Assembly: GCF_000021865.1 (NCBI RefSeq)
Contig: NC_014034.1
Coordinates: 1,320,001-1,352,000, forward strand
Direction: 5' to 3'
DNA length: 32,000 nt
Source: Rhodobacter capsulatus SB 1003
GTDB lineage: Bacteria; Pseudomonadota; Alphaproteobacteria; Rhodobacterales; Rhodobacteraceae
Part shown: piece by piece, positions 1 to 32,000 of the stretch
How the letters are laid out: every line of letters starts with the position of its first letter
Position numbering within the stretch: position 1 is the first letter of the stretch
Program-made: the position numbers and the translations under genes
The notes under the pieces: generated by a model
What the model saw: only the letters and a program-made list of their open reading frames with translations
What the model was told of the DNA's origin: nothing
Database searches by the model: none

Positions 1-542
1 TCCTGATCTCGCCGATGATCGTGCCGATCATCATTTCGGCCACCGGGATGTTCTTCTTCTACTCCGGGCAATGGGTGCCGGGGATCGACGCGCAGGGCCG
101 GTTCGAATGGGGCCGTCTGGCGGGCACCTATCCGGGCATCATCCTGGCCCATGCGGCTTTGGGCATTCCCTTCGTCATCATCACGGTGACGGCGACGCTT
201 TCGGGCTTCGATCAGTCGCTGGTCCGGGCCGCGGCCTCGCTTGGCGCCAACCCGCGCACGGCCTTCTTCCGGGTGCAGATGCCGCTGATCATGCCGGGCG
301 TGGTCTCGGGCGGGCTCTTCGCCTTTGTCACCTCGTTTGACGAGGTGGTGGCGGTGCTCTTCATCGCGGCCAATGACCAGCAGACGATCCCGCGGCAGAT
401 GTGGAACGGCATCCGCGAACAGATCAGCCCGGCGATCCTGGCGGTGGCGACGCTTCTGGTGATCATCTCGGTGGCGCTTTTGACCGTGGTGGAACTGCTG
501 CGCCGCCGCTCGGAACGGCTGCGCGGCATGAGCCCGGCCTGA
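1..542 (+). CDS. ABC transporter permease, C-terminal part (5' end lies upstream of the window)
   Basis: The frame of ORF 15..542 is open back to the window edge. The protein is hydrophobic and multi-TM, with an EAA-loop-like segment (SLVRAAASLGANPRTAFFRVQMPLIMPG) typical of binding-protein-dependent permeases. A hairpin terminator follows. Confidence 0.8.
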   Translation, partial: LISPMIVPIIISATGMFFFYSGQWVPGIDAQGRFEWGRLAGTYPGIILAHAALGIPFVIITVTATLSGFDQSLVRAAASLGANPRTAFFRVQMPLIMPGVVSGGLFAFVTSFDEVVAVLFIAANDQQTIPRQMWNGIREQISPAILAVATLLVIISVALLTVVELLRRRSERLRGMSPA

Positions 543-570
543 GACGGCCTGCCAGATCCGAACCGCAGAA

Positions 571-597
571 AGGGGGGCTGTCTGCCCCCCTCTTTTG
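571..597 (+). terminator. Rho-independent terminator after the permease gene
   Basis: Perfect 8-bp GC stem AGGGGGGC (571-578) / GCCCCCCT (584-591) with loop TGTCT, followed by CTTTTG. Confidence 0.6.
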
Positions 598-726
598 CTG
601 CGCAAAATTCACCCCCCGAGGATATTTGAAGCAAGGTGAAACTGAAAGGCAGGGCTGCGCTGCCCTTCATCTTGCCACAAATATCCCGGGGGGAGTCCCG
701 CAGGGACGGGGGCAGCGCCCCCTTGC

Positions 727-1677
727 TTACGGCAGGATCGCGAGCCAGACCCAGATCGACAGGATCGAGAGCGCGGTGGCAATCAGCACGCTCGACGCCG
801 CCACCCTTTGCGCCGTGCCGTAAAGGTTCGCAAACAGATAGGCATTGACCCCCGGCGCCATCGCCGCCGTCAGCACCGCCGAGCGCAGACCGGCCGTCGG
901 CACGTCAAAGACGCCATGCGCCAGCCCGTAAGCGATGCCCGGATGCACGATCAGCGACAGGCCCGTGACCATGGCGATGGCGCGCAGGTCGCCCTCGGGC
1001 CGGTAGCGCAAGAGCACTCCGCCCAGACCGAACAGCGCCGCGGGCAGCGCCGCCTTGGCGATCATCTCCATCGCCGCCATCAGCGGCCCGGGCAGCGGCT
1101 GGCCGGTCAGCGCCGAAACGGCCTGCAGCGCGAAGCCGCAGAGGATCCCGATGACGAGCGGCGTGCGCAGGATGCCAACGAGCGCGTTCCACCCCACGCG
1201 CGAGAGCCCCGCCCCGGTGCCGTGCGAGCGCACCCATTCCATCGCCACGATCCCCACCGTGTAGAAAAACGGCGAGTGAAACGAGATGATGGCGAAATTG
1301 CCCGCCAGCGCGTCGGGGCCATAGGCGCGTTCGGTGATCGGCACGCCGAGCAGCAGCGAGTTCGAGAACATGCAGGCAAAGCCGATCGCCACCGCATCCG
1401 GGCCGCTGCGTTTCAGCCAGAGCCGCGCCGCAAGGCCGCCGATGGCGAAACAGGCCAGCGCGCCCGCGTAGAAGGACAGCATCGGTCCGGGGTCGTAGCT
1501 GGCGCTCAGGTCCAGCGTCGCGATCGAGCGCGCCAGCAGCACGGGCACGGCGAAATTCTGCGCGAAACGCATCAGCCCCTCGACCGCGGGGGCGCTGAAA
1601 AGCCCTTTCCACGCCACCAGATAGCCAAAGCCGATCACCAGAAAGACCGGCAGGATGACGTCGATCAGCGCCGACAT
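727..1677 (-). CDS. AEC (auxin efflux carrier) family transporter
   Basis: 316-aa polytopic membrane protein. The N-terminus MSALIDVILPVFLVIGFGYL and overall layout are typical of AEC/MdcF-like permeases. Its start overlaps the stop of the upstream gene (TGATG). Confidence 0.8.
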   Translation of the reverse strand: MSALIDVILPVFLVIGFGYLVAWKGLFSAPAVEGLMRFAQNFAVPVLLARSIATLDLSASYDPGPMLSFYAGALACFAIGGLAARLWLKRSGPDAVAIGFACMFSNSLLLGVPITERAYGPDALAGNFAIISFHSPFFYTVGIVAMEWVRSHGTGAGLSRVGWNALVGILRTPLVIGILCGFALQAVSALTGQPLPGPLMAAMEMIAKAALPAALFGLGGVLLRYRPEGDLRAIAMVTGLSLIVHPGIAYGLAHGVFDVPTAGLRSAVLTAAMAPGVNAYLFANLYGTAQRVAASSVLIATALSILSIWVWLAILP

Positions 1678-2477
1678 CAGCAGGGAAGTTCCAGCACCAT
1701 CCCGTCAAAGGCGGCGCGGACATGGGCGGGGGTTTCGCGCTCCAGATCCGAATGGTCGAGGTCGATATGCATGTTCGTCAGCACGGCCTCGCGCGGGCGG
1801 GCGCGGGCGATCCAGTCGAGCGACAGCGCCAGATGCGCATGGCTGGGGTGGGGCTTGCGGCGCAGCGCATCCAGCACCCAGATGTCGAGATCCTGCAGGC
1901 AGTCCCAGGCGTCGTCGGGAATGGCCGATACATCGGGCAGATAGGCCAGACCGCCGATGCGGAACCCCAGCGCCGGGATGTTGCCGTGCTCGACCCGGAA
2001 CGGGACCAGCGTCACCGGCCCGCCCGCGCCGGTCACGGTGAAGGGGCCCGTGATCGCCTGCAGGTCGCAGATCGGCGGATAGGCACTGCCCGCGGGCTGC
2101 ACGAAGGCATAGCCGAAACGGTTGATCAGCGCCTCGGTCGTCGGTTCGTCGGCCCAGACCGGCAGCCGCGCATGCATGTTGAAGGTGATCTGGCGGATAT
2201 CATCCAGCCCGTGCATGTGATCGGCATGGGGATGGGTGAAGGCCACGGCATCCAGCGTCGCAACCTCGGCGCGCAGCAGTTGCTCGCGCAGGTCGGGGGA
2301 GGTGTCGATGAGAACGCGGGTGATGCCCGCCGCGCCGATCCGCTCGATCAGCAGCGAGCAGCGCGAGCGGCGGTTTTTCGGGTTCGCCGGATCGCATTCG
2401 CCCCAATGGCCGCCGATGCGCGGCACGCCGCCCGAGGAGCCGCAGCCAAGGATGGTGAAGCGCAGCCGGTCAGCCAT
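1677..2477 (-). CDS. MBL-fold metallo-hydrolase (PhnP/GPMBL-like)
   Basis: HxHxDH motif (FTHPHADHMHG). N-terminus MADRLRFTILGCGSSGGVP. I trimmed the start to the ATG at 2477, because the 320-aa track ORF adds a Pro/Arg-rich extension that overlaps tatD. ATGGCTGA overlap with the upstream stop. Confidence 0.8.
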   Translation of the reverse strand: MADRLRFTILGCGSSGGVPRIGGHWGECDPANPKNRRSRCSLLIERIGAAGITRVLIDTSPDLREQLLRAEVATLDAVAFTHPHADHMHGLDDIRQITFNMHARLPVWADEPTTEALINRFGYAFVQPAGSAYPPICDLQAITGPFTVTGAGGPVTLVPFRVEHGNIPALGFRIGGLAYLPDVSAIPDDAWDCLQDLDIWVLDALRRKPHPSHAHLALSLDWIARARPREAVLTNMHIDLDHSDLERETPAHVRAAFDGMVLELPC

Positions 2478-3267
2478 GGCGGGCCTTTGCGAAAAGACGG
2501 TCGAAATTCGCGGTCGTGGCGGCGGCGAAGTCGGGCAGGGACAGGCCGAACACCTCGGCGCCGATCTTCGCGGTATGGGCGGTATAGGCGGGCTCGTTGC
2601 GCCGTCCGCGGAAGGGCGGGGGGGCCAGATAGGGCGCATCGGTTTCCAAAAGGATCCGGTCCAAGGGCGCGGTCTTGAAGATGTCGCGAATTTCCTGCGA
2701 TTTCGGGAAGGTGGCGACGCCGGACATGGACAGGTAGCAGCCGAGTTCGAGCGTCACCCGTGCCAGCTCCGGCCCCGAGGAAAAGCAATGCATGACGCAG
2801 CCGAAGGGTTTTCGTTTCATCCCCTCGGTCAGGATCGCGGCCATGTCGTCATCGGCGGCGCGGGAATGGATGATCAGCGGCAGGCCGGTTTCCTGCGCCG
2901 CCTCGATATGGAGCCGCAGCGAAACCTTTTGGATTTTAGCGCTTTCGGCGGTGTAGTGATAGTCGAGCCCGGTTTCGCCGATGCCGACAAACTTCGGATG
3001 CGCGGCCAGCGTCACCAGCTCCTCGATGCTGGCGAGGGGTTCTTCGGCGGCGCTCATCGGATGGGTGCCCGCGGCCCAGAAGACGCCCTCGTAGCTTTCG
3101 GAAATCGCGCGCACCTGCGGCACGTTGCGCAGCCGGGTGCAGATCGTCACCATCCGGCTCACCCCGGCGGCGCGGGCGCGGGCGACGACCTCGGGCAGTT
3201 CCTCGGCGAAGTCGGGGAAATCAAGGTGACAATGGCTGTCGACAAGAAGCGGAAGCGGCGCGGTCAA
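2470..3267 (-). CDS. TatD-family hydrolase (YcfH-like position downstream of holB)
   Basis: LVDSHCHLDF metal-binding motif near the N-terminus. Proposed TTG start at 3267 is preceded by AGGAGAG. The longer track ORF (to 3417) would overlap holB. The tmk-holB-tatD-family order matches the conserved bacterial arrangement. Confidence 0.8.
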   Translation of the reverse strand: MTAPLPLLVDSHCHLDFPDFAEELPEVVARARAAGVSRMVTICTRLRNVPQVRAISESYEGVFWAAGTHPMSAAEEPLASIEELVTLAAHPKFVGIGETGLDYHYTAESAKIQKVSLRLHIEAAQETGLPLIIHSRAADDDMAAILTEGMKRKPFGCVMHCFSSGPELARVTLELGCYLSMSGVATFPKSQEIRDIFKTAPLDRILLETDAPYLAPPPFRGRRNEPAYTAHTAKIGAEVFGLSLPDFAAATTANFDRLFAKARHG

Positions 3268-3283
3268 GGGACTCTCCTGCCGC

Positions 3284-4393
3284 CTAGGGCGCGGCGTTGA
3301 TGGCAAGAACCATATCCATGACCAGCGTCGCCGGGTCAAGGTTGACCGCCTTGCCATGCCGCGCCCGCGCGCCCAGATCCTGATGCAGCCCGGCCCATTT
3401 CTGCGCCGCCGCGCCATCGGGGCAAAGGCGCGTCAGCAGCGCGGCCTCGCCCGGGGCGGCCTCGGGTTGCGGCGCCCCGGTCAGACCGGCGCGGGCCAGA
3501 CGGGCCAGAAACAGATCCATCAGGCCGAGCATCAGATCGAACCGCGCCTCGTTGCCGCGCCCGGTCATGCCCTCGGCCAGCGCCCAGGCCTTTTGCCGGT
3601 CGATCCGCGGCAGGCCGGTCATCAGGCCCACCAGCGCCCGGTAAGCCTCGAGCCCGTCGAGATTGATCAGCCGGATCGCCTCGCCGACCGACCCGCCCGC
3701 AAGGGCCGAGAGGGCGAGCGTGTCCTCGGTCTCGGCCCCCGCGCCCTGCAGCGCCTGCGCCAGATCCTCGGGGGCCAGCGCCGCAAGCCGCAATTCGCGG
3801 CAGCGCGAGCGGATGGTGGGCAAAAGCCGCGCGGGCTGGTGCGTGACCAGCAGGAAGGTGACCAGAGGCGGCGGCTCTTCCAGAAGTTTCAGCAGCGCAT
3901 TCGCCCCGGCCGTGGCCAGTTCGTCGGCGGCATCGACAATCACCACGCGCCGTCCGCCATCGGCCGCGGACAGATGCAGGAACGAGGTCAGCTTGCGCAC
4001 CTCGACCACGCGGATGTCTTCCGACAGCGCGGTTTCCTTGTCATTCGGGCCGCGCTTGAGATGGAACAGCCGCGGCTCGGCCCCCGCCATGATCCGGCGG
4101 CAGACCGGGTGCTCGGGGTCAGACTCCAGATTGCGCACCGGCTCGGGGGCGCCGAAAAGCCCGCCGCCGTCTTCCAGCGGCTGGCTCAGCAGGAACCGCG
4201 CCAGCCGCCAGGCCAGCGTCGCCTTGCCCACGCCGCGCGGGCCGGTCAGCATCCAGGCATGGTGCAGCCGGTGCGAGGTGAAGGCGGTCAGGAAATCGGC
4301 CTCGGCCTTTTCCTGGCCGTAAAGATGCAGGGTCTGGCGCGGATGCGGGGCGCCTTCGACCTGGGTCGGATCGGGCAGCTCGTCGCGGCTCAT
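3284..4393 (-). CDS. holB: DNA polymerase III subunit delta'
   Basis: 369 aa with AAA+ clamp-loader P-loop region LTGPRGVGKATLA and VVIVDAADEL (Walker B-like). 4-nt overlap with tmk upstream. Confidence 0.85.
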   Translation of the reverse strand: MSRDELPDPTQVEGAPHPRQTLHLYGQEKAEADFLTAFTSHRLHHAWMLTGPRGVGKATLAWRLARFLLSQPLEDGGGLFGAPEPVRNLESDPEHPVCRRIMAGAEPRLFHLKRGPNDKETALSEDIRVVEVRKLTSFLHLSAADGGRRVVIVDAADELATAGANALLKLLEEPPPLVTFLLVTHQPARLLPTIRSRCRELRLAALAPEDLAQALQGAGAETEDTLALSALAGGSVGEAIRLINLDGLEAYRALVGLMTGLPRIDRQKAWALAEGMTGRGNEARFDLMLGLMDLFLARLARAGLTGAPQPEAAPGEAALLTRLCPDGAAAQKWAGLHQDLGARARHGKAVNLDPATLVMDMVLAINAAP

Positions 4394-5010
4394 GCCCGGG
4401 CCCGAAGCGCGGCAAGGGTCACATCCAGCACCTCGGCGGCGACGGCATCAGGCCTGCGGTCGCCCTCGATCACCTTGAAACGGCTGGAAAATTCCTGCGA
4501 CAGGGCCAGAAAGCCCGCGCGCATGCGGACCTGCATCGCCAGCCCCATATCCTCGAACCGTTCCTCGTGGCCCTGCCGCCCCTTGGCGCGGGCAAGGCCC
4601 ACCGCGGGGTCGATGTCGATCAGGAAGGTCAGGTCCGGTTCCCGCCCGATCATCAGCCGGTGCAGATCGTCGACAAGCCCGCGCAGATCCCCGCGCGAGA
4701 GCCCCTGATACATCCGCGTGCTGTCGGCAAAGCGGTCGCAGATCACCACCTGGCCCGCCGCCAGCGCGGGCGCGATCGTGCGTTCCAGATGGTCGCGCCG
4801 GGCGGCGGTGAAGAGCAGGATCTCGGTCTTCGCCGACCAGCGGTCGGGATCGCCCTGCAGCACCAGCGCCCGGATTTCCTCGGCCCCCGGGCTGCCGCCC
4901 GGCTCGCGGGTGCGGATGACATCGCGGCCAAGCCCCGCCAAAGCCTCGGCCAAAAGCCGCGCCTGGGTGGATTTGCCCGAGCCGTCGATGCCCTCGAAGG
5001 TGATGAACAT
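4390..5010 (-). CDS. tmk: dTMP (thymidylate) kinase
   Basis: MFITFEGIDGSGKSTQ P-loop, 206 aa, canonical length and position upstream of holB. Confidence 0.95.
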   Translation of the reverse strand: MFITFEGIDGSGKSTQARLLAEALAGLGRDVIRTREPGGSPGAEEIRALVLQGDPDRWSAKTEILLFTAARRDHLERTIAPALAAGQVVICDRFADSTRMYQGLSRGDLRGLVDDLHRLMIGREPDLTFLIDIDPAVGLARAKGRQGHEERFEDMGLAMQVRMRAGFLALSQEFSSRFKVIEGDRRPDAVAAEVLDVTLAALRARA

Positions 5011-5014
5011 CGGC

Positions 5015-6175
5015 TCAGCCGGCCACCATCTGACGGGTCTGCGCCAGAAGCCGGCCCGCGGCGGCGGTGAAGCGGACCAGGAAGCCGCCCTCGGCCACGT
5101 CGGTTTCCGCCACCAGCGGCACGGGGCGCAGCCCCAGCCCCGGCACGGTGATTTCCAGCCGCCCCAGCTCGGTGCCCGCCGTCACCGGCGCGGTGACCGG
5201 GCCGTCAAAGACCGCCTCGGCCTTCACCCCCTCGGCCGCGCCCGCCGGGATCAGCATGGCGACATCACTCGCAGGCACCAGCCCGACGCTGGCCTCGGTG
5301 CCCAGCCAGACCGGCGCCTCGGCCAGCCGGGTGCCCTTTTGCGCCACCGTCTTCATCACGAATTGCCGAAACGCCCAGTTCGCCACCGCCTCGGCCTCCG
5401 ACGCGCGGTCGGCCTCCGACGCCAGACCCGAGATCACGAAGACGATGCGCCGATCCCCCATCACCGCCGAGCCGACAAGGCCGTAGCCCGCCTCCTCGGT
5501 ATGGCCGGTCTTCAGCCCGTCGGCATGCCAGTCGGCGGCCGGGATCTTCAACAGCGGGTTGCGGTTGTGCGCATTGGCCGGGGCGCGGTTCTTGTAGTTG
5601 AACTGCGTTTCCGAAAACAGCGGGTAATATTGCGGGAATTGCGTGATCAGCCGCACCGCCAGAATGCCCAGATCATGCATCGACATGCGCTGGTCGGGAT
5701 GCGGCCAGCCCGAGGCATTGGCAAAGGTCGAGCGCGTCATGCCCAGCATCTTCGCCCGTTCGGTCATGCCCGCGGCAAAGGCGCCTTCCGAGCCCGCCAG
5801 CCCCTCGGCCACCACCACGCAGGCGTCATTGCCCGAATTGATCACCACGCCCTGCATCAGCTCGCGCACGCTCGGCCGGTCCATCTCATTGAGGAACATC
5901 GTCGAGCCGCCCATCTGCTTGGCCTTGGTCGAGACGGCAAAGGTGGTGTCCAGCGTCACCCGGCCTTCGGACAGCGCCTCGAACAGCATGTTCAGCGTCA
6001 TCAGCTTCGACATCGAGGCGGGCGGCACCGCGACATCGGCATCCTTTTCCAAAAGCACGGTCTGCGTCGTCAGATCATAGACCCAGGCGGTGCGGGCGCG
6101 GGTGTCGAAGGCGGCGGCAGGCAGGGCGGTCAGCGCCGCAAGCGCGGCAAGGGCAAGCAGTCGAAGGGGCGACAT
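5015..6175 (-). CDS. D-alanyl-D-alanine carboxypeptidase (class C low-MW PBP, serine hydrolase)
   Basis: SxxK (SMSK), SxN (SGND) and KTG (KTGHT) motifs in the right order. Signal-peptide-like start MSPLRLLALAALAAL at 6175. The track start at 6205 would overlap the SPOR gene by 17 nt. Confidence 0.88.
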   Translation of the reverse strand: MSPLRLLALAALAALTALPAAAFDTRARTAWVYDLTTQTVLLEKDADVAVPPASMSKLMTLNMLFEALSEGRVTLDTTFAVSTKAKQMGGSTMFLNEMDRPSVRELMQGVVINSGNDACVVVAEGLAGSEGAFAAGMTERAKMLGMTRSTFANASGWPHPDQRMSMHDLGILAVRLITQFPQYYPLFSETQFNYKNRAPANAHNRNPLLKIPAADWHADGLKTGHTEEAGYGLVGSAVMGDRRIVFVISGLASEADRASEAEAVANWAFRQFVMKTVAQKGTRLAEAPVWLGTEASVGLVPASDVAMLIPAGAAEGVKAEAVFDGPVTAPVTAGTELGRLEITVPGLGLRPVPLVAETDVAEGGFLVRFTAAAGRLLAQTRQMVAG

Positions 6176-6188
6176 GGCGGTGGCGTCC

Positions 6189-7103
6189 TTATCTGGAGAC
6201 GGCATAGGCGTCGGGGAAGCCGAGGCCCTTGATCTTGGTCAGCAGCGCGGTCCTGTCGGCGGCCGATCCGGCCGGGCCCGCGACGACGCGCCAGAAGGTC
6301 TTGCCCTTGGCGGTTTCGGTGCGGATCGTGCTGGCGATGCCGGATTTCTTCAGCTGGTCGGCGGCGCGCTTGGCATTCGCCTCCTGCGAGAAGATGCCGA
6401 TCTGCACCAGGCCCTTGCCCGCCGCGGCAGGCTTGGCCGGGGTCGCGGCGGGTTTTTGCGGCGCGGCTTCGGCGGCGGCGATGGCCGCCCCGGCGGCGGC
6501 GGCGATCTCGGCGCCCGGTTTTCCTGCGCCCGGTTTTCCCGCGCCCTTGGGCGGCGCGGCGGCGGGTTTCGCGCCCGGCCGGGGCGGCGCGCTGGCCAGC
6601 GGCGTGGCCGCGATGTTCTCGGCCGGGGGCAGGGCGTCCTTGACCGGGGCGGTGGCGGCGGCCGGATCGGCCTGTTCCTCGCGGCGCAGCGCCACGACCG
6701 AAAGCTTCGTCGGCGCCCCCGCCAGCATGTCGAGCGCGGCTGCGGCATCCGAGGAGACCTGCAGCTTCGGCCCCGGATTTTCGCGCTCGCGGCGGAACAG
6801 CGCGCCGATGACGAATTTGCCATTGGCCGGGTTGCGGATGATCACCCGTTCGGGGTCTTTCACCGTCGGATGCGCGACCCAGACGCCGCCAAGCGAGGGG
6901 CGCCCGTCCCAAAGCCCGGTGTCATTGGCCGAGAAGACTTCGGGGGCTTCGACATCGCGCTCGACGATGCGGGCGGAGGTGGCGGCGGGTGTCGCGCCCT
7001 CTTTCGGGGCGTCGGCGGGGTCTGCGCCGTCCCCCGTCAACTGGCATCCCGCCATTGTCAGCGCCGCTCCCAGCGCGAAGACCCACCGCATCGATCCTGT
7101 CAT
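6189..7103 (-). CDS. SPOR-domain lipoprotein (septal peptidoglycan-binding)
   Basis: Lipobox LTMAGC near the N-terminus. Ala/Pro/Lys-rich linker containing a tandem GKPGA-GKPGA duplication (DNA repeat around 6511-6545). C-terminal SPOR-like fold signature LVQIGIFSQEANAKRAADQLKK...WRVVAGP. Confidence 0.7.
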   Translation of the reverse strand: MTGSMRWVFALGAALTMAGCQLTGDGADPADAPKEGATPAATSARIVERDVEAPEVFSANDTGLWDGRPSLGGVWVAHPTVKDPERVIIRNPANGKFVIGALFRRERENPGPKLQVSSDAAAALDMLAGAPTKLSVVALRREEQADPAAATAPVKDALPPAENIAATPLASAPPRPGAKPAAAPPKGAGKPGAGKPGAEIAAAAGAAIAAAEAAPQKPAATPAKPAAAGKGLVQIGIFSQEANAKRAADQLKKSGIASTIRTETAKGKTFWRVVAGPAGSAADRTALLTKIKGLGFPDAYAVSR

Positions 7104-7357
7104 GCCCGTCTGCCCCTGCCGTTCGTTCCGCCAGACCGGGCCGCGGGCCGTCCCGGCCCGTCGTCCGGCCCCGGCCGTTGTTGCCGCAGCCCCTTGGCGG
7201 GACCGTTCCGAACCGGGGTCAGCCGCCGCCGCCCCGGCGTTTCGCGCCGACTGTAGCGGGTTCGGCGCGGCAAGAAAAGCGCGCGTGGGCGGCGGTTGCG
7301 GATTTCGTTTGCCGGAAGCTTTCAGAATCGCGTGAGAGCGGTTAGGGCAGGGGCGAC

Positions 7358-7447
7358 GGAAGTGTGGCCGAGTGGTTTAAGGCTCTGGTCTTGAAAACCA
7401 GCGAGGGGGAGACCCCTCCGTGGGTTCGAATCCCACCGCTTCCGCCA
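7358..7447 (+). tRNA. tRNA-Ser (anticodon UGA), class II with long variable arm, CCA encoded
   Basis: Acceptor GGAAGTG/CGCTTCC. Ser-type D-arm TGGCCGAGTGGTTTAAGGC. Anticodon stem CTGGT/ACCAG with loop CTTGAAA. Variable arm GAGGGG-GAGA-CCCCTC. T-arm GTGGG-TTCGAAT-CCCAC. G discriminator plus CCA. Confidence 0.92.
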
Positions 7448-7449
7448 CC
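7433..7449 (+). repeat. attL core: CCACCGCTTCCGCCACC (last 15 nt of tRNA-Ser plus 2 nt)
   Basis: Exact 17-bp match to 23314-23330 in the same orientation. Confidence 0.8.
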
Positions 7450-7516
7450 AAAATCCCCTTAAGTTGTTGAAATAAAAGGGCATATATGCCACCCTTGACC
7501 TTATCCCGCCATTTCT

Positions 7517-7547
7517 GCATGACATTGTGCGTGACATTTCGCATGAC
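7517..7547 (+). promoter_or_regulatory. Three direct GC(A/G)TGAC repeats at exact 12-nt spacing (candidate integrase arm-type sites)
   Basis: GCATGAC 7517, GCGTGAC 7529, GCATGAC 7541. The 12-mer TGCGTGACATTT (7528-7539) recurs exactly at 23243-23254 near the other island end. Confidence 0.5.
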
Positions 7548-7557
7548 GGGGTTAGTG

Positions 7558-8856
7558 ATGCTGGTGATGCGGGGAAGCGTGTGGCACCTTATTCGGCGGG
7601 TTCCGAAGCGCTATGCGGGGGTTTCCGAACAGGGGCGGCAAGTGTCGTTGAGCTTGCGGACGGACAGCCGGATCGAGGCCGAGGCCAAAGCCAAAGCGGC
7701 TTGGGATGCCTTGTTGATGGCATGGGAAGCACGGTTGCGGGGCGATACGACCGACGCCCGCGCACGATATGACGCGGCATTGAATATCTGCGCGCAGCAC
7801 GGCTATCGCTACCAGTCGCTCAAGAAGATCATGGCGATGCCGGTGGAGGACCAAGTCGAGCGCATCAATCGCATCCCACAGCGCATGGGAGAGCCGAACA
7901 AGGTCGTCGCGGACGCCCTGCTTGGTGTGACCGAGCCACCGAAGATGACGCTGAGCGAGACGCTGGCCGAGTTTCGCAAGTCGGTCGAGCCGATCAAGAC
8001 GCTCAAGATGACCCCGGACCAGTTGCGCAAGTATCGCAATCCCCGCGACAAGGCGTTTCGGAACCTCATCGCGGTCGTGGGGGATATCCCGCTGGCCGAC
8101 CTGACCCGCACGAATCTGATCGAGTTTCGGTCGTGGTGGCTGACGAAGATACAAGAGGAAGACCTGCAGACCGACTCCGCAAACAAGGACCTCACGCACC
8201 TCAAGTCCGTCATCGAGGCCGTGATCGATACGCTGGCCCTTCCGTTTCCCTCACCTTTCGTGGGCAAGTCGATCAAGTTCCCCAAGTCCGAAGCCGAGAC
8301 CCGCCCCGAGTTCTCCACCGATTGGATCAAGCAGAAGTTGCTTGCCCCCAAGGCGTTGGACGGGCTCAACGACGAGGCCCGGGGAATCCTGCTCGCCATG
8401 ATCAACACCGGAGCCCGCCCGAGCGAACTCTGCGCTCTGCGCCCCGAGGACATCAAGCTGACCGACAACATCCCTCACATCTGCATCAGTGCCGCGCACC
8501 GTCGCACCAAGACGCGCAATTCTGTGCGGCAAATCCCTTTGGTCGGGGTCAGTCTGGAGGCGATGCAGCGTTTCCCGAACGGCTTTCCGCGTTATGACGA
8601 CAAGGCCGCCACCCTGTCGGCGACGGTCAACAAGTATTTGCGGGAGGCGGGGCTGATGGAAACCGAAAACCACACCCTCTACTGCCTTCGGCACAGGCTG
8701 GAGGGTGTGCTCCGGCGCGCAGGTGCCGACGGGCGGGTGCGGCGCATGATCTTCGGACATGCTCGCAACGCCGATGTCGAGGAGCGCGACCGGCCCGATT
8801 ACGGACAGGTCCATCTTGTCGAGTTGCAGGATGCCTTGCGGTTGGTGGCGATCTAG
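7558..8856 (+). CDS. Tyrosine-type site-specific integrase
   Basis: C-terminal catalytic region ARPSEL...LRHRLE...FGH...DY matches the R..H-x-x-R..H..Y pattern. Adjacent to the tRNA. Co-linear paralogue at 23470-24735. Start moved from 7486 to the ATG at 7558, because 7486-7557 holds the arm repeats and the paralogue begins at the equivalent position (MTIMRRGKG...RRVPQRY vs MLVMRGSVW..RRVPKRY). Confidence 0.85.
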   Translation: MLVMRGSVWHLIRRVPKRYAGVSEQGRQVSLSLRTDSRIEAEAKAKAAWDALLMAWEARLRGDTTDARARYDAALNICAQHGYRYQSLKKIMAMPVEDQVERINRIPQRMGEPNKVVADALLGVTEPPKMTLSETLAEFRKSVEPIKTLKMTPDQLRKYRNPRDKAFRNLIAVVGDIPLADLTRTNLIEFRSWWLTKIQEEDLQTDSANKDLTHLKSVIEAVIDTLALPFPSPFVGKSIKFPKSEAETRPEFSTDWIKQKLLAPKALDGLNDEARGILLAMINTGARPSELCALRPEDIKLTDNIPHICISAAHRRTKTRNSVRQIPLVGVSLEAMQRFPNGFPRYDDKAATLSATVNKYLREAGLMETENHTLYCLRHRLEGVLRRAGADGRVRRMIFGHARNADVEERDRPDYGQVHLVELQDALRLVAI

Positions 8857-9062
8857 GCCGCCACCAACCAGAACGACACGACACCGGGCGGGCCACGGCG
8901 ATGCGTCGCCGCCAGCCTGCGGGCTCTGGACAGCAGGTCGTCGTTCGCCTTGCGGCGCTCGTGTTCGGCTTCCAGCAACGCGTAGAGCGGCAGGTAACGG
9001 CGGTCCTTGGTTGCTAGCTTGGCGACCGTCACCAGCGCCTTTTTCAGGTCGTCGTCTGTCAT
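8853..9062 (-). CDS. Hypothetical small helical protein, convergent with the integrase
   Basis: 69-aa ORF. Weak co-linear similarity to the small ORF in the same position relative to the second integrase (24675-25001): AL..VA.L...Y.P....LE.E......RAR. No clear SD. Confidence 0.4.
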   Translation of the reverse strand: MTDDDLKKALVTVAKLATKDRRYLPLYALLEAEHERRKANDDLLSRARRLAATHRRGPPGVVSFWLVAA

Positions 9063-9302
9063 TTGCCCGGTTCAAGACATCTTCTACGTGATGGGCGCGC
9101 AGCAGGTAGCCTTCCGCGCATCGAATCCCGCCTGCTACCTCTCGACGATGGGCAACAGGGGGGCTTTGTGGCTCGCCCCGAGCGGGGGCGAGCCGTGATT
9201 ACACGTGCGGGCGGTGATGGGAGCCCAGTGCGTGGGCGATGGAGAGCCGTGTGGAGCATGACCCGCCGAAGAGCGGGCGGCTGCAGCCACTGAAGATCGC
9301 TC

Positions 9303-9653
9303 TCACCACCAAGCCCAATAGAGCACCATGTCGCCGCGCGCGATGGCAGCGCGCGCCCGCTCGACAAACGCAAGGTCTTCGTTTCGCTGTGCACGTCCTT
9401 TCGACGAGGACCCAAAGAAGAGGCCCTCCGTCTTGGGCAGACGCTTCGCGCGGATATCTCGTTCCATCGCGTCCAAGTCCTGGAGGCCGAGCGGTGCGAA
9501 GGCGCGGTTAATATTGCCGATCACGCCGTAGCGGCGGGCGCGATCCTCCACCCAGCCATGCAGGTCGGGGTGCTTGCGCCAGACCGCGAGTGTCTCGGTC
9601 ACGACATTGGGGCGATTGCGGGCGACAGCAATGGCGCGCATATCCAACCCCAT
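9303..9653 (-). CDS. Hypothetical protein (116 aa, net basic)
   Basis: ORF with coding-like composition. Its ATG overlaps the stop of the upstream 58-aa ORF (TAATG). No family recognised by eye. Confidence 0.55.
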   Translation of the reverse strand: MGLDMRAIAVARNRPNVVTETLAVWRKHPDLHGWVEDRARRYGVIGNINRAFAPLGLQDLDAMERDIRAKRLPKTEGLFFGSSSKGRAQRNEDLAFVERARAAIARGDMVLYWAWW

Positions 9654-9829
9654 TACCGCGCCTCTTCAATCAGGTCGGCCCAAACCGAGATGACAGCCGC
9701 CCATTTCGCAAAGTCTTCGGCGATGGCCGCATCGCAGATTTTGGTCGTGTCGTCGTCGAGTTCAATGAACTCAACTCCGATCCCGGCGAGGGCATGTCGG
9801 ATGTGATCGAACTTTTCGTCAGTCGTCAT
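9653..9829 (-). CDS. Hypothetical small acidic protein (58 aa, about 14 D/E vs 5 K/R)
   Basis: My own translation: MTTDEKFDHIRHALAGIGVEFIELDDDTTKICDAAIAEDFAKWAAVISVWADLIEEAR. It falls below the track's length cut-off. Translationally coupled to the 116-aa ORF. Confidence 0.45.
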   Translation of the reverse strand: MTTDEKFDHIRHALAGIGVEFIELDDDTTKICDAAIAEDFAKWAAVISVWADLIEEAR

Positions 9830-10842
9830 GCTGGCACCCGCCCCGCTTCATCGACTGAAAGCCCTCACGGGGCGCGCGGATGACCGCGTTCGTTTGTTTC
9901 ATGTTTGCTCCTATTTGCAATCTTCATCCGAAGCTCGGCGATGACGCCGAGCCGTTGAGACCGAGCCGTCATCAGACAGCGCCGGTCGATTAACCCCGCG
10001 TGGGGTTCTTGAGCGGAGACAGGCTCCGAAATGGATGAAAATAGAGAGCAGCCGATCCAGCCGTTCCGGCGTGGAGCAGGCTGCGCGGGCGAAGTGCCCC
10101 GCTACAGCAAGACCTTCAATAGTTCATGGATGCGATATCGGCATGCCGTTCCTCATGCGGCGTCCTACGCTCGTTCCGCTGCTCCAGTGCGACTCGTTTC
10201 GCACGTCCTCGTCCGCGAGTCAAGTGGAAACTTTTGTAACTCATTGTATTCAATGCTAAATTTTCGCTGATGTGCGCTTTGCCGCCGCCTGCTTCTGGGG
10301 CGGATGACGCAGTTCGTGGTCACGGACGCCTCGCGCATCGGCATTGAGACGCCGGTGCTGCGCATCGTCATACTAAGCGGGCGGCCAACCTCTTCAGGTC
10401 GTTCAGGGCTTATATCGAGCCCCTGATCCTGCAGACCATCTCAGCGGGGACGAAGGTCGGTTTCGTTGTGCCGATTTTGCCGTGGATGCCCGCGCGCACG
10501 CCGATGCCGAGGGCACGGATTGGCGCGAGGATCGCGTCGGTCTCGGGCCGCAGGACGACGAGCGCTCCAACAGGGAGCAGGTGTCACGGAATCGTGGTGA
10601 TTCCGCCGGTTGGGTTGATGTTAGCGGCGAATCCCCTGATCTGGCAGGATCGGAAGGACCCGAGCGCGCCTTGCTCGCCGAACAAAAAGCATAACAGTGG
10701 GGTGCTGCGTTTTTGTGGCGAGTCGCGGCTTAACGTCGGCCCGTTTCCGCGCAACGTGAGGCGTGTCCCGAGCGAGCACGGTGACCCGCCCCTCCCAACC
10801 GTCACACGGGTAGGGACGGTCTTCGTTGATCTCTGCAGGACA

Positions 10843-13614
10843 TCAGGCGGCGTCCTGAACGAGCGGGTAGTCGAACCCGCTGCCATCGTAGCCTGCCCCA
10901 TCGTATTTCCAGTGCGTCGCGGCACGCCGTTTCCTCGCCGACCGCCTCATGCTTCGGCGCTCTTCGGCGTCCATGCTGAGGTCGATCGCGTAGCGCAGGT
11001 GGACGCGGGCGGGCGACGACTGGATCAGGCTCCACAGGTGCCGGTTGATCAGCAGGTAGTGCTCGGCCTTTCCGTCCCATCGGAAGCCGAGGTTGCGCCC
11101 ACAGGTCTGGTTGATCGTGTCGATGTGGTCGAGGATCACGCAGTCGTCGCGGCCGAGGTAGTCGTTCAGCGCGCAGAGTTGCTCGTGGCGGTAGGGGGCC
11201 GAGAACATCGCGGTCTGGAGGAGGCTCGTCCCGATGAACGCGTCGCTCCCGCGCGCCGCCATGTGCGTCGTGACGCCCTCGATGCAGTTCGTGATCGTGC
11301 GATAGCCGGACGCGCGCTGCCGCATGATCCGCTCGTCGGCATCGTTCAACGCTTCTTGCAGGCGGTCCCGGTTCAGGCTGCGATGCTGGATCAGCTTGAA
11401 GGCGTGCTTCGGCACGAAAGGCATCGTGAACCGCGCCACCCCGAAGTCGTCGGGGCAGCAGGCGGTCGGCAGTTCCTCGGTGGTCAGGATCACGATGCGG
11501 TCGGCGACGAATTCCTCCTCCCGCCGATACCAGCCGTTCCGCGCGATCATCCAGTCCCGCACCGCGTTTGGCGAATCCGGCGCATAGAGCGAAAGGTAGC
11601 CGTCCTGCCTGTGCGGGTTGATCTCGCGGCAGAGGTCCGAGTAGGAGCCGCGCCCACTGACAGTCACAGGCTCGTAGTCGGAGAGATGCCACGCGATGCG
11701 GCGGACCTCGTCGAACGAGGGCTTGTTCGCGCCGCGCCACGTCATGAGCGCGGCGAGGTAGGCGTTGAACATCTCGTCCGGCTTCCGTGCCCTGGCCTTG
11801 ATGCGCTCCGCGAACCGGAAGAGCGTCGCCGGGATGATCGAAAGGAAGGTGTCGACCGACGCCTCGTCGTGGACCAGCAGTGACAGTTTCGTCTCGGCCA
11901 GCGCGGCGGCGTTGCGCAGGTTCATCCCGTTCTGCCAGAAGGCGGGCGACCAGATCAGCCGCGTCGGCGAATGCTGCTGCCAGAGATGGGCGGTGTCGTG
12001 GACGGCAAAGAAGACGGGAACGTTCGAGCCCACGCCGTCCAGGACCTCCTGGCAGTAGCCGCCCATCACTTCCAGGACGTCGGGCTGGCGGACCCGCACC
12101 ATCTCGAACAGGCTCGGGAACCCGCCCTGGGCGGCATCCGCCGACGACAGAACCGGCACGCCGCGCTGGTCCGCGCAGAGCGCATAAAGCCTCGACCACG
12201 ACTCGATCCAGACCGCGCGGTATCCGCTCCCCTTGTGCATCTGGTTGAACTTGTTGACCTTCTCCTTTGCCAAGTCGTAGGTGGCAAATGCGTACATCGA
12301 CGGCTGGCCGCCCGCGAAGGCGTGATGGTGCGCCATGACCGAGGTGGTCTTGCTCGCGCCCTCCGGTGCTTGCACCAGCACGCGCGGCAGGTCCGCCGCC
12401 GCAAGGTCGCCGATGACGTCGGCGAGCATCTGGCGCGCCTCGTCGTGGGTGGTGGCCGAGCAGGCGGCGGCGGTGGTCGTCAGTTCCGCCACCCAGATGT
12501 CCATCATGCGCCCCAACCGCGCGGGCAGCACCGGCGCGTCGTCGATGGTGTCGCTGTCCGTGCCCACGAGGGCGACGAAGCGGTGGCTTTCCCGCATGTA
12601 GGACGACGGCGTGTCATCGCGGTCGGAGTTGGAGAACAGCGCGCGGTAGCCGGTGCCGTCCGCCTCCAGCCGCTCGAAGCGGGGCCAGCCCGGGAAGTGC
12701 TCGCGCAAGCGAAGCGCGATGTGGTCCAGTTCCGCTTGGCTGAAGCCGCCGGTGCCGCTGTCCTTGCGCGTCCTTGCGCTGCGGGCCACGGGCGGCGGCG
12801 CGAGGAACAGGTCCGGCTGGAACAGGCTGGCCGAGACTTTCTTCGCCGCCCGCTTGCGGTAGGCTTCCCAGATCACGACCTGCGGGTTGCCGTTGCGGTG
12901 CGTGCCCCAGGGCAGACGGCGGAACTGCGAGGGTCCGGCGCACGCCGCGTCCGGCCGGTCGTGCCCGGTATGCTCGGCCACGATGGCGCGGAGCCGTCGC
13001 CAGTGCGCCTTGAACCCCTCCTGCAGGTTAGCGTCGTCGGGCAGCGCGGGGATGAGGTCAGTCTTGAACACGAGGTGGATGTGCAGCGACTTGTTGCCGG
13101 ACCACGCCACCGTCAGGCCGAGGTAGTCGGCAAAGCGGTGACCGAGGTCGGCGTGCAGCTTCCCCATGAGGCTTTGCGCGGCATCGTTGCCGGGCGAACG
13201 GCACCAGCCGAACTGGACGGACGGCGGGATGTTGACCGGATCGTCATACTCGAAGGTGAAGACGTGGTGCTTCCCCAGCGCCACCCGCGCCGAGGGCGAC
13301 CTGTAGGTGTCGTCGTCACGGCCAACCGGGACGAGCGGGTTGGTGAAGTAGGCGTAGAGCCCCGGGTCGATGTCGTCGCCACGGGCGGCCCGCTCCTGAA
13401 GGGCACGCGAGATCGCATGGTCGCGCGACGTCTCTGCGCTCGGCTGGATCACGATCTCAGGCAGGTTGGGGAGGAGCACCCGCTCGATGAACTCCGTGCG
13501 GGGAGCCGCAAGGGCCTTTTCCAGTTGCTTCTGGGCTTTCTTGCTGCGCGCGAGGTCCGCCCGCGCCATGGGGTTTTCGATGGCGTCGAGCCATCGCTGA
13601 ATCAGGTTCGTCAT
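10843..13614 (-). CDS. Primase-polymerase (AEP-like) / P-loop NTPase fusion, probable island replication protein
   Basis: 923-aa ORF. The N-terminal third carries AEP-like motifs in order: FTFEYDDP (DxD), SGNKSLHIHLVF (sGxxxH) and FRRLPWGTHRNG (hR.PGt.N). The centre has Walker A-like QAPEGASKTT and Walker B LSLLVHDEAS. Confidence 0.6.
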   Translation of the reverse strand: MTNLIQRWLDAIENPMARADLARSKKAQKQLEKALAAPRTEFIERVLLPNLPEIVIQPSAETSRDHAISRALQERAARGDDIDPGLYAYFTNPLVPVGRDDDTYRSPSARVALGKHHVFTFEYDDPVNIPPSVQFGWCRSPGNDAAQSLMGKLHADLGHRFADYLGLTVAWSGNKSLHIHLVFKTDLIPALPDDANLQEGFKAHWRRLRAIVAEHTGHDRPDAACAGPSQFRRLPWGTHRNGNPQVVIWEAYRKRAAKKVSASLFQPDLFLAPPPVARSARTRKDSGTGGFSQAELDHIALRLREHFPGWPRFERLEADGTGYRALFSNSDRDDTPSSYMRESHRFVALVGTDSDTIDDAPVLPARLGRMMDIWVAELTTTAAACSATTHDEARQMLADVIGDLAAADLPRVLVQAPEGASKTTSVMAHHHAFAGGQPSMYAFATYDLAKEKVNKFNQMHKGSGYRAVWIESWSRLYALCADQRGVPVLSSADAAQGGFPSLFEMVRVRQPDVLEVMGGYCQEVLDGVGSNVPVFFAVHDTAHLWQQHSPTRLIWSPAFWQNGMNLRNAAALAETKLSLLVHDEASVDTFLSIIPATLFRFAERIKARARKPDEMFNAYLAALMTWRGANKPSFDEVRRIAWHLSDYEPVTVSGRGSYSDLCREINPHRQDGYLSLYAPDSPNAVRDWMIARNGWYRREEEFVADRIVILTTEELPTACCPDDFGVARFTMPFVPKHAFKLIQHRSLNRDRLQEALNDADERIMRQRASGYRTITNCIEGVTTHMAARGSDAFIGTSLLQTAMFSAPYRHEQLCALNDYLGRDDCVILDHIDTINQTCGRNLGFRWDGKAEHYLLINRHLWSLIQSSPARVHLRYAIDLSMDAEERRSMRRSARKRRAATHWKYDGAGYDGSGFDYPLVQDAA

Positions 13615-14159
13615 ATCAATCTCTTCAAGGCAGCCTGCGCCGACAGGCCGGGAGCGAAATTGCTCCTGCTCCTACTTATACCAGCGCGCCCGTCGCGGCG
13701 TCGATATTCGCGGAAACGGCAACCCCGCCGAAGGCTGGACCTTGGCGGGGGAGATTCGGGGCGGAAGAGAAACGCGGAATCGTCGCGGACCAAGGGACCG
13801 CTGCCGCGCCAGTTGGCGCTGGCCTGCAGAGATTTATCATAGGTCTGGATACTCGATGAGCAATCTGTGTCCTGCGCGCCCCATTCCTAACCCTTCAAGG
13901 CAACGGGTGTTTGCGTTATGGCAGGAGAAAACCCCCTGATAAGGGGTGGCCCGATATATATAATAAGGTTGCCGCTTACGAGGGGGTTTCTTTCCAAACA
14001 AAAGGACGACGAACGCCGTTGCCGTGAAAGGTGAGGCAAGGCGTGCTCTCCGAGCCGTCGCGGGAGCGACCCATGCCCCGCCATGGCCCAGTTCCGACGT
14101 CGCCTTACCTCTGGTGCTCCATCCTTTTCGCGTTATCCACGGACCCGGCTTCCCGCGCC

Positions 14160-15245
14160 TTACTCTTGGCGGAACCACAGGAAGCCGACCGGATCAATGT
14201 CAGCGAGACGCTGCACCGCCACCGGCTCCACGCAGTCCCGATGAGCGAGCGCGAGAGACCGGATACCCCGCTGCCGCAGATGCGCCCGGATCGCGCGCTG
14301 CACGGTGACGGGCGCGGGCTCGTTGGCCACGCCATAAATCCCGTCGCAGACCCAGAACGTCTCCGCGCCGTCGTGCAGGCGGACCAGTTCGACCACCACC
14401 GGGGCGGCGCGCCACTCGGCGTAAGCGGTCACCCCGAGCGCGGCATTGGTGATCTTGCCCGCACGCTCATCGTCGAGGCAGTTGCGATACCGCTGGCCGC
14501 AGGCGCGGAAATCGTCGCCGGTGCGCAAGAAGGACAGGTCGGCGTCATCCTCCAGATCGCAGAGCGCGTAGCCGTAGCGCAGCAGCATCCGCGTCACCCA
14601 GGCGCGCAGGTCATCCGCGCCCCGCTGCTCCAGCGATTGGGCGAGCACATGGTCGGGCAGGCCCAGACAGGCGCGCGTCAGGACCTCCGACGCCTGCTCG
14701 ACCTGACGGGCCATCGCGGCCCCGCCAATTGCCGCGACGACGCTGGGGCGCAGATAGGCGTCGCGCAGCAGATCGAGGCTGCGCAGGTAATCCGACGTGA
14801 TCCGGCGCGATTGGCGCAGGCATGTCGCCTGCCGCCGCGCCCGCCGGGTCGTGCCGGTCAAGATGGAGACGATGCGGCCATAATCAGCGGGGGCATCAAG
14901 TGGGCTGCTGCCGGTCTTGGCGACCGTGGCGGCCAGCGCCGGGATTGCGCCGTGGCAGGTTTCCACGATCTCGCGCGGGGTCGCCGTGAGCAGCCACTCG
15001 ACAAGCACCTCGGGCGCGAGGCTTCGGATGGTGGCCGGGGTTTCGGCCTGATCTCGGTCTTGCAGTTTGGCCAGCGCCGCGAAAACAGCGGAGCGGCGCT
15101 CCGCGCTCGCAACAGCCAGAGGGCCGATCAAGCGGCGATCTGCCGTGTTTTCGATGTCCATGAGCATGGGCAGCGCCCAGCCGCGCGGCACATCCGGGCT
15201 GCGGCCGAGGTCAGCGCGCCGGTTGGTGGGGGGATTTTTGGTCAT
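14160..15245 (-). CDS. Hypothetical protein (361 aa), no recognisable motifs
   Basis: Long ORF. Start trimmed to the ATG at 15245, which is preceded by AAGGGAGA. Lies between the primase gene and the divergent Type III mod gene. Confidence 0.65.
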   Translation of the reverse strand: MTKNPPTNRRADLGRSPDVPRGWALPMLMDIENTADRRLIGPLAVASAERRSAVFAALAKLQDRDQAETPATIRSLAPEVLVEWLLTATPREIVETCHGAIPALAATVAKTGSSPLDAPADYGRIVSILTGTTRRARRQATCLRQSRRITSDYLRSLDLLRDAYLRPSVVAAIGGAAMARQVEQASEVLTRACLGLPDHVLAQSLEQRGADDLRAWVTRMLLRYGYALCDLEDDADLSFLRTGDDFRACGQRYRNCLDDERAGKITNAALGVTAYAEWRAAPVVVELVRLHDGAETFWVCDGIYGVANEPAPVTVQRAIRAHLRQRGIRSLALAHRDCVEPVAVQRLADIDPVGFLWFRQE

Positions 15246-15548
15246 AGTCGTCTCCCTTGATGCGTAATCGCTCTGGGAGACGGCGGGAGACGAAAAGGGT
15301 GATCGGCGGGGGCATGGTGTCACCTGTGCTGGCGCGGTTTGATGCACAGATCGGGGGCCGATCCTCGGTGCCTCTTATACACCACCACCAAGAGCAGGAC
15401 AGCCGTGAATGAGGCGGGCCAAGGGAATTGCAGGGCGATAACGGCCGCCGATCTCGTTGCGCCAAGACTGTCGTCGGGACGATTTGCACCTTGCCGGTGG
15501 ACCGTATGGTCTGGTCTAAAGGGCGTAGCAGTTGGCGGGGGTATTGCG

Positions 15549-17342
15549 ATGACGGAGCTTGTGTTCAAGGGCAAGGAATTTGTTTGGAACCATCACCTTG
15601 CGGTGCCGTTCCGGCCCTTGGTCGTGCAGGCGGAGAAGGGGATCGGCGAGGCTCGGCTCGACGGCAACCTGATCATCCAGGGCGACAATCTGCACGCGCT
15701 CAAGGCGTTGATGCCGATGTATGCGGGCAAAGTTGACTGCATCTTTATCGACCCGCCCTATAACACCGGGAACGAAGGCTGGGCCTACAACGACAACGTG
15801 AATGCCCCGATGATCAAGGAGTGGCTGAACTCCAACCCCATCGGCATCGAAGACGGGCTGCGCCACGACAAATGGTGCGCGATGATGTGGCCCCGACTGC
15901 GTCTGCTACATGAGTTGCTGGCAGAATGGGGAAGTATCTGGATTACGCTTGACGACAACGAGGCGCATCGCGCGAAAATCCTGCTGGATGAGATATTTGG
16001 GGAAGATGCTTTTGTCGCAAATATGGTGTGGCAGAAGCGGTATGTTGCAAACGTGACTGCGCTTCATCTTTCCGACATGCACGACCACGTTCTTGTCTAT
16101 GCTAAGAACCCGTCTGAATTCGCTTTGGGGAAAATCGGCAGAACTGAAGCACAGGCTGCTGATTACAAAAACCCCGACAATGACCCGCGCGGCCCTTGGC
16201 GCGCTCAAGACCTGTCCGCCAGTAAGCAATATCAAGCAGGCATTTTCACAATAACCGGTCCCGATGGAGCTACGTTTGATCCTCCACCGAACCGCTATTG
16301 GCGGATGAACCGCGCGCAATACGACAAATGGCTTGCGGAGGGGCGCATCAGCTTTGGTGTGACGGGGAAAGGCAGGCCGATGTTGAAGCGGTTCCTGACA
16401 GAAGCACAAGACGGCCTCACGCCTGTAACATGGTGGAGCCATGATTTCGCTGGTCACAATAAAGAAGCAACACTGGAAATGAAGGACATCTTCGATGGTG
16501 CGTCCCCCTTCGACACGCCAAAGCCGAAGCGTTTAATTTCTCGCATACTCGAATTGATTGGCGACGACGATGCGCTTGTTCTCGATTCCTTCGCGGGTTC
16601 CGGCACGACCGCCCATGCCGTCCTTGAAGCCAACAAGCGCGACGGCGGTAGCCGCCGTTTCATCCTCTGTGAAATGGAAGACTATGCCGACCGTCTGACC
16701 GCCGAACGGGTGCGGCGCGTGATCAATGGCTATGCTTTCACCGGCACTCAGAAAACCGAACTTGCCCGCGAAAGGCTGAACTGGCGCTCCATCGAGAAGG
16801 CCGCCGATCTGGTCCACAAGGTGCAGGCCATCGAAAACCTGCACGGGCACGAATACGATCGGATCAAGAAGGAGGTGAAGGACGGGGAGCTTGTGGTGAC
16901 GGGCGAAAAGGCCGTGAGCGAACAGGCCGAGGGACTGGGTGGCACATTCACCTATTGCACGCTGGGCGACCCGGTCGAGCTTGACCGCATCCTGACAGGC
17001 GAAGACCTGCCCACCTTCGAGGCGCTTGGCCCCGTGCTTTACCACATGGCCACTGCCGAAGTGGCAGACCCCGCCGTGCTGAACGCAGTCGATTTCTACC
17101 TTGGCGAGGCCAGCGCCTACATCCTCTGGCTCATCTACAAGCCTGATCTGGAATGGCTCAAGTCAGCCGACGCCGCGCTGACCCTTTCCTTCGCGCGCGG
17201 CATTCACGAACTGCGTCCCGACAAGAAGCACCTTGTCTTCGCGCCCGCCCGCCATGTCAGCCAACGGATGCTGGACAGTGAGGGCTTGGGGGTAGAGTTC
17301 GCGCCCTTGCCCTTTGCCCTTTACCGGGTGGAGCGGGGCTGA
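15549..17342 (+). CDS. mod: Type III restriction-modification DNA methyltransferase (Mod; N6-A/N4-C class, beta-type motif order)
   Basis: Motif IV DPPYNTGNEGWAYNDN precedes motif I SFAGSGTTAHAV. The N-terminus LIIQGDNLHALKAL is typical. ATGA overlap with res. Start placed at MTELVFKGKEF (15549) rather than the track start at 15339. Confidence 0.9.
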   Translation: MTELVFKGKEFVWNHHLAVPFRPLVVQAEKGIGEARLDGNLIIQGDNLHALKALMPMYAGKVDCIFIDPPYNTGNEGWAYNDNVNAPMIKEWLNSNPIGIEDGLRHDKWCAMMWPRLRLLHELLAEWGSIWITLDDNEAHRAKILLDEIFGEDAFVANMVWQKRYVANVTALHLSDMHDHVLVYAKNPSEFALGKIGRTEAQAADYKNPDNDPRGPWRAQDLSASKQYQAGIFTITGPDGATFDPPPNRYWRMNRAQYDKWLAEGRISFGVTGKGRPMLKRFLTEAQDGLTPVTWWSHDFAGHNKEATLEMKDIFDGASPFDTPKPKRLISRILELIGDDDALVLDSFAGSGTTAHAVLEANKRDGGSRRFILCEMEDYADRLTAERVRRVINGYAFTGTQKTELARERLNWRSIEKAADLVHKVQAIENLHGHEYDRIKKEVKDGELVVTGEKAVSEQAEGLGGTFTYCTLGDPVELDRILTGEDLPTFEALGPVLYHMATAEVADPAVLNAVDFYLGEASAYILWLIYKPDLEWLKSADAALTLSFARGIHELRPDKKHLVFAPARHVSQRMLDSEGLGVEFAPLPFALYRVERG

Positions 17343-19951
17343 TGCGGACGCTTGACTATCAGGAACGGGTTCTGCGCACGCTGGACGACTATCTGGACGA
17401 GTTGAAGGCGCAGAAGGTGCAGGCCGACCAGATCGACGCTGTGCGCGCGGCCAACCCGAACTTGGCCATCCCGCCCTTGGATTTCTGCGCAAAGGCTTGG
17501 GAGAACCTGAACGCGGTGAAGCCGCTGCCGGTGCGAAAGTTCAAGGACGGCACGGTTGTTCCCTTCTCGCCGCGTGTCGACGGTATCGGACGGGCGGTGC
17601 CCAATGTCACCTTCAAGGTGCCCACAGGCGGCGGCAAGACATGGCTGGCCGTGAATGCCGTTTCCCGCATCATGGGGCGGTATCTGGGCAAGAACGAGGG
17701 CTTCGTGCTGTGGGTGGTGCCGAACGAGGCGATTTACACCCAGACGCTCAAGCGCCTGAAAGACCGGCAGCACCCCTATCGTCAGGCGCTGGACCGCGCG
17801 GCGGCGGGCCGGGTGAAGGTGATGGAGAAGGGTGACCGGCTGGACGCGCGGGATGTGGAAACGCATCTGTGCGTCATGGTGCTGATGTTGCAGGCGGCGA
17901 ACCGGCAGACGCAGGAAACCTTGCGGATGTTCCGCGACCGGGGCGATGTGCACGGGTTCTTCCCGCCCGAGGGGGATCAGGCGGCCCATGCGGCAGAGTT
18001 GAAAGCAGTGCCCAATCTGGACGGCTATCAGGGCATGTTCCCGATGGTGAAGGACAGTCTGGGCAACGCACTGCGGAAAATCCGCCCGGTGGTGGTGATG
18101 GATGAGGGGCAGAAGGCTACTTCAGACCTCGCCAACAAGACGCTTTACGACTTCAACCCGCTCTTTGTGCTGGAACTGACCGCCACGCCCAAGGATGTGA
18201 CCGCCAAGGGCGGCGGGGCGCGCTATGCCAACCTGTTGGTGGAGGTGACGGGGCGCGAGTTGCACGCCGAAGACATGATCAAGATGCCGCTGAACCTTGA
18301 ACCCCGGCAGGGCACGGATTGGCGGGGCACGCTGACGGCGGCGCTGGACCGGCTGAACACCTTGCAGGCGGCGGCAGACGCCTACCGGGCCGACAGGGGC
18401 GAGTTGGCCTATATCCGCCCCATCATGCTGGTGCAGGTGGAGCGGACGGGAAAGGATCAGCGCGACGGGGTGCATATCCACGCCGAAGACGTGAAGGAAT
18501 GGCTGCTGCAAGCGGGGCTGGACGAGGCGCAGATTGCCATTAAGACCGCCGAACAAAACGACCTGAGCCAGCCCGAGAACCAAGACCTGCTTTCGCCAGC
18601 GAACCGAGTGCGGGTGATCGTCACCAAGGCGGCGCTGCAAGAGGGCTGGGATTGCCCCTTTGCCTATGTGCTGTGTTCGCTGGCCGCAGCATCGAACCTG
18701 TCCGCCATGACGCAGCTTGTGGGCCGCATCCTGCGCCAGCCCTATGCGCTGAAAACCAAGGTGTCCGCGCTGGACGAATGCTATGTCATCACGCACCATG
18801 CCGGAACGCGCGAGGTCGTGGAGGCCATCAAGGCAGGGCTCGAAAAGGACGGCTTGGCCGATCTGGTCATCGAAGTGCCAGCGGGCACGGGGGCTACAGC
18901 ACCCGGAACGCAGCGCCGCGTTGAACGGCGGGCAGAGTTCAAAAGTCTGAAAGTCTATCTGCCCAAGGTCCTTTGCGACGATGGCGGAGCGTTGCGCGAC
19001 CTGGACTACGAAACCGACATCCTGTCGGCCATTGACTGGCGCGATTACGACCCAAGCGCAGTGGCACAGGCCATCCCAGAAAACCCGTTGCTGGCCGCAG
19101 CGCAGTTGCAGCGGATCAGCCTGACGGATGGGGGGTCCGATTACTTCCGTCAGGAGGAAATCGCCGCCGCATCAGAGACGCTGCGCTACGATCCATCCTA
19201 TGCTGTGCGCGTCATCTCCGACCTTGTTCCAAACCCGTTTGTGGCGCGGTCGATACTCGGTCGCTTGGTGGACGTGCTGAAGGCGCGCGGCTTTGACGAC
19301 AAGAAGCTTGGGGCCGCGTCGGGCGTCATCGTGGATGCCCTGCGGCTTGCGCTCGATAAGGAACGCACGACACGGGCAGAGGCGCTGTTCAAGGCAGGGG
19401 TCAAAGCGGGCCGTATTCAGTTCCGGCTACGACTGGATGGCAACAACTGGGTGATGCCCGAGACAATAACGACCTTTGAGCCGGACCTTTCCCCGCACAT
19501 GACAGGGGGCGATGGCGGGCCTCTGAAACGCAGCCTGTTCTCGCCAGTGTTCCGCAACGAACTGAACACCGAGGAACAAGGGGTTGCCGTCCATCTCGAC
19601 GGGGAGGCCGCTGTGAAATGGTGGCATCGCAACGTCGCCAAGACCAACTATGGCATCCAAGGTTGGCAGCGCGGGCGCATCTATCCCGACTTCATCTTTG
19701 CAACGGGTTGCGCGGGCGGTAATGGGCGCATCGTGATGTTGGAAACCAAGGGCGACCATCTTCAGAACCCGGACACCGACTACAAGCGCGAGGTTCTGGA
19801 CTTTTTGACGGAGAACTTCTCGTGGGATCAAGCCGTGCCCGCCGGTCAACTACAGATTACCCAAACAGGCGAAACTCTGGAGTGCGCGCTGGTATTGATG
19901 AGGGACATCCCGGCGCGGCTCCCCGTTCTGATTGCTGGCCACGAACCGTGA
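17342..19951 (+). CDS. res: Type III restriction endonuclease Res subunit (SF2 helicase plus PD-ExK nuclease)
   Basis: Helicase motifs VPTGGGKT (I), VVMDEGQ (II), LTATP (III), QEGWDCP (V) and QLVGRILRQ (VI). C-terminal nuclease-like IYPDF...VMLETKG. Confidence 0.9.
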   Translation: MRTLDYQERVLRTLDDYLDELKAQKVQADQIDAVRAANPNLAIPPLDFCAKAWENLNAVKPLPVRKFKDGTVVPFSPRVDGIGRAVPNVTFKVPTGGGKTWLAVNAVSRIMGRYLGKNEGFVLWVVPNEAIYTQTLKRLKDRQHPYRQALDRAAAGRVKVMEKGDRLDARDVETHLCVMVLMLQAANRQTQETLRMFRDRGDVHGFFPPEGDQAAHAAELKAVPNLDGYQGMFPMVKDSLGNALRKIRPVVVMDEGQKATSDLANKTLYDFNPLFVLELTATPKDVTAKGGGARYANLLVEVTGRELHAEDMIKMPLNLEPRQGTDWRGTLTAALDRLNTLQAAADAYRADRGELAYIRPIMLVQVERTGKDQRDGVHIHAEDVKEWLLQAGLDEAQIAIKTAEQNDLSQPENQDLLSPANRVRVIVTKAALQEGWDCPFAYVLCSLAAASNLSAMTQLVGRILRQPYALKTKVSALDECYVITHHAGTREVVEAIKAGLEKDGLADLVIEVPAGTGATAPGTQRRVERRAEFKSLKVYLPKVLCDDGGALRDLDYETDILSAIDWRDYDPSAVAQAIPENPLLAAAQLQRISLTDGGSDYFRQEEIAAASETLRYDPSYAVRVISDLVPNPFVARSILGRLVDVLKARGFDDKKLGAASGVIVDALRLALDKERTTRAEALFKAGVKAGRIQFRLRLDGNNWVMPETITTFEPDLSPHMTGGDGGPLKRSLFSPVFRNELNTEEQGVAVHLDGEAAVKWWHRNVAKTNYGIQGWQRGRIYPDFIFATGCAGGNGRIVMLETKGDHLQNPDTDYKREVLDFLTENFSWDQAVPAGQLQITQTGETLECALVLMRDIPARLPVLIAGHEP

Positions 19952-20003
19952 TGTTGTAGGCCAGAACTGACACCCGAAGGGATGCAGATGCGCAACTTTC
20001 GCC

Positions 20004-20639
20004 TCACATCCCCCACCGTGCTAGAGCGGCCTCGGCCTGCGCCGGGTTCTCTCTTATCCGCAGGATGGCTTGCCGCGAAATTCCGGTCGCCTTGCTGATC
20101 TCGGACGCTCCCGCGCCGTTGTCGAGCATGTCTCGCACGACGATCAGCTTGCTGCGATCGAAGGTCGGCTTCTTGCCACGGTAGCGGTTGCCATTAGCCT
20201 TCGCCGCCTCGATACCAGCGCGCTGCGCCTCTCGCAGCGCCTCTGCTTGGGCTTGGGCCGTGGCAGCCATAAACGCGATCATCGAGTCCCGCACCGCCTG
20301 CTGCACCGGATCAGAGGTAGAGCCGTCGAAGGTCATGTTGTTGATGACCGTCCGGACGATGACCCCCTGCTGCATGAAATGCCGCACGACTTCGGTGACA
20401 TCGGTGTAGTTGCGGCCAAGCCGGTCGAGCCAGCGCACGACCAGCACGTCGCCCTTCCGAAGGAGATCGAACAATCGACGCCCCTCGGCTCGCTCGCGCA
20501 ATCGAGTGCTGACGCCGGACACACCGTGGTCGGCAACCACTTCGTCGATCACGAAGCCTGCCATCTCGGCTTGGGTGCGCTGGTGAGAGAGCGTCTGATC
20601 CGCAGTGGACACGCGGGCGTAAAGAACGGTGCGGCTCAT
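20004..20639 (-). CDS. Serine recombinase (resolvase/invertase family)
   Basis: MSRTVLYARVSTADQ catalytic-Ser motif, VVRWLDRLGRN, and a C-terminal HTH (ISKATGISRQAILRI). Start at 20639 is preceded by GGAGGAA. The track ORF to 20957 is an upstream extension. Confidence 0.9.
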   Translation of the reverse strand: MSRTVLYARVSTADQTLSHQRTQAEMAGFVIDEVVADHGVSGVSTRLRERAEGRRLFDLLRKGDVLVVRWLDRLGRNYTDVTEVVRHFMQQGVIVRTVINNMTFDGSTSDPVQQAVRDSMIAFMAATAQAQAEALREAQRAGIEAAKANGNRYRGKKPTFDRSKLIVVRDMLDNGAGASEISKATGISRQAILRIRENPAQAEAALARWGM

Positions 20640-20649
20640 GTTCCTCCGG

Positions 20650-20690
20650 ATGTCCGTTAAGGTGATGTCCGTTAATTCGCATGTCCGTTG
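20650..20690. repeat. Three direct ATGTCCGTT(A/G) repeats immediately upstream of the recombinase start
   Basis: ATGTCCGTTA at 20650, ATGTCCGTTA at 20665, ATGTCCGTTG at 20681 (15-16 nt spacing). Confidence 0.6.
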
Positions 20691-21004
20691 ATGCGTGTCA
20701 ACCTCTATGGATACCCCAGTTGGGCGGCTTCGGGGTGACCGTTGGGGTATGGTTGAGCGGACGACCGAATGCGAGGAGGATTGTAGGACGCGCTGTGTGC
20801 GAGAAGCAACGAATGTTCCATATTTGAAGACGCGTCGCTTTGTGGCTATGGACAGTTCATGAACGATGAAGCAAACAACTCCAGCGTGCGGGGAGACTCT
20901 GCAGTCGGTCCATGCGGGCTTTACTTGTGAAGGATAGGCGCTCAGCCTAGCTGGCATGCCTATAGGTTAGCTGATCCGTTTCGGAAAGGCCAACCTACTC
21001 TCGT

Positions 21005-21655
21005 ATGAGGGGTAGATTATCTGATTTCTATGCCCCGCACGCACAGAGCTATTGGAGATTAAAGGTGACGAACGTTTCCGGCATAAACTCGCCGACCCCG
21101 GATAAATCCCTTGCAGATAAGATTTGGTTAACCTCTCATTGCAGAATGAACGCGGAGAGGAGGAATCGACGCTACGAAATTTGGGCTACAATCGAGTTGT
21201 CGTCGGTTTCAGTTGGAATAATTGGCCTGACCACATTCCGCGATCGACTGGGTGCCTTCCCTGTGGACGAATATACTTTGATACTTTCAATTATGACTCT
21301 TGTAATATCTACGCTGATTGCCGGAGCGAAATTTGGCGAGCGAGCGGCTACGTTCAGGGAATGCTACCTTCAACTTGAAAGGCTGAATGCCAGCAAGCAA
21401 GACCTGCAAGAAAAAACCTCAGAGTATAATGCGATACTGGCATCATACCCGAACCACTCGGACATTGATTACACATCTCTAATCATATCGAGAACTCTGT
21501 GGCGAAATCAGGAACTATGCGACCCACGAGGCAGATCAATCACATGGACGTGGGGAACTCTTGGTTCTTGGATATTGTATATTTTCGTGGAGGTGCTGGT
21601 ATATTTGGTTCTTCCTGCCTTGGTTTTTCTGCCTGCCGCCGTTCTCGCTTGGTGA
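21005..21655 (+). CDS. SLATT-like 2TM membrane protein (putative effector partner of the RT)
   Basis: Two adjacent hydrophobic helices (IWATIELSSVSVGIIGLTTF and LILSIMTLVISTLIAGAKF) are followed by a helical segment (RECYLQLERLNASKQDL...YNAILASYP) and a C-terminal TM. This layout resembles SLATT domains. The start is uncertain: ATG 21005, or GTG 21065 preceded by GGAG. Its stop abuts the RT start. Confidence 0.5.
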   Translation: MRGRLSDFYAPHAQSYWRLKVTNVSGINSPTPDKSLADKIWLTSHCRMNAERRNRRYEIWATIELSSVSVGIIGLTTFRDRLGAFPVDEYTLILSIMTLVISTLIAGAKFGERAATFRECYLQLERLNASKQDLQEKTSEYNAILASYPNHSDIDYTSLIISRTLWRNQELCDPRGRSITWTWGTLGSWILYIFVEVLVYLVLPALVFLPAAVLAW

Positions 21656-23008
21656 GTGCTGCAGATGGGGTCAAAGGAAACTTTTTGCGCGCTGTTTAAC
21701 CCAAAGGAACTTCAAGACATATTTGATAAGTCTGTTGCGCTGAAGGGGGCCATCGGGCGCGATGGCCAATCAGTGGAAGCATTCAGAGGGCGCATAAAGG
21801 ACGAGCTTTCCCTCATCGAACGGAAGGCGCTGAATTGCACATACAAATTCACCGCCTACAGTGAAAAATTGGTTTCCAAAGGTGCAGGGAAAAGGCCGAG
21901 ACAGTTGTCTAAGCCGACCGTTCGAGACAAGGTAACACTCAAGGCGCTATCGAAGATACTGGTCTCATTATTCCCTTCTGCCATTCCCGCAACCCCCCAC
22001 TCAATAGTGAGGGATGCTTTGGGCATTATAAGGGGTGAATTCGGTGAATTTTATTACGTTCGACTTGATATTCAAGAGTTCTTCCCGTCAATCGACCACG
22101 ACATACTAATGCGGCTACTTAGGAGGCGCATTAGGTATCGCCCTATTCTTCATTTGGTTAAGGATGCAATTAGAACGCCAACAGGCGTGAAGAAAAGTGA
22201 GGGCTCGCTTAACCAAGTTGGCATCCCGCAAGGCTTGAGTATATCAAGCGCTTTGGCGTCAATATATTTGGCTGATATGGATGAGGAATTGAGTTCCCTA
22301 TGCAGCGGTCGCTACTTTCGTTATGTTGATGATGTGCTGTTCGTGTGCAAGCCCTCGGAAGCTGAAGAAATAGCCAGACGCGCGACCGAAATATTACAAA
22401 AAAAACGCAAGATCAGTTGTCATCCTGTCGGGACTGGCGGCAAGAGCGTAATTGTTCCAGGTGCTCAAGGCATCGATTACATAGGCTATCACTTCTCGCC
22501 CGGTCTCCTGCGTGTTCGAACCTCGTCAGTGCGTAAGTATTTGGGCGTAATGGTGACGGAGTTCTCGAAGTGCAAACAGGCAGGACTTGCGGGGAGCAGG
22601 TTGTGGCGACTGAATCTTCGGATCACTGGCTGTATTTTTGATGGAAAACGAATTGGCTGGATGTTTTTCTTTTCTCAGACGGAGGACGTGTCACAGTTGA
22701 AGCGGATTGATGCGTTCATCAAGTCGCGTGCTGGTTTGGTTTCGGGTCAAGCGGAGGCTTCTAGGGTCAAAAGACTTGTTCGAGCTTATCATGAAATTAA
22801 ATACAATCTGCACGGGACTAAATACATCCCCAATTTTGACAAATATGGGCTTGAGGATAAGAGGCGAGATATTTGTCTGCTGGCCCCCCACTTATTTTCT
22901 GCTCGTGTTGAAAGCATGACGGCAGACGAAATAAACGCTGCATTCCGAACTTGCATTAACAAGGAAATCTCGGATATCGAGAAAGACCTGCTTGAGGCAT
23001 TTTCGTAA
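21656..23008 (+). CDS. Reverse transcriptase (standalone, non-retron-looking; UG/Abi-like or group-II-like lineage)
   Basis: RT motifs in order: YVRLDIQEFFPSIDH (motif A), GIPQGLSISSALASIYL (motif B), YFRYVDDVLFV (YxDD) and IDYIGYHF. About 150 aa of C-terminal extension. Start is GTG 21656 or ATG 21665. Confidence 0.85.
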   Translation: MLQMGSKETFCALFNPKELQDIFDKSVALKGAIGRDGQSVEAFRGRIKDELSLIERKALNCTYKFTAYSEKLVSKGAGKRPRQLSKPTVRDKVTLKALSKILVSLFPSAIPATPHSIVRDALGIIRGEFGEFYYVRLDIQEFFPSIDHDILMRLLRRRIRYRPILHLVKDAIRTPTGVKKSEGSLNQVGIPQGLSISSALASIYLADMDEELSSLCSGRYFRYVDDVLFVCKPSEAEEIARRATEILQKKRKISCHPVGTGGKSVIVPGAQGIDYIGYHFSPGLLRVRTSSVRKYLGVMVTEFSKCKQAGLAGSRLWRLNLRITGCIFDGKRIGWMFFFSQTEDVSQLKRIDAFIKSRAGLVSGQAEASRVKRLVRAYHEIKYNLHGTKYIPNFDKYGLEDKRRDICLLAPHLFSARVESMTADEINAAFRTCINKEISDIEKDLLEAFS

Positions 23009-23242
23009 TGTTCGCCAGAATGACGTAGGGCGTTGCCCGACGTCCATTTCGCGTCTGCCGCACATATTCGGTGTATGGAACCTGGCCATAGCAATTTTCT
23101 AATCGGACTTAGCCTAAATTCTGAATGCTACCGGCTTTTCCATCGGGCGGGGATGTCATCTCGTTCAGGAGCGCCCCGCCCATCTGGCCCGCCGAAGCGC
23201 TTCCGGTTGGGCGCTCAGGGGCATCGTGTGCGTATGACATCT

Positions 23243-23254
23243 TGCGTGACATTT
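23243..23254 (+). promoter_or_regulatory. Right-end copy of the TGCGTGACATTT arm-type motif
   Basis: Exact 12-mer shared with 7528-7539. A related TGCGTATGACAT sits at 23229-23240. About 60 nt inside attR. Confidence 0.45.
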
Positions 23255-23313
23255 TGGAGGGCGGGCGAACGATAACCTTTTGAAATATAAAGGAATCGTT
23301 GGAGCGGCGACGT

Positions 23314-23330
23314 CCACCGCTTCCGCCACC
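23314..23330 (+). repeat. attR core: CCACCGCTTCCGCCACC
   Basis: Exact direct repeat of 7433-7449. No tRNA body precedes it. Confidence 0.8.
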
Positions 23331-23469
23331 TCACATTGCCGCGCAAGAAAATAAATCACTATAATTCATATGCTTAGACAATAATTCAATCTCGCGGAAA
23401 TCTAAGTCCCCTTGATATCGCTCCGCAAAACGCCACACAATATGCTCCACATTGATCTGTGAGGGCATC

Positions 23470-24735
23470 ATGACGATCATGCGGCGGGGCAAGGGGTTGA
23501 GTCTGCGCAGGCGGGTGCCGCAGCGCTATCGGCCGGTCGAGCCGCGCACCGAGATCTGGCTCAGCCTGCATACGGATTCCGAAACCATCGCCAGCCAGAA
23601 GGCGCCCCGGATCTGGCACGAGCAGATCGAGGCCTGGGAAGCGAAGCTCGCGGGCGACAGCGCGGAGGCCGAGGCGCGCCATGCCGCCGCGCGGCGCCTC
23701 GCAGAGGTGCGGGGCTATCGCTATCTGACCGCGGACAAGGTGGCGAGCCTGCCGCGCAGCGCGCTTCTCGAGCGGGTCGAGGAGGTGGCCCGGCGCGGTG
23801 CCGATCCCTCCGAGGCGTCCGCCCTTCTCGGCGGCGAGGCCGAGCCGCCGATCACCGTCAGCCGGGCGCTCGAGCTTTATTGGGGTTTCGCACGCGATCT
23901 GGTGCTGAACAAATCCCCCGATCAGCTCCGCCGCTGGCGCAACCCGCGCATCAAGGCGGTGAAGACCTTCATTGATGTGATCGGCGACAAGCCCCTCGCC
24001 CAGATCACCCGCGACGACATGCTCGCCTTCCGCGAGTTCTGGCTCAACCGGATCGAAGAAGAGGGCGTCAAGCCCAATAGCGCGAACAAGGACCTCACCC
24101 ATCTTGGCGGCGTTCTGCGCATGGTCGTCGAAAAGAAGAAGCTGGCCATCGTGCTGCCTTTGGGCGGGCTTGCCCTGAAAGAGGGAGACAAGGCGCAGCG
24201 CCTGCCGTTTTCGGACGGCTGGATTCGCGATCGCCTCTTGGCCCCGGGGGCGCTCGACGGGATGAACGACCAGGAGCGCTGCATCTTGCAGGTGGTGATC
24301 AACACCGGAATGCGGCCCAGCGAGGTTGCGGCGTTGCGGTCCACAGAAATCGCGCTGGATGTCGCCGTGCCGCATCTGTCGCTGCAGCCGATCGGGCGGG
24401 AATTGAAATCGGCGTCAGCGCGGCGGGTGATTCCGCTCTTGGGCATTGCCCTTGCCGCGATGCGTGCCTTCCCCTAGGGGTTTCCGCGCTATCGGGAAAA
24501 CTCTGCCAGCCTGAGCGCCGCGATGAACAAGTACCTGCGCGGCAACGGGCTGATGGAGACGCCTCGGCATACGATCTATTCGCTGCGCCACGCTTTCGAG
24601 GACCGGATGCTTGCCGCGCGCATCGACGAGCGGATCCGGCGCGATCTGATGGGCCATTCGCTCGGCCGCGAGCGCTACGGCTTAGGTGCCTCGCTCGAGC
24701 ATGCCGCCGAATTGCTGGTGCCGATCTCGTTCTGA
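23470..24735 (+). pseudogene. Tyrosine integrase paralogue interrupted by one in-frame TAG (24475-24477)
   Basis: ORFs 23452..24477 and 24523..24735 are in the same frame. ...AMRAFP*GFPRYRENSASLSAAMNKYLRGNGLMET aligns with the integrase-1 segment ...AMQRFPNGFPRYDDKAATLSATVNKYLREAGLMET. The catalytic LRHAFE / MGHS / RYG lie downstream of the stop. Confidence 0.8.
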
Positions 24736-25001
24736 TCGATCAGCGCATTGCTCTCGTTTTGCGCGATTACCGCGCGGGCGCGGGCGATCACATCCGCGGC
24801 CTGCGCCTGTTTCTCAAGTGCGATCTCTCGCTCGAGACGGCGGAAGATCGGCGCATAAACCGGGTTTTCGATGACGAGACCGGCAACGATGCGCAGTGCG
24901 GCCTCCAGCCGTTGCAGATCGCCCTGCCCGGGACGCAAGGCCGGGCGCGCGGGCGGCACGCTGCCCCCCGCCTTTCGCCCCGTCTGTTGCCCGCCGTCCA
25001 T
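24675..25001 (-). CDS. Hypothetical small protein, positional and weak sequence counterpart of 8853..9062
   Basis: Internal ATG at 25001 of the 301-aa track ORF. Convergent with and overlapping the integrase pseudogene 3' end. May itself be decayed. Confidence 0.3.
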   Translation of the reverse strand: MDGGQQTGRKAGGSVPPARPALRPGQGDLQRLEAALRIVAGLVIENPVYAPIFRRLEREIALEKQAQAADVIARARAVIAQNESNALIDQNEIGTSNSAACSSEAPKP

Positions 25002-25278
25002 GCCGCTTTGCGCTCCCGTCTGCCCAAGATCGCGCCCGACGAAAAATCTGGGCCAATGATCTGGATCCGCCGTCTCAGGCGGTGACACGAGTATAGGGCG
25101 GATGCGGTTTGGCCCCGAGCGTGCTTTCGGCGGTCGAGGGCGCGCAACGGCAGAAAGATGTTGATAACCCCCTGTTCTGGAAGAGATTTGCGAAAAAGAA
25201 TTGGACATCCCGTGGCCCGGTGGAGCTGCCCTCCCCTTGACCCGGACGGTGCGGCCCGAAAATCCGGAACTTTTTTGC

Positions 25279-25440
25279 GAGAGGGGGCTGAAGAGGGAAA
25301 AGACCGAAAGAGAGGTCAAGGGGAAAAGAAGAAAGAGCGCCCTTGGCGCGGCGCAGATCGGGAGAGATGGAAAAAGAAGAAAAGAGAAAAGACGGCGCAA
25401 GAGCGCCGGGGGAAAAGGTGGGAAGAAGAGAGAAGAGACC
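25279..25440 (+). other. About 160-nt polypurine (A/G) tract on the plus strand with two embedded 5-bp GC hairpins
   Basis: Runs such as GAAGAGGGAAAAGACCGAAAGAGAGG and GGAAAAAGAAGAAAAGAGAAAAGA. Hairpins are GCGCC-CTT-GGCGC (25337-25349) and GGCGC-AAGA-GCGCC (25394-25407). Confidence 0.7.
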
Positions 25441-25539
25441 CGGCAAAGGCGGCGCCTGTTTCGGGGCCGGTTCGACCCTCGGCCTCCCGGACAGTCGGCG
25501 ATCCGCGCACCGGGGGACACCGCCGGTACGACAACAGGT

Positions 25540-25941
25540 TCAAACCCAGGAAATGGCGTCTCGCAACCTGTCTGGCCCAAGGATCAGATCGCGCGGAATG
25601 CCGTAGCGCAGCGCATAAAACGAAACTTCGCCTGGGTCCGCAGGGACACCCAGCCGATACCACCGCGTCATCGTGCGCGCCCACGTCAGATCGGGATCGA
25701 GACCGCACAAACGGGAAGTGTGGCTCACCGGACCTCGGCACACGGGGTGCCCCTCCGGCCGCCCCATCAAGATTGCGCCACCAAAACGGGTGTCCTGCAC
25801 GCCGATCCACGCGTGCATGGTGGGCGCCGAAATCAGATCGGTCGCGCTCGGCCCCGCTTCCGCCAGAGCAGTTGCGACACGCTGCGCCTCGCGCAGCGCG
25901 TGGTTGCCAAGGTCATTGGCATGAAAAGGCTTAGCGCACAT
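25540..25941 (-). CDS. Hypothetical protein (133 aa)
   Basis: ORF with GGAGAT just upstream of the ATG. Composition is protein-like, but I recognise no motif. Confidence 0.45.
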   Translation of the reverse strand: MCAKPFHANDLGNHALREAQRVATALAEAGPSATDLISAPTMHAWIGVQDTRFGGAILMGRPEGHPVCRGPVSHTSRLCGLDPDLTWARTMTRWYRLGVPADPGEVSFYALRYGIPRDLILGPDRLRDAISWV

Positions 25942-26637
25942 GATCTCCGACGGTCATTCGTGACCCTCGCTTGTGCGAACGATGCCGTTCGGAACAGCCC
26001 CCGTGGTAAGGGAGACTCCAGACTGCCACGGGGCGGGGTAGTGCCAGCCACACGTCCTTCAGGAAACCGACGGACGCTAAACCATCGGAACCGGCAGCGG
26101 GGGCTTGCCACCTTCAGGTCCAGACGTTGTAGGCACCCTCGCTATGGGGCGGGGGTGCTTTCACCTGGTGGAAATTGAAGAGGGAGGCGCCTAGCGCCTC
26201 CCTCCCTACTCAACTTAGTGGGCCGGCCCAAAAGAACAGCCGGATTAGCCACCAAATCAGTCTCAGAACCGCCCAAACTAGGTGGTTCTCTTGCTTGCGA
26301 TGCATTTCCCTTCTCCCCAGCCGATGGAAGTCGGTTTGGAAAGAAACGGTGAGGCGGCTGTAGCCTCACAGGAAGATTGGCAGCTCCGCAGTGCTAGCAG
26401 CTATGGTCCGTTACTGGGCGGAGATTTCTTCTTCAGAAAGCAGCCTTACAACTTCGATATTGGAACGGCGAAAGCCGAATTCAAGATGGAAGCGGATTAG
26501 TGGACCAATCTCACCTAGGGCCAGCGTTAACTGCGAGTGACTGACTGATTCACCTAGCATCCGCACTGCTTATCACTTGCTTATGGAATCGGTTCAAGCG
26601 CTTTGCAGCGCGTAAAGAATCATCTCTAATAAGTTGT

Positions 26638-26949
26638 TTATATGCGGGAAATTTGTCTGAGCGAGAGGATTCGAACCTCCGACCCCCTGCGCACGAAGAA
26701 GCGGGCCGGCCGCACCAGACCCGCGCCGCGCAGCATCAGTCCGTGCTCGAAACTGGTCGCGCCGTTGATGTGCAACTCGACCAAGCCGCGCCAGATCGGA
26801 TTGTCGAGATACCGCGAGACCCGTTTGCGCGCGAGCGCGCTGAAGCCCGGTTCCCGCGCGACACGCGCGTCAAACGCCCGCCGCGCAGCGATCTCGGCTT
26901 CGACGAGAAAGGTGACCGGTTCAAGGTCGAGGTCGTCTGTGTCCTGCAT
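26638..26949 (-). CDS. Hypothetical ORF, probably a truncated N-terminal gene fragment whose 3' end reads into a tRNA-like fragment
   Basis: 103-aa ORF divergent from the XRE gene. Its last ~20 codons (..GSEVRILSLRQ..) are a translation of a tRNA T-arm. Confidence 0.3.
   Translation of the reverse strand: MQDTDDLDLEPVTFLVEAEIAARRAFDARVAREPGFSALARKRVSRYLDNPIWRGLVELHINGATSFEHGLMLRGAGLVRPARFFVRRGSEVRILSLRQISRI
26657..26690 (-). other. tRNA 3'-end-like fragment (T-arm plus acceptor strand only)
   Basis: The minus strand reads GGGGGTC-GGAGG-TTCGAAT-CCTCT-CGCTCAG-A. I could not fold a D-arm or anticodon arm from the upstream sequence. It sits at a sharp AT-rich to GC-rich composition break. Confidence 0.55.
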
Positions 26950-26961
26950 TTCCGCCCTCCA

Positions 26962-26980
26962 TTATCTAAATTTTAGATAA
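26962..26980. promoter_or_regulatory. Perfect palindrome TTATCTAAA-T-TTTAGATAA in the divergent promoter region (candidate XRE operator)
   Basis: 9-bp arms with a 1-nt centre, 48 nt upstream of the XRE start codon, in an AT-rich patch. Confidence 0.55.
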
Positions 26981-27027
26981 TCTACTTTCCGCATTACCGC
27001 CAGCCCCAAAATGCAGGGCGGAGCGAG

Positions 27028-27285
27028 ATGCCGAGAACGATCCACACCGAAGGCCAGCGGGCGCTTTGCGAGGCGATCGCCGCCGCCCGCCGGGAGAAAG
27101 GGCTCAACCAGGCCGATCTCGCCCGCGAACTTCATTGCCAGCAATCGCTGATCGCGCGCATCGAATCCGGCGAACGGCGGATTGATGTGCTGGAGTTCAT
27201 CAAGATTTTCCGCGCGCTTGGTGTGTCTCCGGCGGAGGCGCTTCGGCGTGTGGGCGAGCAGATTCCTGCGGATCAAGGCATCTGA
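27028..27285 (+). CDS. XRE-family helix-turn-helix transcriptional regulator
   Basis: 85 aa. REKGLNQADLARELHCQQSLIARIESGERRIDVLEFIKIFRALGVSPAE matches the Cro/C1-type HTH pattern. Confidence 0.85.
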   Translation: MPRTIHTEGQRALCEAIAAARREKGLNQADLARELHCQQSLIARIESGERRIDVLEFIKIFRALGVSPAEALRRVGEQIPADQGI

Positions 27286-27481
27286 AGTCGGCGCTTCCGG
27301 CATTGCAGAACGCCGTTTGCGGCGACGCAGGGCTTTGACGCTGCCCAGATCCATCGGGTCTTGCGCCCGACGGGGGGACGGAGGTCATCCACGACGGCGG
27401 CTGCAACCGGGGCGCATTGCGCTGCGGCGGCTTTCCTGTAACCTGCGGCAAATTCTTGTGTTGCCGTCAGGTGTTCCGCGC

Positions 27482-29284
27482 ATGACCATTGATCTCGGCC
27501 CCATCCAGACCAGAGCCGCTCAGGAGATTGCCGTCGGCGGGCTGCGCGTCTGGTATCATCTGCCCTTTGCCCTCCTTGATGACGGCATCGATCCGGCCCG
27601 GCACGGCTGGGTTGCGGAAAAGCCCAAAGGCACGCTGCAACAGCAGTTCTACTTTCATCCTTTCGTGTCGAATGCGCTTTGGGACCGGGCCGATGGCGGC
27701 GTCTCGGCGTTGTTCGACCTCTATCGCAAACCGGCGTTCGAGTTCCGGCATTTCACCGCCGACTTCGACTCGACCGACTGGAAAGAGATGCAAGATGGCA
27801 AATCGGAGCAACTGCTGTGCCGTCGCACCTTTCGCGGCACGGTGCGCACGGTTGAACTGCGGCGCCTGCGCGAACCGGCCGGGTCCGGGCGGCAGAGCGG
27901 TTTGCACGGCTTTGCCATGCTGGTCGTCAGCGTCGATTTCCTTTGTGCTGCCTATGGCGAATATCCGCGCGACAAGGTAAAGGACCCGGCCCCCTTCGCC
28001 CCGCTGACGCTGGCCGATGCGCAAGATGCGTTGGATCTGTCACGGCGCATCTTTCCGCGCTGGCATTTCTACGGCGAGGATGCACTGCCGGGGGATGCGC
28101 TGACGAGGGTGCCCTGTTTCGGGCCTGCCCCGTCGCGTCCCGAAATGGACGAAGGGGTGCGCAAGGGAAAGACGCAGCTGATGCCCTGGGTGCGCGAACT
28201 TGTTGCCCCCTTCACCCTCTCGGAACCGGATTCGCGCCATTTCGGCGACGAACGCGCCTTCATCACCTCGGCTGTGCTCTTGGGCGATGGCAGCGAACAG
28301 GAGGCCGAGGCCTTCACCCTGATGACCCGGGTCAAGGACAGCGACCTGATGCGCTTGGCCGAGGTGGACCGGCGTGGCACGGGCTACAGCTACAACAAGC
28401 CCTTCCTCGACGCACTCGCACCGGGGTATTTCTACACCCGACAGGCCCCCGATGGCCCCACCGGCACCGGCAATTCCACGCTTTACATCACCGCCTCGCA
28501 CCATTTCTGCGCCCTAGGCGCGGGCGGGTACATGCGCAACGTGATCCTGGGCAACGGCATCCCGGGCCATCACGACATGGGCCATGCCGAGGAATATTAC
28601 CGCCACATGCAGTTTCTGTGCGTGTTCGAATTCTTCCGCCTGCTGCAATTCTCCCAGACCCTGTCGGAACTGGTGCGCAGCCAGCGCGAGCGCGGGGCGA
28701 TCGGCGACAAATCCCGAACGGCGGTGGCGGATTTCGGTCAGCGGCTGATGCGGATCCGCGACGAATTCCTTGACTTCACCCACCTGCACCACTTCTCCAA
28801 CATCTCCTCGCAACTGCAACCGCGCGAGATGTTCGACCGCCTCTATGCCGCCTTCGGCATTCCCGCGATGTTTGCCGAGGTCGAAAAGGAACTCGAGGCG
28901 GCGACGAGTTTCCACGAGATGCACACCAATGCCGAGGCGCGCGAGGATGCGGCGCGGCTCAACAAGCTGGTGTCGGTCGGCGTGCCGTTGTCGCTGTTGG
29001 TCGGCGCGGGGGGGATGAACATCTTCATCGGTGACAAGGCCCCGTTCGGGTTGCACGCGATCGTTCCGGCCCTCCCGGGGCAGACCGATGCGGCGGGGCC
29101 GCCCGATGGCTGGCTGCAACTGCTGCAACTCTCGGTGCTGGTGGCGATCATCGCCGGGATCTGGGCTTTGGCCGAGCGGGTCTATTTCCGCGACAAGCGG
29201 TCCTTCTGGGGCTGGCTGGCCTATGGTGCGGCGGCGGCGGCCTTTGCGGGCAGCGAGGCGCTGCATCTGTGGCCCGCGCCTTGA
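27482..29284 (+). CDS. CorA-family membrane protein with a large N-terminal domain (candidate CRISPR-associated effector)
   Basis: The C-terminus matches CorA architecture: LNKLVSVGVPLSLLVGAGGMNIF (TM1 ending in the GMN signature), a short loop, then TM2 LQLSVLVAIIAGIWALAERVYFRDKR. About 480 aa of soluble N-terminal region. Start placed at the ATG at 27482 (MTIDLGPIQ), because the track's TTG at 27182 overlaps the XRE gene. Confidence 0.7.
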   Translation: MTIDLGPIQTRAAQEIAVGGLRVWYHLPFALLDDGIDPARHGWVAEKPKGTLQQQFYFHPFVSNALWDRADGGVSALFDLYRKPAFEFRHFTADFDSTDWKEMQDGKSEQLLCRRTFRGTVRTVELRRLREPAGSGRQSGLHGFAMLVVSVDFLCAAYGEYPRDKVKDPAPFAPLTLADAQDALDLSRRIFPRWHFYGEDALPGDALTRVPCFGPAPSRPEMDEGVRKGKTQLMPWVRELVAPFTLSEPDSRHFGDERAFITSAVLLGDGSEQEAEAFTLMTRVKDSDLMRLAEVDRRGTGYSYNKPFLDALAPGYFYTRQAPDGPTGTGNSTLYITASHHFCALGAGGYMRNVILGNGIPGHHDMGHAEEYYRHMQFLCVFEFFRLLQFSQTLSELVRSQRERGAIGDKSRTAVADFGQRLMRIRDEFLDFTHLHHFSNISSQLQPREMFDRLYAAFGIPAMFAEVEKELEAATSFHEMHTNAEAREDAARLNKLVSVGVPLSLLVGAGGMNIFIGDKAPFGLHAIVPALPGQTDAAGPPDGWLQLLQLSVLVAIIAGIWALAERVYFRDKRSFWGWLAYGAAAAAFAGSEALHLWPAP

Positions 29285-29551
29285 GGGGCTGCGGCACCCT
29301 GTCTTGCATCCCGGAAACTTCGCGGTGGACAGGGGAAATTTCGCCTGCCAATCTGACCTTGACGGCGGGAAAGCCGGGCCAAAAGGCCGATTCACTGTTG
29401 GAAAACCTGCCATGACCTTGAAAATCAAGGATAAAGGAGGAAAAACACGCGCAAAAACCGGGCTTGCAAGGGCTGTTTCGGGGCGTCGGGCACATCACGG
29501 TTGGAAAGCGGACCAAAAAGCGCTTTCGGGTCTTGGGTTTGCAGAGGGTGA

Positions 29552-29802
29552 GCCCAGATACCTCTCCCGCCAGTAAGCGGATTGAGACGTCGATCCGGTC
29601 TCAAGCTGCGCCTGCGTCACGGCCCAGATACCTCTCCCGCCAGTAAGCGGATTGAGACACGGGGGCGGCGGCGAGGCAGGCGAAGGCGGCGGCGCCCAGA
29701 CACCTCTCCCGCCAATAAGCGGATTGAGACTGCGTCACCTCCGATCAGCGCGAGGATGCGATCAGGCCCAGACACCTCTCCCGCCAGCAAGCGGAGTGCG
29801 TG
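29552..29802 (+). CRISPR. CRISPR array: four 37-nt repeats and three spacers (33, 35, 35 nt), last repeat degenerate
   Basis: R1 = R2 = GCCCAGATACCTCTCCCGCCAGTAAGCGGATTGAGAC (29552, 29622). R3 (29694) has 2 mismatches. R4 (29766) loses the 3' ATTGAGAC. The repeat contains a CCGC-loop-GCGG hairpin followed by the 8-nt tag ATTGAGAC. An A-rich leader lies at about 29290-29551. Confidence 0.9.
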
Positions 29803-29931
29803 GGGTGTCGGTGTATGGGCCCGCCTGCGTGCGGATGTGGCGTGGTGACGCATCCTTGACGGCTGAAACATCAGGGCTTGCCGGGAATCATTCCTGCCCC
29901 TCTCATGTCCCCATTCATGCAGGGGGGCAGG

Positions 29932-31398
29932 ATGTTCCTTTATCTCGAGGGCGTGAATCTTTACGCCACGATTTACGATACCGAAGACCTTTCCACGATC
30001 CGCGGCGGCTCGATGGCGCTGGAAACTCTGGCGCAGCGGGCGCAGGCGGCGCTTGGCGGCACGCTGCGCGGGCAAGGCGCCTCGATAGCGCTGTTGGAGT
30101 TTTCCGGCCCGCCCCCCGAGGAGGACAAGATCCGCGCCTTTCTGAGCGCCACGCCGCAATGCCATTTCACCCTCACCTGGGGCACGGGCGAGACCGAGGC
30201 GCAGGCGATCAAGGCGGCGCGAGACCGGCAGTTTTCGCAGCTTGCCACGGTGGTGCTGCCTGCGATCATGGCGGGGGTGCGCCCCTGTGCGATCGATCAC
30301 ACGCGGCCCGGCACGATCAGCGATTTCGACCTCAAGGAGCAGAAGGAACGTTTCCTTTGTGCCTCGGTCGCGGACCGGCGCAAGATCGGTCGGGTCGGTC
30401 GGCCGCAATTGTTTCGCAAACGCCAGCCGCAACCGCCGCAAAGTTTCGAGGACATCGCGCCCGAGGACGCCCCCGGCCTCAAGCCAAATGTGCGGGGCAA
30501 GATTGCGGTGATCGTCGCCGATGGCATGGGGGGCGGCGATCTTGCAAAGGCCTATGGCACCGACACCGCAGGGTTCAGCACTGCGATGGCGGCGTTTCGG
30601 GCGCGTCTGGCCGAGGCGATCGAAGATTGGGCTAGCGCCGAGGGGCTGATTTACACCGACAAGGCGGGCGTGGCCCATGCAAGGGTCGATGTGCTGATGT
30701 GGGGCGGCGATGACATGACCTTTGTCGTGCCCGCTTCGCATGTGCTGGGGTTTCTGGCGGCGCTGCAGGGGGTGCTGGGCGCGCCCTTCGACAAGGACAA
30801 GGGGACGGCGCGGTTCGGGCACCGCATCGGCTGCGTGATCGCGCAGCGCAAGACGCCGATCCGGCTTTTGAAGAAACTGGCCGGCAGCGCCGAGGCGGCG
30901 TTGCGCGATGCGGTGACGCCCGAGATGCGCAAGGCGGGGGTGTCGGTGGTCTCGCTTGACGTGTTCGAAAGCGCGCCTTTGCCCTTTGCCTCGATCCTCG
31001 ATCATCGCCGCACCGTGTATGGGCAGGGCTATCGCTCGGGCGCGGATGCGGTCTTGCTGTCGCATGTCGCCAAGATGGCGGCGGCGCTGCGGGAGCTGGA
31101 CGACGAGGAAGGGGCGATCCTGAAGATGTCGCAGATTTATCGGCTGCTCGATGTCGCGCGGCTGTCACGGCGGGACCTGTGCAGCAAGGCGGCAGATGAG
31201 GCGATTGCCGAGGCGATGAAGGGGCATTTCGAGCGGGTGAAGGGCACGCCACCCGATATGGCCGCGTGGGAAAATGGCTGGACCGGGCAGGCCTCGCGCG
31301 GGTTGGCGCTGCTTCTGGCGCAGGTGGCGCAACTGCAACCCTATGCGCAACCCTTTACCGACGAACGCGCCCGCGTTCTTTCGGAGGCCGTGCAATGA
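29932..31398 (+). CDS. cas10: Compact Cas10/Cmr2-like protein without an HD domain (GGDD palm motif retained)
   Basis: N-terminal LEGVNLYATIYDTEDLSTIRGGSMAL resembles the Cas10 GIQ.FI....L..lRGrS segment. KIAVIVADGMGGG resembles the (l)l.aDGD.MG motif. VDVLMWGGDDMTFVVPA resembles the Cmr2 GGDD motif. The helical C-terminal third is D4-like. Only about 488 aa. Start could also be 29878, 29905 or 29917. Confidence 0.65.
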   Translation: MFLYLEGVNLYATIYDTEDLSTIRGGSMALETLAQRAQAALGGTLRGQGASIALLEFSGPPPEEDKIRAFLSATPQCHFTLTWGTGETEAQAIKAARDRQFSQLATVVLPAIMAGVRPCAIDHTRPGTISDFDLKEQKERFLCASVADRRKIGRVGRPQLFRKRQPQPPQSFEDIAPEDAPGLKPNVRGKIAVIVADGMGGGDLAKAYGTDTAGFSTAMAAFRARLAEAIEDWASAEGLIYTDKAGVAHARVDVLMWGGDDMTFVVPASHVLGFLAALQGVLGAPFDKDKGTARFGHRIGCVIAQRKTPIRLLKKLAGSAEAALRDAVTPEMRKAGVSVVSLDVFESAPLPFASILDHRRTVYGQGYRSGADAVLLSHVAKMAAALRELDDEEGAILKMSQIYRLLDVARLSRRDLCSKAADEAIAEAMKGHFERVKGTPPDMAAWENGWTGQASRGLALLLAQVAQLQPYAQPFTDERARVLSEAVQ

Positions 31399-32000
31399 CC
31401 GCGCCACTTGTGTTTGATGTCACGCTGTCGCTCAAGGCACCGTTCCTGTTTCCCGGCCAGGATCCCGGTCGGTTCGGCTATGACCGGGTCGCGCTGCGCG
31501 ATCTGGACGGTCGGCCGATCATTCCGCAAGACCAGATCAAGGGGCTGATCCGGCATGGTCTGACGATCATGGGCGAGACCGAGCTGGTCGAGGGGCTGAT
31601 GGGCAAGGGCTCGGCCGATGCGCGCAAGGACAGCGGCGGGGCGTTCGAGCCCGCCAAGGGGCGGATGTTCCTGACCGATCTGCGCTGCACGATCGAGCCC
31701 GATCTGCGCTCGACCGACTACCACCGGGTGCAGATCGACGACGAGAGCGGGGCGGCGAAACAGGGGCATCTGTTGCGGATCGAGCAGGTCTTTGCGCCCG
31801 AACGGGAGGTTGCCTTCAGCGGGCGGATCACCCTCTTTCCGACGGCGAAAGCGCCCGATGCGCAGGCGCTTGCTCTGCTGCTCGCGGCGGCACTGCAGTG
31901 CAAGCGCCATATCGGCGCCATGGCCTCGATCGGTTTTGGCGAGGTCAGCGGCTGCTCGGTGGAGCCGGCCCTGGAAGCCGAAGAGGCCTGCAAGTTGCCG
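31395..32000 (+). CDS. RAMP-superfamily (Cas7/Cmr-like) protein, 3' end beyond the window
   Basis: My own translation is open to the window end. It begins MTAPLVFDVTLSLKAPFLFPG...LRDLDGRPIIPQDQIKGLIRHGL (the classic G.P.IP...iKG.lR RAMP motif) and contains a glycine-rich loop HIGAMASIGFGEVSG about 185 aa in. ATGA overlap with the cas10-like gene. Confidence 0.7.
   Translation, partial: MTAPLVFDVTLSLKAPFLFPGQDPGRFGYDRVALRDLDGRPIIPQDQIKGLIRHGLTIMGETELVEGLMGKGSADARKDSGGAFEPAKGRMFLTDLRCTIEPDLRSTDYHRVQIDDESGAAKQGHLLRIEQVFAPEREVAFSGRITLFPTAKAPDAQALALLLAAALQCKRHIGAMASIGFGEVSGCSVEPALEAEEACKLP

Follow-up and report, generated by a model that had tools for sequence, protein, structure and literature searches.

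A cassette of Rhodobacter capsulatus SB 1003, comprising in order a structured non-coding RNA (ncRNA), a gene for a SLATT_5 membrane protein and a reverse transcriptase (RT) gene (Table 1), is on sequence evidence very probably a DRT10 anti-phage system (UG17, class 2 UG/Abi) with all its parts present and apparently intact. It lies in a 32 kb window, the whole stretch of DNA analysed here (NC_014034.1, 1320001-1352000). UG17 together with SLATT was reportedly predicted to be a defence system in 2022. The combination is now termed DRT10 and was experimentally validated in E. coli homologues in 2025-26 (Tang et al. 2025, PMC12632851; Sanchez-Nieto et al. 2026, bioRxiv 10.64898/2026.04.29.721553). 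DRT10 is therefore already known, and the present locus is already in the published catalogue, as UG17_locus_849 in Table S1 of Tang et al. (PMC12632851), where it carries the flag 'ncRNA associated: FALSE'; the contribution made here is the probable template RNA at a locus catalogued without one.

Table 1. Features of the cassette and its surroundings, in window positions
Feature	Position	Strand	Details
tRNA-Ser(tga)	7358-7447
Serine recombinase (resolvase) gene	20004-20639	-	Pfam Resolvase, E 1.4e-26; divergent from the cassette
DRT10 ncRNA (probable), 159 nt	20884-21042	+	Covariance model R1; NC_014034.1 1340884-1341042
ncRNA basal helix P1	20884-20893 with 21033-21042	+	Perfect 10-bp long-range helix
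ncRNA SL2	20895-20906	+
ncRNA SL3	20907-20920	+
ncRNA expanded SL4 region	about 20934-20996	+
ncRNA SL5, core hairpin CUCUC-GUAU-GAGGG	20998-21011, extendable to about 20995-21014	+	R1 alignment (the model's last hairpin); MFE fold
Candidate A-B-A' template, GAUU-AUCU-GAUU	21015-21026	+	Pattern search on loops of alignment A3
SLATT_5 membrane protein gene (putative effector)	21065-21655	+	196 aa from GTG 21065; 216 aa if longest ORF (ATG 21005)
UG17/DRT10 reverse transcriptase gene	21656-23008	+	450 aa from GTG 21656, or 447 aa from ATG 21665 (NCBI start)
17-nt direct repeat of tRNA-Ser 3' end, att-like	23314-23330	+	Other copy 7433-7449

The gene pair and its genomic island

The RT, which is 100% identical to WP_013067000.1 (R. 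capsulatus SB 1003), gave its best PADLOC match to RT_UG17 (E 2.9e-135, 449 bits, residues 5-447 on profile positions 2-426 of 429), and the second-best RT match (5.6e-34) is about 100 orders of magnitude weaker; a preliminary description of this DNA, made from the letters alone, had rightly placed the enzyme among the defence-associated UG/Abi-type RTs. Weaker matches to Drt3a (7.6e-29), Drt2 (1.4e-25) and Drt9 (3.2e-14) show its relatedness to other class 2 UG systems, and SLATT also accompanies UG3+UG8 and UG28. Nevertheless, a DRT3-, DRT9- or DRT2-like system, in which the product would be a homopolymer, poly(dTdG) or a concatenated gene and SLATT would be an accessory only, is extremely unlikely, since the UG17 profile is so far ahead and is matched over its full length, the locus has a single RT in place of a UG3+UG8 pair, the candidate template loop described below contains no U-run or ACAC repeat, and both the RNA architecture and the C-terminal Ser of the RT match DRT10.

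The catalytic YVDD (22322-22333) is followed by 'GIDYIGYHF', and thus by IGY rather than the retron-type VTG, as had been read from the sequence at the outset. RVT_1 is the only Pfam domain in the protein, with no maturase, endonuclease or X domain found by Pfam, and Rfam searches of the window at gathering thresholds and of 20560-23520 at E<=1 returned tRNA only, with no family over the RNA described below and no Intron_gpII, group-II-D1D4 or retron RNA, in agreement with the earlier impression that intron-like RNA and endonuclease or maturase signatures were missing. Some database names for such proteins read 'retron-type' or 'maturase family', which would make the enzyme part of a mobile or msDNA-producing retroelement. 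With retron and group II profiles absent from the leading PADLOC matches and a conserved RNA of different architecture upstream of the SLATT gene, this origin is barely credible: the retron was rejected on the Rfam result, the IGY and the UG17 profile, and the group II intron on the Pfam and Rfam results.

The nearest tested homologue of the RT is that of Eco3DRT10, with which it is colinear at 31% identity (E 5e-79). In Eco3DRT10, an RT of 456 residues, priming occurs at the last one, S456 (PMC12632851). The R. capsulatus enzyme ends in ...LEAFS, the terminal F-S being invariant in 27 close relatives, and nearly all relatives have Ser or Tyr at or near the C-terminus; the Ser encoded at 23003-23005 is a candidate priming residue. 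The UG17-A subtype is characterised by SLATT-RT gene order, a Pseudomonadota host, an RT clade and a subtype-specific ncRNA model (Sanchez-Nieto et al. 2026); by gene order and host phylum the present system is a candidate member.

The partner protein had been described as SLATT-like, with a call for a profile search, and this search identified it as SLATT_5 (Pfam, E 6.2e-46) and RTasSLATT (PADLOC, E 3.7e-56); its hydrophobic segments span residues 67-91 and 164-196. The two ORFs abut on the same strand, as first described: the SLATT stop TGA (21653-21655) is followed directly by the GTG of the RT, so that the stop-to-start gap is 0 nt, or 9 nt if the RT begins at the ATG. The conservation of the pair, which the preliminary description had suggested checking, was borne out: the SLATT gene immediately precedes the RT gene at most of the 88 related loci compared. 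These relatives were gathered by an alignment-based metagenome scan; an exact-pattern genome scan with the single RT yielded only 8 distant loci.

The longest SLATT ORF begins at ATG 21005, which falls in the apical loop of a hairpin of the conserved RNA. Since the RNA covers this codon, the SLATT start is most likely GTG 21065, and ATG 21005 is very probably wrong. In relatives the SLATT protein starts 3-15 residues ahead of a DKIW motif; a GGAG lies 9 nt upstream of GTG 21065, and the SLATT sequence given in Table S1 of Tang et al. (PMC12632851) starts at the same GTG. With this start, the upstream spacer, previously put at about 365 non-coding nt, becomes 425 nt (20640-21064).

The island that carries the cassette as its last cargo spans ~15.9 kb and is integrated at tRNA-Ser; a type III restriction-modification system adjoins the cassette. 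The right end of the island is marked by the repeat at 23314-23330, which with its other copy forms the only exact repeat of at least 17 nt in the window, a CRISPR-like array aside. The cassette is AT-rich relative to its flanks, as had been noticed, the measured GC contents being 47.5% (SLATT), 47.7% (RT), 52-55% (spacers) and 64-65% (flanks) in place of the 40-45% and 65-70% first quoted. Three GATGTCCGTTAA repeats (20649-20691) lie just upstream of the resolvase start; we regard them and the resolvase as context of the cassette and do not assign them to the defence system. A neighbouring integrase carries an in-frame stop.

A structured RNA ahead of the SLATT gene

A covariance model, R1, was built from 23 relatives, with the window excluded. 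Searched against both strands of the 32 kb, R1 gave a single match, at the position listed in Table 1 (25.7 bits, E 1.2e-4, model positions 1-130 of 130). It also matches ~20 loci outside the training set, always just upstream of SLATT, and reaches some Tyr-terminal relatives at 27-34 bits. Among the relatives, compensatory changes occur in 28/30 base pairs (RNAalifold and pair counts), the SL4 expansion of the window not being among these pairs; 94.7% of cells are paired as against 35-50% in slid controls, none of 500 shuffles reaches any of the RNA covariation measures, and the basal helix shows covariation in 24 of the 29 loci inspected. The window RNA itself has an MFE of -69 kcal/mol (z = -3.5), with SL2, SL3 and SL5 all formable. 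By these sequence comparisons, a conserved structured RNA is placed at the position expected for DRT10 and with the published architecture.

The preliminary description had proposed a template or regulatory RNA in either flank of the gene pair. The upstream half of that proposal stood, the RNA overlapping the 5' end of the SLATT ORF as then drawn. The downstream half did not: the spacer at 23009-23313 had no match to R1 or Rfam, and it was dropped as a candidate RNA gene. It ends at the att-like repeat and more probably forms the margin of the island. An 8-bp stem noted earlier (ATACCCCA at 20711-20718 with TGGGGTAT at 20743-20750) is present in the sequence but does not locate the RNA, as it lies 134 nt upstream of it; such stems are not above chance (0.18 expected per spacer, at least one in 12% of Markov shuffles).

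The window is the lowest-scoring of the R1 matches and aligns only with a 51-nt insertion where the model has SL4; no close relative shares this insertion. Published covariance models flagged no ncRNA at the locus. A consensus promoter/terminator scan found no sigma-70-like promoter upstream of the RNA and nothing above shuffle expectation in 20500-23600; the one 'terminator-like' site it returned, at 20907-20920, is SL3. The RNA lacks a T-run after P1, unlike several relatives. A search of viral contigs for the experimentally probed E3659 ncRNA segment gave no match.

The low score with its large insertion, the silence of the published models, the lack of a promoter-like site ahead of the RNA and the interrupted integrase, which implies that parts of the region are decaying, would all suit a decayed or silent DRT10 remnant, whose genes would have stayed intact by chance or lost their function only lately, and in which the divergent ncRNA no longer supports RT binding or templating and R. 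capsulatus gains no defence. We consider this improbable. Both the SLATT and RT ORFs are full length, and the RT keeps every residue that is invariant among the 27 relatives; P1 is intact as a perfect 10-bp helix beside formable SL2, SL3 and SL5; and R. capsulatus assemblies and read sets (183 index blocks) contain a protein identical to the RT on at least 24 contigs, always in the same context. These features favour the intact system. A further and more tentative reading, plausible though not favoured, is that the first published models overlook a variant form of the DRT10 ncRNA, to which the R. capsulatus RNA and, more widely, the alphaproteobacterial RNAs matched by R1 would belong; in R. 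capsulatus this variant would have a lineage-specific two-hairpin SL4 expansion and would template the 8-nt repeat (AGATAATC)n. Chelativorans is entered in Table S1 of Tang et al. with neither SLATT nor ncRNA (PMC12632851). Should the SL4 expansion be functional, it might serve as an additional platform for binding protein or RNA, one that the E. coli models lack.

Candidate template loop and proposed mechanism

SL5, which contains ATG 21005, is a stable stem immediately 5' of a single-stranded loop (21012-21032), and such a hairpin serves as the 5' template boundary according to Tang et al. (PMC12632851). The loop contains the candidate template GAUU-AUCU-GAUU, from which we infer a tandem 8-nt cDNA repeat, (AGATAATC)n. 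Two other registers are available, UCU-GAUU-UCU (7 nt) and UAU-CUGAUUUC-UAU (11 nt), which would alternatively give AATCAGA or ATAGAAATCAG repeats, respectively. In three relatives (L009, L047 and L058) the corresponding part of the loop shows a period-8 pattern. With three registers possible and P(A>=4) = 0.38 in shuffled loops, the A-B-A' pattern alone is not significant, and it was dropped as independent evidence.

A mechanism can be proposed from work on the E. coli homologues (Tang et al. 2025, PMC12632851; Sanchez-Nieto et al. 2026, bioRxiv 10.64898/2026.04.29.721553). By analogy, the RT would bind the ncRNA, prime DNA synthesis from its own C-terminal Ser and copy a short stretch of the loop that follows SL5 on its 3' side; the most likely template here is GAUUAUCU. 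As in telomerase, the growing strand would then slip back and re-pair with the downstream of the two GAUU copies, and repeated slippage would yield long tandem repeats of single-stranded DNA with the predicted sequence (AGATAATC)n. On infection, the level or form of the repeat DNA may change through a host ssDNA exonuclease and phage SSB-like proteins; this change would control SLATT, whether by activation or by restraint, and the SLATT protein would damage the membrane and abort the infection.

Comparison with known systems

Since DRT10 is known and the locus stands in a published table, the finding has little discovery value as such; what it adds is a corrected SLATT start, and ncRNA coordinates and a testable template prediction for a locus scored as RNA-less. 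That the RNA component extends to the alphaproteobacterial branch lends support to the idea that every DRT10 system has all three parts.

The Escherichia DRT10/UG17-A systems (Eco1-3DRT10; E3659) and the R. capsulatus cassette have the same order, ncRNA-SLATT_5-RT, with tightly coupled genes, and RTs that contain YVDD and end in Ser. In both, the RNA has a basal helix around small hairpins and, after a stable hairpin, a single-stranded loop that in R. capsulatus is the candidate template loop, and both systems reside in a mobile island by a tyrosine recombinase and other defence genes. They differ in the length of the RNA (159 nt in R. capsulatus, 137-143 nt in Escherichia), the excess being the 51-nt two-hairpin SL4 expansion, and in the repeat unit, predicted to be the 8-nt AGATAATC in R. 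capsulatus and 9-nt GAATCATTG or 7-nt AGTAATA in Escherichia. The host differs too: cDNA and defence are known for the E. coli homologues, whereas the system of R. capsulatus, an alphaproteobacterium, is known here from its sequence.

DRT10 shares with DRT9 (UG28) and DRT2 (UG2) an ncRNA-templated RT that makes repetitive cDNA. DRT9 is, like DRT10, protein-primed, and its ncRNA is similar in shape according to Tang et al. (PMC12632851), but it copies a U-run template into poly(dA) and is Tyr-primed in a hexamer. DRT2, in contrast, is RNA-primed and forms a 120-nt rolling-circle concatemer, and neither DRT9 nor DRT2 needs SLATT as the main effector.

With telomerase (TERT and TER), DRT10 has in common, according to Tang et al., the repeated copying of a short template, a helix as 5' boundary and realignment through a repeated segment, and these authors claim an evolutionary link between the two (PMC12632851). 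DRT10 differs from telomerase in being protein-primed, compact, bacterial and defensive. With 31% RT identity and an expanded SL4, the R. capsulatus system is a naturally diverged form of DRT10 in a host amenable to genetics, and it offers a test of the generality of telomerase-like repeat addition.

The cassette as a DRT10 system

When compared with the PADLOC profiles, the RT was matched best, and over its full length, by RT_UG17 (E = 2.9e-135), followed by a generic RT profile (5.6e-34) and Drt3a (7.6e-29), in agreement with the preliminary description of a defence-type UG/Abi RT. The first ORF, described there as SLATT-like, aligns to Pfam SLATT_5 over profile positions 2-191 of 192 (E = 6.2e-46) and also matches PADLOC RTasSLATT (E = 3.7e-56). 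Mestre et al. 2022 (PMC9226505) found UG17 RTs in strong association with SLATT proteins and predicted a role in defence; the name DRT10 for the pair, and the demonstration that it protects E. coli, come from Tang et al. 2025 (PMC12632851), with further analysis by Sanchez-Nieto et al. 2026 (bioRxiv 10.64898/2026.04.29.721553). The cassette is a real feature, correctly read, and a member of this known, experimentally characterised system.

The two genes abut as had been proposed, with the SLATT stop TGA (21653-21655) adjoining GTG 21656 without a gap; NCBI places the RT start at ATG 21665. The YVDD motif (22322-22333) is followed by GIDYIGYHF, which contains the IGY reported earlier, and the Pfam scan of the RT gave RVT_1 as its sole domain (E = 4.8e-17) and no maturase or nuclease domain, again as first described. 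The claimed AT-richness holds in direction, mean GC being 49% over 20884-23451 versus 63% for the window, but the genes lie at 47.5% (SLATT) and 47.7% (RT), not at 40-45%; the spacers are at 52-55%.

At 100% identity, the RT is the protein WP_013067000.1 of Rhodobacter capsulatus SB 1003. Its locus is already catalogued, as UG17_locus_849 (NC_014034.1 1341665-1343008, +), in Table S1 of Tang et al. (PMC12632851), flagged TRUE for 'SLATT associated' and FALSE for 'ncRNA associated'; this places the window at NC_014034.1 1320001-1352000. The RNA component, a candidate from sequence comparison, is the addition made here; beyond this RNA and its coordinates, the catalogue entry gains a revised start for SLATT, a candidate template and the island boundaries. 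The closest other RTs are only ~48% identical. In most of the 88 relatives gathered (8 genome and 80 metagenome loci), the gene immediately preceding the RT is SLATT.

A structured RNA upstream of SLATT

A search for long-range helices in the 300 nt upstream of the SLATT DKIW motif found, in 24 of 29 loci, a helix of 9-17 bp with 122-150 nt between its strands. Covariation among loci is plain (e.g. GTGTGCGGGG/CTCCGCACAC, TGGGTGGACG/CGTCCACCCA, TGGGGCTAAGCG/CGCTTAGCCTCA), and the helix in the window is GCGTGCGGGG/CCCCGCACGC (20884-20893 with 21033-21042). The consensus fold, obtained with RNAalifold on a MAFFT alignment of 23 relatives with the window left out, consists of an 11-bp basal helix (P1), four hairpins and a ~22-nt single-stranded loop 5' of the P1 3' strand. 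Compensatory changes occur in 28 of the 30 consensus pairs; by pair counting, 94.7% of cells are paired, falling to 35-50% once the partners are displaced by 1-3 columns, and none of 500 shuffles reached any pair measure. The covariance model built from this alignment (R1), searched on both strands of the 32 kb window, gave a single match at 20884-21042 (+; 25.7 bits, E = 1.2e-4, model positions 1-130 of 130), bearing out the upstream RNA that had been raised as a possibility. R1 also matches ~20 loci outside its training set, each on the coding strand and just upstream of SLATT. No Rfam 15 family matches the RNA.

In the window RNA (-69 kcal/mol, z = -3.5), a 51-nt insertion takes the place of the short SL4 hairpin of the consensus, forms two extra predicted hairpins in the MFE structure, and is absent from relatives at 44-47% RT identity. 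This insertion probably explains why published models missed the window RNA. The Chelativorans salis locus (L002, NZ_JAOCZP010000002.1) is flagged in Table S1 of Tang et al. (PMC12632851) as lacking both SLATT and ncRNA; tblastn gives a SLATT ORF directly upstream of its RT (3457-3981), and R1 scores the spacer at 101 bits (3284-3421). For the alphaproteobacterial branch, the flags in that table thus look like an undercount.

An 8-bp inverted repeat singled out earlier (20711-20750) is present, 134 nt upstream of the ncRNA, but is not unusual (0.18 expected, at least one in 12% of shuffles). The downstream spacer, also suggested as a possible RNA, gave no RNA signal. In relatives, a -10-like element, read by eye, directly adjoins P1. 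A T-run lies within a few bases of the P1 3' strand in the relatives L012, L002, L013, L033, L058 and L020, where P1 may also serve the ncRNA as an intrinsic terminator; no T-run follows P1 in the R. capsulatus copy.

Some automatic gene calls start SLATT at ATG 21005, which falls inside the apical loop of hairpin SL5 (CUCUC-GUAU-GAGGG, 20998-21011). SLATT starts in relatives lie 3-15 residues ahead of DKIW; the distance is 37 residues from ATG 21005 and 17 from GTG 21065. The latter has GGAG 9 nt upstream and begins the SLATT sequence given for this locus by Tang et al. (PMC12632851). On these features, the start is taken as GTG 21065.

The island and its neighbourhood

An exact 17-nt copy of the 3' end of tRNA-Ser(tga) (7358-7447) lies at 23314-23330, and the DRT10 cassette lies between the repeat copies, together with the genes tabulated below and ORFs without an assigned family. 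The ~15.9 kb island so delimited carries defence cargo and is arranged identically in all R. capsulatus contigs inspected. The two large ORFs could be further defence cargo. The DRT10 module is the only AT-rich part, which suggests that it entered the island separately.

Features of the cassette and the island (window coordinates)
Feature	Position	Strand	Remark
17-nt direct repeat CCACCGCTTCCGCCACC	7433-7449 and 23314-23330		att-like ends of ~15.9 kb island
DUF6538/phage-integrase gene	7486-8856		between repeat copies
Large ORF, 923 aa	10843-13614	-	no Pfam or PADLOC match; between integrase and type III R-M
Large ORF, 409 aa	14031-15260	+	no Pfam or PADLOC match; between integrase and type III R-M
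Type III restriction-modification pair	15339-17342 and 17342-19951		between repeat copies
Resolvase	20004-20639	-	between repeat copies
SLATT ORF, longest form	21005-21655	+	ORF search
RT ORF	21656-23008	+	ORF search

Immediately 5' of the resolvase start codon, GATGTCCGTTAA occurs three times in direct orientation (with CATGTCCGTTGA as the third copy) at 15-16 nt spacing (20649-20691); these repeats may be sites bound by a recombinase or a regulator. A second DUF6538/phage-integrase gene (23470-24735), which starts just past the att-like repeat, is interrupted by an in-frame TAG (24475-24477), giving gene calls of 335 aa and 70 aa. Other R. capsulatus assemblies show this split too, so the gene is probably a pseudogene belonging to a decayed tandem island. 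Further downstream, a 700-aa protein (27182-29284) matches PADLOC CorA-like, a CRISPR-associated membrane effector (E = 1.7e-128), and is followed by a small CRISPR-like array (29552-29802; four 37-nt repeats, 70-72 nt spacing). In the R. capsulatus contigs L089 and L090, gene calls put ORFs across the downstream region, and the Cas10 palm domain is weakly matched by one L090 product.

Template and priming residue

In published DRT10 systems, the SLATT protein is preceded by a 137-143 nt ncRNA and accompanied by an RT that uses its own C-terminal Ser or Tyr as primer; this RT produces long tandem repeats with a 7-9 nt unit, copied from a short A-B-A' template that lies in a loop 3' of a stable hairpin (Tang et al. 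2025, PMC12632851; Sanchez-Nieto et al. 2026, bioRxiv 10.64898/2026.04.29.721553). In the window, the loop 3' of SL5 is GUAGAUUAUCUGAUUUCUAUG, and its longest A-B-A' pattern is GAUU-AUCU-GAUU (21015-21026), a candidate template that would give the repeat product (AGATAATC)n. Patterns with the same 8-nt period occur at the same loop position in three related loci (L009, L047 and L058). An A segment of at least 4 nt arises in 38% of shuffled loops, and the window loop also holds registers of 7 nt and 11 nt.

The RT ends in LEAFS, of which the last two residues, F-S, do not vary among 27 close relatives; across all relatives, a Ser or Tyr is nearly always at the end or at most two residues from it. 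The reported priming residues of the E. coli homologues are Ser in Eco3 (the last residue) and Tyr in Eco1. The C-terminal Ser of the R. capsulatus RT agrees with these and is the candidate primer, in a protein that is 31% identical to the Eco3DRT10 RT and colinear with it over the whole length (E = 5e-79).

Follow-up and report, generated by a model that had tools for sequence, protein, structure and literature searches.

The window analyzed here is a stretch of 32,000 nucleotides from Rhodobacter capsulatus SB 1003, and its 3' end is occupied by genes and a CRISPR array that share one strand and continue past the end of the stretch. An XRE regulator, a CorA-like gene, an array, a Cas10 gene and a RAMP gene had been proposed here in a preliminary description of the sequence, and all five were found where it had placed them. 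The features are as follows.

27028..27285, + strand: XRE/Cro-type HTH gene, 85 aa (Pfam HTH_3, E = 1.8e-13)
27482..29284, + strand: CRISPR-associated CorA-family membrane effector gene, 600 aa (PADLOC CorA-like PDLC01043, E = 1e-128)
29285..29551, + strand: leader of array 1 (identified by comparing the upstream sequence of each array)
29552..29802, + strand: CRISPR array 1, four 37-nt repeats (GCCCAGAYACCTCTCCCGCCAGTAAGCGGATTGAGAC) and three spacers
29932..31398, + strand: cas10 of III-D2, 488 aa (PADLOC Cas10 PDLC01418, E = 7.8e-18)
31395..32000, + strand: cas7-5 (Cas7.1-Cas5 fusion), 5' part, 202 of 548 codons (PADLOC PDLC01419, E = 9.7e-141)

The rest of the locus lies in the 9.8 kb of the same genome that follow the window. 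This region contains the remainder of the Cas7-Cas5 fusion (548 aa), a triple-Cas7 fusion (Cas7x3, 875 aa), cas2, RT-cas1 and cas6, together with two more mini-arrays and a pair of genes for NYN and DEDDh nucleases. The order across the full locus is XRE, corA, array 1, cas10, cas7-5, cas7x3, cas2 (reverse), array 2, RT-cas1 (reverse), array 3, cas6 (reverse), NYN and DEDDh (reverse). Extension of the contig past the window, with profile searches, confirmed that further Cas7 and Cas5 subunits lie downstream, as the preliminary description had expected. Its statement that cas6, cas1/2 and a signal-degrading enzyme are missing holds for the window, which ends too early to include them, but not for the locus, where all of these, the last as a candidate, fall within the 9.8 kb.

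The ATG of cas7-5 overlaps the TGA of cas10 as ATGA, and, judged from this overlap, the two genes are translationally coupled. Successive 4-nt overlaps join cas10, cas7-5 and cas7x3, and cas2 follows directly. A promoter and terminator scan of positions 26600-32000 returned no more sites than in shuffled sequence and is therefore uninformative on operon structure, and a tRNA was the sole match in an Rfam search. The XRE gene lies 196 bp upstream of corA and its product, a possible transcriptional regulator, has weak PADLOC matches to capH and restriction-modification control-protein profiles; no XRE homologue was found in 80 related loci.

Effector subunits and subtype assignment

Subtype III-D2 was characterized biochemically and structurally in 2026, in Gammaproteobacteria bacterium HyVt-522 (Mitsuda et al. 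2026, PMC13294483; PDB 9WXH, 9WXI, 9WXJ), where SAM-AMP and SAM-AMP2 produced by the complex act on CorA. The combination of Cas10, Cas7-5, Cas7x3 and CorA is the architecture that defines this subtype. In searches of PDB sequences, 9WXH chains B, C and D came out as the only or best match for, respectively, the R. capsulatus Cas10 (E = 2.1e-9, its sole match), the 548-aa protein (E = 3.9e-26) and the 875-aa protein (E = 2.4e-12, through its first Cas7 domain), and on these alignments each effector protein has its homologue among the three 9WXH subunits. A chance pattern is excluded by the recurrence of the repeat in the two downstream arrays and of the gene order in dozens of genomes. Taken together, we consider it probable that the window holds the 5' half of an R. 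capsulatus III-D2 locus that signals through SAM-AMP and CorA as in HyVt-522, and the core of the earlier reading, a CorA-linked signaling-type type III module with a short HD-less Cas10 and the SAM-AMP logic of Bacteroides fragilis, is supported. What had been listed as three departures from the textbook layout are normal for III-D2 or common in alphaproteobacterial relatives rather than peculiarities of this locus. The short HD-less Cas10 and the position of corA immediately upstream of cas10 are both standard in the defined subtype (PMC13294483), and it is among the relatives that the order corA-array-cas10 is common.

The 488-aa protein has a confident Cas10 fold, in agreement with the preliminary description. 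The AF2 model (pLDDT 85.7, pTM 0.88) begins with a Palm1 strand at the very start, and the domains that follow are a reduced linker, Palm2 (GGDD at 258-261) and a helical Cas11-like C-terminal domain (helical bundle at 355-472). Against a PDB library reaching to April 2026 but without 9WXH, the top 50 Foldseek matches were exclusively Cas10 chains, led by the type III-D Cas10 8s9t_C (E = 2.7e-16, TMq 0.64) and followed by Csm1/Cmr2 chains. The Pfam Cas10-Cmr2_palm2 model scored 25.2 bits, slightly below the 27-bit cutoff, and the NCBIfam matches of both Cas10 and the RAMP fragment were all sub-threshold. HMMER aligned Cas10 to 9wxh_B in part, in two stretches totaling 39.7 bits, and identity to the studied proteins is low. 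No HD dipeptide occurs anywhere in the Cas10 sequence, and the 129 nt between the last repeat and the start codon are too few to accommodate an HD domain. A reading of the short Cas10 as a minimal polymerase (mCpol/Panoptes-like) was rejected, since an array adjoins the gene, Cas7/Cas5 fusions are encoded in the locus and there is homology to 9WXH.

The best structural match belongs to the Synechocystis type III-Dv complex (PDB 8S9T to 8S9X), which also has fused Cas7 subunits and whose Cas7-2x weakly matches the 875-aa protein. Its Cas10, however, is 14% identical to that of R. capsulatus in the structural alignment, and its fusion pattern differs (Cas7-2x and others rather than Cas7-5 plus Cas7x3). 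The III-E effector Cas7-11 (gRAMP) is thought to derive from III-D2 through further fusion of Cas7 domains; unlike III-D2, III-E has no Cas10 and no nucleotide signaling and acts through the Csx29 protease.

The likeness to HyVt-522 extends from the subunit set and the order corA, cas10, cas7-5, cas7x3 to the domain plan of Cas10 (no HD domain; Palm1, linker, Palm2 and Cas11-like C-terminal domain, with no stand-alone Cas11 small-subunit gene in the locus), a 37-nt repeat, spacers of about 35 nt, an 8-nt tag, and conserved SAM-contact, metal-binding and Cas7.1 Asp residues. The complete Cas7-5 is collinear with 9wxh_C in both its Cas7 and its Cas5 half (8-247 to 7-255 and 336-540 to 369-604) and carries a Pfam RAMP domain at 11-184 and matches to Csm4/Cas5_IIId profiles; the part inside the window matches positions 1-202 of 548 of PDLC01419. 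The putative RNA-cleaving Asp30, encoded at window positions 31482-31484, aligns with D29 of 9WXH. Cas7x3 has three Pfam RAMP matches in separate segments (45.1, 30.6 and 26.1 bits; cutoff 22.1). A faint gRAMP profile match was seen in the Marinovum homologue of Cas7x3.

The R. capsulatus subunits are much smaller than those of HyVt-522, with 488, 548 and 875 aa for Cas10, Cas7-5 and Cas7x3 against 592, 635 and 1235 for the 9WXH chains, a difference of 360 aa for Cas7x3; the 592 aa of the Cas10 chain include about 20 tag residues. The locus also differs in having RT-Cas1/Cas2 adaptation genes and three mini-arrays, of which one separates corA from cas10. No VapBC-like pair is present among its called genes, which instead include NYN (PIN-like) and DEDDh downstream and XRE upstream. 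The missing VapBC-like toxin-antitoxin module does not bar membership in III-D2, because PMC13294483 describes this feature as typical, not as defining.

We compared the residues that act in catalysis and ligand contact. E8, N11, L12, S29 and L33 of the HyVt-522 Cas10 correspond to E6, N9, L10, S27 and L30 in R. capsulatus, D286 and G287 to D197 and G198, F306 to F215, and GGDE to GGDD; D197, G198, W257 and the GGD at 258-260 are invariant in the family. In this alignment, the residues with which the HyVt-522 Cas10 performs catalysis and contacts its ligands are conserved, with the exception of Asp307, which aligns with Ser216. In HyVt-522, Asp307 contributes to the selection of adenine, and its replacement by alanine leaves the protein inactive (PMC13294483). 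R. capsulatus Cas10 also has about 80 aa fewer from Palm1 to the point where the aligned linker/Palm2 region begins, and the linker is the sensor of the 3' anti-tag in HyVt-522 (PMC13294483). A counterpart of Trp351, the residue of the HyVt-522 Cas7-5 lid that is needed for SAM-AMP2 (PMC13294483), could not be aligned in R. capsulatus Cas7-5.

These differences bear on whether a III-D2-type system could produce another signal, either a cyclic oligoadenylate or a conjugate of SAM with another nucleotide, sensed by a divergent CorA. The Ser216 substitution, at a position that varies in the closest clade, and the shortened Palm1-Palm2 region would fit such a change, as would the strong divergence of the N-terminal sensor domains of CorA between systems and the proposal of a cA6-activated CorA clade for Actinomyces (PMC11229360). 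We nevertheless regard a different signal as unlikely. The N-terminal SAM-contact motif of Cas10 (E-G-V-N-L ... R-G-G-S) is conserved, as are both metal-binding motifs; the studied III-D2 complex yielded no cyclic oligoadenylate (PMC13294483), the locus contains no CARF, SAVED or Csm6-2 gene, and it does contain a DEDD-family nuclease, which is typical of SAM-AMP loci.

Arrays, adaptation genes and the NYN-DEDDh pair

The three arrays of the locus share one repeat, which reappears just downstream of the window, and hold 3, 2 and 4 spacers. The spacers of array 1 measure 33, 35 and 35 nt, and the 3' end of its terminal repeat is degenerate, consistent with a leader toward corA and with transcription on the + strand. 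About 230 nt of this leader are common to the leader of array 2, and its last 57 nt or so to that of array 3. In the repeat, a small hairpin precedes the 8-nt ATTGAGAC tag (MFE -8.6 kcal/mol, z -1.8), and the repeats of related loci end in ATTGAGAC or CTGAAAC.

None of the nine spacers matched the phage collection, and the lone match in the plasmid collection, to the GC-rich spacer 2 (E = 1e-2), is at chance level, leaving none with a credible protospacer. RT-cas1 is split by a frameshift. The frameshift, the tiny arrays and the protospacers that were not found suggest that the locus may be adaptation-inactive or decaying, and in another strain the gene called at the position of cas10 encodes 234 aa. 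A decaying or silent locus, with intact effector genes but with spacer acquisition or defense lost, is nonetheless improbable in our view. The corA, cas10, cas7-5, cas7x3 and cas6 genes are of full length and their catalytic residues are conserved, an identical Cas10 occurs in 78 blocks of the public assembly collection, and adaptation genes are dispensable for interference. The phage collection probably contains few Rhodobacter phages, and the missing protospacers therefore say little.

The DEDDh gene (156 aa) stands at the far end of the locus and is not adjacent to corA in the R. capsulatus strain examined. Its product matches the PADLOC CRISPR-associated DEDDh profile (E = 5.5e-9) and, below the cutoff, Pfam RNase_T (18.5 bits), with the catalytic motifs DxE and H-x4-D intact; a PDB sequence search with it found nothing at E up to 1. 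CorA-type systems are known to be accompanied by DEDD and NYN genes (PMC10600005; PMC11346440), and in the 2025 classification the III-D CorA loci are without a known SAM-AMP-cleaving enzyme. The DEDDh protein is a candidate for the companion signal-degrading enzyme of the CorA effector.

In three Rhodobacter loci, the 1.24-kb NYN-DEDDh pair is 89-92% identical at the DNA level, whereas Cas10, CorA and the Cas7 fusions of the same loci are a mere 27-34% identical. The pair is not a conserved chromosomal flank; the DNA conservation with the other Rhodobacter loci ends exactly at the ends of both genes. We tentatively suggest that it may be a portable module exchanged between divergent III-D2 cassettes, supplying an off switch, by degradation of SAM-AMP/SAM-AMP2, and crRNA trimming.

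The CorA-like membrane protein

The CorA-like protein is recognized by a PADLOC profile alone. Residues 12-577 cover positions 2-457 of the 457 in PDLC01043, an end-to-end match, and neither Pfam (including CorA PF01544) nor NCBIfam (including transporter models) gave any match; a PDB sequence search found nothing at E up to 1. The N-terminal region of the protein is soluble and rich in beta structure, and it is followed by a long stalk helix, a first transmembrane helix ending in GMN (residues 511-513) and a second transmembrane helix, with hydrophobic segments at about 496-517 and 542-570. The AF2 model (pLDDT 85.8) contains a long helix at 460-519 and confidently renders the beta-rich region of about 360 aa, for which no informative PDB match was found. 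CorA Mg2+ channels were 21 of the 22 top Foldseek matches in the PDB, but these matches are weak (best E = 3e-3, probability 0.96). The C-terminal membrane module of CorA proteins, with stalk helix, two transmembrane helices and GMN, is present.

CorA is tied to its CRISPR neighbors well beyond this genome, which counts in favor of the preliminary description. In III-D2 as a whole, a CorA gene is typical but not universal. Among the related loci with at least 2.5 kb of upstream sequence, which we took as informative, 40 of 56 have CorA linked to this Cas10 family, and these span many phyla; corA is directly upstream of cas10 on the same strand in 35 loci. A homologue with 41% identity adjoins Drt5 and a CD-NTase in a locus without any cas gene. 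That homologue, together with the GMN and two C-terminal transmembrane helices shared with CorA channels, is what an ordinary Mg2+/Co2+ transporter or unrelated island gene beside the cas genes would have in its favor, but we dismiss this explanation as very improbable given the lack of Pfam CorA and NCBIfam transporter matches, the end-to-end CRISPR-associated profile match, the linkage to Cas10 and the requirement of the studied III-D2 system for CorA in growth arrest (PMC13294483).

The type III-B (Cmr) system of B. fragilis, with CorA, NrN and NYN (Chi et al. 2023, PMC10600005; Chi and White 2024, PMC11346440), follows the same logic from Cas10 through SAM-AMP to a CorA-family membrane effector and likewise has an accessory phosphodiesterase-type nuclease and an NYN ribonuclease in its locus. 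Its effector is built of six separate Cmr subunits in place of fusion proteins, its phosphodiesterase is a DHH-family NrN in place of DEDDh, and its CorA is distantly related (about 15% identity between III-B and III-D2 CorA).

Proposed mechanism and significance

The most likely mechanism is that crRNA-guided sensing of RNA would lead Cas10 to conjugate SAM with ATP and CorA to arrest growth. On the homology to HyVt-522, Cas6 would cut the 37-nt repeats to leave an 8-nt AUUGAGAC 5' tag, and a single crRNA would assemble with Cas7-5, Cas7x3 and Cas10. Once a complementary foreign RNA is bound and its 3' flank leaves the tag unpaired, the palm pocket of Cas10 would switch on, and Cas10 would then make SAM-AMP, and possibly SAM-AMP2, from SAM and ATP. 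The CorA-like membrane protein would bind this signal through its cytoplasmic domain, and growth would stop. Cleavage of the target RNA by Asp30 of Cas7.1 would turn synthesis off. More speculatively, the DEDDh exonuclease, the NYN (PIN-like) nuclease or both may degrade the signal or trim the crRNA, a role that would replace the VapBC-like module of the studied system.

The R. capsulatus locus opens no new class of system; subtype III-D2 is already defined. Its real differences from HyVt-522 are the much smaller proteins, the GGDD motif, the Ser in place of Asp307 and the NYN-DEDDh pair that replaces the VapBC-like module. What the locus provides is a III-D2/CorA system that is compact and encoded natively by a bacterium that is well studied and open to genetic work. 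So far a single III-D2 system has been studied; its source is an uncultured gammaproteobacterium assembled from metagenome data, and the tests were made in E. coli. The smaller subunits, the Ser-for-Asp exchange in the nucleotide pocket and the NYN-DEDDh pair are natural variants that could be used to ask which residues set the output of SAM-AMP versus SAM-AMP2 and how the signal is stopped.

Gene content and assignment to subtype III-D2

Every gene between 27028 and 32000 of the window lies on the + strand, and all five elements of the preliminary description were recovered there, including the translational coupling of the RAMP gene to cas10.

Genes and array inside the window
27028-27285, +: XRE/HTH gene, 85 aa (HTH_3, E 1.8e-13)
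27482-29284, +: CorA-like ORF, 600 aa (PADLOC CorA-like profile, E 1e-128)
29552-29802, read as +: array 1, four 37-nt repeats, three spacers of 33, 35 and 35 nt (repeat search)
29932-31398, +: cas10 ORF, 488 aa (PADLOC Cas10 profiles, best E 7.8e-18)
ATG at 31395, exiting the window end, +: RAMP ORF (5' part of cas7-5), ATGA overlap with the preceding TGA

Array 1 is oriented as the genes are, because the 3' end of its final repeat is degenerate and every repeat has a small hairpin followed by a ATTGAGAC terminus. The 488-aa protein scored 25.2 bits against Pfam Cas10 palm2, slightly under the 27-bit threshold, and matched several PADLOC Cas10 profiles. Its confident model (pLDDT 85.7, pTM 0.88) identified it as Cas10, as had been proposed: all 50 of the best PDB fold matches were Cas10, Csm1 or Cmr2 chains, led by the Synechocystis type III-D Cas10 (8s9t_C, E 2.7e-16, TMq 0.64). 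The claim that it lacks an HD nuclease also held, as the N-terminus opens straight into Palm1, no HD dipeptide occurs anywhere in the 488-aa sequence, and a hidden upstream HD domain is impossible because the gap between array and cas10 is just 129 nt. The GGDD motif is at residues 258-261.

Profile search of the 600-aa protein gave no Pfam or NCBIfam match; its match to the PADLOC CRISPR-associated 'CorA-like' profile is full-length. The C-terminal region has two hydrophobic helices, the first of them ending in the GMN motif (residues 511-513), and in a PDB fold search with the confident AlphaFold model (pLDDT 85.8) 21 of 22 top matches were CorA Mg2+ channels, weakly matched (best E 3e-3). 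A CorA-like protein 41% identical to it (PADLOC CorA-like, E 1.6e-75) is encoded on an 89-kb ENA metagenome contig (L090, 4076-9151), where its neighbours are a Drt5 reverse transcriptase and, in convergent orientation, a CD-NTase-type cyclase. The 4 kb upstream of that gene and the 10 kb downstream contain neither Cas10 nor a RAMP gene nor an array, and CRISPR-type CorA is therefore also found outside CRISPR loci.

The exact Cas10 sequence was found in Rhodobacter capsulatus genomes, and the complete locus (L001) continues in the following order.

Complete locus downstream of cas10 (L001)
Downstream of cas10: remainder of the 548-aa RAMP protein
Downstream of cas10: 875-aa RAMP protein
Downstream of the 875-aa RAMP, reverse: cas2
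Between cas2 and RT-cas1: mini-array 2, 2 spacers
16595-18600, reverse: RT-cas1
Between RT-cas1 and cas6: mini-array 3, 4 spacers
Past array 3, reverse: cas6
Past cas6: NYN-domain gene, 214 aa
Past NYN: DEDDh exonuclease gene, 156 aa

Sequence comparison showed that the three arrays share one repeat and one orientation and have related leaders. The reported absence of cas6, cas1/2 and a signal-degrading enzyme is thus correct for the window and incorrect for the locus, where they (the last as a candidate) lie just beyond the window edge. The anticipated Cas7/Cas5 subunits are also downstream. The in-window RAMP ORF matched positions 1-202 of a 548-position PADLOC 'Csm3' profile near-perfectly (E 9.7e-141), so the family is already present in cas profile collections. 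The 548-aa protein is a Cas7-Cas5 fusion (Cas7-5), collinear with its 9WXH counterpart across both halves, and the 875-aa triple-Cas7 fusion (Cas7x3) has three separate RAMP domains, each exceeding the Pfam threshold.

In PDB sequence searches, the three effector proteins had as their only or best matches chains B (Cas10, E 2.1e-9), C (548-aa protein, E 3.9e-26) and D (875-aa protein, E 2.4e-12) of 9WXH/9WXI/9WXJ, the cryo-EM structures of the III-D2 complex of Gammaproteobacteria bacterium HyVt-522 (Mitsuda et al. 2026, PMC13294483), a system whose repeats are likewise 37 nt long, with spacers of 35 nt and a tag of 8 nt. These matches, the Cas7-5 collinearity, the three RAMP domains, the lack of a separate Cas11 gene in L001 and the repeat, spacer and tag sizes place the locus in III-D2, whose defining features it has; the sole feature missing, a VapBC-like module, is 'typical' rather than defining. 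Taken together, the preliminary observation is confirmed and its interpretation supported: the locus is a new, compact member of the already defined subtype III-D2, for which a 2026 paper described mechanism and structure (PMC13294483).

Layout among relatives

A scan for Cas10 relatives, one genome per species, found 266, and the best 80 of these 266 loci were examined. Among them, a Cas7-5 homologue lies downstream of cas10 in 75; of the 56 whose available sequence reaches 2.5 kb or more upstream, 40 have a CorA homologue (directly upstream of cas10 on the same strand in 35 loci), which bears out the proposed CorA-CRISPR linkage. The upstream XRE gene is not conserved in this set. In alphaproteobacterial relatives an array directly upstream of cas10 is common, as are multiple small arrays scattered between cas genes, and repeats end in ATTGAGAC or CTGAAAC. 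The layout, with effector gene and array upstream of cas10, is not unusual within III-D2 relatives, and neither it nor the lack of an HD domain, present in just 3% of III-D Cas10s (PMC11229360), is the departure first supposed.

A locus on a Marinovum sp. chromosome (L089, 7551-21633) has the same string as R. capsulatus: after an integrase come CorA, an 8-spacer array, Cas10 (485 aa), Cas7-5 (544 aa), Cas7x3 (853 aa) and an array of 6 spacers. No adaptation genes are in view there, and the flanking DUF6538 phage-type integrase and IS66/IS110 transposases suggest that the effector genes travel together as one cassette. In four other loci (L011, L025, L052, L055; ~13000-14300 in each) the alignment of the Cas7x3 homologue covers only residues 7-396 of the 875 aa, in ORFs of ~420-460 aa; the triple fusion may be split or otherwise organised there.

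Proposed mechanism and differences from the studied complex

By homology with the studied III-D2 system, the locus most likely acts in six steps. Cas6 would make crRNAs with an 8-nt tag, and Cas7-5, Cas7x3 and Cas10 would assemble on a single crRNA. A complementary foreign transcript with a 3' flank unpaired to the tag would switch on the palm pocket, and Cas10 would conjugate SAM and ATP to SAM-AMP, and perhaps also to SAM-AMP2. CorA would respond, stopping growth, and the Cas7.1 aspartate would cut the target, ending synthesis; D30 of Cas7-5 aligns with D29 of the studied Cas7-5. For Cas10, the alignment gives good residue-level support for predicted acceptor (SAM) and metal sites, and most paired positions are invariant or near-invariant in the family alignment.

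Cas10 residue pairs, studied (9WXH) and window
E8, E6
N11, N9
L12, L10
S29, S27
L33, L30
D286 and G287, D197 and G198
F306, F215
GGDE, GGDD

All three R. capsulatus subunits are far smaller than those studied. Cas10 lacks ~80 residues after Palm1, before the aligned linker/Palm2 region begins (window residues 41-99 correspond to 44-182 in the paper's numbering); the studied linker contacts the 3' anti-tag (PMC13294483). Ser216 aligns to Asp307, which in the studied Cas10 is close to the amino group of adenine and the alanine mutant of which is inactive (PMC13294483); the position varies in the closest clade, and Phe-Asp is kept in more distant family members. Trp351 of the studied Cas7-5 lid is needed for SAM-AMP2 (PMC13294483), and no equivalent could be aligned in R. 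capsulatus Cas7-5 against 9WXH chain C. In place of a VapBC-like module, the locus has the XRE gene upstream and the NYN and DEDDh pair at the opposite end.

Island setting, signs of decay and the NYN-DEDDh block

A defence island (window 7358-24477) beside a tRNA-Ser ends in the CRISPR locus.

Defence island features (window)
7358-7447: tRNA-Ser
7486-8856: integrase
10843-13614, reverse: unannotatable 923-aa gene
15339-17342: type III restriction-modification Mod
17342-19951: type III restriction-modification Res
20004-20639, reverse: resolvase
23470-24477: DUF6538 integrase-like gene

Positions 21005-23008, at 47-48% GC against about 63-70% elsewhere, encode a SLATT protein (PADLOC RTasSLATT, E 3.7e-56) together with a defence reverse transcriptase of class UG17 (E 2.9e-135), and are probably a separately acquired DRT system.

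The R. capsulatus locus shows signs of decay. RT-cas1 appears frameshifted near L001 18240-18255 relative to the intact SP108 homologue: its N-terminal ~120 codons, the first of the RT domain, and the remainder are in different frames, and gene callers report a product of 533-535 aa only. The arrays are very short (3, 2 and 4 spacers), and no protospacers were found for the spacers in phage and plasmid collections. In one strain (GCA_052362895.1; L087 from 22592) the called gene at the cas10 position has 234 aa, not 488 aa, and cas10 may be truncated there. Against decay, the in-window effector genes are intact and conserved.

Mitsuda et al. proposed a PIN-domain VapC-like protein as the off switch (PMC13294483), and according to Makarova et al. 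2025 no enzyme known to cleave SAM-AMP is encoded in III-D CorA loci. The R. capsulatus locus carries a DEDD-family enzyme whose DxE and H-x4-D motifs are intact, a candidate signal-degrading enzyme; DEDD-family enzymes accompany CorA in III-B loci (PMC10600005). Like B. fragilis, where an NYN ribonuclease is implicated in crRNA trimming (PMC11346440), it also has an NYN ribonuclease gene. The two genes form a discrete 1.24-kb block (L001 19940-21174), ~8 kb past the window end. Compared with the corresponding stretches of two other loci (L011 5194-6429 and L025 4106-5359), the block shows 92% DNA identity with R. capsulatus SP108 and 89% with Rhodobacter lacus; protein identity among the III-D2 effector genes of the three Rhodobacter loci is just 27-34%. 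Conservation ends exactly at the limits of the two genes, the flanks past DEDDh having no match. The pair resembles a module passed between divergent III-D2 cassettes, and it is the most interesting remaining feature of the R. capsulatus III-D2 locus.

Follow-up and report, generated by a model that had tools for sequence, protein, structure and literature searches.

The gene at positions 27482–29284 on the plus strand of the window, the 32,000-nucleotide stretch of Rhodobacter capsulatus SB 1003 DNA analyzed here, encodes a 600-residue CRISPR-associated CorA-family membrane effector, and we consider it probable that this protein is the SAM-AMP-gated effector of a type III-D2 CRISPR system. 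The protein belongs to the family over its full length, keeps the RR and DD motifs, is encoded in a III-D2 locus beside a Cas10 that retains SAM-contacting residues, and has a CorA-like fold in its C-terminal region. By analogy with characterized relatives, it would bind SAM-AMP, assemble as a pentamer, open a channel and arrest growth.

The reading frame begins with ATG and has a GC3 of 0.78 in a window with a G+C content of 0.63. Several NCBI genomes, some of them from R. capsulatus, have an identical annotated protein; the protein is real and conserved. It contains LLVGAGGMNIFIGD, with GMN at residues 511–513. A preliminary description of this DNA had proposed a CorA-like membrane protein tied to a Cas10 (type III CRISPR) locus, which is right; the reading frame, the GMN tripeptide and the C-terminal hydrophobic helices are confirmed. 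The same description recognized nothing in the N-terminal part. This is accurate for general libraries, since neither scans of the 600-residue protein against Pfam and NCBIfam nor searches of PDB sequences, whether started from the protein or from its family profile, returned a match. It does not extend to PADLOC, whose CorA-like profile PDLC01043 spans residues 12–577 (profile positions 2–457 of 457, E 1e-128). A scan for promoters and terminators over 26900–30000 gave nothing exceeding the shuffled expectation.

A second PADLOC profile, PDLC01174, covers residues 219–562 (E 2.7e-31), and sequences of the CorA-1 clade (Chi et al., 2023) match the PADLOC CorA-like profiles, PDLC01043 included, over their full length. 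A word-indexed search identified 22 close homologues, and the same 22 proteins were returned when it was rerun with the alignment; the wider family, 1,902 related protein clusters, appeared only in an exhaustive profile search over representatives. Among the matches listed, these clusters are mostly 500–740 residues long with alignments running through the N-terminal domain, and all ten hits sampled across the best 150 of the 1,902 clusters match both PADLOC CorA profiles. Name look-ups for the related clusters yielded no informative annotation. Judged by sequence, the protein is an ordinary new member of the CRISPR-associated CorA effectors and no orphan; it appears to be nothing new in kind, because its large N-terminal half corresponds to the family's usual signal-sensing domain. 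The idea that this domain is uncharacterized and new is thus not borne out: PDLC01043 matches end to end, and the RR and DD motifs are kept.

The N-terminal soluble domain, the presumed ligand sensor, comprises residues 1–366 (27482–28579, plus strand), as delimited by the AlphaFold2 model. In the model of this region (pLDDT 85.4, pTM 0.86) a long antiparallel beta-sheet precedes an alpha/beta half, and the domain is conserved across the family of 1,902 clusters. It had initially been sized at about 480 residues, with only the last 110 or so resembling CorA. The CorA-like part is larger than that: long stalk helices start near residue 368 and the C-terminal ~230 residues of the model resemble CorA, so the globular domain is reduced to about 366 residues. 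Compared with PDB structures, the N-domain model gave no significant match (best E 0.047, probability 0.18); taken alone it matched no CorA cytoplasmic domain in the PDB, and a Foldseek search of the viral library BFVD gave nothing significant. No structure of a CRISPR-associated CorA was found in the PDB copy or the literature searched. As modeled, a domain with no solved structural relative agrees with the published ‘unique fold’ of CRISPR CorA. The earlier suggestion of a possibly new ligand-binding fold therefore holds insofar as no solved relative was found, but it is already a published statement and not a discovery made in this window.

Two motifs in this domain correspond to residues with known phenotypes. 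The RR motif, R188-R189 (28043–28048, plus strand), aligns with R152/R153 of Bacteroides fragilis CorA, and the DD motif, D256-E257-R258 (28247–28255, plus strand), aligns with D219/D220 (‘DDR’); the labels are those of Supplementary Fig. 10 in Chi et al. In a bridging MAFFT alignment of 23 sequences, including two CorA-1 clade sequences, the RR column is kept in 23/23 (RK in one OCR-derived CorA-1 row), as is the D[DE]R column (E-E-R in relative P0021). B. fragilis CorA binds SAM-AMP and not cA3, and immunity is lost in both the R152A/R153A and the D219A/D220A mutants (PMC10600005). It is likely, as first suggested, that the long cytoplasmic part senses a Cas10-made signal. An hhalign comparison of the family alignment with a single CorA-1 sequence, itself OCR-derived, reached no further than the stalk and TM1 (positions 344–489, probability 92%); for this reason the homology of the N-domain to CorA-1 was set by the shared full-length profile matches and the bridging alignment.

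The comparison with the B. fragilis III-B CorA-1, which binds SAM-AMP and whose role in immunity depends on the RR and DD motifs as well as the TM domain (PMC10600005), shows both kinship and divergence. Both proteins match the same family profile full length, both carry the N-terminal motifs YFH, RR, D[DE]R and Y.R as well as the stalk motifs, and both have a CorA-like TM pair at the C-terminus. In contrast, CorA-1 proteins are shorter (~490–535 residues) and end right after TM2, whereas in the R. capsulatus protein the beta-hairpins and the periplasmic loop are longer and the C-terminus has a third helix. Pairwise similarity is low. CorA-1 also works with Cmr (III-B) complexes and has NrN, DEDD or SAM-AMP lyase as a partner, none of which is recognizable in the R. 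capsulatus locus.

The gene lies in the R. capsulatus type III-D2 CRISPR locus. Genes are arranged in the order corA, array, cas10, cas7-5, cas7x3, cas2, (RT-)cas1 and cas6, which is the published III-D2 architecture (PMC13294483). The same architecture surrounds homologues P0016, P0010 and P0015, and at least four independent loci have the corA-like gene in this place, adjoining III-D2 cas genes. Downstream of it, on the same strand, the array begins at 268 nt and cas10 at 648 nt. The CRISPR leader (29323–29551, plus strand) lies between corA and the array (29552–29802, plus strand), in which three spacers of 33–35 nt separate four 37-nt repeats, the last of them degenerate. In the full R. 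capsulatus locus (L005) there are two further arrays with a related leader: by blastn, leader and first repeats recur at L005 18590–18998 (window 29323–29733, 83% identity) and at 21104–21412 (window 29489–29795, 79% identity). The locus is within a strain-variable defence island.

The cas10 gene (29932–31398, plus strand) encodes a small III-D2-type protein of 488 residues, counted from the ATG at 29932; the open frame already starts at a TTG at 29878. The protein carries a GGDD cyclase motif and has a PADLOC Cas10 match (E 1.7e-18). Its sole PDB sequence match is chain B of 9WXH, a III-D2 Cas10 (E 2e-9). The residues E6, N9 and L10 of its EGVNL segment, together with Q103, match the SAM-contacting E8, N11, L12 and Q186 of 9WXH, while D197 matches D286 and GGDD matches D347/E348. 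The cas7-5 gene, a Cas7-Cas5 fusion, starts at 31395 on the plus strand and is cut by the window end at 32000, with its first 202 codons inside; the full 548-residue product, taken from L005, matches Pfam RAMPs and chain C of 9WXH (E 3.9e-26). The position of W351 of Cas7-5, a residue linked to SAM-AMP2 synthesis, falls opposite an unaligned gap. Cas7x3 (875 residues) has three RAMP stretches.

Directly upstream of corA is an Xre-type HTH gene for 85 residues (27028–27285, plus strand; Pfam HTH_3, E 1.8e-13). It is a possible regulator of the locus. Three related loci (L003, L008 and L011) do not conserve it upstream of corA. We considered this gene and an upstream 103-residue ORF as a conserved toxin-antitoxin-like partner and rejected both, as no toxin-antitoxin domain was found and neither resembles the ORF upstream in a related locus. 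By Pfam and PADLOC, no SAM-AMP-degrading enzyme (NrN, DEDD nuclease or SAM-AMP lyase) is found in the ORFs flanking corA, and no VapBC-like module (PIN or VapB domain) near it, where the neighbours are the Xre-type HTH gene and unassigned small ORFs. Nor does the locus contain Csm6-2 or a CARF/SAVED effector. Degrading or toxin-antitoxin partners are needed for defence in both characterized systems (PMC10600005, PMC13294483). Since III-D loci in general are without SAM-AMP-cleaving enzymes (Makarova et al., 2025; PMC12669027), a degrading partner is a frequent companion of these effectors and not a strict criterion.

On these grounds we propose the following course of events. The crRNA from the array would guide a complex of Cas10, Cas7-5 and Cas7x3 onto foreign RNA, and the palm domains of the activated Cas10 would join ATP and S-adenosylmethionine into SAM-AMP, possibly also SAM-AMP2. 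The signal would then bind the ~366-residue cytoplasmic N-domain of CorA, probably at a site including R188/R189 and D256/E257, and the conserved stalk helices would relay the change to a presumably pentameric CorA-type pore. Opening of the pore, or some other compromise of the membrane, would stop growth of the infected cell (abortive infection). That the protein responds to SAM-AMP or SAM-AMP2 is suggested by the conserved motifs together with the SAM-type residues of the neighbouring Cas10.

The closest precedent is the HyVt-522 III-D2 system (GenBank DRNY01000543.1 for its CorA). There too, CorA is a neighbour of the small Cas10, and the locus includes a Cas7-5 fusion, Cas7x3, Cas6 and adaptation genes; 9WXH chains are the only PDB sequence relatives of the window's Cas10 and Cas7-5, and the SAM-contacting Cas10 residues are kept in R. 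capsulatus. The 9WXH complex makes SAM-AMP and SAM-AMP2, and CorA, which is genetically required in a type III-D2 system, is needed for the signal-dependent growth arrest (PMC13294483). The two systems also differ. HyVt-522 has a VapBC-like module needed for phage defence, whereas only an Xre-type HTH gene is recognizable in R. capsulatus; the Cas10 proteins are distant (E 2e-9), and that of R. capsulatus is ~100 residues shorter. Several traits could mark the alphaproteobacterial III-D2 CorA clade as a functionally distinct effector variant: a length of ~600 residues, a C-terminus with three hydrophobic helices, a GMN that has degenerated, and the lack of a recognizable degrading or toxin-antitoxin partner. 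Such a variant might respond to SAM-AMP2 or another SAM conjugate by means of a sensor fold with no solved relative, work with no dedicated off-switch, or lack a classical CorA pore. We regard this as unlikely.

A related question is whether an effector of the same kind is gated by another Cas10 product, be it SAM-AMP2 alone or a cyclic oligoadenylate (cA6, for example). The published III-D2 CorA shares only ~12–15% identity with the III-B CorA that binds SAM-AMP, which leaves room for a different ligand specificity, and the N-domains of the two are described as very divergent (PMC13294483). Hoikkala et al. predicted a cA6-responsive CorA clade in Actinomyces (PMC11229360), and Makarova et al. 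left the ligand of III-D CorA undecided, there being no SAM-AMP-cleaving enzyme in those loci (PMC12669027), just as none is recognizable in R. capsulatus. Against this, the R. capsulatus Cas10 keeps the equivalents of E8 and Q186 (the III-D2 enzyme makes no SAM-AMP when both are mutated), the locus is without Csm6-2 or a CARF/SAVED effector, and the RR and DD motifs are common to a SAM-AMP binder. We therefore judge a different gating signal improbable, and retain SAM-AMP as the preferred ligand.

The C-terminal region begins with a helical stalk, residues 367–494 (28580–28963, plus strand), defined by model helices, invariant columns and hhalign. It holds the most conserved motifs of the protein, YYRHMQF and FTHLHHFSNxSxQLQPRE. 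Helices of the AlphaFold2 model span residues 368–406, 412–436, 445–458, 460–519, 543–568 and 575–593. Kyte-Doolittle analysis shows two clear transmembrane segments, at ~495–517 and ~543–568, in agreement with the two C-terminal TM helices proposed at the outset. TM1 (28964–29032, plus strand) ends in GAGGMNIF, with GMN at 29012–29020; among close relatives G500, P502 and L505 never change and G511 hardly does, while M and N vary. TM2 (29108–29185, plus strand) has a hydropathy maximum of 2.2–2.4 and is followed by a basic patch, RVYFRDKRSF. A third C-terminal helix, residues 575–593 (29204–29260, plus strand), coincides with a weaker Kyte-Doolittle segment and possibly forms a third transmembrane segment. 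The other 20 full-length close homologues also have a third hydrophobic segment after TM2 (KD maxima 1.4–2.9), a count that leaves aside P0002, which ends after TM1. The helix is absent from the CorA-1 clade, whose proteins end just past TM2, and possibly represents a departure from the CorA topology.

Whether this region forms a gated pore bears on a second alternative, in which the protein serves CRISPR defence by disrupting the membrane through oligomerization or lipid perturbation, or acts as a membrane-anchored sink or scaffold for the signal. In the closest relatives, GMN is replaced by GSN, GAN, GVN, GFA, GFD or ALW, a variability that argues that the tripeptide is not under CorA-like constraint; hence an ion pore of the CorA type cannot be taken for granted. 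Conservation is poor in TM2 and the periplasmic loop, the full-length monomer model, confident overall (pLDDT 85.8), drops to pLDDT 50–59 over residues 500–550, and the C-terminus has an additional hydrophobic helix. Chi et al. describe the mechanism as undetermined, with alternatives to pore opening (PMC10600005). Yet TM1 (GVPxSL...G) and the stalk belong to the most strongly conserved regions of the protein, the fold matches CorA channels specifically, and truncation of the TM domain kills immunity in B. fragilis (PMC10600005). A purely non-channel mode of action is thus improbable, and a gated channel remains the favoured reading.

The likeness to canonical CorA is distant. The only coherent PDB matches of the full-length model, the top 16 in Foldseek, are canonical CorA chains over ~360 columns; the similarity is weak (E 3e-3, TM-score 0.19–0.29). 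In common with the CorA of Thermotoga maritima (2IUB, 3JCF, 8TME) and Methanocaldococcus jannaschii (4EV6), the R. capsulatus protein has a long stalk helix leading into TM1, G-M-N at the end of TM1, and a second TM helix followed by a basic patch. Unlike them, it is ~250 residues longer, lacks the YGMNF and MPEL context, belongs to a clade in which GMN varies, and has an N-domain that shows no similarity to the cytoplasmic alpha/beta domain of CorA. The Pfam CorA family PF01544 does not match it even at E 1 and is matched by only two of the 22 close relatives (best E 1.1e-5). Together with the variable GMN, this supports the initial doubt about classical Mg2+ transport, and a selective Mg2+ transporter is unlikely. 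A housekeeping Mg2+/Co2+ transporter with an enlarged regulatory domain that lies beside the CRISPR locus by chance, as the GMN tripeptide and two-helix C-terminus might suggest, is highly implausible given the missing Pfam match, the lack of GMN conservation in close relatives, the dissimilar N-domain, the recurrent position beside III-D2 cas genes and the setting in a strain-variable defence island, where the genomic role is defence, not ion homeostasis.

Within type III CRISPR defence, the analysis assigns the R. capsulatus protein to the branch that signals through SAM-AMP, and it points to residues for mutation. It reveals no new kind of system, and the question of the sensor fold, ligand site and gating of CRISPR CorA is already recognized by the field. 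Because R. capsulatus is a genetically tractable native host with an intact locus and natural variants, it is convenient for study at native expression levels. Among these variants are some with a split cas10. Separately, one relative of the CorA-like protein is found without cas genes and adjoins a CBASS cyclase, which hints that the sensor-pore module is also in use outside CRISPR.

The corA gene of the window (27482–29284, + strand) opens with an ATG and encodes 600 residues, as the preliminary description had it. GC3 is 0.78, as usual for coding sequence at the G+C content of the window (63%). The C-terminal stretch of the product reads ...GVPLSLLVGAGGMNIFIGD..., and residues 511–513 are GMN. 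Hydropathy bears out the two C-terminal TM helices that had been claimed, placing two clear membrane segments at approximately residues 495–517 and 543–568; the second is followed by a basic patch and a weaker hydrophobic segment at residues 575–593 (window 29204–29260). A word-indexed search returned 22 close homologues of 550–640 aa that align end to end, one of which, P0002, is a truncated 517-aa product. In the alignment of these homologues (A1), the third hydrophobic segment beyond TM2 is present in 21 of the 22, that is, in all full-length ones. It is strong in most relatives and weak in the window CorA, owing to its richness in Ala and Gly. In contrast, proteins of the CorA-1 clade (B. 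fragilis type) stop directly after TM2, without a third helix. If this helix crosses the membrane, the C-terminus would be extracellular, unlike that of canonical CorA.

The window CorA has no match in Pfam or NCBIfam, and none turned up when the PDB was searched by sequence, using either the protein or its family profile as query. The earlier remark that nothing is recognisable in the N-terminal part is thus accurate for general libraries. The PADLOC profile PDLC01043 (CRISPR “CorA-like”) matches residues 12–577 over profile positions 2–457 of 457 (E = 1e-128), and a second CorA-like profile, PDLC01174, covers residues 219–562. Because PDLC01043 reaches across the N-terminal part, this part belongs to a defined family, although it had been taken as unplaced. 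Judged by sequence, the PADLOC match settles the identity of the protein as CRISPR-associated CorA-like. When 1.84 billion representative proteins were searched exhaustively with a profile, 1,902 related clusters emerged; of these, 1,007 have E ≤ 1e-10 and 259 have E ≤ 1e-30. Most of the best 150 of these 1,902 clusters are 500–740 aa long and align over the C-terminus and much or all of the N-domain; in ten proteins sampled across the best 150, both PADLOC CorA profiles match most or all of the length, and none has a convincing Pfam CorA match. The window CorA is a new member, of the type III-D2 form, of an already known CRISPR-associated CorA effector family.

Using the 22-sequence alignment as input, AlphaFold2 gave a confident full-length model (pLDDT 85.8, pTM 0.78), with high confidence at residues 10–500 and lower confidence near the periplasmic loop and TM2. 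The model consists of a long antiparallel sheet whose strands measure 14–22 residues (residues 17–162), an alpha/beta half (173–356), four long helices, the last continuing into TM1 (368–519), TM2 (543–568), and another helix (575–593). In a Foldseek comparison with the PDB, the top 16 matches are canonical CorA chains from T. maritima and M. jannaschii over about 360 aligned columns, and are statistically weak (E = 3e-3, TM-score 0.19–0.29). A separate model of residues 1–366 (pLDDT 85.4, pTM 0.86) gave nothing significant against solved structures (best E 0.047, probability 0.18) or viral predicted structures. These comparisons indicate that the CorA-like part is the last ~230 residues, not the last ~110 as first described. 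The N-domain comprises ~366 residues rather than ~480 and is without a solved relative. This fits the published phrase “unique fold” for CorA; no CorA effector structure was found in the PDB or in the literature searched. The structural and mechanistic questions on CorA effectors are genuine, yet they are recognised in the field and not specific to the window.

The type III-B Cmr complex from B. fragilis produces SAM-AMP (Chi et al., Nature 2023, PMC10600005), and immunity is lost upon removal of the CorA TM domain or mutation of R152/R153 or D219/D220 (PMC10600005). Two CorA-1 sequences, reconstructed from OCR text of Supplementary Fig. 10 of that paper, both match PDLC01043 over positions 1–457 of 457 (E = 2e-98) as well as PDLC01174. 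In a bridging alignment of 23 sequences, comprising the window CorA, 20 relatives of increasing distance and the two CorA-1 sequences, R188-R189 of the window CorA sit in the column labelled RR, and D256-E257-R258 in the one labelled DD (“DDR”). Conservation holds in 23 of 23 sequences for both columns, and the YFH, Y.R, F-S and Q.Q..E motifs are likewise conserved. Direct hhalign against one noisy OCR-derived CorA-1 sequence recovered the stalk and TM1 only (probability 92%), so the N-domain homology rests on the common profiles and the bridging alignment.

Downstream of corA are a CRISPR leader and four-repeat array (array 29552–29802), a small cas10 with a GGDD motif (29932–31398), and the 5' start of a cas7-cas5 fusion gene that runs past the window end. 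Beyond this fusion, the full locus encodes an 875-aa triple-RAMP protein, Cas2, (RT-)Cas1 and Cas6. This arrangement matches the type III-D2 architecture published in Nat Commun 2026 (PMC13294483), and three other CorA homologues have it around them. The window is Rhodobacter capsulatus DNA; its stretch 17482–32000 has 100% identity with CM132222.1 and 99.99% identity with AYQC01000013.1 (strain R121). The only PDB sequence relatives of the window Cas10 and Cas7-5 are chains of 9WXH, the type III-D2 structure in PMC13294483 (E = 2e-9 and 3.9e-26). In the III-D2 Cas10, the E8A/Q186A double mutation abolishes SAM-AMP synthesis (PMC13294483). By HMMER alignment, corrected for the 20-residue tag offset of the PDB chain, E8, N11 and L12 of 9WXH Cas10 correspond to E6, N9 and L10 of the window Cas10 (identical “EGVNL”), Q186 to Q103, D286 to D197, and GGDE (D347/E348) to GGDD. 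SAM-AMP and SAM-AMP2 are both products of the III-D2 complex, whose signal-dependent growth arrest needs CorA (PMC13294483). These residue equivalences and products suggest, by analogy, that the input of the window CorA is most likely a SAM-AMP-type messenger. The main alternative, that its ligand is a different Cas10 product, is unlikely. Overall, the original observation is confirmed and its interpretation is supported in part. The window CorA is quite probably a membrane effector gated by the SAM-AMP family.

The window CorA has no Pfam CorA match, and such a match is seen in only 2 of 22 relatives. It lacks the YGMNF and MPEL context, and the closest relatives carry GSN, GAN, GVN, GFA, GFD or ALW instead of GMN; what stays invariant among them is GVPxSL in TM1, together with the stalk motifs. 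The missing hallmarks and variable GMN support the doubt raised earlier about classical Mg2+ transport, and the protein is probably not a selective Mg2+ channel. It may form a less selective pore or disrupt the membrane by another route; a non-channel mode of action is very unlikely, and a housekeeping transporter is hardly credible.

Defence in the two characterised systems needed either a degrading partner or a toxin-antitoxin module (PMC10600005, PMC13294483). Unlike these, the window III-D2 locus has none that is recognisable: Pfam and PADLOC reveal no NrN, DEDD nuclease, SAM-AMP lyase or PIN/VapBC module beside corA. Makarova et al. (2025) make the same general remark on III-D loci (PMC12669027). 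Upstream of corA lies an Xre-type HTH gene (27028–27285, +), adjoined by a divergent ORF of 103 aa that lacks any domain match (26638–26949, −). Neither is kept beside corA in related loci; the two could form a regulator pair or be what is left of a toxin-antitoxin module.

The full locus (L005) contains three CRISPR arrays, whose leaders are related, after corA (window 29323–29795) and in the cas2/cas1 and cas1/cas6 intervals (L005 18590–18998 and 21104–21412). R. capsulatus genomes differ in this locus. For adaptation, one genome encodes a 533-aa RT-Cas1 fusion (L005 19045–20646), and three others (L004, L006 and L007, 19047–20117) have Cas1 by itself (356 aa). In CP198954.1, cas10 is broken into ORFs of 234 and 270 aa (L004 12452–13919). 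The Cas7-5 of the full locus (L005 13914–15560) matches PADLOC PDLC01419 (“Csm3”) over 548 of 548 positions with 1,307 bits. This profile was evidently built from this or a near-identical protein, which places the locus already within reference cas profile sets.

A tRNA-Ser gene (7358–7447) is followed by a DUF6538/tyrosine integrase (7486–8856), and the block 7450–23313 is wholly absent from a sister R. capsulatus genome (L007). Within the block are a type III restriction-modification pair (15339–19951), a resolvase (20004–20957, −) and a SLATT_5 + RT-UG17 DRT system (21005–23008). Inside the island, at 10843–15347, several long candidate ORFs overlap one another on both strands (923 aa, −; 623 aa, +; a 409/395-aa pair) and lack a Pfam match. 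Window 7358–23313 has the appearance of a defence island that varies between strains and was inserted next to the CRISPR island. A 341-aa ORF at 23452–24477, with a DUF6538 N-terminus and only weak, partial integrase matches, is probably a degraded second integrase at the edge of an older island bearing the CRISPR locus.

One CorA-like homologue, P0007 (41% identical; L001 4076–9151, also L002), has no cas genes within 4 kb upstream and 10 kb downstream. Its neighbours are a Drt5 reverse transcriptase and, in convergent orientation, a CBASS-type oligonucleotide cyclase with no obvious effector beside it. This context hints that the sensor-pore module may serve outside CRISPR.
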